From positions 1 through 51,673 of the forward strand of contig JAZDJJ010000097.1 in assembly GCA_043804035.1 (NCBI GenBank): 51,673 nucleotides of DNA, written 5' to 3'. A program made the position numbers and the translations under genes. Source of the stretch: Bacteroidota bacterium (GTDB lineage Bacteria > Bacteroidota > Bacteroidia > Palsa-948). Positions 1-51,673 of this stretch are shown piece after piece (within the stretch, counting starts at the first letter, position 1; every line of letters begins with the position of its first letter). A model generated the notes under the pieces. That model did not search any database. It was not told the DNA's origin and saw nothing but the letters and a program-made list of their open reading frames with translations.

Positions 1-124
1 ATTAGTATAATATGAAATCGCAAAGACAAGTCCTCTATGGAAAGTGTATTTAACTTTTTGTAGGGGACTTTCTATTTGAAAGATAAGACATTTAATAGAA
101 ACGTACATAAAATTTTTAATTACA

Positions 125-210
125 CAATGACGAGCTAAGGAGATGATTTATTGAGGTGGCGGGTCAAAGCCCGCCATGACGAACAAATCAAAGAGGATTT
201 ATAGAAGAAA
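125..210. repeat. REP/MITE-like module, family C (GC-rich hairpin GGTGGCGGGTCAAAGCCCGCCATGAC plus the word GGATTTATAGAAGAAA)
   Basis: The reverse complement of 125-210 aligns almost base for base with 16154-16235. The 16-nt word recurs at 471-486 and, inverted, at 16269-16284 and 45984-45999. Confidence 0.8.
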
Positions 211-527
211 CTAAATACGAAATCCGAAATCCAAAGAACCAAATCCCTGCCTGCGGCAGGCAGGCGAAACAAATAACAAATACAAATATTAAAATCACAA
301 ATGCAAAACAAAAATTATTTCTTAACTAAAAAATAAGTGGATCACTTTCATTTGGCATATAACCATTATTTTCTAATTACTTATTTCTTTTTTCTATACC
401 ATTTTCTATTCTCACGCCTGTCTGCAGGGCATAGGCAGATAACCAAATAAATGGGCTCAATATCAAAAAAGGATTTATAGAAGAAAGTTAAAAATTGGAA
501 GATGTTACAGATATAAAATTTTAACTT

Positions 528-1331
528 TTGAATTTAACAGATACACATACTCATCTCTTTCTGAAAGAATTTAATTCCGACCGTACGGAAATAGTTCAAC
601 GTGCAATTTCAGTAGGAGTTAAAAAACTTTTCCTTCCGAACATTGACAGCACTTCCATTTCTGATTTACTCTCAATGGAAGAACAGTTTTCTGATTATAC
701 AACAAACTGTGGCAAGATTGTTTTTTCTATGATGGGATTACATCCTTGTTCAGTGAATGAAAAATACGAAGAGGAATTAAAAATTGTTGAGAACTGGCTC
801 GGCAAAAAAAAGTTTATCGCAGTAGGCGAAATAGGAATGGATTATTACCACGACAAAACTTTTATTGCTCAGCAAAAAGATGCTTTTGTAAAACAAATTG
901 TTCTGGCAAAAAAATATAATCTTCCCATCGTCATTCACCAGCGCGAATGTTTTGATGATTTATTTTCTATTGTGCAGGAGCAGAATGACGAAAACTTAAA
1001 AGGAATTTTTCATTGCTTCACAGGTACGATAGAGCAGGCACAAAAAATTATTTCTCTCGGAGGATTTAAACTCGGAATAGGTGGAGTGGTAACATATAAA
1101 AACTCATTACTTGCAGAAGTGCTAAAGCAAATTGATTTGAAGCACATCGTTTTGGAAACCGACTCGCCTTATCTCACACCTGTTCCATATCGTGGCAAAC
1201 GCAACGAAAGTTCTTATCTTCTTATTATTGCACAAAAAATTGCCGAAATAAAAAAAATTTCTGTCGAAGAAGTTGCAGAGCTTACTATGCAAAATGCAAA
1301 TGAAATTTTTTTGGTTGACAAATTGACATAG
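528..1331 (+). CDS. tatD: TatD family metal-dependent hydrolase
   Basis: 267-aa ORF with a TTG start. It carries the TatD/YcfH motifs DTHTHL at the N-terminus, GEIGMDY, HCFTG and ETDSPYL. Confidence 0.85.
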   Translation: MNLTDTHTHLFLKEFNSDRTEIVQRAISVGVKKLFLPNIDSTSISDLLSMEEQFSDYTTNCGKIVFSMMGLHPCSVNEKYEEELKIVENWLGKKKFIAVGEIGMDYYHDKTFIAQQKDAFVKQIVLAKKYNLPIVIHQRECFDDLFSIVQEQNDENLKGIFHCFTGTIEQAQKIISLGGFKLGIGGVVTYKNSLLAEVLKQIDLKHIVLETDSPYLTPVPYRGKRNESSYLLIIAQKIAEIKKISVEEVAELTMQNANEIFLVDKLT

Positions 1332-3347
1332 ATGAATAAAAAGAAAAAAAATATAAAACAATTTCATGGAGAAGAACAATCTTTTAAATGGATATATATT
1401 TTTCTTTTTGTCTTTGCAATTGGTTTGTATCTGAACACACTTAATCACGATTTTGCTTTTGACGATTCAGTTGTTATCACAGGAAATAAATTTACCAAGC
1501 AAGGCACAAAAGGAATTTATGAACTCGTTACCAACGATTTGTTTGCCGGAATTTACGGAAGAGCATTGGATTTGGAAGGCGGACGTTACCGCCCGCTTAC
1601 ATTGGTAATGTTTGCAGTGGAGTATCAACTTTTCGGAGACAACGCATCGCCTTATCACTTTATTAACATTCTTCTTTACGGAATAACAGCAATCATTCTT
1701 TTTCTTACACTGCTTGAAATTTTTTCCATATCTCCGGATGTAGGAGGACGAGGAGGACGAGGAGAAGGAAGAATGCTCGCTTTTATTACAACTCTTCTTT
1801 TCATTGCTCACCCAATTCATACCGAAGTAGTGGCAAACATAAAAAGCCGCGATGAAATAGTTTCATTTATATTTCTGTGCCTTACATTATTATTTCTTTT
1901 TCGTGCAGTAAGAAAAAATATTTTCACTTTTAAAAAATTAGGATTGGCTATGTTGTGCTATTTACTTTCTCTGCTGTCAAAAGAAAATGGAATTACTTTT
2001 CTTGCTATCATTCCACTTGCATTATTTTGTTTCGGGGGAAAAAACGTCAAACAAAGTTTATTATTGACGGTTCCATTTCTTTCTGTTGCAGCAGTTTATC
2101 TGATTTTTCGTACTTCTATTGTTGGAATAATTGGCGACAGAGTGAGTAATGATGTTACAGATAATCCTTTTCTTTACGCCACATTTTCCGAAAAACTCGC
2201 CACCATTTCATGGATACTCGGAAAATATTTATTGCTTCTCATTTACCCGCATCCGCTTTCATGCGATTATGGTTACAATCAAATTGCTGTTATCGGATGG
2301 ACAAATCCCAAAGCATTTCTCCCTTTGATAATTTACATTTTATTTTTTCTTTTTGCCGTGAAAACAATTTGGAATTGGAAAAAAATATCTACTTCTTCTG
2401 AACTTAACGACAAACGACAAACGATAAATTACAAACTAATTTTTGCCTTTTGCATTTTATTTTATCTCATCACCATTTCTATTGTCTCCAATGTTTTCTT
2501 CCTGATAGGAACTTCAATGGGTGAGCGATTTATTTTCTTGTCGTCACTGGGATTTTGTCTGGCATTATCTGTTTTGTTTATCCGCCTTTTGCGAATTACA
2601 AACTCGTCAGATGATGGATTACGAATAAATGCGATTTTATCTCCCAAAATTCTTATTCCATTACTTGTGATTCTTTTTTCTTATTCTGCAAAAACGATTT
2701 CAAGAAATTCTGTTTGGAAAAATAATGCGACACTTTTTAAAACCGATGTAAACATTTGTCCCGGTAGCGCCAACCTTCATTACTATTTCGCCAACACCAT
2801 GTTTACTGACCATATTAATGATGACCAAAGTTTCAAACGCGATTCGCTTTTTACTGAAGCCAAAAAAGAATTTATAAAAGCGATGAATATAAATCCTCTT
2901 TTTCATTACTGCTATTACAACATTGGTCTTATCTATGAAAAATTAAACCAGCCCGATTCTGCAATTACATGGCTATTAAAGACCATTAATCTAAAACCCG
3001 AAAACACATTAGCACAAGCGATGGCAAAAGGAGAACTCGGATTAGTTTATGGAAAACAAAAAGGCGAAATTGACAAAGCAATTCCTCTGCTGAAAGAATC
3101 TATTGCATATAGACCTGATGATTTTGGCTCTTATGAAAATTTGGGAATTTGCTATGCAATGAAAGGCGACTATGATAATTCTATTAATGCTTTTGAACAA
3201 TCACTAAAACTAAAACCCGAATTATCAAAATCGGATGCACGTTTGTTGTTGAATCTTGCATTGAGTTGGCAGAACAAAGGCAACAAACAAAAAGCGGATT
3301 ATTATTACAACGAATCTTTTAAATTAGATCCATCATTGAAGAAATAA
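1332..3347 (+). CDS. Multi-pass membrane protein with C-terminal TPR repeats (PMT/TMTC-like GT-C type glycosyltransferase-like)
   Basis: 671-aa ORF that starts 1 nt after the tatD stop. About 450 aa are hydrophobic and multi-spanning, with FAFDDSVVI after the first TM segment. The C-terminal ~180 aa have TPR-like repeats (YYNIGLIYEKLNQPDSAI, YENLGICYAMKGDYDNSI). Confidence 0.65.
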   Translation: MNKKKKNIKQFHGEEQSFKWIYIFLFVFAIGLYLNTLNHDFAFDDSVVITGNKFTKQGTKGIYELVTNDLFAGIYGRALDLEGGRYRPLTLVMFAVEYQLFGDNASPYHFINILLYGITAIILFLTLLEIFSISPDVGGRGGRGEGRMLAFITTLLFIAHPIHTEVVANIKSRDEIVSFIFLCLTLLFLFRAVRKNIFTFKKLGLAMLCYLLSLLSKENGITFLAIIPLALFCFGGKNVKQSLLLTVPFLSVAAVYLIFRTSIVGIIGDRVSNDVTDNPFLYATFSEKLATISWILGKYLLLLIYPHPLSCDYGYNQIAVIGWTNPKAFLPLIIYILFFLFAVKTIWNWKKISTSSELNDKRQTINYKLIFAFCILFYLITISIVSNVFFLIGTSMGERFIFLSSLGFCLALSVLFIRLLRITNSSDDGLRINAILSPKILIPLLVILFSYSAKTISRNSVWKNNATLFKTDVNICPGSANLHYYFANTMFTDHINDDQSFKRDSLFTEAKKEFIKAMNINPLFHYCYYNIGLIYEKLNQPDSAITWLLKTINLKPENTLAQAMAKGELGLVYGKQKGEIDKAIPLLKESIAYRPDDFGSYENLGICYAMKGDYDNSINAFEQSLKLKPELSKSDARLLLNLALSWQNKGNKQKADYYYNESFKLDPSLKK

Positions 3348-3377
3348 TGACAAAACCCGTTTTGAGAAACTACTCTT

Positions 3378-5750
3378 TTAGTTTATCACTAATATTTTTG
3401 AAATAAAAGTTTTTGTGCCATCTTTGTTTGCGCAGAAAATAAGATAAACACCTGAATGCACTTTTTGTCCGTTAAGATTTTTGCCGTACCAGATTGCCTG
3501 TCCGCCAAGCGACTTGGTATGATAAACCAAATTTCCTGTGATATCAGTAATCTTCACATCTGCATCTTGTGCCAGTCCGGAGATGGCTATGGGACCATCA
3601 TATTCCGGTTGAACAGGATTTGGAAATACATATACATTTTCAAAATCCTCATTGCCTTCAGTTGCATCTCCTTGGTAAGAAATAATTCCAGATGAAGTAC
3701 CAAAAAATACTTCACCGTTTTTTGGATTGATAGTAATGGAACTGATTTCGTTTGATAACAACGGACTGTTGTCCGTAGTGAAATACTGAATTTGCTTTGT
3801 GCCATCTGCCGACATCAGAAACACTCCTGAATTTCTTGTGCCAATCCATTTTCTGTTTGCTCCATCCACAGCAATGGCTGTTATCTCTTCGGTTTCTAAT
3901 AAGATTTGCGTGTGTCCATCTTGTTGAATAAAAATTTGTTGAGCTTCGCATCCCTTGGATGAAAACACTTGGTCAGGGCAATAGAATACACCAATTCCTT
4001 TATCAGTACCTATCCATATTTCACCTTCCTTATCTTCTGCAAAGCAAATTACTTCATTGCCGGGAATGTTTCCGCTTCCTGCCGCAAAAGTGAGTTTTTT
4101 CATTTTATCATCGCTCGTTCCTACGGTTCCGTTTTCGTCAAAAACAAAAATACCTATTCCGCGTGGAATGATAATCCATTTTTGATTGTATCGATCAATT
4201 AGTATGCTTCCTGTTACCGGAGAATTTGTAAGATTTGTTATATTTTTTGGAAAATAAAATGACTGCCAGGAGCCATCTGCTTTATGTACAGCCAATGAAT
4301 TGGGAGCAGCAGAAACAGTTATCCAAAGATTTCTGTTTAAATCAAAAGCAAGTCCAAATATTCCAATCCAATGACCACTACCCCAGTCGGTAGATTGCAA
4401 ATTATTACCCGTATTAGTTTCATTCCATATTTTAACAAGTGCTCCATTATTCAATTCAATTAATCCAACACCAACCGAACCAAGATAAACATGTTCGGTA
4501 TTAACAGGGTCAATGGCAATAGAAACAATATCACGAATGGAATCTAATGCGGGAATGTTAAATTTTGTAAAACTATTCCATACTTCATCTTTAAACTGAT
4601 ATGCTTCAGCACAGTTGTAAATACCATTCCATGTTGTACTATGGTCGCCAGGCGCCACCCAAAGTGCATCATTCACATATTGCATAGAATAAACTTTGGA
4701 AGTGTTTGGTCCGTTAGGACTAAAACTTTGCGCACATTTCCATGTGCAGATATTTTTTGTAAGTCCATTAAGATAGTCGGCAATCCATGTAATGTTTGTA
4801 TCGTTATTGTCTATTATTGCCTGATATGGTACAATGGCATAATTAGTTTGGTATTGCCCTATGCGATTACCCGTCCAAATGCCATTTGCATCATAAAAGT
4901 CAACACAACTTATATATGAAATAATCAATTTATTATTTCCTGTTTCCATTTTTTTTACCGGCATACCACGAGAATCAGGTGCTAATGGAAATAATTTTTT
5001 CCAAGCGGTACCGTCGTACACATAAATAGTGTCATTTCCCCACGGTTTTGTTGGTTGCGAGAAATTGGTATAAATTTTTCCGTTCAGATGGGCAATGGTA
5101 TTGTATATTCCTTTGGGTAATCCCGAAAACTTATTCCACGAATTGAAGTTGGCAAGATTAGTAGAACTCCACAAAGCACGATATACACCTACATCAGAAG
5201 AGGCATAAATATAATTTGCATCAGCAGTAATATCTTTCACATCTATGTATCCTCCGTTTACTCCAATGTAATAAGTATCTTTGATTTCCTTTTTGTTCAT
5301 ATCCAGTACCACAATGCCAAAACCACAGGCAAGGTAAGCAAGATTGCCACGGAAATAAATATTGTTAATAGTTTTTTTAGCGGTGATGATTGTTCGTTTG
5401 ATGTCAGAAATATTATATACTCTTTTATTGGCATCAATAAGATCAATATTGGCATTTTTGTAAGCAATTAGCAGTGTGTTATTATTATCGTTATACCGAA
5501 GAGTGCTCACGCCAATATCCGAAAGTCCGTTTATTTTTGATAAACGTTCTATTGAAAAATCCTGCTTTGACAAGGAAAAAATGCCGCCTTCGGTAGCACA
5601 ATAAATATAACCATTATTGCTTTGTGCAACAGCAATGCCTTGCTGATATGATAGATGATCACGCCATTGGTATAATGGCATCTGCGCAAAAATATTATTC
5701 CAAAAAATAATGAGTAATAAAAAAGAAACGAAAGAGAAAAAGTGTTTCAA
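3378..5750 (-). CDS. porZ: Beta-propeller protein with T9SS C-terminal sorting domain, PorZ-like
   Basis: 790-aa ORF with a signal peptide (FLLLIIFWNNIFAQ). The N-terminus (WRDHLSY...GLSD...IAYKNANIDLI) and the size match PorZ-type double-propeller proteins as I recall them. The C-terminus VYVFPNPV...GVYLIFC...KILVIN is a T9SS CTD. Confidence 0.55.
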   Translation of the reverse strand: MKHFFSFVSFLLLIIFWNNIFAQMPLYQWRDHLSYQQGIAVAQSNNGYIYCATEGGIFSLSKQDFSIERLSKINGLSDIGVSTLRYNDNNNTLLIAYKNANIDLIDANKRVYNISDIKRTIITAKKTINNIYFRGNLAYLACGFGIVVLDMNKKEIKDTYYIGVNGGYIDVKDITADANYIYASSDVGVYRALWSSTNLANFNSWNKFSGLPKGIYNTIAHLNGKIYTNFSQPTKPWGNDTIYVYDGTAWKKLFPLAPDSRGMPVKKMETGNNKLIISYISCVDFYDANGIWTGNRIGQYQTNYAIVPYQAIIDNNDTNITWIADYLNGLTKNICTWKCAQSFSPNGPNTSKVYSMQYVNDALWVAPGDHSTTWNGIYNCAEAYQFKDEVWNSFTKFNIPALDSIRDIVSIAIDPVNTEHVYLGSVGVGLIELNNGALVKIWNETNTGNNLQSTDWGSGHWIGIFGLAFDLNRNLWITVSAAPNSLAVHKADGSWQSFYFPKNITNLTNSPVTGSILIDRYNQKWIIIPRGIGIFVFDENGTVGTSDDKMKKLTFAAGSGNIPGNEVICFAEDKEGEIWIGTDKGIGVFYCPDQVFSSKGCEAQQIFIQQDGHTQILLETEEITAIAVDGANRKWIGTRNSGVFLMSADGTKQIQYFTTDNSPLLSNEISSITINPKNGEVFFGTSSGIISYQGDATEGNEDFENVYVFPNPVQPEYDGPIAISGLAQDADVKITDITGNLVYHTKSLGGQAIWYGKNLNGQKVHSGVYLIFCANKDGTKTFISKILVIN

Positions 5751-5949
5751 GGGAATAATTTTTTCTTTTTTAAAAGATAGTTAAATTCAAGTTTGAAGCG
5801 CAACAAAAGTAGAAAAAATTTCATCAGGAACGAATAAATATAATTTTTGGATATAGTTAATTTGGTATAGATTTTTGAGGTGGGATTATATCAAAAAACG
5901 AACTTAATTTTTTTCTGTATTCAAGTCATAAATGCAACTTTTAGAAGGC

Positions 5950-6190
5950 ATCCAAAACGAACTGCCCCGCAGCAATCTATTGATAATTCATACTGATGTT
6001 ATCCATTTGTTTTTCTCTTTTTTATCAACGTTTTTTTAAATCAATAGAATTCCCCGACCCTTTGGGTCGTGGCAGAATGTGTAAATTCATGTTGTGAGTG
6101 AGCATGTATTCAAAAGTCATAGAATGTAGTTGTCTTTGGATGTTTGATACCTCGGCCATCTGGGTCGAGGAGTTTCATTCACTCCGAAAG
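5950..6190. repeat. Composite of degenerate hairpin modules in the porZ-upstream spacer
   Basis: Hairpins lie at 6053-6071 (CCGACCC TTTG GGTCGTGG) and 6150-6170 (CCTCGGCC ATCT GGGTCGAGG). AACTGCCC...GCAGCAATCT at 5960-5978 and TTTCATTCACT at 6174-6184 resemble pieces of the family A element. Confidence 0.4.
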
Positions 6191-6236
6191 AATTACTTCA
6201 TACCATCATTGCTGACAATGCAAAAAAGAAAAAAAT

Positions 6237-8192
6237 CTATTTTGAAAGAATAACTTTTGTTTGACGGGAATTACCATTTGTATCAGAAACAAATAAGAAA
6301 TAAATGCCCGCAGGTTGAACAGAAATATCAATAGCACATCTTTGCTCTCCCGAAGAAAGAGAATAATTATTTACACTTCCGAAATTAGAAATGGATTCAT
6401 ACACTTTTTTTCCTATTACATTATAGATTTCTAAATTATATTTACTGATACTATTGCTGCCAACTGCCACTTGAAATTTTCCGCTTGATGGATTAGGGAA
6501 AACTTTTATGTCGGATAATGGAACAGAAATATTTTGAACTGAAGCAAACAAGTTCGTATCTCTAAACACGGGGCGTATCATCCACGAACCGGGAATTACA
6601 GATTGTGTCCACTTATTTGATATGTTGTAAAACATTTTGTCGTTGGAATTGATGTTTCTGTCTAATCCAATGTTTAGCAAGTCAGTAGTATATTGGATCC
6701 ATCCCACATAAAATATTCCACTGAGAACTTTTGGAGAAGTGAGTTTATAAGTATAAAAATCATTCGTTTGATTTCCCCATCCAGGATGATATTCGTATTG
6801 ATAGTTTGGAGTTACCATGCTGTCCATCAGGATAATTGTACCGGGCATTCCGCCATCGTCATTCCATAGTATTATTCTGAAATTACGTTGGGTTACGTTG
6901 GTAACAATCCAGTTGAAGAGCATCTGCACAGCAACAATAGTATCAGGGGAATTGAGTGTAAATTTGTAAGCCAATTGCCCACCTCCCACATTGATCCCAT
7001 AACCGGCTTCTGCTGTGCCATCGTCATAAGCAAAGTAGTTCAGAAATTTTTGCGTGTAGCGAAGCGTGTCATTTACTCGGTCTTCATCGGGAGTTGTATT
7101 GATTACACATTCCATAGTGAATGATGCAGTGTCGTTTAATGTTGGATAAGAATAAGCGATAAATGGTGGCGGAATATTATTACCAATTTGAGGATTACTG
7201 ATTGGAGAATAATTACAATAACCATTTGGAATAAAAGGATCAATGTTTGCATTTCCCCCTGAATAAGTTGCTTCTGTTCCACCGGTATTGTTGTAGATAG
7301 AATAATTGAATGAAGTGTTTTTTGTTACAGTATTATTGTTGCGAATGAAAAATTTCAAATCTGTTTTCATATCCGTGTATGCATACTGTTCCCATGGCAT
7401 TGCTTGATAATTTTTCAGCAACGAACGTGAATTGTACACAAAAGATACATCGTCAAAAATGGTATCCGAAGCGCTGCGCTGTTTGTCTAATAAAATATAA
7501 TCAATATGCCAGTGATCAATATTGCCGGAAGTGGTAGCGTAGTTTGTGAACCGAAACTGAAAACCGGTTTTTAAGTATGTAGTATCTATAACAGGAATCA
7601 TCACAAGACGAAAAATGGTATCGGCAGAAACAGGATCATACCCATTCATATACCAGATAGTTTTCCATAGTCCTGTTGTTGGATTTTTGAATTGCAGCAG
7701 CAATGTATCAGAATTTTCAGGGTCATTACCTCTGCCTTTTGCCTGCCAGAAAAAACTAAAATAAACCGAATCGCTAACAGCAACATTCAGTTTGATGGGT
7801 TTTGAAGTAAGTGTATCAGACGGATTGGATGCAACTGAACTATTAACAGAAAAGTCAGGCGCTCCTGATTCCCCAACACCGTCAAATGTGGCAACACCTA
7901 TTGTTACAGGCGTAATTGGATAATCACGATTGATAAAAACCTGCTTATCTATCCATCGGGAAGTATCGGGATAAATACTTTCTTTAGAGAAATCATCTAA
8001 GAAAGGAAGATTGATAGTGTCGGTAACAGATGAAAGTATCAACATTTTATTTTCTTTCAACTCGTGATATTTTTTCATCAGCACCGGGTTTACAGTAAGC
8101 TCGGTAACAATTTCTCCAGATGTTTGTTGAGTAAATCCCTGTATAGAAAATACTAAAAATAAAATTATGAGATTATTTAATATTCTCTTCAT
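6237..8192 (-). CDS. Secreted protein with T9SS C-terminal sorting domain
   Basis: The ORF runs to 8252, but MKRILNNLIILFLVFSIQGF (ATG at 8192) is a proper signal peptide. The C-terminal KVFPNPSSGKFQV...GIYFLFV...KVILSK is a Por-secretion CTD. The gene overlaps the upstream PASTA gene stop by 20 nt. Confidence 0.75.
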   Translation of the reverse strand: MKRILNNLIILFLVFSIQGFTQQTSGEIVTELTVNPVLMKKYHELKENKMLILSSVTDTINLPFLDDFSKESIYPDTSRWIDKQVFINRDYPITPVTIGVATFDGVGESGAPDFSVNSSVASNPSDTLTSKPIKLNVAVSDSVYFSFFWQAKGRGNDPENSDTLLLQFKNPTTGLWKTIWYMNGYDPVSADTIFRLVMIPVIDTTYLKTGFQFRFTNYATTSGNIDHWHIDYILLDKQRSASDTIFDDVSFVYNSRSLLKNYQAMPWEQYAYTDMKTDLKFFIRNNNTVTKNTSFNYSIYNNTGGTEATYSGGNANIDPFIPNGYCNYSPISNPQIGNNIPPPFIAYSYPTLNDTASFTMECVINTTPDEDRVNDTLRYTQKFLNYFAYDDGTAEAGYGINVGGGQLAYKFTLNSPDTIVAVQMLFNWIVTNVTQRNFRIILWNDDGGMPGTIILMDSMVTPNYQYEYHPGWGNQTNDFYTYKLTSPKVLSGIFYVGWIQYTTDLLNIGLDRNINSNDKMFYNISNKWTQSVIPGSWMIRPVFRDTNLFASVQNISVPLSDIKVFPNPSSGKFQVAVGSNSISKYNLEIYNVIGKKVYESISNFGSVNNYSLSSGEQRCAIDISVQPAGIYFLFVSDTNGNSRQTKVILSK

Positions 8193-8985
8193 GAGATGTG
8201 GTATCAGGTACAAATGTTTTGATAGTAAGATAGATATCAACAGCGTTTCCATAATTGATTAGATTATCAATAGAGCAACTTGGAATCTGTTTGTAAACTA
8301 TTGCTTTTGCAGAGTCATTCGATGTTTTACAATCACTACAGATGATAGCACCTTCGCTCAATCCGCTTTCAGAAATTTTTTCAATAGCTTTTTTTAATGA
8401 TAAACCAATAAAGCATGGGACATTAATTTTTTCTTCACTCTCACCTTTTCCCAAAATCAAATCAATCACACTTCCTTTAGGAATTATAGTTCCAGATTCA
8501 ATTTTTTTTCCTTTCATCAGTTGTGTAAGTACGCAGTTAACGCAAGGGTCTGGTTTGTATTCTCTTTTTCCGACTGTTAATCCACACGACTCCAGCATAG
8601 CTATTGCTTGCCTCATAGAAGCATCCACTAAGTTTGGCATTTTCACTAACGGAGGCATCGTGGCACTAATAGTGAGATAAACCATTCTATTATATTTGAC
8701 CTGAGAATTCTTTTCCGGATCCTGTCTGATTACCGAACCTCCTTTTATTTTGAAATCAAATACTGAATCAATTATCATATAACGTAGATTCTTGTCGGCA
8801 ATAAATGTATCAATCTCATTAGTTTTTAATCCAAAAAAATCAGGAACATCAACCATTTCGCCATGCCGTGTGTAAAGATTAAGTGATTTAAAGGAAAGCC
8901 AAAGAATAATAAATCCTACAGCAAGAGAAATAATAAAGTGAATACAAAAGCGTTTGCTTTTTAGAAACTGAAAAAAAAATCTCAC
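8173..8985 (-). CDS. PASTA domain-containing membrane-anchored protein
   Basis: One TM segment (FIISLAVGFIILWLSF) is followed by three PASTA-like repeats (VPDFFGLKTNE..., MPNLVDASMRQA..., VPCFIGLSLKKA...). The ORF extends to ATG 9078, only 14 bp from the divergent ddl start. I therefore prefer the GTG at 8985. The start is uncertain. Confidence 0.6.
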   Translation of the reverse strand: MRFFFQFLKSKRFCIHFIISLAVGFIILWLSFKSLNLYTRHGEMVDVPDFFGLKTNEIDTFIADKNLRYMIIDSVFDFKIKGGSVIRQDPEKNSQVKYNRMVYLTISATMPPLVKMPNLVDASMRQAIAMLESCGLTVGKREYKPDPCVNCVLTQLMKGKKIESGTIIPKGSVIDLILGKGESEEKINVPCFIGLSLKKAIEKISESGLSEGAIICSDCKTSNDSAKAIVYKQIPSCSIDNLINYGNAVDIYLTIKTFVPDTTSHEENIK

Positions 8986-9092
8986 AAAAATAAATAATGA
9001 TATATTAACAAATGTATAATTTATTTCTGCATACAATTGACAAACCTGTTTACATTTACAGCCAAATAACGAAATCATAAATCAAAAATTCT

Positions 9093-10061
9093 ATGAAGAA
9101 AAATATTGCAATTGTTACCGGTGGTTATTCAGGTGAAGCAATTATCTCCATGCAAAGTGCTGATATGGTGATGAAGCATCTGGATGCTGATAAATACAAT
9201 TCCTATAAAGTTGTAATTACAAAAGATAAATGGATTTGTATTTATGACGGAAACGAATATCCGATAGATAAAAATAATTTCTCCTGTTTGCTTGGGAATA
9301 AGAAACTTTTTTTTGACTCTGTGTTTATGGCATTGCACGGAACGCCCGGTGAAGATGGAAAACTTCAGGGGTATTTTGATATGCTTAATATTCCATATAC
9401 TTCCTGCGGAGTTGTTGTTTCTGCTCTCACATTTAATAAAGCATTAACGATTGCTGTGCTGTCGCACTACGGAATTCATACAGCAAAATCAATTGTTGTA
9501 AATAAAAAAAATAAAATCTCTGCAGATGAAATTCTGACTAAAATTTCTCTTCCTTGTTTTGTGAAACCAAACGAAAGTGGCTCAAGTATTGGAACGAGCA
9601 AAGTGAAACATAAAGAAGATTTAATTTCTGCAATTGAAAAATCTTTCAAAGAAGGTGATGACACAATCATAGAAGAATTTATTGAAGGAACTGAAATTAC
9701 TTGCGGAGTAATACGATATAAAGAAAAAGTGAAAGCCCTTACTGTTTCCGAAATTGTTAGCAAGGGTGATTTTTTTGACTTTCATGCAAAATATAAGGAT
9801 AACGCTACGGAAGAAATTACACCGGCAAGAATTTCTTCATCTGCCGAAAAAGAATGTAAAAATATTAGTGAATTTATTTATTCTACCCTCGGTTGTAAAG
9901 GAATGATACGCATTGACTATATTCTAAAAAAAGATAAATTGTTTTTGCTGGAAGTGAATAGTATTCCCGGATTAACAGAAAGAAGTTTATTGCCGAAGCA
10001 GGCGGTATATTGCGGTATTTCTCTTAAAGAACTTTTTAATGATGTAATCGTAGATTTTTAA
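9093..10061 (+). CDS. ddl: D-alanine--D-alanine ligase
   Basis: 322 aa with ATP-grasp Ddl motifs: GGYSGE, ALHGTPGEDGKLQGYFDMLNIPYT, KPNESGSSIG and EVNSIPGLTERSL. Confidence 0.9.
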   Translation: MKKNIAIVTGGYSGEAIISMQSADMVMKHLDADKYNSYKVVITKDKWICIYDGNEYPIDKNNFSCLLGNKKLFFDSVFMALHGTPGEDGKLQGYFDMLNIPYTSCGVVVSALTFNKALTIAVLSHYGIHTAKSIVVNKKNKISADEILTKISLPCFVKPNESGSSIGTSKVKHKEDLISAIEKSFKEGDDTIIEEFIEGTEITCGVIRYKEKVKALTVSEIVSKGDFFDFHAKYKDNATEEITPARISSSAEKECKNISEFIYSTLGCKGMIRIDYILKKDKLFLLEVNSIPGLTERSLLPKQAVYCGISLKELFNDVIVDF

Positions 10062-10067
10062 TTTGAG

Positions 10068-10670
10068 TTACAAATTCGGCACAGAATAAAAATCTGTGTT
10101 GCGGTTCAGAAACTCAGCCAGTTTTTTTATGACTATTGCCCGGTGGCTGATGGTGTTTTTTTCTTCAAGGGACATCTCGGCAAACGATTTGGTAAAACCT
10201 TTCGGTTGAAAAATGGAATCATAACCAAATCCATTATTTCCTCTTGGCGTATATAAAATACTTCCTTTTATCTTACCTTCAAATAAATATGTTTTATTGC
10301 CGATAATTAAAGATATAACAGTGATGAATTTGCAATTCCTGTTTTTCTTTTTGTTCATTTCAAAAAGAACTTTTTTTATATTATCCTCTGCACTTTTCTT
10401 TTCTCCGGCATAACGGGCTGACAATATTCCGGGCTTCCCTTCAAGTGCATCTATTTCAAGACCTGTATCATCTGCAAAACAATCTATCTTATATTTCTTG
10501 TAAATGTATTGTGCTTTTTGAATTGCATTTTCTTCCAAAGAATTTCCTGTTTCAAAAAGTTCTTCGTTGAAACCAATATCGGAAAGAGAAAGAAGCGAAA
10601 TATTATTTTTCAGCAGATGCTGTATCTCTTTTAACTTGTGATTGTTGTTTGTAGCGAAAATTAATTTCAT
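10068..10670 (-). CDS. rdgB: Non-canonical purine NTP pyrophosphatase (RdgB/HAM1 family)
   Basis: 200 aa with ATNNNHKLKEI, DDTGLEIDALEGKPGILSARYAG, FGYDSIFQP and ISHRA. Confidence 0.9.
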   Translation of the reverse strand: MKLIFATNNNHKLKEIQHLLKNNISLLSLSDIGFNEELFETGNSLEENAIQKAQYIYKKYKIDCFADDTGLEIDALEGKPGILSARYAGEKKSAEDNIKKVLFEMNKKKNRNCKFITVISLIIGNKTYLFEGKIKGSILYTPRGNNGFGYDSIFQPKGFTKSFAEMSLEEKNTISHRAIVIKKLAEFLNRNTDFYSVPNL

Positions 10671-10732
10671 GAGAATGAATTATCTTTTAAGAGTTAATAG
10701 AAAAATCGTTAATCGTTAATAGGAAAAGTTAA

Positions 10733-10865
10733 GGGCAGTTCTAAAAATACAAACAAACGTCATTGCGAGTGAATGAAATGAGCGAAGCAATCTCTATTAA
10801 ATTCAGATTGCTTCCTGCTTCGTGCCTCGCAGTCGCAATGCCGAAACCAATTTTTGGAACTGCCC
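10733..10865. repeat. Palindromic MITE/REP-like element, family A (GGGCAGTTCTAAAAAT...CGTCATTGCGAG...GAAGCAATCT)
   Basis: The outer inverted ends are GGGCAGTTCTAAAAAT and ATTTTTGGAACTGCCC. The inner arms are CGTCATTGCGAG...CGAAGCAATCTCT and AGATTGCTTCC...CTCGCAGTCGCAATGCCG. Positions 10734-10770 match the reverse complement of 44079-44115 at about 35/37. Confidence 0.85.
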
Positions 10866-10915
10866 AATAGTTAATAGCAAATTGTATTCAATAATAAATA
10901 TTCAATAATACTCAT

Positions 10916-11779
10916 TTATAGTTGACCAACTTTGACAAAACAGGAAGGAAAGTTTTTTTCAATGTCAGTTTTTTTGTGAAAGATGCCATACACAGCCGAA
11001 CCGCTGCCACTCATGGAAGCATAGATGGCACCAAGAGAATAAAGTTTTTCTTTGATGTGTTTGATGGCGGGGTGTTTCGGAAAGACAACATCTTCAAAGT
11101 CATTATGAATTGTGTGCTTCCATTTTTCAATTGGTTGAGAAATTAGTTTTGATAGATGTACTTTTATTTTTTTAGGAATGATATGAGAATATGCTTCCGC
11201 TGTGCTGATAGAAATATTCGGATAAACAATTGCAATATTACAACCATTCAGATTTAGTTTTTTTTCCCCATTGCAAGAGAGAGGAATTATCTTTTCGCCT
11301 CTCCCCGAAATAAATGCCGGTTGATTAAAGATGAAGAATGAACAATCACTTCCGAGTTGACTGGCATAGTGAAGCATTTTTTGTTCTGAAAGTTCAAGAT
11401 TAAATTTTTCGTTCAGCAGTTTTATCATAAACGCACCGTCAGATGAGCCACCACCAAGTCCTGCTCCCATTGGAATTATTTTATGTAAATAAATTTTTAT
11501 TGAGGGAAGAGAAAAATCTTTTGCGAGTAAATTATATGCTTTGATACAGAGATTATTTTCTGCATCTGTTGAAACAGGAATTCCTGAAATCAAAAGTTTT
11601 GCTTTTCGTTTTTCTTTCTCTTGTGGAATGGCAGATGATGGAATGCTGATTATTTCCATTGCATCAAATAAAATTCCCGTAAGGGGAACCATTATGCTTT
11701 CCAGATTGTGAAAACCATCGGTGCGCTTTTCGGTAATGTAAAGTCCGATGTTAATTTTTGCGTTAGGAAAATAAATCAT
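10916..11779 (-). CDS. ispE: 4-(cytidine 5'-diphospho)-2-C-methyl-D-erythritol kinase
   Basis: 287 aa with the N-terminus NAKINIGLYITEKRTDGFHNLES and the GHMP kinase loop PMGAGLGGGSSDGA. Confidence 0.88.
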   Translation of the reverse strand: MIYFPNAKINIGLYITEKRTDGFHNLESIMVPLTGILFDAMEIISIPSSAIPQEKEKRKAKLLISGIPVSTDAENNLCIKAYNLLAKDFSLPSIKIYLHKIIPMGAGLGGGSSDGAFMIKLLNEKFNLELSEQKMLHYASQLGSDCSFFIFNQPAFISGRGEKIIPLSCNGEKKLNLNGCNIAIVYPNISISTAEAYSHIIPKKIKVHLSKLISQPIEKWKHTIHNDFEDVVFPKHPAIKHIKEKLYSLGAIYASMSGSGSAVYGIFHKKTDIEKNFPSCFVKVGQL

Positions 11780-11960
11780 TCTGCTTACAAAACTAAATGA
11801 TTTGTAGTAATCTCGGATTTTTGGGATTGCTTCGGTTGTTCATCCCATCTCTACTATTCGTATCGTTTGCGTTATTTGCATTGTTTTATATATCCGCTTT
11901 TTTCATTCATTATTCATTGTTCGTTATTCTACTTTGTCTATAAGTATTGAGAAGTTACAA

Positions 11961-14480
11961 TTATTTCTTTATAAAAATAAATTGTCCGCCTTCATCGCCG
12001 GTATTTTTCACAGGAGCAAATTTAGGACTTTGGTCAGAATTATTGATAATAGGAATTTTTATTTTGTTGTAAATCTGTCCTGCATCACAAAATTTATTGT
12101 CGTTATCGCCAAGTACTTTCAAAAAATAATATGCAAATACGGAATGTCCATCTTTCCCTCCGTCCATCACAGGTTCTAATCCGCCGGAAGTTATTGCTTG
12201 TCTGGATAAAAGATTATGAACTTCTTTGTAATATTTTTCTGATTCTTCAAAAGGAACAGATATTGTACTACCTCTGAAAATATCTCCGCTGAAACAAGCA
12301 TCGGCAATTAAAAGCGTATGTTTTGATTTTATTCCTCCGAGATAAGTTTGAATATCAGCATTTGAAATATAATTGGCAGTGGATTTAGTTGTTGCATCCA
12401 CAGGTACCCAGAATCCTTTATTCAATTCTTGTTTAAATTCTCCATGTCCGGAATAATAAATAAAGACATTGTCTTGTTCTTTGATATTTTGCACTAACCA
12501 TTCCATCTCGCTAATGATATTGGTACGCGATGCCTGTTCATTATAGAGAGTGCGAAAGTTATCAAATTTATATTTTGTTTTTAGTATTGCTTCAATGGCT
12601 TTGGCATCATTTACGGCATTAACTAAAGGGGACCAGGTGCCTCCATATTTATTTATTCCGATGATGAGCGCATAATATTTTCCGATGATCATTTCTTTTG
12701 ATTTGGAAACATTGAGCCCTTTGAGCGGGTCGCCGCTTCCTCTGTATAATGGTTGTTCGGGAAGTTCAACGGGTGCAGTGTTCATGGCAATGAGCATATC
12801 AGTAGTAGGAAGGGGTTCATTCATTTTCACTTCAAGTATCAGATCATTTGCATTGGTATAAGCACCTTCTAAATTCAATCCAATATTTACTTTCGGCTTA
12901 ATAAATTCTTTGGCAGCATAAAATTCCACGCTGATTTCTTTTTCTTCACCCGATACAATTTTTGGTATGAGTTCCGAAAGTTTATTTATCGCCATTACAC
13001 CGGGAGGAAAAACATAATTCATTTTTATATTTTTTGCTTCTCCGCTGGAAGTATTTTTTAGTTTTAGTTTAAGTGTGATAGGGGCGCCAACTTCCGCTTT
13101 TCCGGTTGCCGAAGAATAACTATGACTCAGCACCATCACATAACTATAACTCACTCCGCCACGGGATTGGAAATTTACTTTCACCGGAGAAGGATTGAAT
13201 CCATTGCCTTCCGAAATATTCACAGTAAAAGTTCCGCCTGCTGTTTCAAGTGTTGAGTCAGTATATATAGGAATTGAAACATTAGTGTATTTATCAGCAT
13301 CTAAGTTCCCGATTAAAAATTCTTTTTCATAATTCAATCCAACCACAGTTTGGTCAATAGAAATTTTAGCAGATAAATTATATGCTTGTCCTTTCCCCTG
13401 ATTTTTTAGAATAAAATTTATAGTTGGCTTTTCAGGATTTTCTATGATGCCGTTATGATTATCTTCTTTCATAGAAACAGCGGTTACAGAAAGTTTTGGC
13501 TCGCCGACATCTTTCATAAATTTCTTCTTGCCGATTTTCAGATTGCTCATATCCCAGATTTTCAAACTCATGTCTTTGCTTACAGATATAAAAAGATTTC
13601 CTTTATCGCCGAAAGCAATAGTAGTTATATCTTTATCGTGTGCATCAAATTCTTTTACCATTTGTTTGGTTTCAATATTCCAGATGGAAATTTTTTTGCC
13701 GGCACCAGCAGCCGCAAGATATTGCACATCGGGACTGATGGCAACAGAATTTATATGTGCTTTGAAATTTGTCTCAGCCACTTTTGTTCCTGCCGGCATT
13801 TCCCATATTATCACTGCTCCTTCTGCTCCTCCCGAAACCAGATATTTTCCATCAGAACTCCAAGCAAGTGCAGTAACTTCTTTGGATGTAGCATCAAGAG
13901 ATATTTTTATTTGTCCCGTAGAAGCATCCCATAAAATAATAGTGTTATCGGCAGAACCCGTTGCAATGCTTTTTCCATCGGGGCTGAATACAGCGGCATT
14001 CACCGGCTTGGTATGTCCTTTCAGTGTAAGCAAAGACATTCCACTCACTCCGTCCCAAATTTTTACAGTGTTATCTTTTGAACTGCTTACGATATAATCA
14101 TTGATAGGATTGAAAGAAAGTGAAGTAATATCAAGAGTATGTTCTTTAAGAACTTTTTTTATTTTCCATTCTTTCGCATCAAAGATGATAAGTTTGCCAT
14201 CGGAAGAGCCGGCAGCAAAAAATTTCCCATTAGAACTGAATGCTGTTGCTGTTACCGGATTTGAAAGGGTAAATATTTTTGTCTTTTCTCCGGATTTTAT
14301 ATCCCATACCTGTGCACGTTTGTCCATTCCGCCTGTAACAATATAAGTTGCTTCGCTATTGATGGCTGCCGAAAGAACTTCGCCTGAATGTGCGTTTTCC
14401 TTGTTCTTCAGAATATCCTGTGCATTGATTAGCGTTGAACTAACTAATGCGAATGTTGCTAAAAAAGTAATTGATTTCAT
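11961..14480 (-). CDS. Secreted WD40-repeat protein with C-terminal caspase (peptidase C14) domain
   Basis: 839 aa. The order is a signal peptide (FALVSSTLINAQ), about 7 WD40 repeats (repeated GHTKPV/AFSPDGK/ASxDxTIxIWD patterns), two Ig/CARDB-like segments, then a caspase fold. The caspase part has YALIIGINKY, a catalytic His in YYSGHGEF and a catalytic Cys in LIADACFSG. Confidence 0.8.
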   Translation of the reverse strand: MKSITFLATFALVSSTLINAQDILKNKENAHSGEVLSAAINSEATYIVTGGMDKRAQVWDIKSGEKTKIFTLSNPVTATAFSSNGKFFAAGSSDGKLIIFDAKEWKIKKVLKEHTLDITSLSFNPINDYIVSSSKDNTVKIWDGVSGMSLLTLKGHTKPVNAAVFSPDGKSIATGSADNTIILWDASTGQIKISLDATSKEVTALAWSSDGKYLVSGGAEGAVIIWEMPAGTKVAETNFKAHINSVAISPDVQYLAAAGAGKKISIWNIETKQMVKEFDAHDKDITTIAFGDKGNLFISVSKDMSLKIWDMSNLKIGKKKFMKDVGEPKLSVTAVSMKEDNHNGIIENPEKPTINFILKNQGKGQAYNLSAKISIDQTVVGLNYEKEFLIGNLDADKYTNVSIPIYTDSTLETAGGTFTVNISEGNGFNPSPVKVNFQSRGGVSYSYVMVLSHSYSSATGKAEVGAPITLKLKLKNTSSGEAKNIKMNYVFPPGVMAINKLSELIPKIVSGEEKEISVEFYAAKEFIKPKVNIGLNLEGAYTNANDLILEVKMNEPLPTTDMLIAMNTAPVELPEQPLYRGSGDPLKGLNVSKSKEMIIGKYYALIIGINKYGGTWSPLVNAVNDAKAIEAILKTKYKFDNFRTLYNEQASRTNIISEMEWLVQNIKEQDNVFIYYSGHGEFKQELNKGFWVPVDATTKSTANYISNADIQTYLGGIKSKHTLLIADACFSGDIFRGSTISVPFEESEKYYKEVHNLLSRQAITSGGLEPVMDGGKDGHSVFAYYFLKVLGDNDNKFCDAGQIYNKIKIPIINNSDQSPKFAPVKNTGDEGGQFIFIKK

Positions 14481-14490
14481 TTGAAAAATA

Positions 14491-14526
14491 TTTTTTGAGA
14501 TTGTAAAATTTTTTGAGATTGTAAAA
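14491..14526. repeat. Perfect 18-bp tandem duplication TTTTTTGAGATTGTAAAA x2 in a divergent promoter region
   Basis: Unit 1 is 14491-14508 and unit 2 is 14509-14526, and the two are identical. They lie between the WD40-caspase start (14480, minus) and the PKD protein start (14617, plus). Confidence 0.9.
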
Positions 14527-14616
14527 ATAGTAATAAATATTATTACTTTCGTAAATAGTTTTTCCCAAAAAGAAGAAACATAATCTTAAAATTAAATATT
14601 AAATTAATTTCACACT

Positions 14617-16122
14617 ATGAAACACTATTTTTATCCTCTCATAGCACTATTATTTTTTTCTGCTATTAGTTTTTCACAGGTGGTTCCAAATTTCAATTAT
14701 ACTCAATCTTGTTATGGAGAACAAACCACATTAGTTGCTTCTTCTGCTCTGCCCAATGCTTCAATACTCTCGTGGCAATGGGATACTGACAATAATGGCG
14801 AGTACGATGTTTCCGGGGAAAAAATTATTTATCTCTTTACTCCAAGCAATGATACGGCAGTCGTTAAATTAAAAATTACTTCTAAATCCGGTTCTGCCGA
14901 TTCCATTACCAAAAATGTAATTATTAATCCGTTGCCTCAGGTTAATTTTCGTGTGGATAATCTTTGCGAAAGAAAGACCGCAAAATATTTCAACCAATCT
15001 ACAATTGCTTCGGGAACTATTACACAGTTTCTCTGGGATTTTAACAACGATAATATAACGGATGATAATTCAAATGACACAGTAACATACAATTGCGGAC
15101 AAGCACAAACATATATTACCAAACTCATTTGCATCTCTGACAAAGGATGCAGTGCTTTCGCTACCAAGACAACTGAAGTATTCCCTAATCCTATTGCTAC
15201 ATTTTCAACAACGAGTACTTGTCTTAATACTAACGCAATATTTACAAACACAAGTACAGTAATCAATCCTGATTTTTATCTTTGGAATTTTGGTGATGGT
15301 AATCAAAGTGTAGGAAATTCAACACACATTTATAATTCACCCGGAACTTTTACTGTTACTTTGATTGCTGTAACACAAAATGGTTGCCGAGACACTGTTG
15401 CTTCATCAATTACCATTAACCCGCTGCCAAGTGTTGCTATCACATCAAGCGGCTCTACAATATTCTGCGCTGGTAATACCGTAACATTAAATGCCGGCAG
15501 CGGATTCGCTTCTTATCTATGGAATAATGGTTCTTCTTCTCAATCTATTTCGGTTTCATCGTCAGGTAATAACAATGTGGTGGTAACTGACGTTAATGGA
15601 TGCACGAATACTGCTTCTGTAAGTGTTACTTCAACTCCGCTCCCTGTTGTTACCATCACGACAAGCGGAAATACTGTTTTATCTGACGGCAACAAAGTTA
15701 TGTTAATAGCAAATGGTGCCAATAGTTATGCATGGAGCACAGGCGCAAATTCCATCAGCATTACCGTTACGCAAAGCGGAACTTATTTCGTAAAGGGTAC
15801 AGATATAAATAACTGCACAGCATCCGACAGTATTATCATAATGAATAAAATTTCTGATACAGTTTTTGTTTCCGGCAATCTCCTTACGCCTAATGGTGAT
15901 GGCATCAATGATTTTTTTAGCATACAAAATATAATGTCTTATCAAAATTGTAATGTGAAGGTGTACAGTATATGGAACGAAGAAGTTTTTTCAGCAACCA
16001 ATTACAAAAACAATTGGGATGGAACATACAGCGGAAACCCACTTCCTGCCGGTGCTTATTACTACATTATCAAATGCGATGATAAAGCGGTGGCAAGAGG
16101 AAATATAAATATTTTGAGATAG
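14617..16122 (+). CDS. PKD/Ig-repeat protein with T9SS type B (gliding motility-associated) C-terminal domain
   Basis: 501 aa with a signal peptide and repeated PKD-like units (F..T..C......F.N.S). The C-terminus has LTPNGDGINDFF, NNWDGTY and AGAYYYI, typical of the CHU_C/type B sorting domain. Confidence 0.8.
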   Translation: MKHYFYPLIALLFFSAISFSQVVPNFNYTQSCYGEQTTLVASSALPNASILSWQWDTDNNGEYDVSGEKIIYLFTPSNDTAVVKLKITSKSGSADSITKNVIINPLPQVNFRVDNLCERKTAKYFNQSTIASGTITQFLWDFNNDNITDDNSNDTVTYNCGQAQTYITKLICISDKGCSAFATKTTEVFPNPIATFSTTSTCLNTNAIFTNTSTVINPDFYLWNFGDGNQSVGNSTHIYNSPGTFTVTLIAVTQNGCRDTVASSITINPLPSVAITSSGSTIFCAGNTVTLNAGSGFASYLWNNGSSSQSISVSSSGNNNVVVTDVNGCTNTASVSVTSTPLPVVTITTSGNTVLSDGNKVMLIANGANSYAWSTGANSISITVTQSGTYFVKGTDINNCTASDSIIIMNKISDTVFVSGNLLTPNGDGINDFFSIQNIMSYQNCNVKVYSIWNEEVFSATNYKNNWDGTYSGNPLPAGAYYYIIKCDDKAVARGNINILR

Positions 16123-16153
16123 GAAAATTACTTGTTCTTTTCTCATAAAAAAA

Positions 16154-16284
16154 TTTCTATAAATCCTTTTTAATTTGTTCATCATGGCGGGCTTGACCCG
16201 CCACCTCAATCAATTATCTCATTAGTTCGTCATGGCGGGCTTGATCCGCCATCAATAAAGAACCACAATTTCTTCTATAAATCC
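16154..16284. repeat. REP/MITE-like modules, family C (two CATGGCGGGCTTGAYCCGCCA hairpins flanked by TTTCT(TC)TATAAATCC words)
   Basis: 16154-16235 matches the reverse complement of 125-210. A second hairpin lies at 16231-16253, and the word lies at 16269-16284. Confidence 0.8.
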
Positions 16285-16372
16285 TTTATTTTGAAATGAG
16301 CAGGTCAGGAGTTCTGATGTTGGTATAAACTGATAGATGGACTATTTTCATAAAATCAATAGTTTTGCAACA

Positions 16373-17104
16373 ATGACTACATTAAATAAAAATTGGATTA
16401 CCGAAAAACACATTGACTTTGAGTATAAAAAATACTTACTTCTTTCTTATTTGCAGGAAGTGAAACAGCAGTTTAGTGCCACCAAACTTTATCCCTGGCT
16501 GTCAGAACTGATAGAGCATTACCGTTTTGCAATTTCCATCCGTGAAAATAAAATAAATCTGCGCAAACATTTTCCTCAGCAACTTTCCGATATTGATATC
16601 AACAAAAAAAAATTATCATTTAAAAAAAATATAGATGATGACATGCTGATGCAGGAAATTGAAAATATTGTTTCGTATGCTATCCTTCAATTTGAACAGC
16701 AGATAAAAGAAGGGAAAGCCATTTACGATTTTATTGAGAATCATTTATCAATTCTGCCAGTCGGAATTGTTCCACTTTCTTCTGATAATGGCTATATATT
16801 TTTAAAATGTGGGGAGATAGCCGGCACAAACGTGTACGAATATCAGATTACCATCTTTGAAAATATACATGAAAAACATAAAGCCATTCACACACAATAT
16901 GTGAAATTGTTTAAAAAAACTTTTTTCAATACTTTTGAATCCATCAAATGTGATCTTATTCAGAAAAATAAAAACATCCCTAATCCTGCTACTTACGCTA
17001 TAGAAACAGATATGATTTTTCCTCTGGAAGAAACTTTTTTGCCTATTGCAAAACGAATGTTGGTGAAACATCTCTTCCGGTTAGAAAACAAAACGGATAG
17101 TTAA
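16373..17104 (+). CDS. Hypothetical protein
   Basis: The long ORF has coding-like composition. I recognise no motif. ATG 16373 (MTTLNKNW) is preferred over ATG 16337, but either is possible. Confidence 0.5.
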   Translation: MTTLNKNWITEKHIDFEYKKYLLLSYLQEVKQQFSATKLYPWLSELIEHYRFAISIRENKINLRKHFPQQLSDIDINKKKLSFKKNIDDDMLMQEIENIVSYAILQFEQQIKEGKAIYDFIENHLSILPVGIVPLSSDNGYIFLKCGEIAGTNVYEYQITIFENIHEKHKAIHTQYVKLFKKTFFNTFESIKCDLIQKNKNIPNPATYAIETDMIFPLEETFLPIAKRMLVKHLFRLENKTDS

Positions 17105-17199
17105 ATGCGAGAGACATAGAAAACATTTCTAAAATCTCAAAACATAAATATGATGACAAATAATTTTAGTCGGAGTGATAGTGTTTAAAAATAATATTT

Positions 17200-17207
17200 T
17201 ACATTTG
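17200..17207 (+). promoter_or_regulatory. Candidate Bacteroidetes -7 promoter element (TACATTTG, consensus TAnnTTTG)
   Basis: It matches the TAnnTTTG consensus 39 bp upstream of the 17246 ATG. There is no clean -33 TTTG, so this is weak. Confidence 0.3.
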
Positions 17208-17245
17208 CACATTCAAATTACAAAATCAATTTAATCTTTTTTTAT

Positions 17246-18214
17246 ATGAAAATACTCGCAAATGATGGTATTGAAAAATCGGCTCAATTGAAATTAGAAT
17301 CCGCTGGATTCACAATATCTGTCGAAAAAATTCAGCAGGAAAAACTTGCTGAAGCAATAAATGAAAATAATTTTTCTGTACTGCTCGTTCGTAGTGCAAC
17401 ACAAGTCAGAAAAAATGTGATTGATGCCTGTCCCAATTTAAAACTTATCGGCAGAGGTGGTGTTGGAATGGACAATATTGATGTGGAATATGCACGCTCA
17501 AAAGGAATTAAAGTGATAAACACTCCTGCTGCATCTGCATTTTCGGTGGCTGAACTCGTGTTTGCACATTTATTTTCTATGGCAAGATTTATTTATGACG
17601 CCAATCGCGAAATGCCTGTAAAAGGAGAAATGAATTTTAATGATTTGAAAAAAAAATATGGAAAAGGAATTGAACTACGTGGCAAAACACTTGGTATCAT
17701 TGGCATCGGAAGTATCGGACAGATTGTTGCAAAATATGCTCTCGGCTGCGGAATGAAAGTGATAGCATACGACCCATTTGTGAAAGAAGCAACTATTGAT
17801 GTTGAAATTTTTGGAGCAAAAAATGTAAGCATAAAAATTAATACTATTCCGCTTAACGATGTGCTTGCACAAAGCGATTTTATTACTCTTCATGTTCCTA
17901 AACAAAAAGATGGCAAAGCCGTAATTGGAAATGACGAGTTGAATAAAATTAAAAAAGGTGGGTGCATAGTGAACACATCCAGAGGCGGAATAATTGACGA
18001 ATCAGCATTGATTGAAGCATTGAATACTGGAAAAATTGCACATGCTGCTCTTGATGTTTTTGTAAATGAGCCCACTCCTAAAAAAGAAGTTTTACAGCAT
18101 CCAAAAATTTCACTCACTCCTCATATTGGTGCAGCAACCGCCGAAGCACAGGAAAGAGTTGGTAGTGAATTAGCTCAGCAAATTATTGAATGGGCATTAG
18201 TAGTTGCTCGCTAA
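17246..18214 (+). CDS. D-isomer-specific 2-hydroxyacid dehydrogenase, phosphoglycerate dehydrogenase-like
   Basis: 322 aa with the NAD-binding motif GIIGIGSIGQIVAKYA plus NTSRGGIIDE, ALDVF and TPHIGAAT. Confidence 0.8.
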   Translation: MKILANDGIEKSAQLKLESAGFTISVEKIQQEKLAEAINENNFSVLLVRSATQVRKNVIDACPNLKLIGRGGVGMDNIDVEYARSKGIKVINTPAASAFSVAELVFAHLFSMARFIYDANREMPVKGEMNFNDLKKKYGKGIELRGKTLGIIGIGSIGQIVAKYALGCGMKVIAYDPFVKEATIDVEIFGAKNVSIKINTIPLNDVLAQSDFITLHVPKQKDGKAVIGNDELNKIKKGGCIVNTSRGGIIDESALIEALNTGKIAHAALDVFVNEPTPKKEVLQHPKISLTPHIGAATAEAQERVGSELAQQIIEWALVVAR

Positions 18215-18455
18215 AAAATTGATAGATGGGAAAGGGTTTTCAATAGATGAAGTAAGAATACAAATATTAGATGCCATTAAATGTGAAAAAAAATATATCA
18301 AAAGTGGCAAACTTATGATTGATTTTAGGGACTTCGGTGATGATATGCTTCGCTACAGAAACGTAGTTCACGACTATTTGACTACGGATTATAAGGATAA
18401 TAATTGGGAAGTTTATATGTATTCTTTTGATAACTCAGAATGGAATAAAAATTAA
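18204..18455 (+). CDS. Hypothetical small protein (weak call)
   Basis: 83-codon ORF that overlaps the upstream stop. Its only upstream start candidates are TTG, and I recognise no motif. Confidence 0.25.
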   Translation: MLAKKLIDGKGFSIDEVRIQILDAIKCEKKYIKSGKLMIDFRDFGDDMLRYRNVVHDYLTTDYKDNNWEVYMYSFDNSEWNKN

Positions 18456-18583
18456 AAAAATGAACGAATACAAACAGCGTGTAATTGCCATTAAAACGGG
18501 ATACTACACGTACCCGATGATGATAAGATGGGGCAATAGAATTATGCAAGAAAGGTAGTTATCTGCAATTTTAAATTGATGCC

Positions 18584-19153
18584 ATGAAAATATTTTTAAA
18601 ATTTATTTTTTTATTTATTTCAATTGCAACAATTGGACAAGAGAGTAAACTGAGAGATACATTAATAAAAAGAAACACAATTTATGCAGAAGCATTTGGA
18701 CAGGGATTAAATAGCTCGCTTTCATTTGACCGCTTGTATCATTTAAATAAAAAAATTAAAACTTCTTTTACTGCGGGAATTGTTATTGTACCGATAGCAG
18801 AAGGATTTGGTGATGGTAGTTATTTTGGAGTGCCTGTATCTTATAACTTTATATTTTACAAAAAGAGTCATCATATAGAGATTGGGCTTGGATTTACAAT
18901 ATTAGGAGGAAAAGACATATTCAATTGGTCATACTATTATTCATATTTTACACCTAAAATAGGATACCGATTTCAAAGACATCAAGGAGGATTATTTTTT
19001 AGGGCGACACTCACACCAATGATTGCTTTTATTAATGCCTATTTTGAGAAAGATAATTATAGAAATTTTGAATATTTTACAAACGTAGTTAATATAGATT
19101 ATCCAATATTTCCTTGGGCAGGACTTAGCATCGGATACACATTAAAAAAATAA
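18584..19153 (+). CDS. Hypothetical secreted or outer-membrane protein
   Basis: 189 aa with a signal peptide (FIFLFISIATIGQ). Alternating aromatic/Gly-rich segments and a C-terminal aromatic-rich end (LSIGYTLKK) suggest a small beta-barrel. Confidence 0.5.
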   Translation: MKIFLKFIFLFISIATIGQESKLRDTLIKRNTIYAEAFGQGLNSSLSFDRLYHLNKKIKTSFTAGIVIVPIAEGFGDGSYFGVPVSYNFIFYKKSHHIEIGLGFTILGGKDIFNWSYYYSYFTPKIGYRFQRHQGGLFFRATLTPMIAFINAYFEKDNYRNFEYFTNVVNIDYPIFPWAGLSIGYTLKK

Positions 19154-19292
19154 AAAACTGCAACCAACATTGGTCTTGTGTCAGCGGCGGTGAAGTGCGA
19201 TTTAAAACTTTGAAATTAGAACTTATTCAGAAGTTTTACACAGCCCACAGCCCATACGTTTATTAATCGGACTCATTCAAACCTAAATTCAA

Positions 19293-19440
19293 CAATGAAA
19301 CAATGAAACAATGAAACAATGTATGCCCTGAAAGGGCATTATATCATAACACAGGGCATCGCCCTGTGAGAGAAAATCTATACAACATTACGCCCTGAAA
19401 GGGCATAACAATGAAACAATGTAACAATGCAACAATTTAA
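19293..19440. repeat. Word-plus-hairpin repeat module (CAATGAAA tandem words flanking ATGCCCTGAAAGGGCAT-type hairpins)
   Basis: CAATGAAA occurs x3 at 19293-19320. Hairpins lie at 19323-19339, 19352-19366 and 19391-19406. These are followed by AACAATGAAACAATGTAACAATGCAACAAT. Similar CAATGCAACAATG words flank a GCCTGCCTGCGCAGGCAGGC hairpin at 50480-50520. Confidence 0.8.
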
Positions 19441-19452
19441 TAATTCAACAAT

Positions 19453-21576
19453 ATGAAAAAAACCTTTTCTTTCTCAATCTTGGCATCTTGCTTTCTTGCA
19501 TCTTGCCTTTTTACTTCTTATTTTTCTTTTTCACAATGCGGATGGTATTCGCAAAACTCTTCGCAGGGAAATTCTTTAAATTCAGTTTATTTCACCGATG
19601 TTAATACGGGTTATGTTGTAGGTTATTATGGAACCATTTTGAAAACAAGCGATGGCGGGAGCAATTGGTCAGCGCAAACAAGCGGAACAACAATTACTTT
19701 ATTTTCAGTTTATTTCACCGATGCCAATACGGGTTATGCCGTAGGTTCTGATGGAACCATTTTGAAAACAAACAATGGTGGAAGTAATTGGTCAACACAA
19801 TCAAGCGGAATAACGACTACTTTACGTTCAGTTTATTTTACCGATTCCAATATAGGTTACATTGTTGGCGAGAGTGGAACCATTTTAAAAACAAGTAATG
19901 GCGGGAGCAGTTGGTCAGTACAATCAAGCGGAACATTGCAATTGTATTCAGTTTATTTTCCCAATGCCACTACGGGTTACGTTGTGGGCAATGGTGGAAC
20001 CATTCAGAAAACAAACGATGGCGGAAGCAATTGGTCAGTACAATCAAGCGGAACAACGCAATCGTTATATTCAGTTTATTTCACTGATGCCAATACGGGT
20101 TATGTTGTAGGCAGTGGTGGAACCATTTTAAAAACAGGCAATGGTGGAAGCAATTGGGTAACACAAGCAAACGAAATAACGCAGTGGGTAAATTCAGTTT
20201 ATTTCCCTGATGCTAATACGGGTTACGTTGTAGGAGGTAGTGGAACCATTTTTAAAACAGGTAATGGTGGTGGAGCATTTTCTGTTAGTATTGATGTAGT
20301 AAACCAAATCATTTGTTTAGGACAAAGCACAACTCTCACAGCAAAACCAAACGGAGAAACGTATATATGGAACACGGAACAAACAACACAATCTATCACT
20401 GTTTCTCCTACCAACACAACTACATACTCTGTTACTATTACCACTTCTTGTGGTTCAGGAACTGCTAATGCTGTTATTACTGTCAGTCATCCTACTTTAA
20501 TCAAAACATTCAAGAATGCTTCCTGCTATAATAATGATGGTGAAGCAACAGTAACTGCAAGCGGTAGTGCGTCTCCTTATTTTTATTTGTGGAGTAATGG
20601 GCAAACAAATCAGAAAATATCGGCACTTAGCAGTGGCAGTTATACAGTTACAATTACAGATACAAACGGCTGTAAGATTTCCGATACTGTGCAAATAAAT
20701 AATTCTGTTGTTTCATCTGCACTGCCCATCTGTGCTGTTACAGTAGATTCTCTTTCAAAGTATAATCTTATTATCTGGGATAAAACATCTTATCCGATTG
20801 CAGATACATTTTTTGTTTATCGTGATACAGCAAACAACAATTATGCAATCATAGGAAAAGTTCCTTATACTTCTCTGAGCCAGTTCATTGATACAGTACG
20901 CACACTTTATGCCGCCAACGGAGATCCTAATGCTTCAACATGGAAATATAAAATAGCCGTAAAAGATACTTGCGGAAACATAAGCCAAATGAGTCCATAT
21001 CATAAAACATTATTCATTCAAAACAATAACGGTAACTTTTCATGGAATGATTATCTGATTGAAGGGCAGACAGAACCTGTTCCTGCACTTTCAAATTATT
21101 TGTTCCAACGTGATACTCTCTCAACAGGAAATTGGGTAACCATACAAACATTAGGAGCTTCTTCGCTGTCTTACACTGATGTCAACTATACCACTTACCA
21201 GAATACCGGCTTATGGCGAGTAATAACTAAATGGAACATCAGTTGCACTCCAACAATAATAAAAAACCCTCAACCGATGGTAAGTTACAATTTTTCCAGG
21301 TCTAATCATAGTCGTATAACAAATGTTAATGTTAATACATATTTGAATGAAAGCGATATTATTATTTCGCCTAATCCAAATACAGGGCAATTCAAAATAC
21401 AGAGCAGTAAATTTATTCGGGATATAGATGTGTTCAATATATATGGAGCAAAAATATATTCACAACAAAACCCTAATCTTAATTCCTTTACTCTTGATTT
21501 GCAGAACGGGATTTATTTTTTGCAACTAAAAACTGAACAAGGAACGATAAATAAAAAAATTATTATACAGAAATAA
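19453..21576 (+). CDS. BNR/Asp-box (Ycf48-like) beta-propeller protein with T9SS C-terminal sorting domain
   Basis: 707 aa with a signal peptide. It has about 8 tandem repeats of SVYFTDANTGYVVG..GTILKT.DGGSNWS.Q and Ig-like middle domains. The C-terminal ISPNPNTGQFKI...GIYFLQL...KIIIQK is a T9SS CTD. Confidence 0.8.
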   Translation: MKKTFSFSILASCFLASCLFTSYFSFSQCGWYSQNSSQGNSLNSVYFTDVNTGYVVGYYGTILKTSDGGSNWSAQTSGTTITLFSVYFTDANTGYAVGSDGTILKTNNGGSNWSTQSSGITTTLRSVYFTDSNIGYIVGESGTILKTSNGGSSWSVQSSGTLQLYSVYFPNATTGYVVGNGGTIQKTNDGGSNWSVQSSGTTQSLYSVYFTDANTGYVVGSGGTILKTGNGGSNWVTQANEITQWVNSVYFPDANTGYVVGGSGTIFKTGNGGGAFSVSIDVVNQIICLGQSTTLTAKPNGETYIWNTEQTTQSITVSPTNTTTYSVTITTSCGSGTANAVITVSHPTLIKTFKNASCYNNDGEATVTASGSASPYFYLWSNGQTNQKISALSSGSYTVTITDTNGCKISDTVQINNSVVSSALPICAVTVDSLSKYNLIIWDKTSYPIADTFFVYRDTANNNYAIIGKVPYTSLSQFIDTVRTLYAANGDPNASTWKYKIAVKDTCGNISQMSPYHKTLFIQNNNGNFSWNDYLIEGQTEPVPALSNYLFQRDTLSTGNWVTIQTLGASSLSYTDVNYTTYQNTGLWRVITKWNISCTPTIIKNPQPMVSYNFSRSNHSRITNVNVNTYLNESDIIISPNPNTGQFKIQSSKFIRDIDVFNIYGAKIYSQQNPNLNSFTLDLQNGIYFLQLKTEQGTINKKIIIQK

Positions 21577-21706
21577 ATACAAAGAGGTTGATGGTAAATT
21601 GTTAATGGTTAATTGTAAATTGTTAATGGTTGTTGAGAATTTATTACTTGTAGTGAGCTTGCCGAACTATGCGAGAAAAAACAATTAAACATTAAACTAA
21701 TAATTT

Positions 21707-22453
21707 ATGAAAACAATCAGAAATATTTCCTTGATTTTTATTTCTCTTCTTTATTTTTCCTGTGCGTCAACAGGACAAATTGATTTGAATAAAACTTTGG
21801 ATAACGTTCAAAAAGAGATTGAGCAATATTCTAAAAATCCCAAGCCACTCACTAACGATGAAGTGATTTGTGGACTGCGTGAAGCGTTGAATGTTGGAAC
21901 AAATAATTCCACAACATCGGCATCCCAAACAGATGGCTTTTATAAAAACCCGCTCATTTTTATTCCGTTTCCTCCCGAAGCAATCAAAATAAAAAATACA
22001 GTTGAAAAGATAGGGATGAAAAAACAAGTGGGAGATTTTGAAATGAGTATGAATCGTGCAGCGGAAGAAGCATCAAAAACTGCTGCACCGGTTTTTCTGG
22101 ATGCTATCAAAGCAATGAGTATTTCAGATGGCTTTTCTATTTTGAACGGCAATGATAATGCGGCAACTCAATATCTGAAAGACAAAACTTCTGCTGATCT
22201 TACAACTAAATTTACTCCCATCATTAAGAAAGCAATTCAAAAAGTAGAGGTTACAAAATACTGGAACCCGATTATCACCACTTATAATAAAATTCCCGGA
22301 GTGGAAAAACAAAATCCAAATCTTGAGCAGTACATTACTCTGCGAACGTTAGATGGATTGTTCAAACTTATTGCCGGAGAAGAATACAAAATCCGCAAAG
22401 ACCCTATTGCAAGAATTACGGATATTTTAAAAAAGGTTTTTGGAAGTAAATAA
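21707..22453 (+). CDS. DUF4197 domain-containing lipoprotein
   Basis: 248 aa with a lipobox-like YFSC. LTNDEVICGLREALNVGT, SMNRAAEEA, KYWN and ALDGLF...EEYKIRKDP...LKKVFG fit the DUF4197 pattern as I remember it. Confidence 0.65.
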   Translation: MKTIRNISLIFISLLYFSCASTGQIDLNKTLDNVQKEIEQYSKNPKPLTNDEVICGLREALNVGTNNSTTSASQTDGFYKNPLIFIPFPPEAIKIKNTVEKIGMKKQVGDFEMSMNRAAEEASKTAAPVFLDAIKAMSISDGFSILNGNDNAATQYLKDKTSADLTTKFTPIIKKAIQKVEVTKYWNPIITTYNKIPGVEKQNPNLEQYITLRTLDGLFKLIAGEEYKIRKDPIARITDILKKVFGSK

Positions 22454-22469
22454 AACTAATTGATTACTA

Positions 22470-23357
22470 TTATTCCACACTTTTGTATTTCCTTATATCA
22501 GGAATAATGCTCATCACAGGAATATCAGAGTTGTTTATAATTTCCTGAGCCGTTGAGCCAATGAAGTAACGGGTGAAATCAAATTCCTGCTGAGTCATAA
22601 CGATAATAAGATCTCCATCTACTTTATGTGCATAATCAATAATGCAATGAGCAGGGGTTTCTTCGCCTTTCATGATTTTGATAATTTCAGCAGTACATTC
22701 CACATCTTGTTTTTGAATATATGCTTTTACTTGTTCTAACTGTCGTGTGAGACGATTCACTACAAACTCATCGTAACTCGGAAGAATAGAAACAACTCGG
22801 ATAGCTGCTTTATTGATTCCAAGTTTTGCAATTTCTAAAGCATGGTGAACTTTGTCGCGTGTTTCTTTAGTAAGATCTAACGGAAGAACAATATTTTTAC
22901 AGCCATCATAATGATGTTTTCCTTGAATGGTAATAACCGGGTGAGTAACTTCACGTATCACTCGTAAAGCATTGGAGCCAATAAATCTTGCTTTTAATTC
23001 GGTACAACTGTTGTGTCCCATGATAATCATGAGAGCATCAATCATACTGGCAACTTCAATAATTTTTTCGTATGGTTTTCCATGTGCAATCATCGTGTCT
23101 ACACTAATTTTATTTTCCTTTTCTATGTCCTCAGCAATTTTATTTAGTTTTTTCTGGATATCTTTTTTTATGTTATCAAACTGCTTTTGGGAATAAAAAA
23201 GAAGAGAAGCAATAGATCCTTTTTCTTCAATTACATAAAGAAGAAGAATTTCTGCATTATATTCTCGTGCAAGGTTATAGGATTGTCCCAGTGCAATGAG
23301 AGATTGTTCCGAAAAATCTATTGGAACTAAAATTTTATTATTATTTTTTTTTGTCAT
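22470..23357 (-). CDS. Universal stress protein, tandem UspA domains
   Basis: 295 aa made of two Usp-like halves (ILVPIDFSEQS...LLYVIE...IIMGH and NIVLPLDLTKET...IIVMT...GSTAQEII). Confidence 0.75.
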   Translation of the reverse strand: MTKKNNNKILVPIDFSEQSLIALGQSYNLAREYNAEILLLYVIEEKGSIASLLFYSQKQFDNIKKDIQKKLNKIAEDIEKENKISVDTMIAHGKPYEKIIEVASMIDALMIIMGHNSCTELKARFIGSNALRVIREVTHPVITIQGKHHYDGCKNIVLPLDLTKETRDKVHHALEIAKLGINKAAIRVVSILPSYDEFVVNRLTRQLEQVKAYIQKQDVECTAEIIKIMKGEETPAHCIIDYAHKVDGDLIIVMTQQEFDFTRYFIGSTAQEIINNSDIPVMSIIPDIRKYKSVE

Positions 23358-23577
23358 AATCGTAATATTTTATGAATTTATTTTAAATTAAAAAGTAAAA
23401 GTAATAATTTTTTGCATGTAAAAAAAAATACTTTGATTACCATATTCCAACAGATTTACTCATCCGCCTTACGTCAAAGATATTAACAATGCATTGTTAA
23501 TATCTTTTTTTTTGAGCTTCTTTTAATATAGATTTTTGAATGATATTTGTAAAAATAGGTATTGTTAAATAAGTATA

Positions 23578-23663
23578 GGTATTGCTTCCCATTTCGTTCC
23601 TCATGGTTCACAATGACGCTCAATTTAAACGTCATTGCGAGGGAGGAACGACCGAAGCAATCT
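23578..23663. repeat. Family A palindromic repeat, inverted-arm arrangement
   Basis: ATTGCTTCCC...CACAATGACG / CGTCATTGCGAGGGAGGAACGACCGAAGCAATCT, with the centre at 23621-23631. Confidence 0.75.
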
Positions 23664-23722
23664 AAAAATCTATACCAAATTAACAATGCCGTAAAAATAA
23701 ATTATTTTATATTTTTTTTCTT

Positions 23723-24616
23723 ATGAACGAAAAAGAATTTACTGCTTTGATTAGTTTGCTGGATGATACAGACACTCTTGTATTTCAACAGGTACGTGAA
23801 AGATTTTTTTCTATAGGCAGTCAGGTAATACCTTTGTTGGAAAGTGTATGGGAAAATTCTTCTGATGTTGTAATACAAAACAGGATTGAGGAAATAATTC
23901 ATGGTATACAGTTCAATACCATTATTGACAAATTATCAGAATGGACATTAACACAGGAACAGAATCTTCTGGATGGCGCTTTGTTGATTGCAAAGTATCA
24001 GTATCCTGATTTGAACGAGAAAAAAATCAGAAAGCAATTACATCAAATTAAGCAAGACATCTGGATTGAACTCAATGATAAACTTACTGCACTTGAAAAA
24101 GCAAGAATCGTCAATCATATTCTTTTTGAAGTTCACAACTTTAGTTCCAACACACAAAACTATCATTCACTTCAAAGTTCATATATCAATAATGTTTTAG
24201 AAAGCAAAAGAGGCAATCCTCTTTCACTTTCAATTTTATATTTAGTGATTGTTCAGGAATTAAACATTCCGATTTTTGGCGTGAACCTGCCTGAACATTT
24301 TATCCTTTGTTACAAAGACGAAAATCAGGTAATGTCTATAAAAAATAAAAAAGATTCTGAAATGATTTCCGATGGAATTTTGTTTTACATAAATCCTTTC
24401 AACCGCGGTGTAGTATTTGGAAAAAAAGTAATTGATACATTTCTGATAAAATTAAATCTTGATCCGCAACCGAATTTTTATCAGCCCTGTACAAATGCCG
24501 AAATGATAAAACGTCTCATGCGAATTCTTATTAACTCATATCAAAAACTCGGATATTCCAATAAGGTCTCTGAAATAAAAATCCTTCTATCGTCTCTTGA
24601 TAAAACAAAAGTGTAG
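23723..24616 (+). CDS. Transglutaminase-like / SirB1-type protein
   Basis: 297 aa. The pattern RGNPLSLSILYLVIVQELNIPIFGVNLPEHFIL is typical of the transglutaminase-like core 2 / SirB1 N-terminal family. The C-terminus is helical and TPR-like. Confidence 0.5.
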   Translation: MNEKEFTALISLLDDTDTLVFQQVRERFFSIGSQVIPLLESVWENSSDVVIQNRIEEIIHGIQFNTIIDKLSEWTLTQEQNLLDGALLIAKYQYPDLNEKKIRKQLHQIKQDIWIELNDKLTALEKARIVNHILFEVHNFSSNTQNYHSLQSSYINNVLESKRGNPLSLSILYLVIVQELNIPIFGVNLPEHFILCYKDENQVMSIKNKKDSEMISDGILFYINPFNRGVVFGKKVIDTFLIKLNLDPQPNFYQPCTNAEMIKRLMRILINSYQKLGYSNKVSEIKILLSSLDKTKV

Positions 24617-24621
24617 TGAGT

Positions 24622-25206
24622 TCAAAAAATTTTTCCGAAGGTTTTAAAAATAATTTTTAAATCAGTGAGCATACTTTGCTCTTTTATGTAGCGGAGATTT
24701 AATTTCAGTTTTGCTGACATTATTTCAGAAATATAAAATTGTTCGGGATTTTCCGATTTAGAAAGAATCTCGCTCTCATTTGAATATTTAATAGATGCAT
24801 AATCAGTAATGCCGGGCTTGACAGATAAAACATTTTTTTGTTCCTCACTGTACATTTCCACATATTTTCTCACTTCAGGACGCGGACCAACAAGCGACAT
24901 ATCGCCAACAAGCACATTGAATAACTGGGGTAGTTCATCCAATTTATATTTACGAAGAAAATATCCAACAGATGTAATGCTTGAATTTTTTTTCCCTATT
25001 GTAAGCAGTCCGTTTTTATCAGAACCAATTTTCATAGTGCGAAATTTATAGAGCAAAAAATCTTTTCCGTTTTTCCCCACTCTTTTCTGTAAGTAAAAAA
25101 TAGGAAAACCCGAACCGATAAAAACCAATAAAGAAATAATAATAAAAACAGGAAGTAGAATAATGATACCGACGAAAGATGAGAATATGTCAAAGATACA
25201 TTTCAT
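24622..25206 (-). CDS. Small monotopic sugar phosphotransferase (bacterial sugar transferase, PglC/WbaP C-terminal type)
   Basis: 194 aa with an N-terminal re-entrant helix, then KRVGKNGKDFLLYKFRTM and DELPQLFNVLVGDMSLVGPRP. Confidence 0.85.
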   Translation of the reverse strand: MKCIFDIFSSFVGIIILLPVFIIISLLVFIGSGFPIFYLQKRVGKNGKDFLLYKFRTMKIGSDKNGLLTIGKKNSSITSVGYFLRKYKLDELPQLFNVLVGDMSLVGPRPEVRKYVEMYSEEQKNVLSVKPGITDYASIKYSNESEILSKSENPEQFYISEIMSAKLKLNLRYIKEQSMLTDLKIIFKTFGKIF

Positions 25207-26423
25207 GTAATGATTTCTTCAACTGATTTTACAACTGCTTTAATTACGACATCAATTTGTTCATCAGTAAGACCAAAAAAAACAGGTAACGAAATTTCTC
25301 TGGAAAAATTATCGTAAGCATTCGGATAATTTTTTATTTTGTATCCGAGTTTTTTATACGCACTCATCATTGGAACGGGAATGAAATGCACATTCACTGA
25401 AACATTACGATTAAAAATTCTTTTTATGATTGCATCCCGTTGTTCCTCCGAAATATTTTTTATCCTGAGCGGATACAGATGATATGATGATTCTCTGTAT
25501 AAATCTTTCAATAAAGGAACTTCAGCCCAATTAAAATTTAAAAATGTTTGAGAATATTTTTCGCAGATATATTTTCTTTTAGGAATAGTTTCTTTATCGT
25601 ATTCTTTCATTTCAGCAAGTCCCATAGCAGCAGCAATATCAGTCATGTTGCATTTGTACCCTGCTTCAATAATATCGTAGTGCCAGTCGTTTTTTTGAAT
25701 TTTCAAAAATGCATCTTTGTTTTGTCCGTGAAGAGATTTTATATTCAAAGAAGAATAAATTTTCAAATTATCAAACGGGTTTGGAAGATTCAAACAAACT
25801 GCACCACCTTCTGCGGTTGTAAGATTTTTTACGGCATGAAAAGAAAAAACCGAAACATCAGTAAGCGATCCTGTTTTTTTGTTTTTGTATTTTCCACCAA
25901 TAGAATGCGCAGCATCACTTAATATCAATATTCTTTTCAGTTTTTTTTGTTCGTCAATTAACAAATTTGGTTTAAATTTTTTTCTGATAATTTTTTGTTT
26001 CACCAAATCATTTATTGCATCATAATCACAGGGAAATCCACCAAAGTCAACAGGTATAATTACTTTGGTGCGTGAAGTAATTGCTCTTTCAATTTTCTCA
26101 ACGGATATATTGAAATCATTTTTATTTACATCCACAAAAACGGGTTTCGCTCCGCAGTGAATTACTACATTTGCAGTTGCAGAATATGTGTAAGCAGGAA
26201 TAATTACCTCATCACCTTTTTGTACGCCAAACCAGCGAAGCACCAACTCAAGCCCTGCTGTTGCTGAGTTCAAACAAAGTACTGATGGAACATTGCAATA
26301 TTCCGCGAGTTTTTTTTCGAAAAATTTTGTCTTTGGTCCGGTTGTAATCCATCCCGAATACAAAACTTCTTTGACGGCATTTACAACTTCATCGGTTATT
26401 TTTGGAGGAGCGAAAGGAATCAT
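25203..26423 (-). CDS. DegT/DnrJ/EryC1/StrS family sugar aminotransferase
   Basis: 406 aa with NSATAGLEL, DAAHSIG and the PLP-lysine context SFHAVKNLTTAEGG. It overlaps the sugar transferase gene by 4 nt. Confidence 0.85.
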   Translation of the reverse strand: MIPFAPPKITDEVVNAVKEVLYSGWITTGPKTKFFEKKLAEYCNVPSVLCLNSATAGLELVLRWFGVQKGDEVIIPAYTYSATANVVIHCGAKPVFVDVNKNDFNISVEKIERAITSRTKVIIPVDFGGFPCDYDAINDLVKQKIIRKKFKPNLLIDEQKKLKRILILSDAAHSIGGKYKNKKTGSLTDVSVFSFHAVKNLTTAEGGAVCLNLPNPFDNLKIYSSLNIKSLHGQNKDAFLKIQKNDWHYDIIEAGYKCNMTDIAAAMGLAEMKEYDKETIPKRKYICEKYSQTFLNFNWAEVPLLKDLYRESSYHLYPLRIKNISEEQRDAIIKRIFNRNVSVNVHFIPVPMMSAYKKLGYKIKNYPNAYDNFSREISLPVFFGLTDEQIDVVIKAVVKSVEEIIT

Positions 26424-26457
26424 GATTTTACAAAAATATCAATTATGTTTACTTTTC

Positions 26458-26572
26458 AGGACTTACGCAAGAATACTTTTTGTCTCTCGCAAAGGCGCAA
26501 AGTTCGCCAAGAAATACGAAAATACTTTGCGTTTATTAAATCTGCGAGAAATATACAAAGTGCATAAGTCCT
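26458..26572. mobile_element. 115-bp MITE (family B) with terminal inverted repeats AGGACTTACGCA / TGCATAAGTCCT
   Basis: The TIRs match 11/12. An internal long hairpin pairs TCTCGCAAAGGCGCAAAGT with ACTTTGCG...TGCGAGA. Positions 26458-26555 are 96/98 identical to 50245-50342. The terminus equals the left end of the IS at 50542. Confidence 0.8.
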
Positions 26573-26578
26573 AAAACA

Positions 26579-26872
26579 TTATTTAGTAACCGGCACTTTC
26601 TCTTTTAGTTTGTTGGCAAAATTTTTTGCTGGTTTAAAAGCAGGAATATTATGAGCAGGAATCATAATGATTGTATTACTGGACATAATTCTACCTGGCT
26701 TTGCAGCTCGCTTCTTAATAAGAAATGTTCCGAAGCCGCGCAGATAAATATTTTTTCCTTCGCACATGGAATTTTTAACTACACTTACAAATGCTTCAAT
26801 GATTGCTTTGGTTTCTTCTTTTTCAATCCCGGTCTTTTCCGAGATTTTGGTAACGATATCTGATTTAGTCAT
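26579..26872 (-). CDS. HU/IHF family DNA-binding protein
   Basis: 97 aa with the typical HU fold signature (SDIVTKISEKTGI, LRGFGTF, RNP-like arm KPGRI...IPA...PAFKP). It starts 10 bp after the mod stop. Confidence 0.85.
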   Translation of the reverse strand: MTKSDIVTKISEKTGIEKEETKAIIEAFVSVVKNSMCEGKNIYLRGFGTFLIKKRAAKPGRIMSSNTIIMIPAHNIPAFKPAKNFANKLKEKVPVTK

Positions 26873-26882
26873 AAAAAATAAT

Positions 26883-29800
26883 TTATATTATCATCACTTT
26901 CATTGTTTCCTCACCGAACTGACTTATCACTCTTACAGCAATCTTCTGTCCTTTCTTTTTTATTTCTATCGGGTGAGAGATGTGACCATACAAACGGTCA
27001 AATGCATCATCATCAATTTCAATTTTTAAAGTTTTTTCTACGTTTCGTTTTGTGCCATTTTTCGCTAACCCACTCAATCCTTTTTTCCATTTGTCAAACT
27101 CATCTTTATCTCCACCGCAGAAGAAAACTTGTTTCACCACAAAATTGCTTCCATCATAATCATCATCCACCATCCAATATGCGATGTCGTGAACATTACG
27201 GGGTTTCACTTCGTCTTTTATCGGGTCGTAAATGTCTAATCCCAGAATAGTGGTTTGTGAATAGTGGTAAGTGGTTAGTTCTTTTTGCAGAGAGAGTTCA
27301 TTAGCCCATTGAGCAACTTTGCTATCTCCACACAATTGTTTAATAGCACTTCTGAATTTTCTTTCGTCAGAAATTCCAAGTTCCGTGATAAAAGAATCAA
27401 AGTCCGTAATTCCGCTAAAGAACCTTTCGCTATCCCCAAGAACTGAATAAACTCTCCCGTTGTGTTCCGTGCCTGACCCTCCGATATGTTTGCCGGAATG
27501 CTCACCGATGCTCTTCTCATTTGAGAAGTTAATCCATACATCTCTTCTTTGGGAAAGGATGATGTATGCTGATAAATCTGTTTGGTTAAGTTTATTGATT
27601 TTTGCCAAACTATCAAGTCCTGAAAGTTTTTTAATAATGTCATAATTACATAAAATTTTAGTTGTTAGTTGTTGAGTGGTTAGTTCTTTATTGTGTGTTA
27701 TGTTATTCTTATTGCTATCCGCTAATCCCTGACCACTATCCACTGATACTAACCACCAACCACTATCCACTAATAAAATATCCGGTTCACCAATGGTAAC
27801 AAACGAAGCCGCGCTTTTTGATGGTTTCTTTTTCAATCCCTCCTGCAACAAATCATCGTGGATACGCGCTTTGGTTACTTCAAACTTTCCCATACTCGTA
27901 GTTTTATCGCTTGTGGCATCAATATCGCTTTCAAAACTAAATCCAAGAATGATTAACCATTGTGCATCTCCGCGAGAGCGACATCCTTTCACTGCTTCGT
28001 TTACTGCACTCTTGCTCACGGTTCCGAATTTAGGACCGATGTGAAAGTATGCTTTCTTCTCGCCAGTATTTCTCCACTCTCCTTTTGGAGAGGGTCCGGG
28101 GGTGAGGTAAAATCCTTCCGCATGCAAATAGGCATCAGATAATAATTCCACTCTCGAAAATGAAACACGCTCATCTTTTCTTCCGTTTTTAATTCCTGTA
28201 CTCAGCAAATGCTGTTTTATTTTTTCTGACCATTCTCCAGCATCTTCATTTATCATTTGCTCGTCATCCAATTCATCAGGACTGATTGGTTCAAAGTTTT
28301 GTAATGTTTCTACTGTGAAAGGACCACTTACACGCAAACGTTTATTATCAATTTCAGGTTTGTCGTAAAGGGTTTCTGTCGCAGGGGGTTCGTCATTTGC
28401 TAAACTTTTCAGCGTAATGTGTGGAACGGTTTTGTAAATAAATCCTTGCCTGATGTCTTGTAAGTTGGTAGTGGGTGGTGGGTAGTGGGAAGTTTTTTTC
28501 TGCTCACCATCCACTAAACATTGTTCGCTATATAATTTGTAATAAGGAAATGTTGCCGTCATTAGCCGTTGCTTTGCAATGTTCAATGCAATTCTGCTGG
28601 TATCAATGGTGAGCCATCTTCTGCCCCATTGTTCGGCAACGAATGCAGTGGTCCCGCTTCCGCAAGTAGGGTCAAGTACTAAATCGCCTGGGTCGGTGGT
28701 CATTAAGAGACAACGTTCAAGAACTTTTAGTGTTGTTTGTACCACATAAATTTTCTCTATGGAAAAAGTGCTTTGGAGGGTGTCATTCCACACATTATCA
28801 AAAGTCACATAAGGAAAATCATCTTCATATCTTTTAAATGCTAAAGTTTTATTTACTCCAATAAGACGCTTTTTTGTGTTTAATTTTTTTAATCCTTCTT
28901 TATGAGTTTTCCAATGTGTTCCCTTCGCAGGAAAATATGTTGTTCCATTTAATTCAAATGGTTGAGACCCTGTTTCTGATTCTCCTGATGACATTAAACT
29001 GGATGCTGAAAATCTTTTTTTGTAAGGAATAATGATATTTCCATTTTCATCAAAATCATTTTTCTTTAATCTTTTTTCATTTCCTTTTTCGTCTTCAATC
29101 CAACTATATGTATTATTTGTTTTGTCAGCACTTCTCTCTTTGTATATTTTTCTGTATTTAACTTCAGTTTTATTTTTAGCATACCATAAAAGATAATCAT
29201 AAGTGCTGTCAATTAATTCAGAACCAAAACCTGTGGTTTTTTTAAATGGAATTAAACTGCAAAAATTCTCACTACCAAAAACCTCATCCATAACACTACG
29301 AACGAGATGAACATTTTCCTCGCTAATCTGCACAAAGCAACTTCCGCTTTCGGTGAGAAGTTCTTTTGCGATAAGTAAACGGTCTCTTAAATATGAGAGA
29401 TAAGAATGAATTCCCAGTTCCCAAGTATCTCTGAATGCTTTTATTTGTTCGGGTTCTCCTGCAAGTGATTCATCGTTACCATCTTTCACATCACGGTTAT
29501 TTAATTTTATCTGCCAATTGCTTCCGTATTTAATTCCATAAGGAGGGTCAATATAAATGCACTGCACTTGTCCAGCCATTCCTTCGCGTTCAAGCAAACT
29601 TGCCATCACCAAATGACTGTCGCCTTGTATGAGGCGGTTTGTCCACCCATCTTGATGCTTGTAGTACTCGCTTACTTTTTCCAGTTCATCTTTCTCTAAT
29701 GCGTTTCCAAAAAGTTCGTTTACGTTAAAGAAATCCAACTGACTGTTTTTTTTTTCGGTAATCTTGTATAAGTTTTTAATCAGAATTTCGGGAGAAATAT

Positions 29801-30047
29801 GCTCGTGTCTGTAAAGAGAACGGATATCTACTCTGAGTAAATCCTCGCGGTCATCGTTTTCGTATTTGTTGAGCCAAAACAATTCGGGGTCCTGCCCGCG
29901 ATGCACGACAGGATTTTTCGGGAGTTCAATTATTTTCTTCCCGCTTTTCACTTTCGGGTTTTCATCTTCATATCCCGCTTCTTCTTTGCTCGGAATATGC
30001 ATCCGCCTGGATGATTTATGCTTGATGGATTCTACTTTTTTTGCCAT
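26883..30047 (-). CDS. mod: Type III-like restriction-modification methyltransferase (Mod, N4/N6 beta-class) carrying an internal cassette insertion
   Basis: 1054 aa. Motif IV ([15 protein letters not shown]) precedes motif I ([28 protein letters not shown]). The N-terminal extension (HIPSKEE...DPELFWLNK) and the C-terminus (LGLDIYDP...[13 protein letters not shown]...[17 protein letters not shown]) fit the Mod family that partners with Res helicases. Residues ~760-931 are encoded by the 27257-27770 cassette. Confidence 0.85.
27257..27770 (-). mobile_element. TIR-bounded mini-cassette carrying a four-helix-bundle gene, inserted inside the mod ORF
   Basis: The inverted repeat is 20/23: GTGAATAGTGGTAAGTGGTTAGT (27257-27279) against the reverse complement of ACTAACCACCAACCACTATCCAC (27748-27770). 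A perfect 15-bp direct repeat AGTGGTTAGTTCTTT lies at 27270-27284 and 27675-27689. A 12-bp direct repeat CCACTATCCACT lies at 27733-27744 and 27760-27771. Confidence 0.65.
27275..27643 (-). CDS. Four helix bundle protein (23S rRNA intervening-sequence protein / Avd family)
   Basis: 122 aa with a near-consensus family sequence: [55 protein letters not shown] and [13 protein letters not shown]. It lies fully inside the mod ORF, on the same strand in a different frame. Confidence 0.85.
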
Positions 30048-30052
30048 AGTAT

Positions 30053-30508
30053 GAACCGGGATTTTTGAGATTAAAGGATTATGGGATTGAATTTTTTATT
30101 TGTCAAACGGTGAAACTCTAAACTCTTTGCGCCAAAATTTATCAATAGCCCTATTTCCATATTGTATGCTTCCAGATAATTCAATGCCTGTGCAATGTGA
30201 ACATCTTCTAATTTGATGATTGCCTTCAGTTCAACCATTATCAGTTCTTCTACAAAAAAATCCACTCTTCTCGTTCCGATCTGCTCGTCTCTGTAAAATA
30301 CCGGCATTTCCATTTCTCTTTTAAAACTAAGTTCCTGATATGGCATCTCTATTGCCATTGCTCTTTGATAAATTACTTCCTGAAAACCATTACCAAGAGC
30401 AGAATGAACTTTCATTGCTGATGAAATTATTCTCCTCGTTATATCTTCATGTTTCATTTTATTTTTATTTTAATCTTATCATCCCGCAAATCCAATAAAT
30501 CCCAGTTC
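30053..30508 (-). mobile_element. TIR-bounded mini-cassette carrying a GxxExxY gene
   Basis: GAACCGGGATTT (30053-30064) pairs with the reverse complement of AAATCCCAGTTC (30497-30508) at 11/12. Both ends have GGGATT/GATTAAA word repeats. The element exactly fills the gap between the Bro-N/DinD-like stop (30507) and the mod start (30047). Confidence 0.55.
30071..30457 (-). CDS. GxxExxY protein (PD-(D/E)XK-like, PDDEXK_3 type)
   Basis: 128 aa with the family signature: [40 protein letters not shown] and [20 protein letters not shown]. Confidence 0.85.
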
Positions 30509-31349
30509 AGACATTTTTCTCGTTATTATTTTTTAATTGCAAAACGATTTTGGCATTTAATTCCGTAATCACCTTTTTTCCTGTTCTTGCCTCTAATTCT
30601 TTTCTTGCTACTTTGGCTACATTACCACCTTGCTTTGCTACTTTTTTACTGTCTTCAAAAGTTTTTGGTATTACCGCTGATGAAATATCTTTGGTAGATG
30701 CCTCCGCAAGCATATTCAAAATCAATTCGGTGTTGGTCATATTGTCTCTAAGATTTTCCTTTTTTAATCCTTTCAGAATTTTATATTCTTTGGTGGTTTT
30801 ATCAGCCCATACTTTGGTAATAATATCGGTAAGTGTTGCAAATTGGACGCCTTCTTTTAATCCCCTTTTTTTCCATTCATCAGTCAGTTCTTTTCGTATT
30901 TCAATACTTTTCAGCCGTTGGTTAATCCAGTTTTCAGAATAGCCCAATTGAAGATATTGCTCTAAAGCCCTGTCAATAGTTAATTCAGGGTCTTGCATTT
31001 CGTCTAATCTTTCGGCAGCAATTTGTGCCAGCCAAAGTTTAAATGGCTCTGCCTTTGGCGATGGTATGGATTGTATCAGCCGAAAAAGTTGTTCAGTATC
31101 GGCAACATCGGTCATTCTCATCTTGCCGTCTTCCGCTGCCATTTTCAACTGTCCCAATTTATGGGACAGTTCACTTCCCTCTGCTTTTAGTTTTGTTTTT
31201 AAAGCATTCCAGTATTTCCTCGGCCTGGGGCTGCTGGTTAGTATTTCAATTACATCAATAATTGATAAATACCATTTCTCCTGCTTTGCATCCCAAAGGG
31301 TTCTTACTTTTTTATCTTCAAATATTTTTATGTCATTTTGTTTTTTCAT
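30507..31349 (-). CDS. Bro-N domain / DNA-damage-inducible protein D (DinD)-like protein
   Basis: 280 aa. The N-terminus has a Bro-N-like pattern (IKIFEDKKVRTLWDAKQEKWYLSIIDVIEIL). The C-terminal half (KGLKKENLRDNMTNTELILNMLAEAST...AKQGGNVAKVARKELEARTGKKVIT) parallels the E. coli DinD C-terminal layout as I remember it. Confidence 0.65.
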   Translation of the reverse strand: MKKQNDIKIFEDKKVRTLWDAKQEKWYLSIIDVIEILTSSPRPRKYWNALKTKLKAEGSELSHKLGQLKMAAEDGKMRMTDVADTEQLFRLIQSIPSPKAEPFKLWLAQIAAERLDEMQDPELTIDRALEQYLQLGYSENWINQRLKSIEIRKELTDEWKKRGLKEGVQFATLTDIITKVWADKTTKEYKILKGLKKENLRDNMTNTELILNMLAEASTKDISSAVIPKTFEDSKKVAKQGGNVAKVARKELEARTGKKVITELNAKIVLQLKNNNEKNV

Positions 31350-31399
31350 CGTGATATTTTTTTAATTGTGACGAATTTGTCATAATTATAATTTACTTT

Positions 31400-34300
31400 T
31401 TAAAGTGAAGATATCTTTTCTGCCAATTGATTTTTAATATCGCGAATGTCGTTGGCAATTTCAATGAAATGCCATTCGGGATAATTGTATTTTTCTTTCA
31501 TCGCATTCACAGCAGGAAGCCATCGGTTTTCTACAAACCATTTTTTTTCTGCTTTCTCTTTGCTCATCCCTGTTATTTCAACCATCAGGTTTTTCGTTTT
31601 TCCATCTTTGCCTTTGCATTGTGCAACGAAGTCAGGAAAATATTGTTTGTCTTTGCCGTCCTTTATATATGGAATCGTCAATCCCAAAAATTGATTCTTT
31701 ACATAACTTTGAACTTGCTCTAATTCTTCAAATGTTTTTGCGGTGATGGCTTCCCAATTGCTGTCCATAACCACATAATTTATGTGACTCTTTTTTGTAG
31801 GATAAACTTCTTTAATCGTATTACCATTTACATATTTTGTACTGCTGAATTTATTGTAGTAATTAAAAACGGGACGGATAAATTCGGCAGTATTTTTTTC
31901 GGTGTTTATTGCGCGGACAATATGGTCCACAATTTTTTTCGGAGTTTCAAAAAACAAGAGTCGTTTGAACCGTTGGTCTTGAATATTCAGAAGAATAACT
32001 TTTTTATCGTACCATTCCTCCACAATTTTTTTTAGTTTGCTGAACTTCTGAAAATTTGCATTGCCTTCGTCATCAGAGAAATGAACCTTTATGAGTTCTT
32101 TCGTCAGCCAAAAAATAATTTCAGCATCGCGCTTTTCCAACACACTTTGAATTTGAATTTCTATTTCCTGCGGTGAAAAAGCATTTGCAAGTTTTGTTCT
32201 AATGGGAGTGGTGTCGCCACGGATTTCATAATTCTCAATGTTATTGAAGGCATATTTTATTTCCCCTTCTGAATTTCCTATTCTGTATCCGATCACATTC
32301 GGAAAAGTGATTTCAAATTTTTCTTGTCTTTCAGGAAGAGCAACGATATGAATTAAATTAACAAGTGGAGGTGGTGGTTCGGACTTTCCTCCTTTGAACA
32401 TTTTAAATGGAATTCCAATGATGTGGGCATATTCAGGAGGAAATTTCTCTACAACAATTTTTCGTTTATCATTGGTGGGCTTTCCATCTTTATCATAGCC
32501 CTGCAAAAAATAATTCATTCTCCGTAATGCTCGTCCTGCAACTTGCTCACAGAGCAACTGTGAGCCAAAAGCTCGGATTCCCATAATATGCGTTACTGTG
32601 TTTGCATCCCATCCTTCAGTGAGCATTGAAACAGAAACAACACAGCGAATGTGAGAACCTAACTTGTTTTGTTTCCCGACAGTATTAACTACTTCGCGAA
32701 GAATTTCTGCCTCAGTGATTTTTTCCGCACTTCCCTGTCCGTGAATTCTCGCATAGTCCTTTTTGAATTCTTCTATTTCAGAAGAAAATATTTTTTTGAA
32801 CTCTTCATTTATCTGGTCGCTGTTTTCCAACGCATCACTATCAATCAAAAGTGTAGGCGGTTTCTTCAATGGTTTTTTTGTAGTGGGGTCATAATTGCTG
32901 AATAATTCCTTTGCACCATCTCGCGTAATAAGTTCTCCACTTTCACTTTCAAACTCATAACCTGCAATGTATTTGTAAACCTCTTTTGAAACGGAAGTAT
33001 TATTACAAACAAGAATGAAAACAGGAGGAGCAGAAAATAAATTTGATTTTTCTTCCTGCTGTTCGCGATACCCTTTGTAATAATCTACATAGTGGTTGTA
33101 GAATTGGTCTAAAGCACCTTTCACCAAAGAAGGGAGTTGGGGAGGCAATTCCGTAAGTTTTTTTCCTTCTTCTTTTGCTTCTGATTTTTTCTTTCGCTGT
33201 CCTTTTTTCGGTAATTCATTTTTCACATGCTCGTACAAGTTGCGAAGCACCGGCATTTTCAATTCTTGCGTGTTATCGCTTTCGGGAATGAAAGGAATTT
33301 TTACAAGCCCCGATTCAATCGCTTCAATCAAACCGAAATCACTCACAGTCCACGGAAACAAACTGTATGCCTCATATCCTGAACCTTGTAAATAGTAAGG
33401 AGTTGCAGAAAGGTCATATATATTTTGCAATTTGAATCGTCTGGAAATTTCTTTTAATCCTGTAAACCAAACGGCAGCTCTTTCATTCTCATCCGATTCT
33501 TCGTTGTCGGATGTTTTGCCTTTTGATTTCGGGAGATAGCAATGATGTGCTTCATCATTCATTATGAGTAAACGAGAATCTTTTTTGAATTTACTGAGAG
33601 TCCGTTTTACGACTTGCAAAAAATCTTCGGTATTGTTAGTGTTAATTTTATTTCCATCTAAATCCACTTTTCCGTCAAACGGATTGCGCTTGTTTCCCTG
33701 CAATGTCTTTGGTTCAAATGAGTGATAGTTTGTTATTACCAATCGTGCATTAAGATTTTCTAAGCGATGTTCTAATTTTATCGGCACTAATCCGCGAATG
33801 TGATAGTAGTCCTCAATATCCATCGGGTTTTTATTTTTTGTATCAACAAATAAAACTCCCAATCTGTCTTTAATCGTAATACCGGGAGTAACAATTAAAA
33901 AGTAATCTGCAAAACGGGTATCACTTCTATATTCCTGACGATTGAAATAATGATACAAAATAAAACAACCCATTACAACTGTTTTTCCCGCACCAGTTGC
34001 CATTTTGAAAGCGATGCGAGGTAATTGGTCAGAAGAATCTGCACTTACTATTCCTTGACGAAGTTTATTAAGAATATTTTGTCCTGCATTTGATTTATCT
34101 GCAATTTCATTCAGCCATATTGCTGTTTCAACGGCTTCTCGTTGGGCAAAAAATAATTTTTTCACCGCGTGCCGTTCGGGATTATCAAACCAAAATGTGA
34201 GAAGCTCTTTTGTAACTCTTGTTGTATTTGGGTATTTTTCTTCTCTCCACTTTCCAACTTCAGCACGGCAAAGGTTAATGAGATGCGTTCCGTATTCTTC

Positions 34301-34489
34301 TGCAAAATCATTTACCTCAAACGCAGATTGTTGCTGTCCCTGACGAGAAGGAATCACTTGAATGTCGGGAGTAAAAATTCTTCTTCCTTCTCTAATGTCG
34401 TTGTAATTCAAAGAACCTTCTGCATCAGTTGCATAATGCAGAATTGGTTCTTCATAAGGACTATTAAGAATTGGATTATCAGAAGTCAT
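31400..34489 (-). CDS. res: Type III restriction enzyme Res subunit (SF2 DEAD/DEAH helicase-nuclease)
   Basis: 1029 aa with the N-terminal [11 protein letters not shown], Walker [18 protein letters not shown] box [11 protein letters not shown] and helicase motif [18 protein letters not shown]...QVAGRALRR. Confidence 0.85.
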
Positions 34490-34637
34490 GTGAAAGAAAT
34501 CATCTGAAAAATACTCAAAATGAAAGTTCTTTTTGCGAATTTGAGATGTCCATTCTCTGAATCATTTTAAGGTGTTAGAATTAAACAGAAAATAATAAAT
34601 TTCAAAAGTCGCAAACAAAATTACAAAATTATTTTAT

Positions 34638-34731
34638 GGGCAGTTTCAAAAATTGAACTTGTCATTGCACCACGTTGCCATGAGATTGCCGAAAGGAGGA
34701 ACAAAGCAGAAAACAATCTCTATGTTTAGTT
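34638..34731. repeat. Degenerate half-copy of the family A repeat
   Basis: GGGCAGTTTCAAAAATTGAACTTGTCATTGCAC...GGAGGAACAAAGCAGAAAACAATCTCT. Confidence 0.6.
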
Positions 34732-34748
34732 AATAATATCATTTTTTG

Positions 34749-37001
34749 TTATTCCACTAACGAAAAATCCAATTGTTTTTTTTTCATATCGGCTCGTTTC
34801 AAAATCACTTTTATTTTATCACCAAGCGTGAGACAGTGTTTTGTTTTTCTGCCAATTAATCTTTTATTCTTATCATCCAAAAAATAATAATCATTCGTCA
34901 GGTCTTTTATTTTCACTAACCCTTCGCAATGCGAATCAATAATCTCCACAAAAATTCCCCACTCACTCACTCCGGATATCACCGCCTCAAACTCCTCGTC
35001 CACTCTGTTCATCAGATACTGAACTTGTTTATATTTTACAGAAGCACGCTCGGCTTCTGCTGCCAATTTTTCTTGCTGAGAAGAATGTTTGCAAGCATTT
35101 TCTAATTCATTTGAAGGGGGAGAAAAAAAATCTCTTTTCTTTTTTGTCGGATGGATGTATGCAATGTTGGATGCTAATTTTCTTTCCAGCAATCTATGCA
35201 CCATCATATCCGGATACCTACGGATTGGTGAAGTGAAGTGTGTGTAATGTTTAAATCCTAATCCGTAATGTCCAATGTTATTCGTAGTGTAAATTGCTTT
35301 TGACATTGTACGGATGGCAAGCATCTCAATCATATTGGCTTCGGGCTTTCCAACAACTTCTGCTAAAATTTTATTCATAGATTCTGCAATAGTAATTTCA
35401 TTTTTCAAATTCATTTTATATCCGAATTTTTTTGCGATTTCTGCAAATGCTTTGAGTTTTTCTCCATCTGGTTTGTCGTGCACGCGATAAATGAATAATG
35501 ACTTCCTTTCAATTTCATGACACTTTGCTTCTTTTTCTATATGAGAAAGAGATGAGGAATGAGGCAGCGAACAAAATTCTGCTACTGCGCGATTTGCCAG
35601 CAGCATAAAATCCTCTATGAGTTTATTAGAGTCCTTCATCTCTTTAAAATAAACGCTTGTAGGATTTCCAAGTTCGTCTAAATGAAATTTTATTTCTAAT
35701 TTATCAAAAGCAATGCTTCCTCTTTTGAATCGTTTTTCACGAAGTTTTTTTGACAAGCGGTCAAGCACAAGCATCTCTGTTGAAAGGTATCCTTTTCCCG
35801 ATTCAATTATTTCCTGAGCTTGTTCGTAAGTGAATCTTTTATGCGAACGAATTACTGTTTTTCCGAACCATTGCTGTAGCACATTGGCATCATCATCCAT
35901 ATTAAACACAGCAGAGAAACATAATTTTTCTTCTTCGGGGCGAAGCGAACAAATTACATTGGAAAGATTTTCGGGAAGCATAGGAACAACACGATCTACA
36001 AGGTAAATGGAAGTTGCACGGGCGTATGCTTCTTTATCAAGTACAGAATTTTCTTTTACATAATGAGTAACATCCGCAATGTGAACACCAATTTCCCAAT
36101 TTCCATTTGAAAGTTTGCGAATAGAAACCGCATCGTCAAAGTCATTTGCATCAACGGGGTCTATCGTAAATGTTGTAACAGAACGAAAATCTCTGCGACT
36201 TAAAATTTCTTCTTTGGTGATTTCTGCCGAAATTTTTTCAGCTGCCTTTTCTACTTCTTTCGGAAAGTCATAAGGCAAACCATACTCGGCAAGAATGGCG
36301 TGAATTTCTGTTTCATTTTTTCCGGGGTCACCAAGTACTTTGATTATTTCTCCATCAGGATTTTTTCTCTCGTTGTACCAATGAACAACTTTTGCAATAA
36401 CTTTTTGTCCATTCTTCGCTCCAAGAATTTTATCAAATGGAATGTGAATATCAAATGGAATTTTTGAATTATCAGGAACTAAAAAAGCAAACTTATTTGA
36501 CAATTGTATTATTCCTACAAATTCTGTTTTTGAACGATGAACTATTTTTACTATTTCTCCTTCCTGTTTTTTTCCTTTTCGTCTGTGCAACAGCCGTATA
36601 CAGACCGTATCTCCATCAATAGCGCTCATCATTTTATGGGAAGAAACATAAACATCATCTTCTCTTCCTTCAATAATAATATATGCAGCACCTGATGTAA
36701 TCATATCTACTTTTCCGATAATAAGTTCACTTGATTTATGTGAAAAAACTTTTTTCTTTTTATCTGTCCCTTGTTCGTTCAGTAGATATTTTTCGTATTT
36801 GGTTTCGGTCAGTATTTTCTTTTTTGCCATGTCTTTCAACAGAAAATTTAACTTCATTTTTTGAGAGTTGTCATGAAGATTCAGGCGGGCTGCGACTTGT
36901 TTATAATTAAGTGGCTTGCCTGCATTGGAAAAAATCTGTGTTATTTCTTCGCAGCGAAGATGCTGGCAGTTTTTATTTTTATTTTCTTTATTTTTTTTCA
37001 T
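34749..37001 (-). CDS. rnr: Ribonuclease R
   Basis: 750 aa with an N-terminal wHTH and cold-shock-like region. RNB motifs are DFDDAVS, HIADVTHYV, SIYLVDRVVPMLPE and FTSPIRRYPDMMVHR. The C-terminus has an S1 domain (GVISGVSEWGIFVEI). Confidence 0.9.
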   Translation of the reverse strand: MKKNKENKNKNCQHLRCEEITQIFSNAGKPLNYKQVAARLNLHDNSQKMKLNFLLKDMAKKKILTETKYEKYLLNEQGTDKKKKVFSHKSSELIIGKVDMITSGAAYIIIEGREDDVYVSSHKMMSAIDGDTVCIRLLHRRKGKKQEGEIVKIVHRSKTEFVGIIQLSNKFAFLVPDNSKIPFDIHIPFDKILGAKNGQKVIAKVVHWYNERKNPDGEIIKVLGDPGKNETEIHAILAEYGLPYDFPKEVEKAAEKISAEITKEEILSRRDFRSVTTFTIDPVDANDFDDAVSIRKLSNGNWEIGVHIADVTHYVKENSVLDKEAYARATSIYLVDRVVPMLPENLSNVICSLRPEEEKLCFSAVFNMDDDANVLQQWFGKTVIRSHKRFTYEQAQEIIESGKGYLSTEMLVLDRLSKKLREKRFKRGSIAFDKLEIKFHLDELGNPTSVYFKEMKDSNKLIEDFMLLANRAVAEFCSLPHSSSLSHIEKEAKCHEIERKSLFIYRVHDKPDGEKLKAFAEIAKKFGYKMNLKNEITIAESMNKILAEVVGKPEANMIEMLAIRTMSKAIYTTNNIGHYGLGFKHYTHFTSPIRRYPDMMVHRLLERKLASNIAYIHPTKKKRDFFSPPSNELENACKHSSQQEKLAAEAERASVKYKQVQYLMNRVDEEFEAVISGVSEWGIFVEIIDSHCEGLVKIKDLTNDYYFLDDKNKRLIGRKTKHCLTLGDKIKVILKRADMKKKQLDFSLVE

Positions 37002-37386
37002 AAACTTGGTGAAAACAGAAAAGTATACGGGAAGATTTGTTAAATCAAAATTCTTTTAAAATCGTTTGCTGTTTGTGGCAACTTGCATCCAAATGCAATC
37101 ATCATTAAACGGCTTGGCGGTTGCTGTTCGGTGGCGATTTTACCACTGAATTTTCTACGAAGAACATAAGTTTCAATTTGCACGTCACTGTCATACGAAG
37201 CATTGCACCGCCACTGACAGCAAAGGACTGTTAGCGTTTTGTGCTTTCTTTTCCTGTCTGTCTGTATTTCAATTTTTCTGTCTTTCATTTTCTTTGTCTT
37301 TATCATGTGCGGTGGGGCATTTTTAAAATTTCTTTTCTTAGGTTGATAGATTTCTGGCTATTTTGCATTTATAGGTTGTGTGTTGA

Positions 37387-37773
37387 TTAAAATAATGATG
37401 TTTGTATACTTACATTATTTGCTTTTAAGAATTCTGCCCGTTCTCTATTCTCAAAAGTATAATAATCATTTAACCACTTTTCAGGTTCAAAGTTTTTAAA
37501 TTCATACCAGGCATGATAGTTTCTCCCATCATATTCATTTGGGATATGATTAGTCGCGACTTTTTCGGCTAAATAATCAAAGAATTTTTCGTTTACATCG
37601 GTCTTTAATATATATCTAACCTCAGTAATATCTATGAAAAAATAACCACTGTTCGGAAAATCTCCGGTAGCGGTTAGTTTTTGAAACATCCTTTCGGGTT
37701 TGCAATTATTTGCATCTTTGTATAATAAATAATAATCAGGATGTTCCCTGCTTTTGTAAAAAACGATTTCCAT
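37387..37773 (-). CDS. Hypothetical 128-aa protein coupled to the Type IIG-like enzyme
   Basis: Its ATG lies 1 nt after the upstream TAA (TAAAATG on the coding strand). It is acidic and aromatic-rich, with no signal peptide and no family I recognise. Confidence 0.6.
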   Translation of the reverse strand: MEIVFYKSREHPDYYLLYKDANNCKPERMFQKLTATGDFPNSGYFFIDITEVRYILKTDVNEKFFDYLAEKVATNHIPNEYDGRNYHAWYEFKNFEPEKWLNDYYTFENRERAEFLKANNVSIQTSLF

Positions 37774-37774
37774 T

Positions 37775-40700
37775 TTAGATCCAATTTTTAGTTAGTATAT
37801 CAATTTTTTTCATTTGGTCAATAGTAAATGCTAATGCTTTTATTATTTCTTCAATATGGTCAATTTCTTTCATAATATTTCGTTCTTTCCTCTGCTTTAA
37901 ATAATGGTCAAGCACCTGATAACCGCCAATATTAAAATCGTAAATCTCCTGCGGAACATTTTTGAAATATTGTGTATCGTTGATGTAGAGATTTCCTGAT
38001 TTCTTTTCTGATACATAATTTACCTTCACGACTAAATAATCCCCTTTTCCATTAAAATTTCCGTAAGGGTAATTGGGTTTATCATTAAGAAGATGCACCT
38101 GAATTAAATTTTCTCCTAATGCAGATAATTGTTTAAAAACTTTTTTATCTTCTATAAAAGGAATACGGGGGAAATCTATTTTCAAAAATTCAGCGTATTT
38201 GCTGCGGTAAGTCGGGCTGTGAAGAATAGCATAGATGTAAGAAAAAATTTCTTCGGGTGAAAAATGATGGTTGTAATGTTTGTTTATAAAATCACGAAAT
38301 TCTTTAGTGAGGTTTTCTATAGGTTCATATTCTTCAGTTGTAACAGTTTTTTTGCCATAAGAAACTATTGGTTCAGAAACAATATCTGATTTCTTTACAA
38401 AATTGTAAAGAGGAAAAGTATAATTACCACCTGTACAATAATGTGCATCTGTTAAACTATTTGAAACCAAAACATCACAAAATTCGCCTTGCTTTTGTAA
38501 ATTTCTTGAAGTATTTAATGCCAAATTATTCCCAAATAAAAATCCTTTCATTAATTCAAACCGAGATGTACCTCTATCAAACATTTCCTGATTATAGCAT
38601 ATAAATCTCTTATCAAAAGGGCGATAACAATATTCCTTTATAACAATTTCATTCTTCTTTATTTCTTTTAATGCAGTTTCAATTTTCCAATCTCTTGTGT
38701 CACTTAATTTGAATTGTTGGAGTGCTTCTATAAAATTTGAAGAGTTTTTAAATTTATTTATTCTCTTTTCAAGAATATCAGAATTTATGTCAACCAAAAA
38801 AGAATCTCTATGAGTGAAAATACCTAAACTACTTTTAAGAAAAATTGTAGTAACCGAATAAAAATTGTAGTATGATTCTTTTAAATTCTCGTTTTGTGCT
38901 TTGAATAAATAAAACGGGGCAGACGGCCTTATTTCTTCCCAGTCAATACTTTTAATTTCTTCCTCTAAACTCCGTTTATATTTTTCAATTCGTGTTCCCC
39001 AAAAATCAGTATGGAATATCTTTTTCTCCAATCCTTTCTTTTTAATGAAAAGCGAAACAGCAACTCCTTGTTCTATATCAAATACATTCTCATCTTTTCC
39101 ACCTTCTGGTGTTTTTTCTTTTTTTCTTGAATTTCCGTGCAAATCAATAAAATAAATATGGTCAAAAGTTTTCATTAAACTTTGCCTCATTCCTCTGAAA
39201 GTAGGGTTATCAAGAAATGAATGATTAGTAATAATCCCTACAATGCCTTGTTCAACTTTATCCATTTTATCCTGAGCAAAACGGATAAATTTTACATAGT
39301 CATCCTGCAACCATTTCGGATTTTTTTCCCCGAGTGGTTTTCCATCAACAAAATAATAATCTTTTATTTTGCCGGAAATCCACGGACCTGTATTTTTTGA
39401 ATGACCGGAATAAGGTGGATTTCCTGTAATAACTAAAATCGGTTTATCTTTTACCTTTTGTGCCAGTTTGCTTTCTTCTGTTAATGCAGGGAGAAAAGGA
39501 ATCCGTTGCTGAATATCTATAGGGTCAAGTGTATTTGTGAGAAAAATCTGCAACCGTTCTTTTGCTTGCAATTCATATCCGTTATCTTTTAAGAACTGTG
39601 AAAGTTTTAAATGAGCAATAGTATAAGGTGCAATAAGATATTCAAAGCCAAAAATATTTTTTAGAATATGCTCTTTTATCAGCAAGTCCTTTTTGCCTGA
39701 ACTCTTGGGAAGTTTGTCAAAAATTTGCTGCAGAATTTCTACTAAAAATGTTCCTGTACCGGTTGCAAAATCTAAAACGGTTACTTTATTTTTATCTCCA
39801 AGCCCATCTTTTATTTTGAAAGTGTTTACTAAAATATCATCAATGGCACGGACAATAAAATTTACAACCTGAGGTGGAGTATAATAAACTCCTTTTGCTT
39901 TTTTAAGTTTCTTGTCATAGGCGGCCAAAAAATCTTCATAGAAATAAACATAAGGGTCTTTTATGGTAAGGTCGTTAGCATCTTTTCGTTTTTTTGTAAA
40001 TGATAATGATTCGTGAATAGCCCTCAAATCAAGATTGTTCATTATTGTCAACACTTCTTCTATAATCCATTTTGTTTCGCGATATTCTTCATTGTCCAAC
40101 TCGTCAAGGAAATTCACTAATTCCCTAATCAACTCAAATGATGTCGGGATATATTTTTTTGCATTGTAAAGATTTATCGTTTGAGTATCGGCATTGAGTT
40201 TTGCCAAGAACAAACCATACACAAGATTTTGAGCAAAGGCATCCGAAAATTCGGATGTGGTGAGTTCGTGAAATACGAAAGTTCTAAATGTTTCATAGAG
40301 TTGGTATAGACGTCCTTCGGTATGTTCCTGTTCTTGTCGTTTCAGTTCGTCAAACAAAAAGTCCTTTAGTAGTTTAGCTCTTATTGCCAATGCTTCTGCT
40401 AATTTTTTTGCATCTGCAATTTCTTTCGGTGCTTGCGAAAAAAAAGATTTAATAAGTTTTTCAACTGCCGTAACTTTTGCTTTGTCAAGTTTTGTCTTTT
40501 TGTTTTCAATGTCGGAAAGAAAACAAAGTATCTCGCGCTGTTGAATTTTTCCTTCCTTAATCCAAATCCACTCAATGTAATTTGTTAAAAGGATGTTGTC
40601 GGAAAGCGCCTGATATTTTTTTATCTGGTCGGACTTTAGAATTTTATCAAGGTTTTCCTCAATTTTCTTGTTCTCTACATAGCCAATTATGCTTTCTGTG

Positions 40701-40888
40701 AATGTTATCTTAAAATCAGGAGAGCCAAATTTTCCCTCTCGTTTAGGTTCGTGCAGGATTTTAATCTTTGTCCCCGCCAAACTTTCCAATAATTGCTGAA
40801 GGTTACTTCTATGCGAATGTTCAGTAATATCAGTAATTTTTTGTGATTGAAGGGATATTAAATATTTTTCAAAATCAACCATATACAT
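37775..40888 (-). CDS. Type IIG-like fused restriction endonuclease / N6-adenine DNA methyltransferase
   Basis: 1037 aa with an N-terminal PD-ExK-like motif (GSPDFKI...IGYVENKKI), SAM motif I (VLDFATGTGTFLVEIL) and motif IV (VITGNPPYSGHS). The long C-terminal region resembles the Type ISP/YeeA-type specificity region as I recall it. There is no helicase domain. Confidence 0.75.
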   Translation of the reverse strand: MYMVDFEKYLISLQSQKITDITEHSHRSNLQQLLESLAGTKIKILHEPKREGKFGSPDFKITFTESIIGYVENKKIEENLDKILKSDQIKKYQALSDNILLTNYIEWIWIKEGKIQQREILCFLSDIENKKTKLDKAKVTAVEKLIKSFFSQAPKEIADAKKLAEALAIRAKLLKDFLFDELKRQEQEHTEGRLYQLYETFRTFVFHELTTSEFSDAFAQNLVYGLFLAKLNADTQTINLYNAKKYIPTSFELIRELVNFLDELDNEEYRETKWIIEEVLTIMNNLDLRAIHESLSFTKKRKDANDLTIKDPYVYFYEDFLAAYDKKLKKAKGVYYTPPQVVNFIVRAIDDILVNTFKIKDGLGDKNKVTVLDFATGTGTFLVEILQQIFDKLPKSSGKKDLLIKEHILKNIFGFEYLIAPYTIAHLKLSQFLKDNGYELQAKERLQIFLTNTLDPIDIQQRIPFLPALTEESKLAQKVKDKPILVITGNPPYSGHSKNTGPWISGKIKDYYFVDGKPLGEKNPKWLQDDYVKFIRFAQDKMDKVEQGIVGIITNHSFLDNPTFRGMRQSLMKTFDHIYFIDLHGNSRKKEKTPEGGKDENVFDIEQGVAVSLFIKKKGLEKKIFHTDFWGTRIEKYKRSLEEEIKSIDWEEIRPSAPFYLFKAQNENLKESYYNFYSVTTIFLKSSLGIFTHRDSFLVDINSDILEKRINKFKNSSNFIEALQQFKLSDTRDWKIETALKEIKKNEIVIKEYCYRPFDKRFICYNQEMFDRGTSRFELMKGFLFGNNLALNTSRNLQKQGEFCDVLVSNSLTDAHYCTGGNYTFPLYNFVKKSDIVSEPIVSYGKKTVTTEEYEPIENLTKEFRDFINKHYNHHFSPEEIFSYIYAILHSPTYRSKYAEFLKIDFPRIPFIEDKKVFKQLSALGENLIQVHLLNDKPNYPYGNFNGKGDYLVVKVNYVSEKKSGNLYINDTQYFKNVPQEIYDFNIGGYQVLDHYLKQRKERNIMKEIDHIEEIIKALAFTIDQMKKIDILTKNWI

Positions 40889-41088
40889 TTACTTAATTTC
40901 GGGATAAATATAAACAAAATTATTCTTGTTCAAGTGGGCGGGTTAAAAGAATTTTTTTTAATGCGAAGGGGTGGGGATTTAATTCTTTTAATTCTGTCAT
41001 TTTGTTTTTATCTTCTATTTAATTGTCAAGTTGTCTGTTTGTCTTTTCAAGCATGAACGCTAACTATGATATACAAATTATTTGTTTG

Positions 41089-41496
41089 TCAATGATTACA
41101 TTTTTTACCGCAAATAATAACAATTTCGTGGAAGCGGTCGTGAAGTTTGGCAAGTGCTGTTTTTATTTCTTCATCGCTTGTTTTGCTTTTCACTAATTTA
41201 TTTAATGTTTTTGATTCTTGATAGAGCAATTTTAATTTTTCTTTTATTGTTGGTTTGTTAAAATCCGCAGGTGGTGTGCTTTCCATCCATTCTTTTGCTT
41301 TCTGCACCATTTCTTTACTGCGTCTTTTTATTGGTTCAAGATTGCCTTCTTCAGATGGATGAAAGGTGGAAGACATTACCGAATGAAATGCTGTCTTTTC
41401 TGGCCAACTGTCATTATGCTTTGACTGTGATTTAGTTACATTAGTAAAAAGAAATGCTGCAATTACTGCAACTAAAACGAATAAATAATTTTTCAT
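41089..41496 (-). CDS. Hypothetical secreted helical protein
   Basis: 135 aa with a signal peptide (VLVAVIAAFLFTNVTKSQ) and a charged helical remainder. Confidence 0.5.
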   Translation of the reverse strand: MKNYLFVLVAVIAAFLFTNVTKSQSKHNDSWPEKTAFHSVMSSTFHPSEEGNLEPIKRRSKEMVQKAKEWMESTPPADFNKPTIKEKLKLLYQESKTLNKLVKSKTSDEEIKTALAKLHDRFHEIVIICGKKCNH

Positions 41497-41558
41497 TTTT
41501 AAAATAGTTTAAATTAAAAAAACAAATATAAAAAAAATTACGATGAAAATATTTGTTG

Positions 41559-42476
41559 TTATTTTTTAATGCTATAAATCTGTCCCACCACAAATATATC
41601 TCCTGTAAGTGTTTTGTTCCATATCTTTCCTTTGTAATCCACTCCATAAGAAGTATTCCGAAAAGAAAATTCCCAGTCAAAATTTTTATCTTTAGATTTT
41701 ACTTTGTACCCTATCACAAATGGTTCGCCAAAATCATTAATAGAAATAATCCGATTTTTATCATCAACGAAATAATAATTCTTATCGCCAAACAAAATGC
41801 ATTTGAAAACAAACGGCTTCTTTTTCCCAGAGATAGAATCAGACATGGTAAAATTTTTTATCATTACAGGATGTAATAAAGTATCACGAGTAAAAGTTAT
41901 TTCTTCCAGATGATTTGCATCTAGCCATCCTTGTGTGATGGCAGTCAGTCGTTCTTCTTTTGGCGGATGTGTTATTGGGCTACTGTTTAAGTTCACTAAA
42001 ATTATTACGGATTGAACTTCTTCTAAAGATGCTCCCATTTTATAGAGAATGAATCCTGAAAAATGGTCAGCTTCTAATTCTTCCTTGGGGTCGCGTTCAT
42101 GTTTAATTAATGTATGTCCTGAAAGATGATGTCCTGTTTCATGAGCCAGCACACTCAGCGCACCCCAGTCGGTTTTAGTTCTGTCTTTCACGCGCAGCAT
42201 AAAATCAGGATTGTAAGCAATGTATCTTTTATTGTTTTTTATATAGGCAATAGCCGTATATATATTTGTATTTTCTACAATCTGAAAATTCTGATAGAGA
42301 CCTGTATAACGGACAATATTCTCAATAGCATCATCAGCTTCTTTTTTTGAATCACTGTTGTATTCTTTCTTTATTAAACTGTCGTTATGTATTTTGTTTT
42401 TTTGTCCGAACACATTAGGAAACAGAATAAAATAATGAAAGTAAAAAATAAAGAGAAGAAAGAATTTATTTTTCAT
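41559..42476 (-). CDS. Secreted zinc metalloprotease-like protein (HExxH)
   Basis: ATG 42476 gives the signal peptide MKNKFFLLFIFYF...VFGQ, although the ORF extends to 42545. It has LSVLAHETGHHLSGH followed by ELEADHFSG, a zincin-like arrangement. Confidence 0.6.
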   Translation of the reverse strand: MKNKFFLLFIFYFHYFILFPNVFGQKNKIHNDSLIKKEYNSDSKKEADDAIENIVRYTGLYQNFQIVENTNIYTAIAYIKNNKRYIAYNPDFMLRVKDRTKTDWGALSVLAHETGHHLSGHTLIKHERDPKEELEADHFSGFILYKMGASLEEVQSVIILVNLNSSPITHPPKEERLTAITQGWLDANHLEEITFTRDTLLHPVMIKNFTMSDSISGKKKPFVFKCILFGDKNYYFVDDKNRIISINDFGEPFVIGYKVKSKDKNFDWEFSFRNTSYGVDYKGKIWNKTLTGDIFVVGQIYSIKK

Positions 42477-42547
42477 GAATCCTAATTTCAGATAATTTAT
42501 CAAAGGTAAATAGTTTTTTAGATTAGGACTTATGCCAAAAAGCACTT

Positions 42548-42967
42548 TTATCTTGAACTTAGGTCCCTTGATTTTATCTCTTGCGGATTTATTTCAAAAA
42601 CGATTTGTATGAATGATATGTTACGAATTTTTTGCAGTATAATTTTTTTTCCTAACGAAGGAATACCTTTCCGTATCATCAATAAATAATCTGCTTGCTT
42701 ATATTCAGGTAGGAAGATTTTGTTTTTTATTTTATTTACTATAAGGCGGTAATCTGCAAATAAATCTTCATCGCGAAAAAAAAATACAGGAAATCCGAAA
42801 ATGTTTTTTTGATTTTCCGAGCCGAGCATCCAATCTTCTGTTTTTTGAAATGATACCTTTAATTGATTGTTCAGTGCCCAGCACAGACGGTACGGTTTCA
42901 CAGGACAACAAATTCCAAAGAGAAAAAAATCATAGTCAGTATCAATATGAAGTTTACGTTTGGGCAC
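42548..42967 (-). CDS. IPExxxVDY family protein
   Basis: 139 aa with N-terminal DYDFFLFGICCPVKPYRLCWALN and the family-defining position LPEYKQADYLLMIR (IPExxxVDY variant). Confidence 0.7.
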   Translation of the reverse strand: MPKRKLHIDTDYDFFLFGICCPVKPYRLCWALNNQLKVSFQKTEDWMLGSENQKNIFGFPVFFFRDEDLFADYRLIVNKIKNKIFLPEYKQADYLLMIRKGIPSLGKKIILQKIRNISFIQIVFEINPQEIKSRDLSSR

Positions 42968-42970
42968 AAA

Positions 42971-43939
42971 TTAATATTTTAATTTTTCGCGAACACGTTT
43001 CAAAACTTTTGAAGCAATATTTTTCGCTTTATCAGCTCCCAATAATAATTTTTTTTCCAATACATCTTTATTGCTCATATAGTAATTATACGTTTCTTTT
43101 TCTTTTTTAAACTTTTCTATGATTAACTCAAACAATGCTTGCTTGATATGTCCATAGCCAAATCCTCCATGATGATATTTCTCCCGCATACTTTGTACTT
43201 GTTCTTTTTCGGCAAGCAATTTATATAAATTAAATACATTGCAAGTGTCCGAATTTTTAGGTTCTTCTAATTTTTTACTATCGGTTACAATACTATTGAT
43301 TGTTTTTAATAATTCTTTTTCGGGTAGGAAAATATCAATGTAATTATTGTACGATTTGCTCATTTTTTGTCCGTCAATACCGGGAATGCTCATCACTCGC
43401 TCATCAATCAGTGGTTCTGGAAGAATAAACGTTTCTCCATAAAGATGATTAAATGAACTTGCAATATCTCTGGTCATTTCCAGATGTTGCCGTTGATCTT
43501 TCCCGATAGGAACAAAATCAGCATCGTATAATAAAATATCGGATGCCATCAAAATAGGATAAGTAAAAAGTCCTGCATTTACATCTGCCATGCGGTTTGA
43601 TTTATCTTTAAACGAATGTGCGTTTGCCAGCATGGGATAAGGAGTGAAACAGGAAAGATACCAACTGAGTTCGCAAACTTCCGTTACATCTGATTGGCGG
43701 TAAAAAACATTTTTCTCTGTATCAAATCCAAAAGCAAGCCAAGCCGCCGCAACAGCATAAGTGTTGTTTTTTCTTACTTCCGAATCCTTAATAGTTGTGA
43801 GCGAATGAAAATCGGCAATGAAGAAAAATGATTCATTATCTTTCTTTTTAGAAAGTTCAATAGCGGGAATAATTGCGCCTAAAAGATTCCCTAAGTGCGG
43901 AACGCCTGTGCTTTGTATACCTGTTAATATCCGAGACAT
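42971..43939 (-). CDS. trpS: Tryptophan--tRNA ligase
   Basis: ATG 43939 gives MSRILTGIQSTGVPHLGNLLGAI (HIGH-type motif). KMSKS is present (DGQKMSKSYNN). The ORF extension to 44038 reads through a family A repeat and is rejected. Confidence 0.9.
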   Translation of the reverse strand: MSRILTGIQSTGVPHLGNLLGAIIPAIELSKKKDNESFFFIADFHSLTTIKDSEVRKNNTYAVAAAWLAFGFDTEKNVFYRQSDVTEVCELSWYLSCFTPYPMLANAHSFKDKSNRMADVNAGLFTYPILMASDILLYDADFVPIGKDQRQHLEMTRDIASSFNHLYGETFILPEPLIDERVMSIPGIDGQKMSKSYNNYIDIFLPEKELLKTINSIVTDSKKLEEPKNSDTCNVFNLYKLLAEKEQVQSMREKYHHGGFGYGHIKQALFELIIEKFKKEKETYNYYMSNKDVLEKKLLLGADKAKNIASKVLKRVREKLKY

Positions 43940-43956
43940 AAAATTTTGGTTGTTAT

Positions 43957-44115
43957 GGGCAATTCCAAAAAGTGGTTTCGTCATTGCGACATGATTCGTA
44001 TTGAGCTTGCCGAAATAAGCGAAGCGAAATGGAAGCAATCTCTAATAGCAGGGACAGAGATTGCTTCAGTCGTTCCTCCTTCGCAATGACGTTTATTTGT
44101 ATTTTTAGAACTGCC
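43957..44115. repeat. Family A palindromic MITE/REP-like element filling the methyltransferase-trpS spacer
   Basis: The outer ends are GGGCAATTCCAAAAAG... and ...TTTTTAGAACTGCC. The arms are CGTCATTGCGAC...GGAAGCAATCTCT and AGAGATTGCTTCAGTCGTTCCTCCTTCGCAATGACG. Confidence 0.85.
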
Positions 44116-44116
44116 A

Positions 44117-45391
44117 TTATTTGTACGAATAAAAAATTACAACTCTATTTGTATTTGTTCCTTTTTCATTATTTTTTACGCCCCATATATTAGATGTCTT
44201 TGTGAATGTTTGTTTATTGATTAAGATTCCTTCACAATAAAAACCGACTTTTAAACCTATCGGAACTATTACTTCATCTAATTTTACTTTACCATTTCTA
44301 ACTTCGCCAACTTCAAAAGCAACATACCCACCTGTCTTCGTGATTCTGTATAACTGTTTAAAAACATCAAGCATAATCTTACTCCATTCGTCAATAGTTT
44401 TTGACATAGTAATTATTCCAGCAACTTCCTTAATATTTATTCCATTGAACCAACAGCGAAGCCAATTGTCATCAGCATATTGAACAACATCTAAAAAGGG
44501 TGGTGATGTAACAGTTAATTGAACAGAACTATCCGCAATTTCATCCGTAAATCTTGCATCTTTATTAAGAAAAAGAGCAGTTGAAGTAATTTTTTGTAAT
44601 TGATTTCTGATTTCCGCTTTAACATCAACGATTAGGTCATATGATTTTTTCAAGATTATTTTTTTAATGTCTTTGTATTCTGGTTTCTGATTTCTTATTT
44701 CATTTATCTTTTTTTGTTTTTCAGCGCTTATTGCTTGGTTTGGTGGCAAAGTATAAACAGAAAAGAAATTAACAGAATGTCCTGTCAAACGATTGGTAGC
44801 AACCATTCTTATCCAAAGGTCAAGTTCATCTTCAGCATTGTTTTCTTTTTTTCCTTGTAAATAATTTTTCAAACTTACTATTTCTGCTTCTGTTTTGGGA
44901 TGATAAAACATTGATAAATCAATATCGGATTTCAAACTATAATCTACTCTGATTTCATTCAATCTTTTTTGCAATTCAGAAATATCCGGAATGAAAAGTC
45001 GTGGTTTAGAAAGAATAATGCTTAATGGATTTATATCATTTGCAATAATATTTCTGCCCATTAAAGATGCTTCAATTATAGTCGTACCTCGTCCATTAAA
45101 GGGATCATAAACTGTATCATTTTTTTTTGTTAGCAGTTCAATAAAAAATCTTGGGAGTTGTGGTTTGAAACAAGCACGATAAGAAATTTCGTGTAAGGAA
45201 TTTGCTTGTCGCTGTTTGGCTGTCCAAAATTCATTTATAAATTTTGGTATTTTCTCTCCATTTATCTGAAGATATTCAATTTTAGTTTTAGAGAATTCTT
45301 TGGAAGAAGAAAGATTTTTAGTTTCTGAAAAAATAAAATTAGACAGATGTTTTTTTATGTCAATTTTTTCATTCAACAATGTTGTGGTCAT
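44117..45391 (-). CDS. Stand-alone DNA methyltransferase with SPPF catalytic motif (possibly N4-cytosine)
   Basis: 424 aa. Motif I (VYDPFNGRGTTIIEA) precedes motif IV (LTVTSPPFLDVVQY) by about 200 aa. No nuclease gene is adjacent. Confidence 0.75.
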   Translation of the reverse strand: MTTTLLNEKIDIKKHLSNFIFSETKNLSSSKEFSKTKIEYLQINGEKIPKFINEFWTAKQRQANSLHEISYRACFKPQLPRFFIELLTKKNDTVYDPFNGRGTTIIEASLMGRNIIANDINPLSIILSKPRLFIPDISELQKRLNEIRVDYSLKSDIDLSMFYHPKTEAEIVSLKNYLQGKKENNAEDELDLWIRMVATNRLTGHSVNFFSVYTLPPNQAISAEKQKKINEIRNQKPEYKDIKKIILKKSYDLIVDVKAEIRNQLQKITSTALFLNKDARFTDEIADSSVQLTVTSPPFLDVVQYADDNWLRCWFNGINIKEVAGIITMSKTIDEWSKIMLDVFKQLYRITKTGGYVAFEVGEVRNGKVKLDEVIVPIGLKVGFYCEGILINKQTFTKTSNIWGVKNNEKGTNTNRVVIFYSYK

Positions 45392-45423
45392 TGATCTTGC
45401 CGAATATTTTGCAATTTTTGGGA

Positions 45424-45978
45424 CTAATTAGATATATATGGATTTTTATTGAACATCATTACTAATTTTCTTATTTGCTTTGCAATGCTCGCATCTATGC
45501 GATTGTCTCCAATTTGCAAAACAAATCCTCCGATAAGTGTAGCATTTATTTTTTCAATCATCTCCACTTCCGAATGAGTGCTGCTTGATAATAGTTCTAA
45601 AATTTTTTTCCGCAATTCATCATCTAATTCCGAAGTCGTTGTGATAACAGCCGTTAAAATTTTTTTCTGTTTTTTATATTGCTCCACAAATTCTTTAGCA
45701 ATAGATTTAAGTAACGATTCTCTTTTTTTTGTTGTGATAAGAAGAATAAATAGTTCCGAAATATTTGAAATTTTTTCTTTAAAAAGTTCTTTCAAAATGT
45801 TTTGCTTTTTATCCGTCTTGATGATAGGACTTACAAGCAAAAGCGAAAGTTCTTTGCTGTGAATGCATGTATTGTAAATGAGTTTCATATCCTCGCACAC
45901 TTTTTCCAAAGCACCTTGTTCGATAGATAAATCAATCAGTGCTTTCGCATAGCGGACTGTTGCTTTTATATTTTTCAT
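45424..45978 (-). CDS. atpH: F-type ATP synthase subunit delta (OSCP)
   Basis: 184 aa with the N-terminal VRYAKALIDLS and the C-terminal LIGGFVLQIGDNRIDASIAKQIRKL, typical of AtpH. Confidence 0.8.
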   Translation of the reverse strand: MKNIKATVRYAKALIDLSIEQGALEKVCEDMKLIYNTCIHSKELSLLLVSPIIKTDKKQNILKELFKEKISNISELFILLITTKKRESLLKSIAKEFVEQYKKQKKILTAVITTTSELDDELRKKILELLSSSTHSEVEMIEKINATLIGGFVLQIGDNRIDASIAKQIRKLVMMFNKNPYISN

Positions 45979-46079
45979 AAATGTTTCTTCTATAAATCCT
46001 TTTTGCTTTTTATCTCGTTTATGGATAATTTAAAATTTTATGTAGGTTTTTACCTTTGTGCGTAAGTTCTATCTTTAAT

Positions 46080-46298
46080 TTATTTTAGAAGCGATAATTC
46101 CAAAGGGATTGATTCAACTTTATGTTTTCTGCCTTTAATATAGTTTAGAATTTCCAAGCCGACAATAGTTCCTTTTTTATTTCTTTTTACGATGGTATCA
46201 TTGTCTAAATCATCGCAAATAATATTTTTTGTGGGCTTTGTAAACCATATATCTAGCGTGTTGCCAATATTGTCGTAAGTTATTTTTATTGCTTCCAT
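46080..46298 (-). CDS. DUF2283 domain protein (antitoxin-like)
   Basis: 72 aa. ITYDNIGNTLDIWF...KKGTIVGLEILN fits the DUF2283 pattern. Confidence 0.7.
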   Translation of the reverse strand: MEAIKITYDNIGNTLDIWFTKPTKNIICDDLDNDTIVKRNKKGTIVGLEILNYIKGRKHKVESIPLELSLLK

Positions 46299-46589
46299 AG
46301 GATGTCGCCTTTTTTAATTTTTGAGGTGATGTATGCTGTTATTATAAATCCGTGTCCGTTTAAATGCCGTGCTGCCACACATAAAAAATTCGACTTGTAT
46401 TTTGAGTAATAAAGATAAACATTTCTATCCGAACCGCTTCTTTTTATTTCAATCGGGATGGTAAGCGTTTATTTGATTTTCATTTTCCAATCCGCTTACT
46501 TCGGGATGTTTTATTTCGCTGATATGTTTCCAATGCTCTTTTGAAATGCTGATTTTCTTTTTTACTTTGCTTTCTATTTGAAACAGCAT
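46286..46589 (-). pseudogene. Frameshifted toxin-like small gene upstream of DUF2283
   Basis: Two same-strand ORF pieces are offset by one frame. The first is 46449-46589 (MLFQIESKVKKKISISKEHWKHISEIKHPEVSGLENENQINAYHPD*). The second is ~46286-46462 (TLTIPIEIKRSGSDRNVYLYYSKYKSNFLCVAARHLNGHGFIITAYITSKIKKGDILWKQ*). The second piece overlaps the DUF2283 ATG by 13 nt, a typical toxin-antitoxin coupling. Confidence 0.45.
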
Positions 46590-46860
46590 ATCTATAAATA
46601 TTTATTTGAGTGCCTCTGATTTTGAGAAGCAAAGGTAAAATTATTTTTGAATGATTAGTTTTTTGTTGCGATGCCTTGCTCTGTTTTTATATGGACAAAA
46701 TAAATTCCATATATTTCTTGCGTAAGTCCTACTTTCATAAAAACAAAGCAGGTTTCGTCTTGTATGAAAGCGGGATGCTTTTGAAAACTTCATAGCATCC
46801 ACATTATTTTATCATAGAAATTTATACTTTTACCCACAGGAAACCGAATAAACCCATATC

Positions 46861-48753
46861 TTGAAAAAAGTTTTTTCTATATTCATCTTCTCTTCATTCT
46901 TTATTTCTGCTTTTTCTCAAAATGCGGATTCGTTAAAGCAATCTTCTTCAAAGTATTTTCTGAAAATGTCTAATGAACTTCTTGATAACTCTTCGTTAAA
47001 CACTTACATTAAACAAGATACTTCCATAAAAAGAATTATCAATTATTTCCCGGAAAACTTTCCTTACAGCATTTCGCTTTCTAACAGGAAAATGTTTTTC
47101 AATTCGCCTTTTCGTATTGGATTCAACAGCGGATACGACTATCTTGATTTGTTTGGATATAATAAAGATGCTATTCTTTACTATGATACAAGAATTCCTT
47201 ACACAGAACTTTTTGTTTTGTTTGGTTCAAAGAAAGAACAATTCTTTCGTTTGTTGCATACACAAAACATTCGGAAGAACTGGAATGTGGCAGTAAGTAT
47301 GCTCAGGTTACGAAGCGAAGGATTTTATCAAAGGCAGAATTGCACTGACAATAATTTATCCATTTCCACAAATTATCGTTCAAAAAACAAACGATATGCC
47401 TTGCTGTCTGATATTTATTTCAGTGGAATAAAAACGGATGAGAACGGAGGGATTACAAATGATACTGCTTTTGAAAGCACACCATTCATAAATAAAAAAA
47501 CAATACAAATTGCTCTTGCAGATGCCCGAAGTCGCAGGGGAACGCAGGGATTTTATCTGAATCAGTTTTGGTATTTTGGAAAGCAAAAGCACTCATCGCC
47601 CACTTCTCTCCATAACACAGAAAAAGATACAACATCTCTTTCGGATACTGTCGCACAAAAAAGTAAAACCTTTGACAAAAAAAGTTTTCTTTCTTATTCT
47701 TTCAATATAAATGATAGTTGGTTTGTGTATGATGACAAGGATACTGCTTCGGGTTTTTACAAAAATATATTCTTTGATTCTACAAAGACATTGGATTCGT
47801 CTAATGTGCGGAATGTAGAGAACAAAATTTCATTTAACAAAGGCATTTGTAATTTATCTGCCGAACATCAAACTATTTTCTTCAAACAAAACACATCAGA
47901 TACCTCATTCTATAATTATATTTTGTCTCTAAAAGTTTTTCCTCTCAGATATGCTCCTGATATTTATGGCAACTATATTATTTATGGGCATCAAAGAGGT
48001 GATTATGATTTAAATATCAATCTATCCATAGACAAATTCTTTCCGAAAAAGCCAAACTTCCCGATGCTCCCGCTTTATTATACAATAAAAAAAATTACTG
48101 CTCCTGAAATTTTTTCGTCTTACTCTTCAAATAATTTCAAATGGAAAAAAGATTTTGAAAAAGTTTTTCTGCAAACGGCAGGATTAAGATTTTATCAGGG
48201 CGGAAATAATTATTCTGAAAAGAACTTTCATTTTGATTTTTGTTTTTCCTTGATTTCCAACTACATTTTTCTGGATACAAACATTCTTCCGAAACAATTT
48301 CTCGGCAACATACAAATCATTACGGCATCGGCAGAAAAAACTTTTCGTCTGAAGAAATTTAGTTTCTATAATAAGATAACTTATCAAAGCGTTTCAGAAA
48401 ACATTTTGCGATTACCTGAGTTTTCTACAAAGCATTCTTTTTATTTTGACGACAAATGGTTCAATAAAATGATGAACGTTCAATTAGGATTTAATATTTC
48501 TTTTTACACTTCCTATTTTGCCGATGCTTATATGCCGGCGCTCGGGCAATATTACTTGCAGAACGAAAAAAAGATTGGCAGTTATCCTTTCATTGACTTC
48601 TTTCTCAATATGAAAATCAAGCATGCGAATATTTTCTTCAAGATAGAACATATTAACTCGGGCATTTACGGTGAGAATTATTATTTTACTCCGCATTATC
48701 CCGCTCCCGACAGAAGTTTTAAGGTCGGAATAAAATGGTTGTTCTTTGAATAA
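46861..48753 (+). CDS. Large outer-membrane beta-barrel protein (putative porin family)
   Basis: 630 aa with a TTG start and a signal peptide (FIFSSFFISAFSQ). It has alternating beta-strand-like segments rich in Y/F/N/S and the C-terminal strand FKVGIKWLFFE. Confidence 0.6.
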   Translation: MKKVFSIFIFSSFFISAFSQNADSLKQSSSKYFLKMSNELLDNSSLNTYIKQDTSIKRIINYFPENFPYSISLSNRKMFFNSPFRIGFNSGYDYLDLFGYNKDAILYYDTRIPYTELFVLFGSKKEQFFRLLHTQNIRKNWNVAVSMLRLRSEGFYQRQNCTDNNLSISTNYRSKNKRYALLSDIYFSGIKTDENGGITNDTAFESTPFINKKTIQIALADARSRRGTQGFYLNQFWYFGKQKHSSPTSLHNTEKDTTSLSDTVAQKSKTFDKKSFLSYSFNINDSWFVYDDKDTASGFYKNIFFDSTKTLDSSNVRNVENKISFNKGICNLSAEHQTIFFKQNTSDTSFYNYILSLKVFPLRYAPDIYGNYIIYGHQRGDYDLNINLSIDKFFPKKPNFPMLPLYYTIKKITAPEIFSSYSSNNFKWKKDFEKVFLQTAGLRFYQGGNNYSEKNFHFDFCFSLISNYIFLDTNILPKQFLGNIQIITASAEKTFRLKKFSFYNKITYQSVSENILRLPEFSTKHSFYFDDKWFNKMMNVQLGFNISFYTSYFADAYMPALGQYYLQNEKKIGSYPFIDFFLNMKIKHANIFFKIEHINSGIYGENYYFTPHYPAPDRSFKVGIKWLFFE

Positions 48754-49291
48754 CTGATGTTACGCGGATATTTTTTAAAAACAGGGGGCACCCTATTCAT
48801 AACTCATTATAGTTCTTGCAAATTGCTCAAATTTTTGCAGATGTTTCGGCTATTTCGGCAAGATCAATAACCAGATCAATATGAGAAAGAAATTTTTGTA
48901 TCTGCGGTTCATCTACGAAATCAGTAAATAAATTAACTCCGCCATTTATGGCGGAGAAGAAACAAAATGATAACACGGGCTTCAGCCCTAAGAAGAAACA
49001 AAATGATAACATAGGCTTCAGCCCTAATAAAAAGCAATTAAGATTGTAGTGAGCTTGCCGAACTAAACGATTATACCAATTGAAAGTTATGGCTAAAGCC
49101 GTTAGATATTGGATTCCATTATCCTCCGTCATAAATGACGGAGTTAATAATTCTGTTTGTTCTTTAAGACGAAATCATTTTGCATTATCAAACTATCTGA
49201 ATATTGTGGCTTTGCGAAAAGCAAAATAAGAATTACAAAAGTTATTAACACCCGATTTTAAAAAAGTGGCTTAATGTCTGCGTAACATCAG
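48754..49291. repeat. 538-bp non-coding element bounded by 14/15 inverted repeats
   Basis: CTGATGTTACGCGGA (48754-48768) pairs with the reverse complement of TCTGCGTAACATCAG (49277-49291). Inside lie an inverted hairpin pair (48937-48956 and 49124-49143), a 36-bp tandem duplication and the word GTAGTGAGCTTGCCGAACTA, which is also present at 21650-21669. Confidence 0.7.
48955..49026. repeat. 36-bp tandem duplication (AGAAGAAACAAAATGATAACAYRGGCTTCAGCCCTA x2)
   Basis: Unit 1 is 48955-48990 and unit 2 is 48991-49026, with 2 mismatches. Each unit contains a GGGCTTCAGCCC-type hairpin. Confidence 0.9.
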
Positions 49292-49633
49292 TGAATAATA
49301 TATTTTTCCCCTTAAAAATATCAACACAACACACAAACCGATACAACTGTTGCCGACTTGCAATAATAATTTATCAATCACTTCCGGCAATGACAGAAAT
49401 TTTTTATCCGATGTCCCTGCCCGTTGAAAAATTTATCTTACCGGAAAAATATCTGCCGAAAAAAAAAATACTTGTTTGTATGAAAATAATATTTACATTT
49501 GGGAAAACTTTTGTAAAGAGTCATTAAATCAGTTACTAAATCCTTAACAAAAATTTATTTTTAACCCTTATCTTTCATAAAGTTCCAGTTGAACAAAAAA
49601 ACATTGTAAATCAGCAGAAAAAATCAAATACAA

Positions 49634-49855
49634 ATGACAACAGTACAATTTGAAAAAATATTCATAGAATATACAAGAGATATGCCAAAAGAGATGTTAA
49701 TGGAAGTCATTGACTTCATTCGGTTTTTAAGAGAAAAAAAATTGAATAAATTATCAAATAATTTAACTGAAGAACTTACAAAACTTAGTCATTCACAGAT
49801 TAAACACATTGAGAAAGAATTTACAAACTACAAACAACTATACCCGATTGAATAA
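49634..49855 (+). CDS. Antitoxin-like small protein of a VapBC-type pair
   Basis: 73 aa with a DUF2281-like N-terminus (MPKEMLMEVIDFIRFLREKK). It overlaps the PIN gene start by 8 nt. Confidence 0.6.
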   Translation: MTTVQFEKIFIEYTRDMPKEMLMEVIDFIRFLREKKLNKLSNNLTEELTKLSHSQIKHIEKEFTNYKQLYPIE

Positions 49856-50240
49856 ATACATTGCAGATACAATGGCAATTGTTCTTAGATTAGAACAAAG
49901 AAAAATGCCAAATAAGATACGGGAAAAATTTGAGCAAGCTGAAAAAGGACATACTGAAATACTGATTCCTTCAATAGTATTTGCAGAAATAGGTTACTTA
50001 TCTGAAAAGAAAAAAATAGATACAGATTTACAAGAAGTAAGAAAATATCTCAACACATATAAAACTATTAATGAATATCCCTTGACATTTGAGACAGTAA
50101 TAAAAGCATTTGACATTTCAGATATACCCGAACTTCATGATAGATTAATTGCGGCTTGTGGTAAAGAGTTAAACATTGAAATAATTACGAATGATCCTGA
50201 TATGGAAAGTTCCGGATATGTAAAAACTATATGGAAATAA
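49848..50240 (+). CDS. PIN domain toxin (VapC-like)
   Basis: The TTG start at 49848 keeps the first acidic residue (KYIADT). Other PIN acidic positions are AEIGYL, HDRLIAA and ITND. The first in-frame ATG (49872) would delete the first Asp. Confidence 0.7.
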   Translation: MNKYIADTMAIVLRLEQRKMPNKIREKFEQAEKGHTEILIPSIVFAEIGYLSEKKKIDTDLQEVRKYLNTYKTINEYPLTFETVIKAFDISDIPELHDRLIAACGKELNIEIITNDPDMESSGYVKTIWK

Positions 50241-50244
50241 TAAT

Positions 50245-50342
50245 AGGACTTACGCAAGAATACTTTTGGTCTCTCGCAAAGGCGCAAAGTTCGCCAAGAA
50301 ATACGAAAATACTTTGCGTTTATCAAATCTGCGAGAAATATA
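50245..50342. repeat. Second copy of the family B MITE (left 98 bp)
   Basis: 96/98 identical to 26458-26555. Its right end is replaced by family A and word-hairpin modules. Confidence 0.85.
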
Positions 50343-50343
50343 A

Positions 50344-50404
50344 GGGCGGTTCCAAAAATTAGTTTCGTCATTGAGCCTGCGAGGCACGAAGCAGGAAGCA
50401 ATCT
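50344..50404. repeat. Family A half-copy
   Basis: GGGCGGTTCCAAAAATTAGTTTCGTCATTGAGCCTGCGAGGCACGAAGCAGGAAGCAATCT. It closely matches the reverse complement of the right arm of the 10733-10865 copy. Confidence 0.75.
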
Positions 50405-50406
50405 TT

Positions 50407-50541
50407 AATTGACTATTGAGAATTGATTATTGATTATTTAACCATTGTTATATTGTTAAGTATTGCTTCATTGTTAACAATGCAACAATGCCTGCCTGCG
50501 CAGGCAGGCAACAATGCAACATAAGAATTGATTATTGACTT
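50407..50541. repeat. Word-plus-hairpin module (ATTGATTATTGA and CAATGCAACAATG words around GCCTGCCTGCGCAGGCAGGC)
   Basis: The hairpin lies at 50490-50509. A related hairpin CCCTGCCTGCGGCAGGCAGGCG lies at 245-266 and a weaker one at 415-438. Confidence 0.75.
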
Positions 50542-51571
50542 AGGACTTACGCAAAAACGAGTTTAGGATACTTTAATTGTTGAGTAAGATACTCTTTCCA
50601 TAAGTTGTGTTTTACTTGGTAAATAGTGTTAGTATTTTGATGCGCCACATTTGATAAAAACAACCAAACTAAAGCACAGCAAAGAATATGATTTCGCTGA
50701 CTTCTGTTGGTTCTGCATTGACATTTTTCAATACCTGTAAGTTGTTTTTCTTCTCTGTGCAATTGCTCAATTTTCCATCTCATGGAACTTTTTGTTAAAG
50801 TTTCATCAGCGGATACTTGAGATATATCATTGGTGATAATATATTCCGTTTGGTTTGTCACCGTTACTCGGAACAATTTTACTTTCATATGTTTGGATGT
50901 TTTCCATATTTTAATGGTCCCTCCGCATCGTAATTCTTCCTCTGTCCATACTAATTGATCTACTGCTTTATAAGGATTAGTTCCTTTGCTATCATCTACT
51001 TTTCGGTTGGTTTTAATTGGGCAATAAAATATCTTTTTCTCGTTCTCTAACCGAACCATTATCTGTGAAGTAGCATACCAAGTATCCATAAGCACAGTAG
51101 AATAAAGAACACCTCTTTCATTGGCCAATGACAGCATTTCATTGACATGGTCTAATTTTGTTTTACCATCTTTTGATTGGTCATATATTTTAAAGTCAAT
51201 CAACCAATAACGATCTATGGTTGGATTGTAATACAGCATATTCACTACTCCTATTCCTTTTATTATTCCGTGCACATTACCACTGTACTGTTTCTGCACA
51301 CCATCTATTTTATGGGAATAAGATTTATCCATTACACTATCGTCAATAATAATACAGCCGTCTTTGTTTTGAATCAATACAGGTTTTACTTTTTCCCATA
51401 CGAGCGAGGGAGTAAGATGCTGCTCTTTTAAAAAGCGTGTTACACTATCATGGCTCAGTCCATCATAATGATCCGATAAATTTGTTGCCGTGTAATTGTT
51501 ATTACTGCTCATAAGATATTGACAATACAGTTGTCTGCTTGTTTTCATAGAAGTTCGTTTTTAGTGAACCT
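50542..51571 (-). mobile_element. IS4/IS701-like insertion sequence (right boundary uncertain, 51571-51607)
   Basis: The left end AGGACTTACGCAAAAACGAG contains the transposase stop codon. The candidate right end TTCGTTTTTAGTGAACCT (51554-51571) is an imperfect inverted match (about 14/19). Confidence 0.6.
50547..51548 (-). CDS. DDE transposase, IS4/IS701-like
   Basis: 333 aa with the N-terminal YCQYLMSSNNNYTATNLSDHYDGLSHDSVTRFL, DDE candidates IIIDDSVMDK and VLMDTWYAT, and W.IEQLHREEKQ. Confidence 0.8.
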   Translation of the reverse strand: MKTSRQLYCQYLMSSNNNYTATNLSDHYDGLSHDSVTRFLKEQHLTPSLVWEKVKPVLIQNKDGCIIIDDSVMDKSYSHKIDGVQKQYSGNVHGIIKGIGVVNMLYYNPTIDRYWLIDFKIYDQSKDGKTKLDHVNEMLSLANERGVLYSTVLMDTWYATSQIMVRLENEKKIFYCPIKTNRKVDDSKGTNPYKAVDQLVWTEEELRCGGTIKIWKTSKHMKVKLFRVTVTNQTEYIITNDISQVSADETLTKSSMRWKIEQLHREEKQLTGIEKCQCRTNRSQRNHILCCALVWLFLSNVAHQNTNTIYQVKHNLWKEYLTQQLKYPKLVFA

Positions 51572-51673
51572 CTATAATAGTTCGTTTTTTCTATCACGCC
51601 ACAGTCCGAAAAAAAAGTTTTCAACAATCCATTGTTAAAAACTTTTTGGTGTGTATTCAAATTATATTTTTAC

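Follow-up and report, generated by a model that had tools for sequence, protein, structure and literature searches.

A four-helix-bundle gene cassette of the 23S rRNA intervening-sequence type probably lies in frame within a Type III restriction-modification methyltransferase gene

The occurrence of a complete small gene inside the uninterrupted coding sequence of a restriction-modification (R-M) methyltransferase raises the question as to what such a segment is and how its host gene is able to carry it. We looked at one such locus in a 51,673-nucleotide stretch of DNA from a Bacteroidota bacterium (contig JAZDJJ010000097.1), the whole of which is referred to here as the window. In our reading, to which we attach a probability of roughly 0.8 on the strength of sequence comparisons, a selfish cassette of the 23S rRNA intervening sequence (IVS) type sits here within the mod coding sequence and would be transparent to translation. 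The host gene and its partner are as follows.

26883..30047, minus strand: mod, methyltransferase of a Type III R-M system and host gene, 1054 codons, continuous through the insert
31400..34489, minus strand: res of the same Type III system, its product matching PF04851 (ResIII) and carrying an endonuclease domain at the C terminus

The ORF list bears out the statement of an earlier note on this DNA that the Mod ORF is continuous. Its assignment as a Type III R-M methyltransferase follows from a match to the N6/N4 methylase domain PF01555 at aa 161-492 in a Pfam profile search, from a match to the PADLOC MTase_III profile (E=3e-177) and from the adjacent protein with its ResIII and endonuclease domains. 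The genes neighbouring the Mod locus are res, Bro-N, GxxExxY and HU, and the closest homologues of the window Mod come from Bacteroidota.

Mod homologues fall into two length classes, one of ~855 aa without an insert and one of ~995-1074 aa with an insert, which in the Mod alignment is located exactly between the GEPDI and GLDIYDP motifs. At about 50 of 80 GTDB species loci the site is empty and consists of 45 nt encoding a 15-residue hairpin (IDLNKKGNEVTVEIK), while eight genome loci and the window carry inserts of 459-537 nt, all of them multiples of 3 in length. The statement in the earlier note that GEPD and GLDIYDP are normally close together was accurate, the two being 15 residues apart in most homologues, and the homologue comparison that it had proposed as a check agrees with its suspicion that Mod residues ~760-931 are an insertion, residues ~757-935 being absent from most Mod homologues. 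Empty sites, including those of the outgroups, retain the ancestral hairpin sequence and are therefore not deletion scars. No Pfam family is matched by Mod aa 757-935. The insert and its cargo are placed as follows.

27243..27779, minus strand: whole cassette, an in-frame insert of 537 nt (Mod aa 757-935) that replaces the middle of the 15-residue hairpin between GEPD and GLDIYDP
27275..27643, minus strand: cargo, a 122-aa four-helix-bundle (4HB) protein of the 23S rRNA IVS protein family, its frame being offset from that of mod by +1 nt

A complete 122-aa four-helix-bundle gene in another frame of mod, as described in the earlier note, is indeed present. It is read on the same strand, with its codon position 1 falling on Mod codon position 2, and belongs to the PF05635/TIGR02436 family by full-length matches above the curated cut-offs: PF05635 with E=8e-41 and 139 bits (cut-off 33.8) over profile positions 1-106 of 106, and TIGR02436 with E=2e-38 and 131 bits (cut-off 24). 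NF008911 is matched with 148 bits (cut-off 137). A promoter scan found no sigma-70-like promoter upstream of the 4HB start, Bacteroidota-type promoters lying outside the models of that scan.

Using tblastn, near-full-length matches to the window 4HB protein (64-86% identity) were found in 9/9 of the insert-bearing loci taken from the GTDB species loci, that is, in the eight and the window. The 4HB ORF is intact in seven of these; one (L032) has a single internal stop and another (L026) a 3' frameshift, possibly a long-read error, so that the cargo is not under absolute selection. A further scan, which took the 4HB protein as its starting point and as such was not biased by ORF calling, added 15 Mod-embedded copies, 14 with an open host frame and one with a single stop. 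In total the cassette was found at the Mod site in 24 independent assemblies from several phyla, with the Mod frame open in 22/24 and the 4HB ORF intact in 22/24. Cassette copies and empty sites exist in other genomes, and there is no second copy within the 51.7-kb window. Host-frame peptides (A3), used as a profile against a word-indexed protein database, gave two short fragments only, which provides no census; an exhaustive search of representatives gave 32 matches, mostly Mod fragments, and yielded a DrmMI-like host (P0124) and a Type ISP host (P0150). The predominance of Mod fragments is probably due to clustering at 50% identity, by which insert-bearing Mods are hidden behind insert-free representatives.

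With a view to the two overlapping frames, variability in the cassette is highest at position 3 of the 4HB codons (0.54 vs 0.28 and 0.23). Mean pairwise amino acid identity is 64.5% in the 4HB frame vs 38.7% in the Mod frame, with the 4HB frame higher in 276/276 pairs. Judged by these substitution patterns, purifying selection at the protein level acts on the 4HB frame, and the Mod-frame peptide of the cassette simply avoids stops.

This avoidance is pronounced. Embedded 4HB genes have 0 stops in the host frame and 11-18 in the other shifted frame (17 in the window copy), and a T-ending codon is followed by a codon starting with AA, AG or GA in 0/283 cases in embedded genes vs 223/798 (28%) elsewhere. 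For the open host frame, permuting synonymous codons within each gene gives P=0.013 in the window copy and 0.0007-0.05 in relatives, and free-standing 4HB genes with GC<45% (n=42) have 1-15 stops in the corresponding frame, with a median of 9. The earlier note was therefore right that such a stop-free alternate frame is improbable by chance. In the repeats that flank the gene, TAG at the heptamer junctions is replaced in the host phase only (0/41 T vs 38-44% T in the other phases). Taken together, codon choice and phase-specific TAG replacement demonstrate, as far as comparison of the copies can, that the host frame (frame -1 of the 4HB gene) is kept stop-free through both gene and arms. Of the suggestion that the cassette is 'built or selected' for silent in-frame insertion, the part concerning selection stands, since the frame is kept open by selection and a cassette of the same clade is found in frame in a different gene; 'built to insert' is less secure. 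The frame may instead have been open by chance in GC-rich hosts and maintained afterwards, because free 4HB genes at GC>=50% have only 0-3 stops in the corresponding frame.

That nested ORFs are usually spurious is the only reason to suspect that the small ORF is no gene, that the assembly is wrong or that the frame is open by chance. The full-length Pfam match (E=8e-41), the recurrence of the same arrangement in 24 independent assemblies from several phyla and the strong departure of the embedded copies from the control distributions stand against this, and in our judgement the comparative data have already refuted it, leaving it practically no probability.

The gene is bounded by repeats, and a further hairpin is found elsewhere in mod.

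27719..27775, minus strand: 5' arm, tandem heptamers GTGGATA/GTGGTTG/GTGGTTA (repeat families D2, I1 and I2), translated in the Mod frame
27245..27284, minus strand: 3' arm, reverse-complement heptamers TAACCAC/TTACCAC/TATTCAC/AAACCAC (repeat families D11 and I1-I5), likewise translated in the Mod frame
27660..27700, minus strand: the 3'-arm heptamers in a second, internal copy (AACTAACCACTCAACAACTAACAAC; direct-repeat families D1/D5)
28455..28535, minus strand: heptamer hairpin of the same type, in frame and without cargo, at aa ~508-531 of Mod

The inverted repeat reported in the earlier note was found again, with arms at 27254-27279 and 27748-27773 that are 26 nt long and 85% complementary, but the arms are arrays of 7-nt repeats and not simple terminal repeats. 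Its 15-bp direct repeat AGTGGTTAGTTCTT(T) is likewise present, at 27270 and 27675, but rather than bracketing the ORF it is a duplicated segment of right-arm heptamers. We considered this pair as a target-site duplication and rejected it, as the copy at 27675 belongs to the second set of right-arm heptamers and forms a nested mini-hairpin with the left arm. A fold of 27648-27778, which holds the 5' arm and the internal copy and places this mini-hairpin upstream of the 4HB start, gives -28.1 kcal/mol (z=-2.6); the internal copy is missing from the closest relative (L032). The hairpin at 28455-28535 also folds well (z=-2.7), and in the Mod alignment (A1) its columns hold residues in the window and in P0002 only, most homologues being without it. 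Cargo-less heptamer hairpins are present in a BREX PglX (L115) too.

The predicted RNA fold of 27225-27800 is a long stem of paired arms that encloses the small ORF (MFE -139.4, z = -3.6, 0/100 shuffles as good), the pairing of the arms being seen in both the MFE and the centroid fold. Arm sequences vary between loci with their complementarity kept, and the proposal of the earlier note that the flanks form an IVS-like RNA stem is supported on both counts. Such a stem opens a possible, if less favoured, explanation in which the arms serve mainly to make the mod mRNA a target of RNase III: cleavage would release a 4HB sub-transcript and split the mod mRNA, braking or switching Mod (and with it R-M) after transcription, and read-through would be only minor. 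The long predicted stem, its complementarity preserved across loci in spite of different sequences, the two alternative partners available to the 5' arm in the window, the same arms on free-standing cassettes between co-directional operon genes and the cutting by RNase III of IVS stems of the same architecture (PMC4990558) all speak for it. Constant cutting of the mRNA, however, gives no reason for the strict absence of stops over about 500 nt of host frame. RNA processing of this kind is compatible with a selfish cassette, the two not being exclusive.

Trees of the cassette and of its host were compared in order to follow its spread. All Mod-embedded 4HBs fall into one clade, and the tree of flanking Mod sequence has the Mods with an insert dispersed among empty ones. 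On these trees, which are neighbour-joining trees of short alignments without support values, the cassette phylogeny is in conflict with the flanking Mod phylogeny. Allele recombination alone could be the source of the patchiness among mod alleles, and one might go on to suppose a single ancient insertion, inherited vertically with mod and repeatedly lost, so that the cassette is an immobile fossil and patchiness comes only from horizontal transfer or recombination of whole mod alleles. The monophyly of the Mod-embedded 4HBs fits this, as do the deep 4HB subclades, which follow the Mod subfamilies (GLDIYDP type vs GFDYYN/GVDVFHP type), and the mod flanks of the insert, whose conservation at the nucleotide level favours allele recombination. 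We nevertheless think it unlikely. A cassette 74% identical and nested inside the Mod clade occurs, with its phase unchanged, in a gene of another family, a DrmMI/type IIG-like methylase (L161), the ancestral hairpin is intact at empty sites with no deletion scars, one allele with the insert (L001) lies within a group of near-identical empty alleles, and there are at least four further independent embeddings in other genes.

These independent in-frame embeddings are found in BREX PglX (L115) and a Type ISP enzyme (L162), both with unrelated 4HB cassettes, and in Eco57I-like or DrmMI-like methylases (L149, L151), and the host is always in the -1 frame. Taxa with nested cassettes in defence-system methylases include Bacteroidota, Spirochaetota and the Chlorobi/Ignavibacteria group, among others. 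The 'gene-in-gene parasitism' of a defence gene put forward in the earlier note is thus real as an arrangement, but it is not a one-off, being a widespread clade with independent events in R-M, BREX and DISARM-type methylases. Free-standing cassettes with the same arms lie between co-directional operon genes, next to moxR/DUF58, parE/parC-like, epimerase, recJ/nadD and dcd/dut genes. The idea that the whole cassette family is restricted to defence genes was rejected, since these free-standing copies sit between housekeeping genes.

Every in-frame host found is a DNA methylase or an R-M enzyme (Type III Mod, PglX, DrmMI/type IIG-like, Type ISP) and the cassette has persisted across the deep divergence of Mod subfamilies, as would be expected if it were a domesticated module, either an added domain that is read in the Mod frame or a 4HB protein serving as dedicated partner or regulator of the R-M enzyme, selected for host benefit and not for persistence of a parasite. 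We hold this to be quite unlikely: the Mod-frame peptide has 39% mean identity, always below the 4HB frame, and no Pfam family; most Mod homologues dispense with the cassette; related 4HB cassettes lie between housekeeping genes outside defence; no PADLOC defence model recognises the 4HB protein; and some copies have a damaged 4HB gene within an open Mod.

Returning to a selfish cassette, we propose a unit of ~0.5 kb in which a 4HB gene lies between inverted 7-nt repeat arrays that would pair as a long stem, inserted at the tip of what may be a short surface hairpin between GEPD and GLDIYDP. Its placement on a surface hairpin is suggested by the sequence pattern and by weakly predicted strands; an AlphaFold2 model of the whole Mod (21 sequences) has a mean pLDDT of 44, too poor to place the insert, and hints at best that the arms form strands. 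Ribosomes would read through the cassette and Mod would therefore be made as a single chain whose passenger loop, about 150-180 residues long and under little constraint, is held out by two putative arm-encoded beta strands. The 4HB protein would come from internal initiation at its own ATG, possibly on a sub-transcript freed by RNase III-type cleavage of the stem. We infer that the enlarged Mod is active and translated through the insert, and that the 4HB protein is made. Spread among mod alleles would occur by homologous recombination via the very conserved flanks, or by hairpin-dependent insertion of an unspecified kind, with occasional jumps to other genes, and only in-phase, stop-free copies in permissive loops would survive. 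An open -1 frame would come easily in GC-rich hosts and then be maintained after transfer to AT-rich hosts such as that of the window.

More speculatively, and with considerable doubt, the heptamer-stem/4HB cassette may be a distinct class of mobile element, pre-adapted by a stop-free -1 frame in gene and arms and by a length divisible by 3, which colonises defence methylases (Type III Mod, BREX PglX, DISARM/type IIG, Type ISP) and leaves them alive. Its Avd-like 4HB product might then act on the heptamer stem of the cassette itself, as RNA or DNA, for spread or for modulation of the host enzyme, for example by having RNase III split the mod mRNA.

Few unexplained small genes of bacteria are as common as those for four-helix-bundle 'IVS proteins', which are known mainly as 23S rRNA curiosities. 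An in-frame 4HB cassette in a protein gene, recurring across phyla, does not seem to have been described: we found no earlier description of 4HB cassettes inside protein genes in the literature on PF05635, TIGR02436, the S23 protein, GxxExxY and in-frame palindromic elements, the coverage of which was incomplete, so that novelty is unproven. The heptamer-repeat stem with its 4HB gene appears as a general unit, found between operon genes as well as inside ORFs, and its recurrence in methylases of several defence systems suggests that a whole gene can inhabit another gene's overlapping frame with the host protein still readable, leaving stop avoidance in the passenger frame as a measurable signature. 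Nested 4HB genes are normally missed by gene callers, and their insertion sites would mark loops of R-M enzymes that tolerate about 180 extra residues. A defined substrate makes two old questions testable, namely the role of IVS proteins and of their stems, and the way in which the elements move.

How does the cassette compare with known systems? Like inteins and group I/II introns, it would be selfish and phenotypically silent in an essential or selected ORF, and it recurs at the same site in homologues, but its silence would come from plain read-through of a stop-free frame and not from splicing. An intein or intron was rejected, as there is no Hint/splicing domain (no Pfam match in the host frame) and no ribozyme (no Rfam match), and the host-frame peptide, unlike an intein, is 39% conserved and secondary to the overlapping frame. 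With regard to IS/MITE-type transposable elements, inverted arms are present; the cassette holds no recombinase or transposase and no target-site duplication was found, the apparent direct repeat being the internal arm copy. The 4HB protein shares a homologous four-helix-bundle fold family with the DGR accessory protein Avd (PF22296 E=2e-8, NF033474 E=1e-7), a homology discussed in PMC10053308. Its scores are below the curated cut-offs (PF22296 35 vs 40 bits, NF033474 32 vs 80 bits), on which ground identity as DGR Avd was rejected, and Pfam scans found no reverse transcriptase among the neighbouring genes tested.

Rickettsia palindromic elements are reported by Ogata et al. (2000) to be inserted in-frame in protein genes. 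These and similar MITE-like elements are short, at about 100-150 nt, and encode nothing of their own. The cassette resembles them as palindromic selfish DNA tolerated in ORFs, presumably translated as extra surface peptides, and insertion-polymorphic between orthologues; at the sequence level it is an in-phase palindromic insert with an open host frame that is present or absent among orthologues, its translation being predicted. The Mod hairpin at 28455-28535 and the cargo-less hairpins of the L115 PglX come close to this class, whereas in the cassette the palindrome has an entire gene within it, under selection and in an overlapping frame.

The closest likeness is to the 23S rRNA IVS of Leptospira and Coxiella burnetii (PMC4990558), which share a size of about 0.43-0.54 kb, a ~26-28 bp stem from terminal inverted repeats enclosing one PF05635 ORF, a sporadic, horizontally spread distribution and the lack of a transposase. 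In Coxiella the IVS is 428-444 nt long with a 28-bp terminal stem and an S23p (4HB) ORF, and is excised by RNase III (PMC4990558). An Rfam scan of 26500-31500 found no rRNA or real Rfam family, the cassette lying in the mod coding sequence, and its host is accordingly a protein-coding gene and not helix 9, 25 or 45 of 23S rRNA. Its arms are tandem heptamer arrays, and the excision by RNase III without religation that characterises the IVS is hypothetical for it. As in an IVS, a stable predicted stem encloses an ORF within about 0.4-0.55 kb and the arms covary between loci; unlike in an IVS, translation of the host has to pass through the element, and the cassette avoids stops in the host frame.

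The minus strand of the window carries a Type III restriction-modification operon, and DNA-modification genes are abundant around 34749-45391 on the same strand:
44117-45391, minus: further N6/N4 methylase
37775-40888, minus: Type ISP-like methylase with specificity domain
34749-37001, minus: RNase R gene, between those methylases and res
31400-34489, minus: res, ResIII helicase with C-terminal endonuclease domain
30507-31349, minus: Bro-N gene
30071-30457, minus: GxxExxY/PDDEXK_3 gene, between the Bro-N gene and mod
26883-30047, minus: mod, encoding the Type III methyltransferase (Mod), 1054 codons, stop-free; PF01555 at aa 161-492; PADLOC MTase_III E=3e-177
27275-27643, minus: four-helix-bundle (4HB) ORF of 122 codons, inside mod with a one-base shift; complete member of PF05635/TIGR02436, the 23S rRNA intervening-sequence protein family, E=8e-41

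The continuous mod ORF (zero stops) and the complete 4HB gene lying inside it on the same strand in another frame, both proposed in the earlier note, were confirmed, the latter by the full family match. Small ORFs at 37387-37773 and 41089-41496 (minus) had no match in Pfam. The GxxExxY gene belongs to the other family classically known from 23S rRNA intervening sequences (IVS), is bracketed by a 24-nt, 79% complementary inverted repeat (30049-30512, minus) and has homologues in the same place directly upstream of Mod at three other loci (L007, L013, L014), and the operon seems to hold a second IVS-type cassette.

Protein searches separated Mod homologues into two length classes, ~855 aa versus ~995-1074 aa, and alignment placed the extra 140-215 residues precisely between two invariant motifs, GEPD(I) and GLDIYDP. 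When one genome was scanned for each GTDB species, 80 Mod loci were obtained; ~50 have exactly 45 nt between both motifs, hairpin-like in sequence (IDLNKKGNEVTVEIK), which agrees with the expectation that these blocks normally lie a few tens of residues apart. A few have 48-132 nt and eight have 459-498 nt with a 4HB coding region 64-86% identical to that of the window; the sources of these eight are Saprospiraceae, Prolixibacteraceae, Leptonemataceae, Leptospiraceae, Chitinophagaceae, Crocinitomicaceae, Sphingobacteriales and a MAG labelled Chryseobacterium. At its two ends the insert retains residues of the hairpin (first I-D/E-L/V, last T/V-E/I-I-K), and its arms extend to within 2-3 codons of the motifs. 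With two length classes and empty sites found, the suspicion that Mod residues ~760-931 are an insertion was upheld, and comparison of filled and empty alleles shows the cassette in mod to be one. The 30 nt on each side of the site (…gttttgtaaccattggcgaacccgat / ggcttagacatttacgaccc…) are near-identical across bacterial families, synonymous positions included (L001-L054), which points to either recent horizontal exchange or nucleotide-level constraint.

Tandem 7-nt repeats stand on both sides of the 4HB ORF, the upstream heptamers (GTGGATA/GTGGTTG/GTGGTTA...) being the reverse complement of the downstream array (TAACCAC/TTACCAC/TATTCAC...). A repeat search gave arms of 26 nt that are 85% complementary, and in the RNA fold of 27225-27800 these flanking inverted repeats do pair as the earlier note had envisaged, with a long stem enclosing the 4HB ORF (z=-3.6). 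Elements of IVS architecture are cut out by RNase III in Coxiella and Leptospira (PMC4990558), and the main rival explanation, that cleavage of the stem is the principal function and regulates Mod, is compatible with a mobile, cargo-bearing cassette and strikes us as less likely. Of the 15-bp direct repeat said to bracket the 4HB ORF, the perfect copy exists but the bracketing does not hold: the repeat stems from an additional, internal set of 3'-arm heptamers (27660-27700), and its reading as a target-site duplication was rejected. This copy can pair with the 5' arm in a predicted nested mini-hairpin and is missing from the closest relative, L032.

Other in-frame inserts were seen in the family. 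In mod there are two small palindromic ones: a cargo-less heptamer hairpin at 28455-28535 (minus, aa ~508-531, z=-2.7), shared only with the homologue P0002, and a short GC hairpin at 28060-28125 (minus), which encodes GPSPKGEW and whose fold is not significant (z=-0.1). Near the N-terminus (alignment columns 101-134) the homologues P0010 and P0073 carry 3-4 in-frame tandem QYSVGSS units (21 nt, three heptamers) where other Mod homologues have EWRVNSKTGEREFLTSNH-type inserts, both being further heptamer-derived coding inserts.

At the eight loci with an insert and an uninterrupted mod, the Mod frame has no stop across the 4HB gene in any of them, against 11-18 stops in the other shifted frame. 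A Mod-frame stop can form only where a 4HB codon ending in T precedes one that begins with AA, AG or GA; in nine copies T-ending codons occur at 0/283 such junctions and at 223/798 others. Shuffling of synonymous codons within genes (P=0.0007-0.05 per gene) supports the claim that the open alternate frame is not chance. In a second scan, seeded with the 4HB protein and independent of ORF calling (80 metagenomic loci), the closest 4HB relatives (58-66% identity) all lie in Mod at the same site, 14 with an open host frame and one with a single stop, and more distant relatives are free-standing. Free-standing genes at GC<45% have 1-15 stops in the host-equivalent frame (median 9, n=42) versus none in the nine embedded copies. 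For free genes at GC>=50% the count is only 0-3, so in GC-rich hosts chance could open the frame, which would then be maintained. At NAG heptamer junctions of embedded cassettes TAG is found at 0/41 in the host phase and at 38-44% in the other two; free-standing cassettes have 30% TAG in the equivalent phase, giving 'SG*WLV' in place of the 'SGQWLV' or 'SDEWLV' of embedded copies. Our codon-level comparison shows stop avoidance in the host frame: the cassette became readable there or was selected from variants already readable. The host frame is open in 22/24 Mod-embedded copies, the exceptions being L087 (one stop) and L026 (frameshift). In the latter, a Sphingobacteriales MAG (L026:8265-9071), a one-base shift near the 4HB 3' end joins the 4HB frame to the C-terminus of Mod and brings the N-terminal part of Mod to a stop; the split/fusion allele may be genuine, or the shift may be a long-read indel error.

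In the 24 embedded copies, the mean nucleotide difference is 0.28, 0.23 and 0.54 at codon positions 1, 2 and 3 of the 4HB gene, and the amino acids are 64.5% identical when read in the 4HB frame, against 38.7% in that of Mod. Because the 4HB frame is better conserved in 276/276 pairs, the cargo is shown by this substitution pattern to be the protein under selection, and the Mod-frame translation appears as a passenger peptide, constrained mainly against stops and without a family match in Pfam. It is unlikely that the insert has been domesticated as a domain of Mod, since conservation of this host-frame peptide is poor. An AlphaFold model, of low quality overall (mean pLDDT 44), is moderately confident here only for two long strands formed by the arms (aa 751-769 and 924-941), a hint of an extended hairpin holding out a disordered loop. 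In L032 (L032:6436-6804) the 4HB frame has an internal stop (NTT*EF) and the Mod frame is open: the host frame is able to persist once the cargo has been lost.

P0124 (L161) was retrieved by exhaustive searching with the peptide of the host frame: its 4HB gene, whose protein is 74% identical to that of the window and nested in the Mod clade, lies in the same phase within a DrmMI/type IIG-like methylase. Four other hosts likewise carry embedded 4HB genes, of unrelated lineages:
L115: BREX PglX (PADLOC PglX E=0)
L149: Eco57I-like methylase
L151: DrmMI/PglX-like methylase
L162 (P0150): C-terminal domain of a Type ISP enzyme, GC 34%

The reading frame of every non-Mod host is -1 relative to the 4HB gene, and these cases show that the arrangement recurs in other methylases. 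The PglX of L115 also carries cargo-less in-frame heptamer hairpins, like the window Mod. Two unrelated lineages, at L151:4001-4357 and L161:1257-1619 (46% and 74% identical to the window's), share one insertion site in homologous DrmMI/type IIG-like methylases, with the S-G-S-x-Y-T-P block on one side and motif I (VCDPAxGSG) on the other, which suggests site preference or very few permissive sites.

Inverted heptamer-repeat arms occur at nearly all sampled 4HB genes, embedded or free-standing (L081-L160). The heptamer is locus-specific (AGTGGTT, AGGATAT, AGTTTCT, AGGCACA ...), usually with AG at its start, and the two arms remain complementary. Free-standing cassettes are flanked by co-directional housekeeping genes (moxR/DUF58, parE/parC-like, two epimerases, recJ/nadD, dcd/dut). 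Mod-embedded 4HBs form a single clade, and in a tree built from Mod sequence on either side of the site, alleles with the insert are dispersed among empty ones, L001 nesting among L029, L025, L016 and L018, and L002 being sister to L033. The cassette and host phylogenies are shown by these trees to be incongruent. Conservation of the Mod flanks extends to the nucleotide level, so allelic recombination could move the insert, and spread would combine this with rare jumps. Mod would be synthesised as one chain in which the loop is tolerated, the 4HB protein from its own ATG, and the stem of the cassette would be processed.

We found no literature on in-frame nesting of 4HB/IVS cassettes within protein genes or on the heptamer-repeat arms of 4HB cassettes, within an incomplete coverage; IVS elements and the in-frame palindromic elements of Rickettsia (RPE) are already known. 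The arrangement is relevant to mobile elements, overlapping genes and defence systems. In its size (~0.45 kb), its terminal stem (~26-28 bp) and its single S23p/4HB ORF the cassette has the architecture of the IVS of 23S rRNA, but it resides in a protein-coding gene: we read it as an IVS-type selfish element with RPE-like in-frame tolerance, carrying an overlapping gene.
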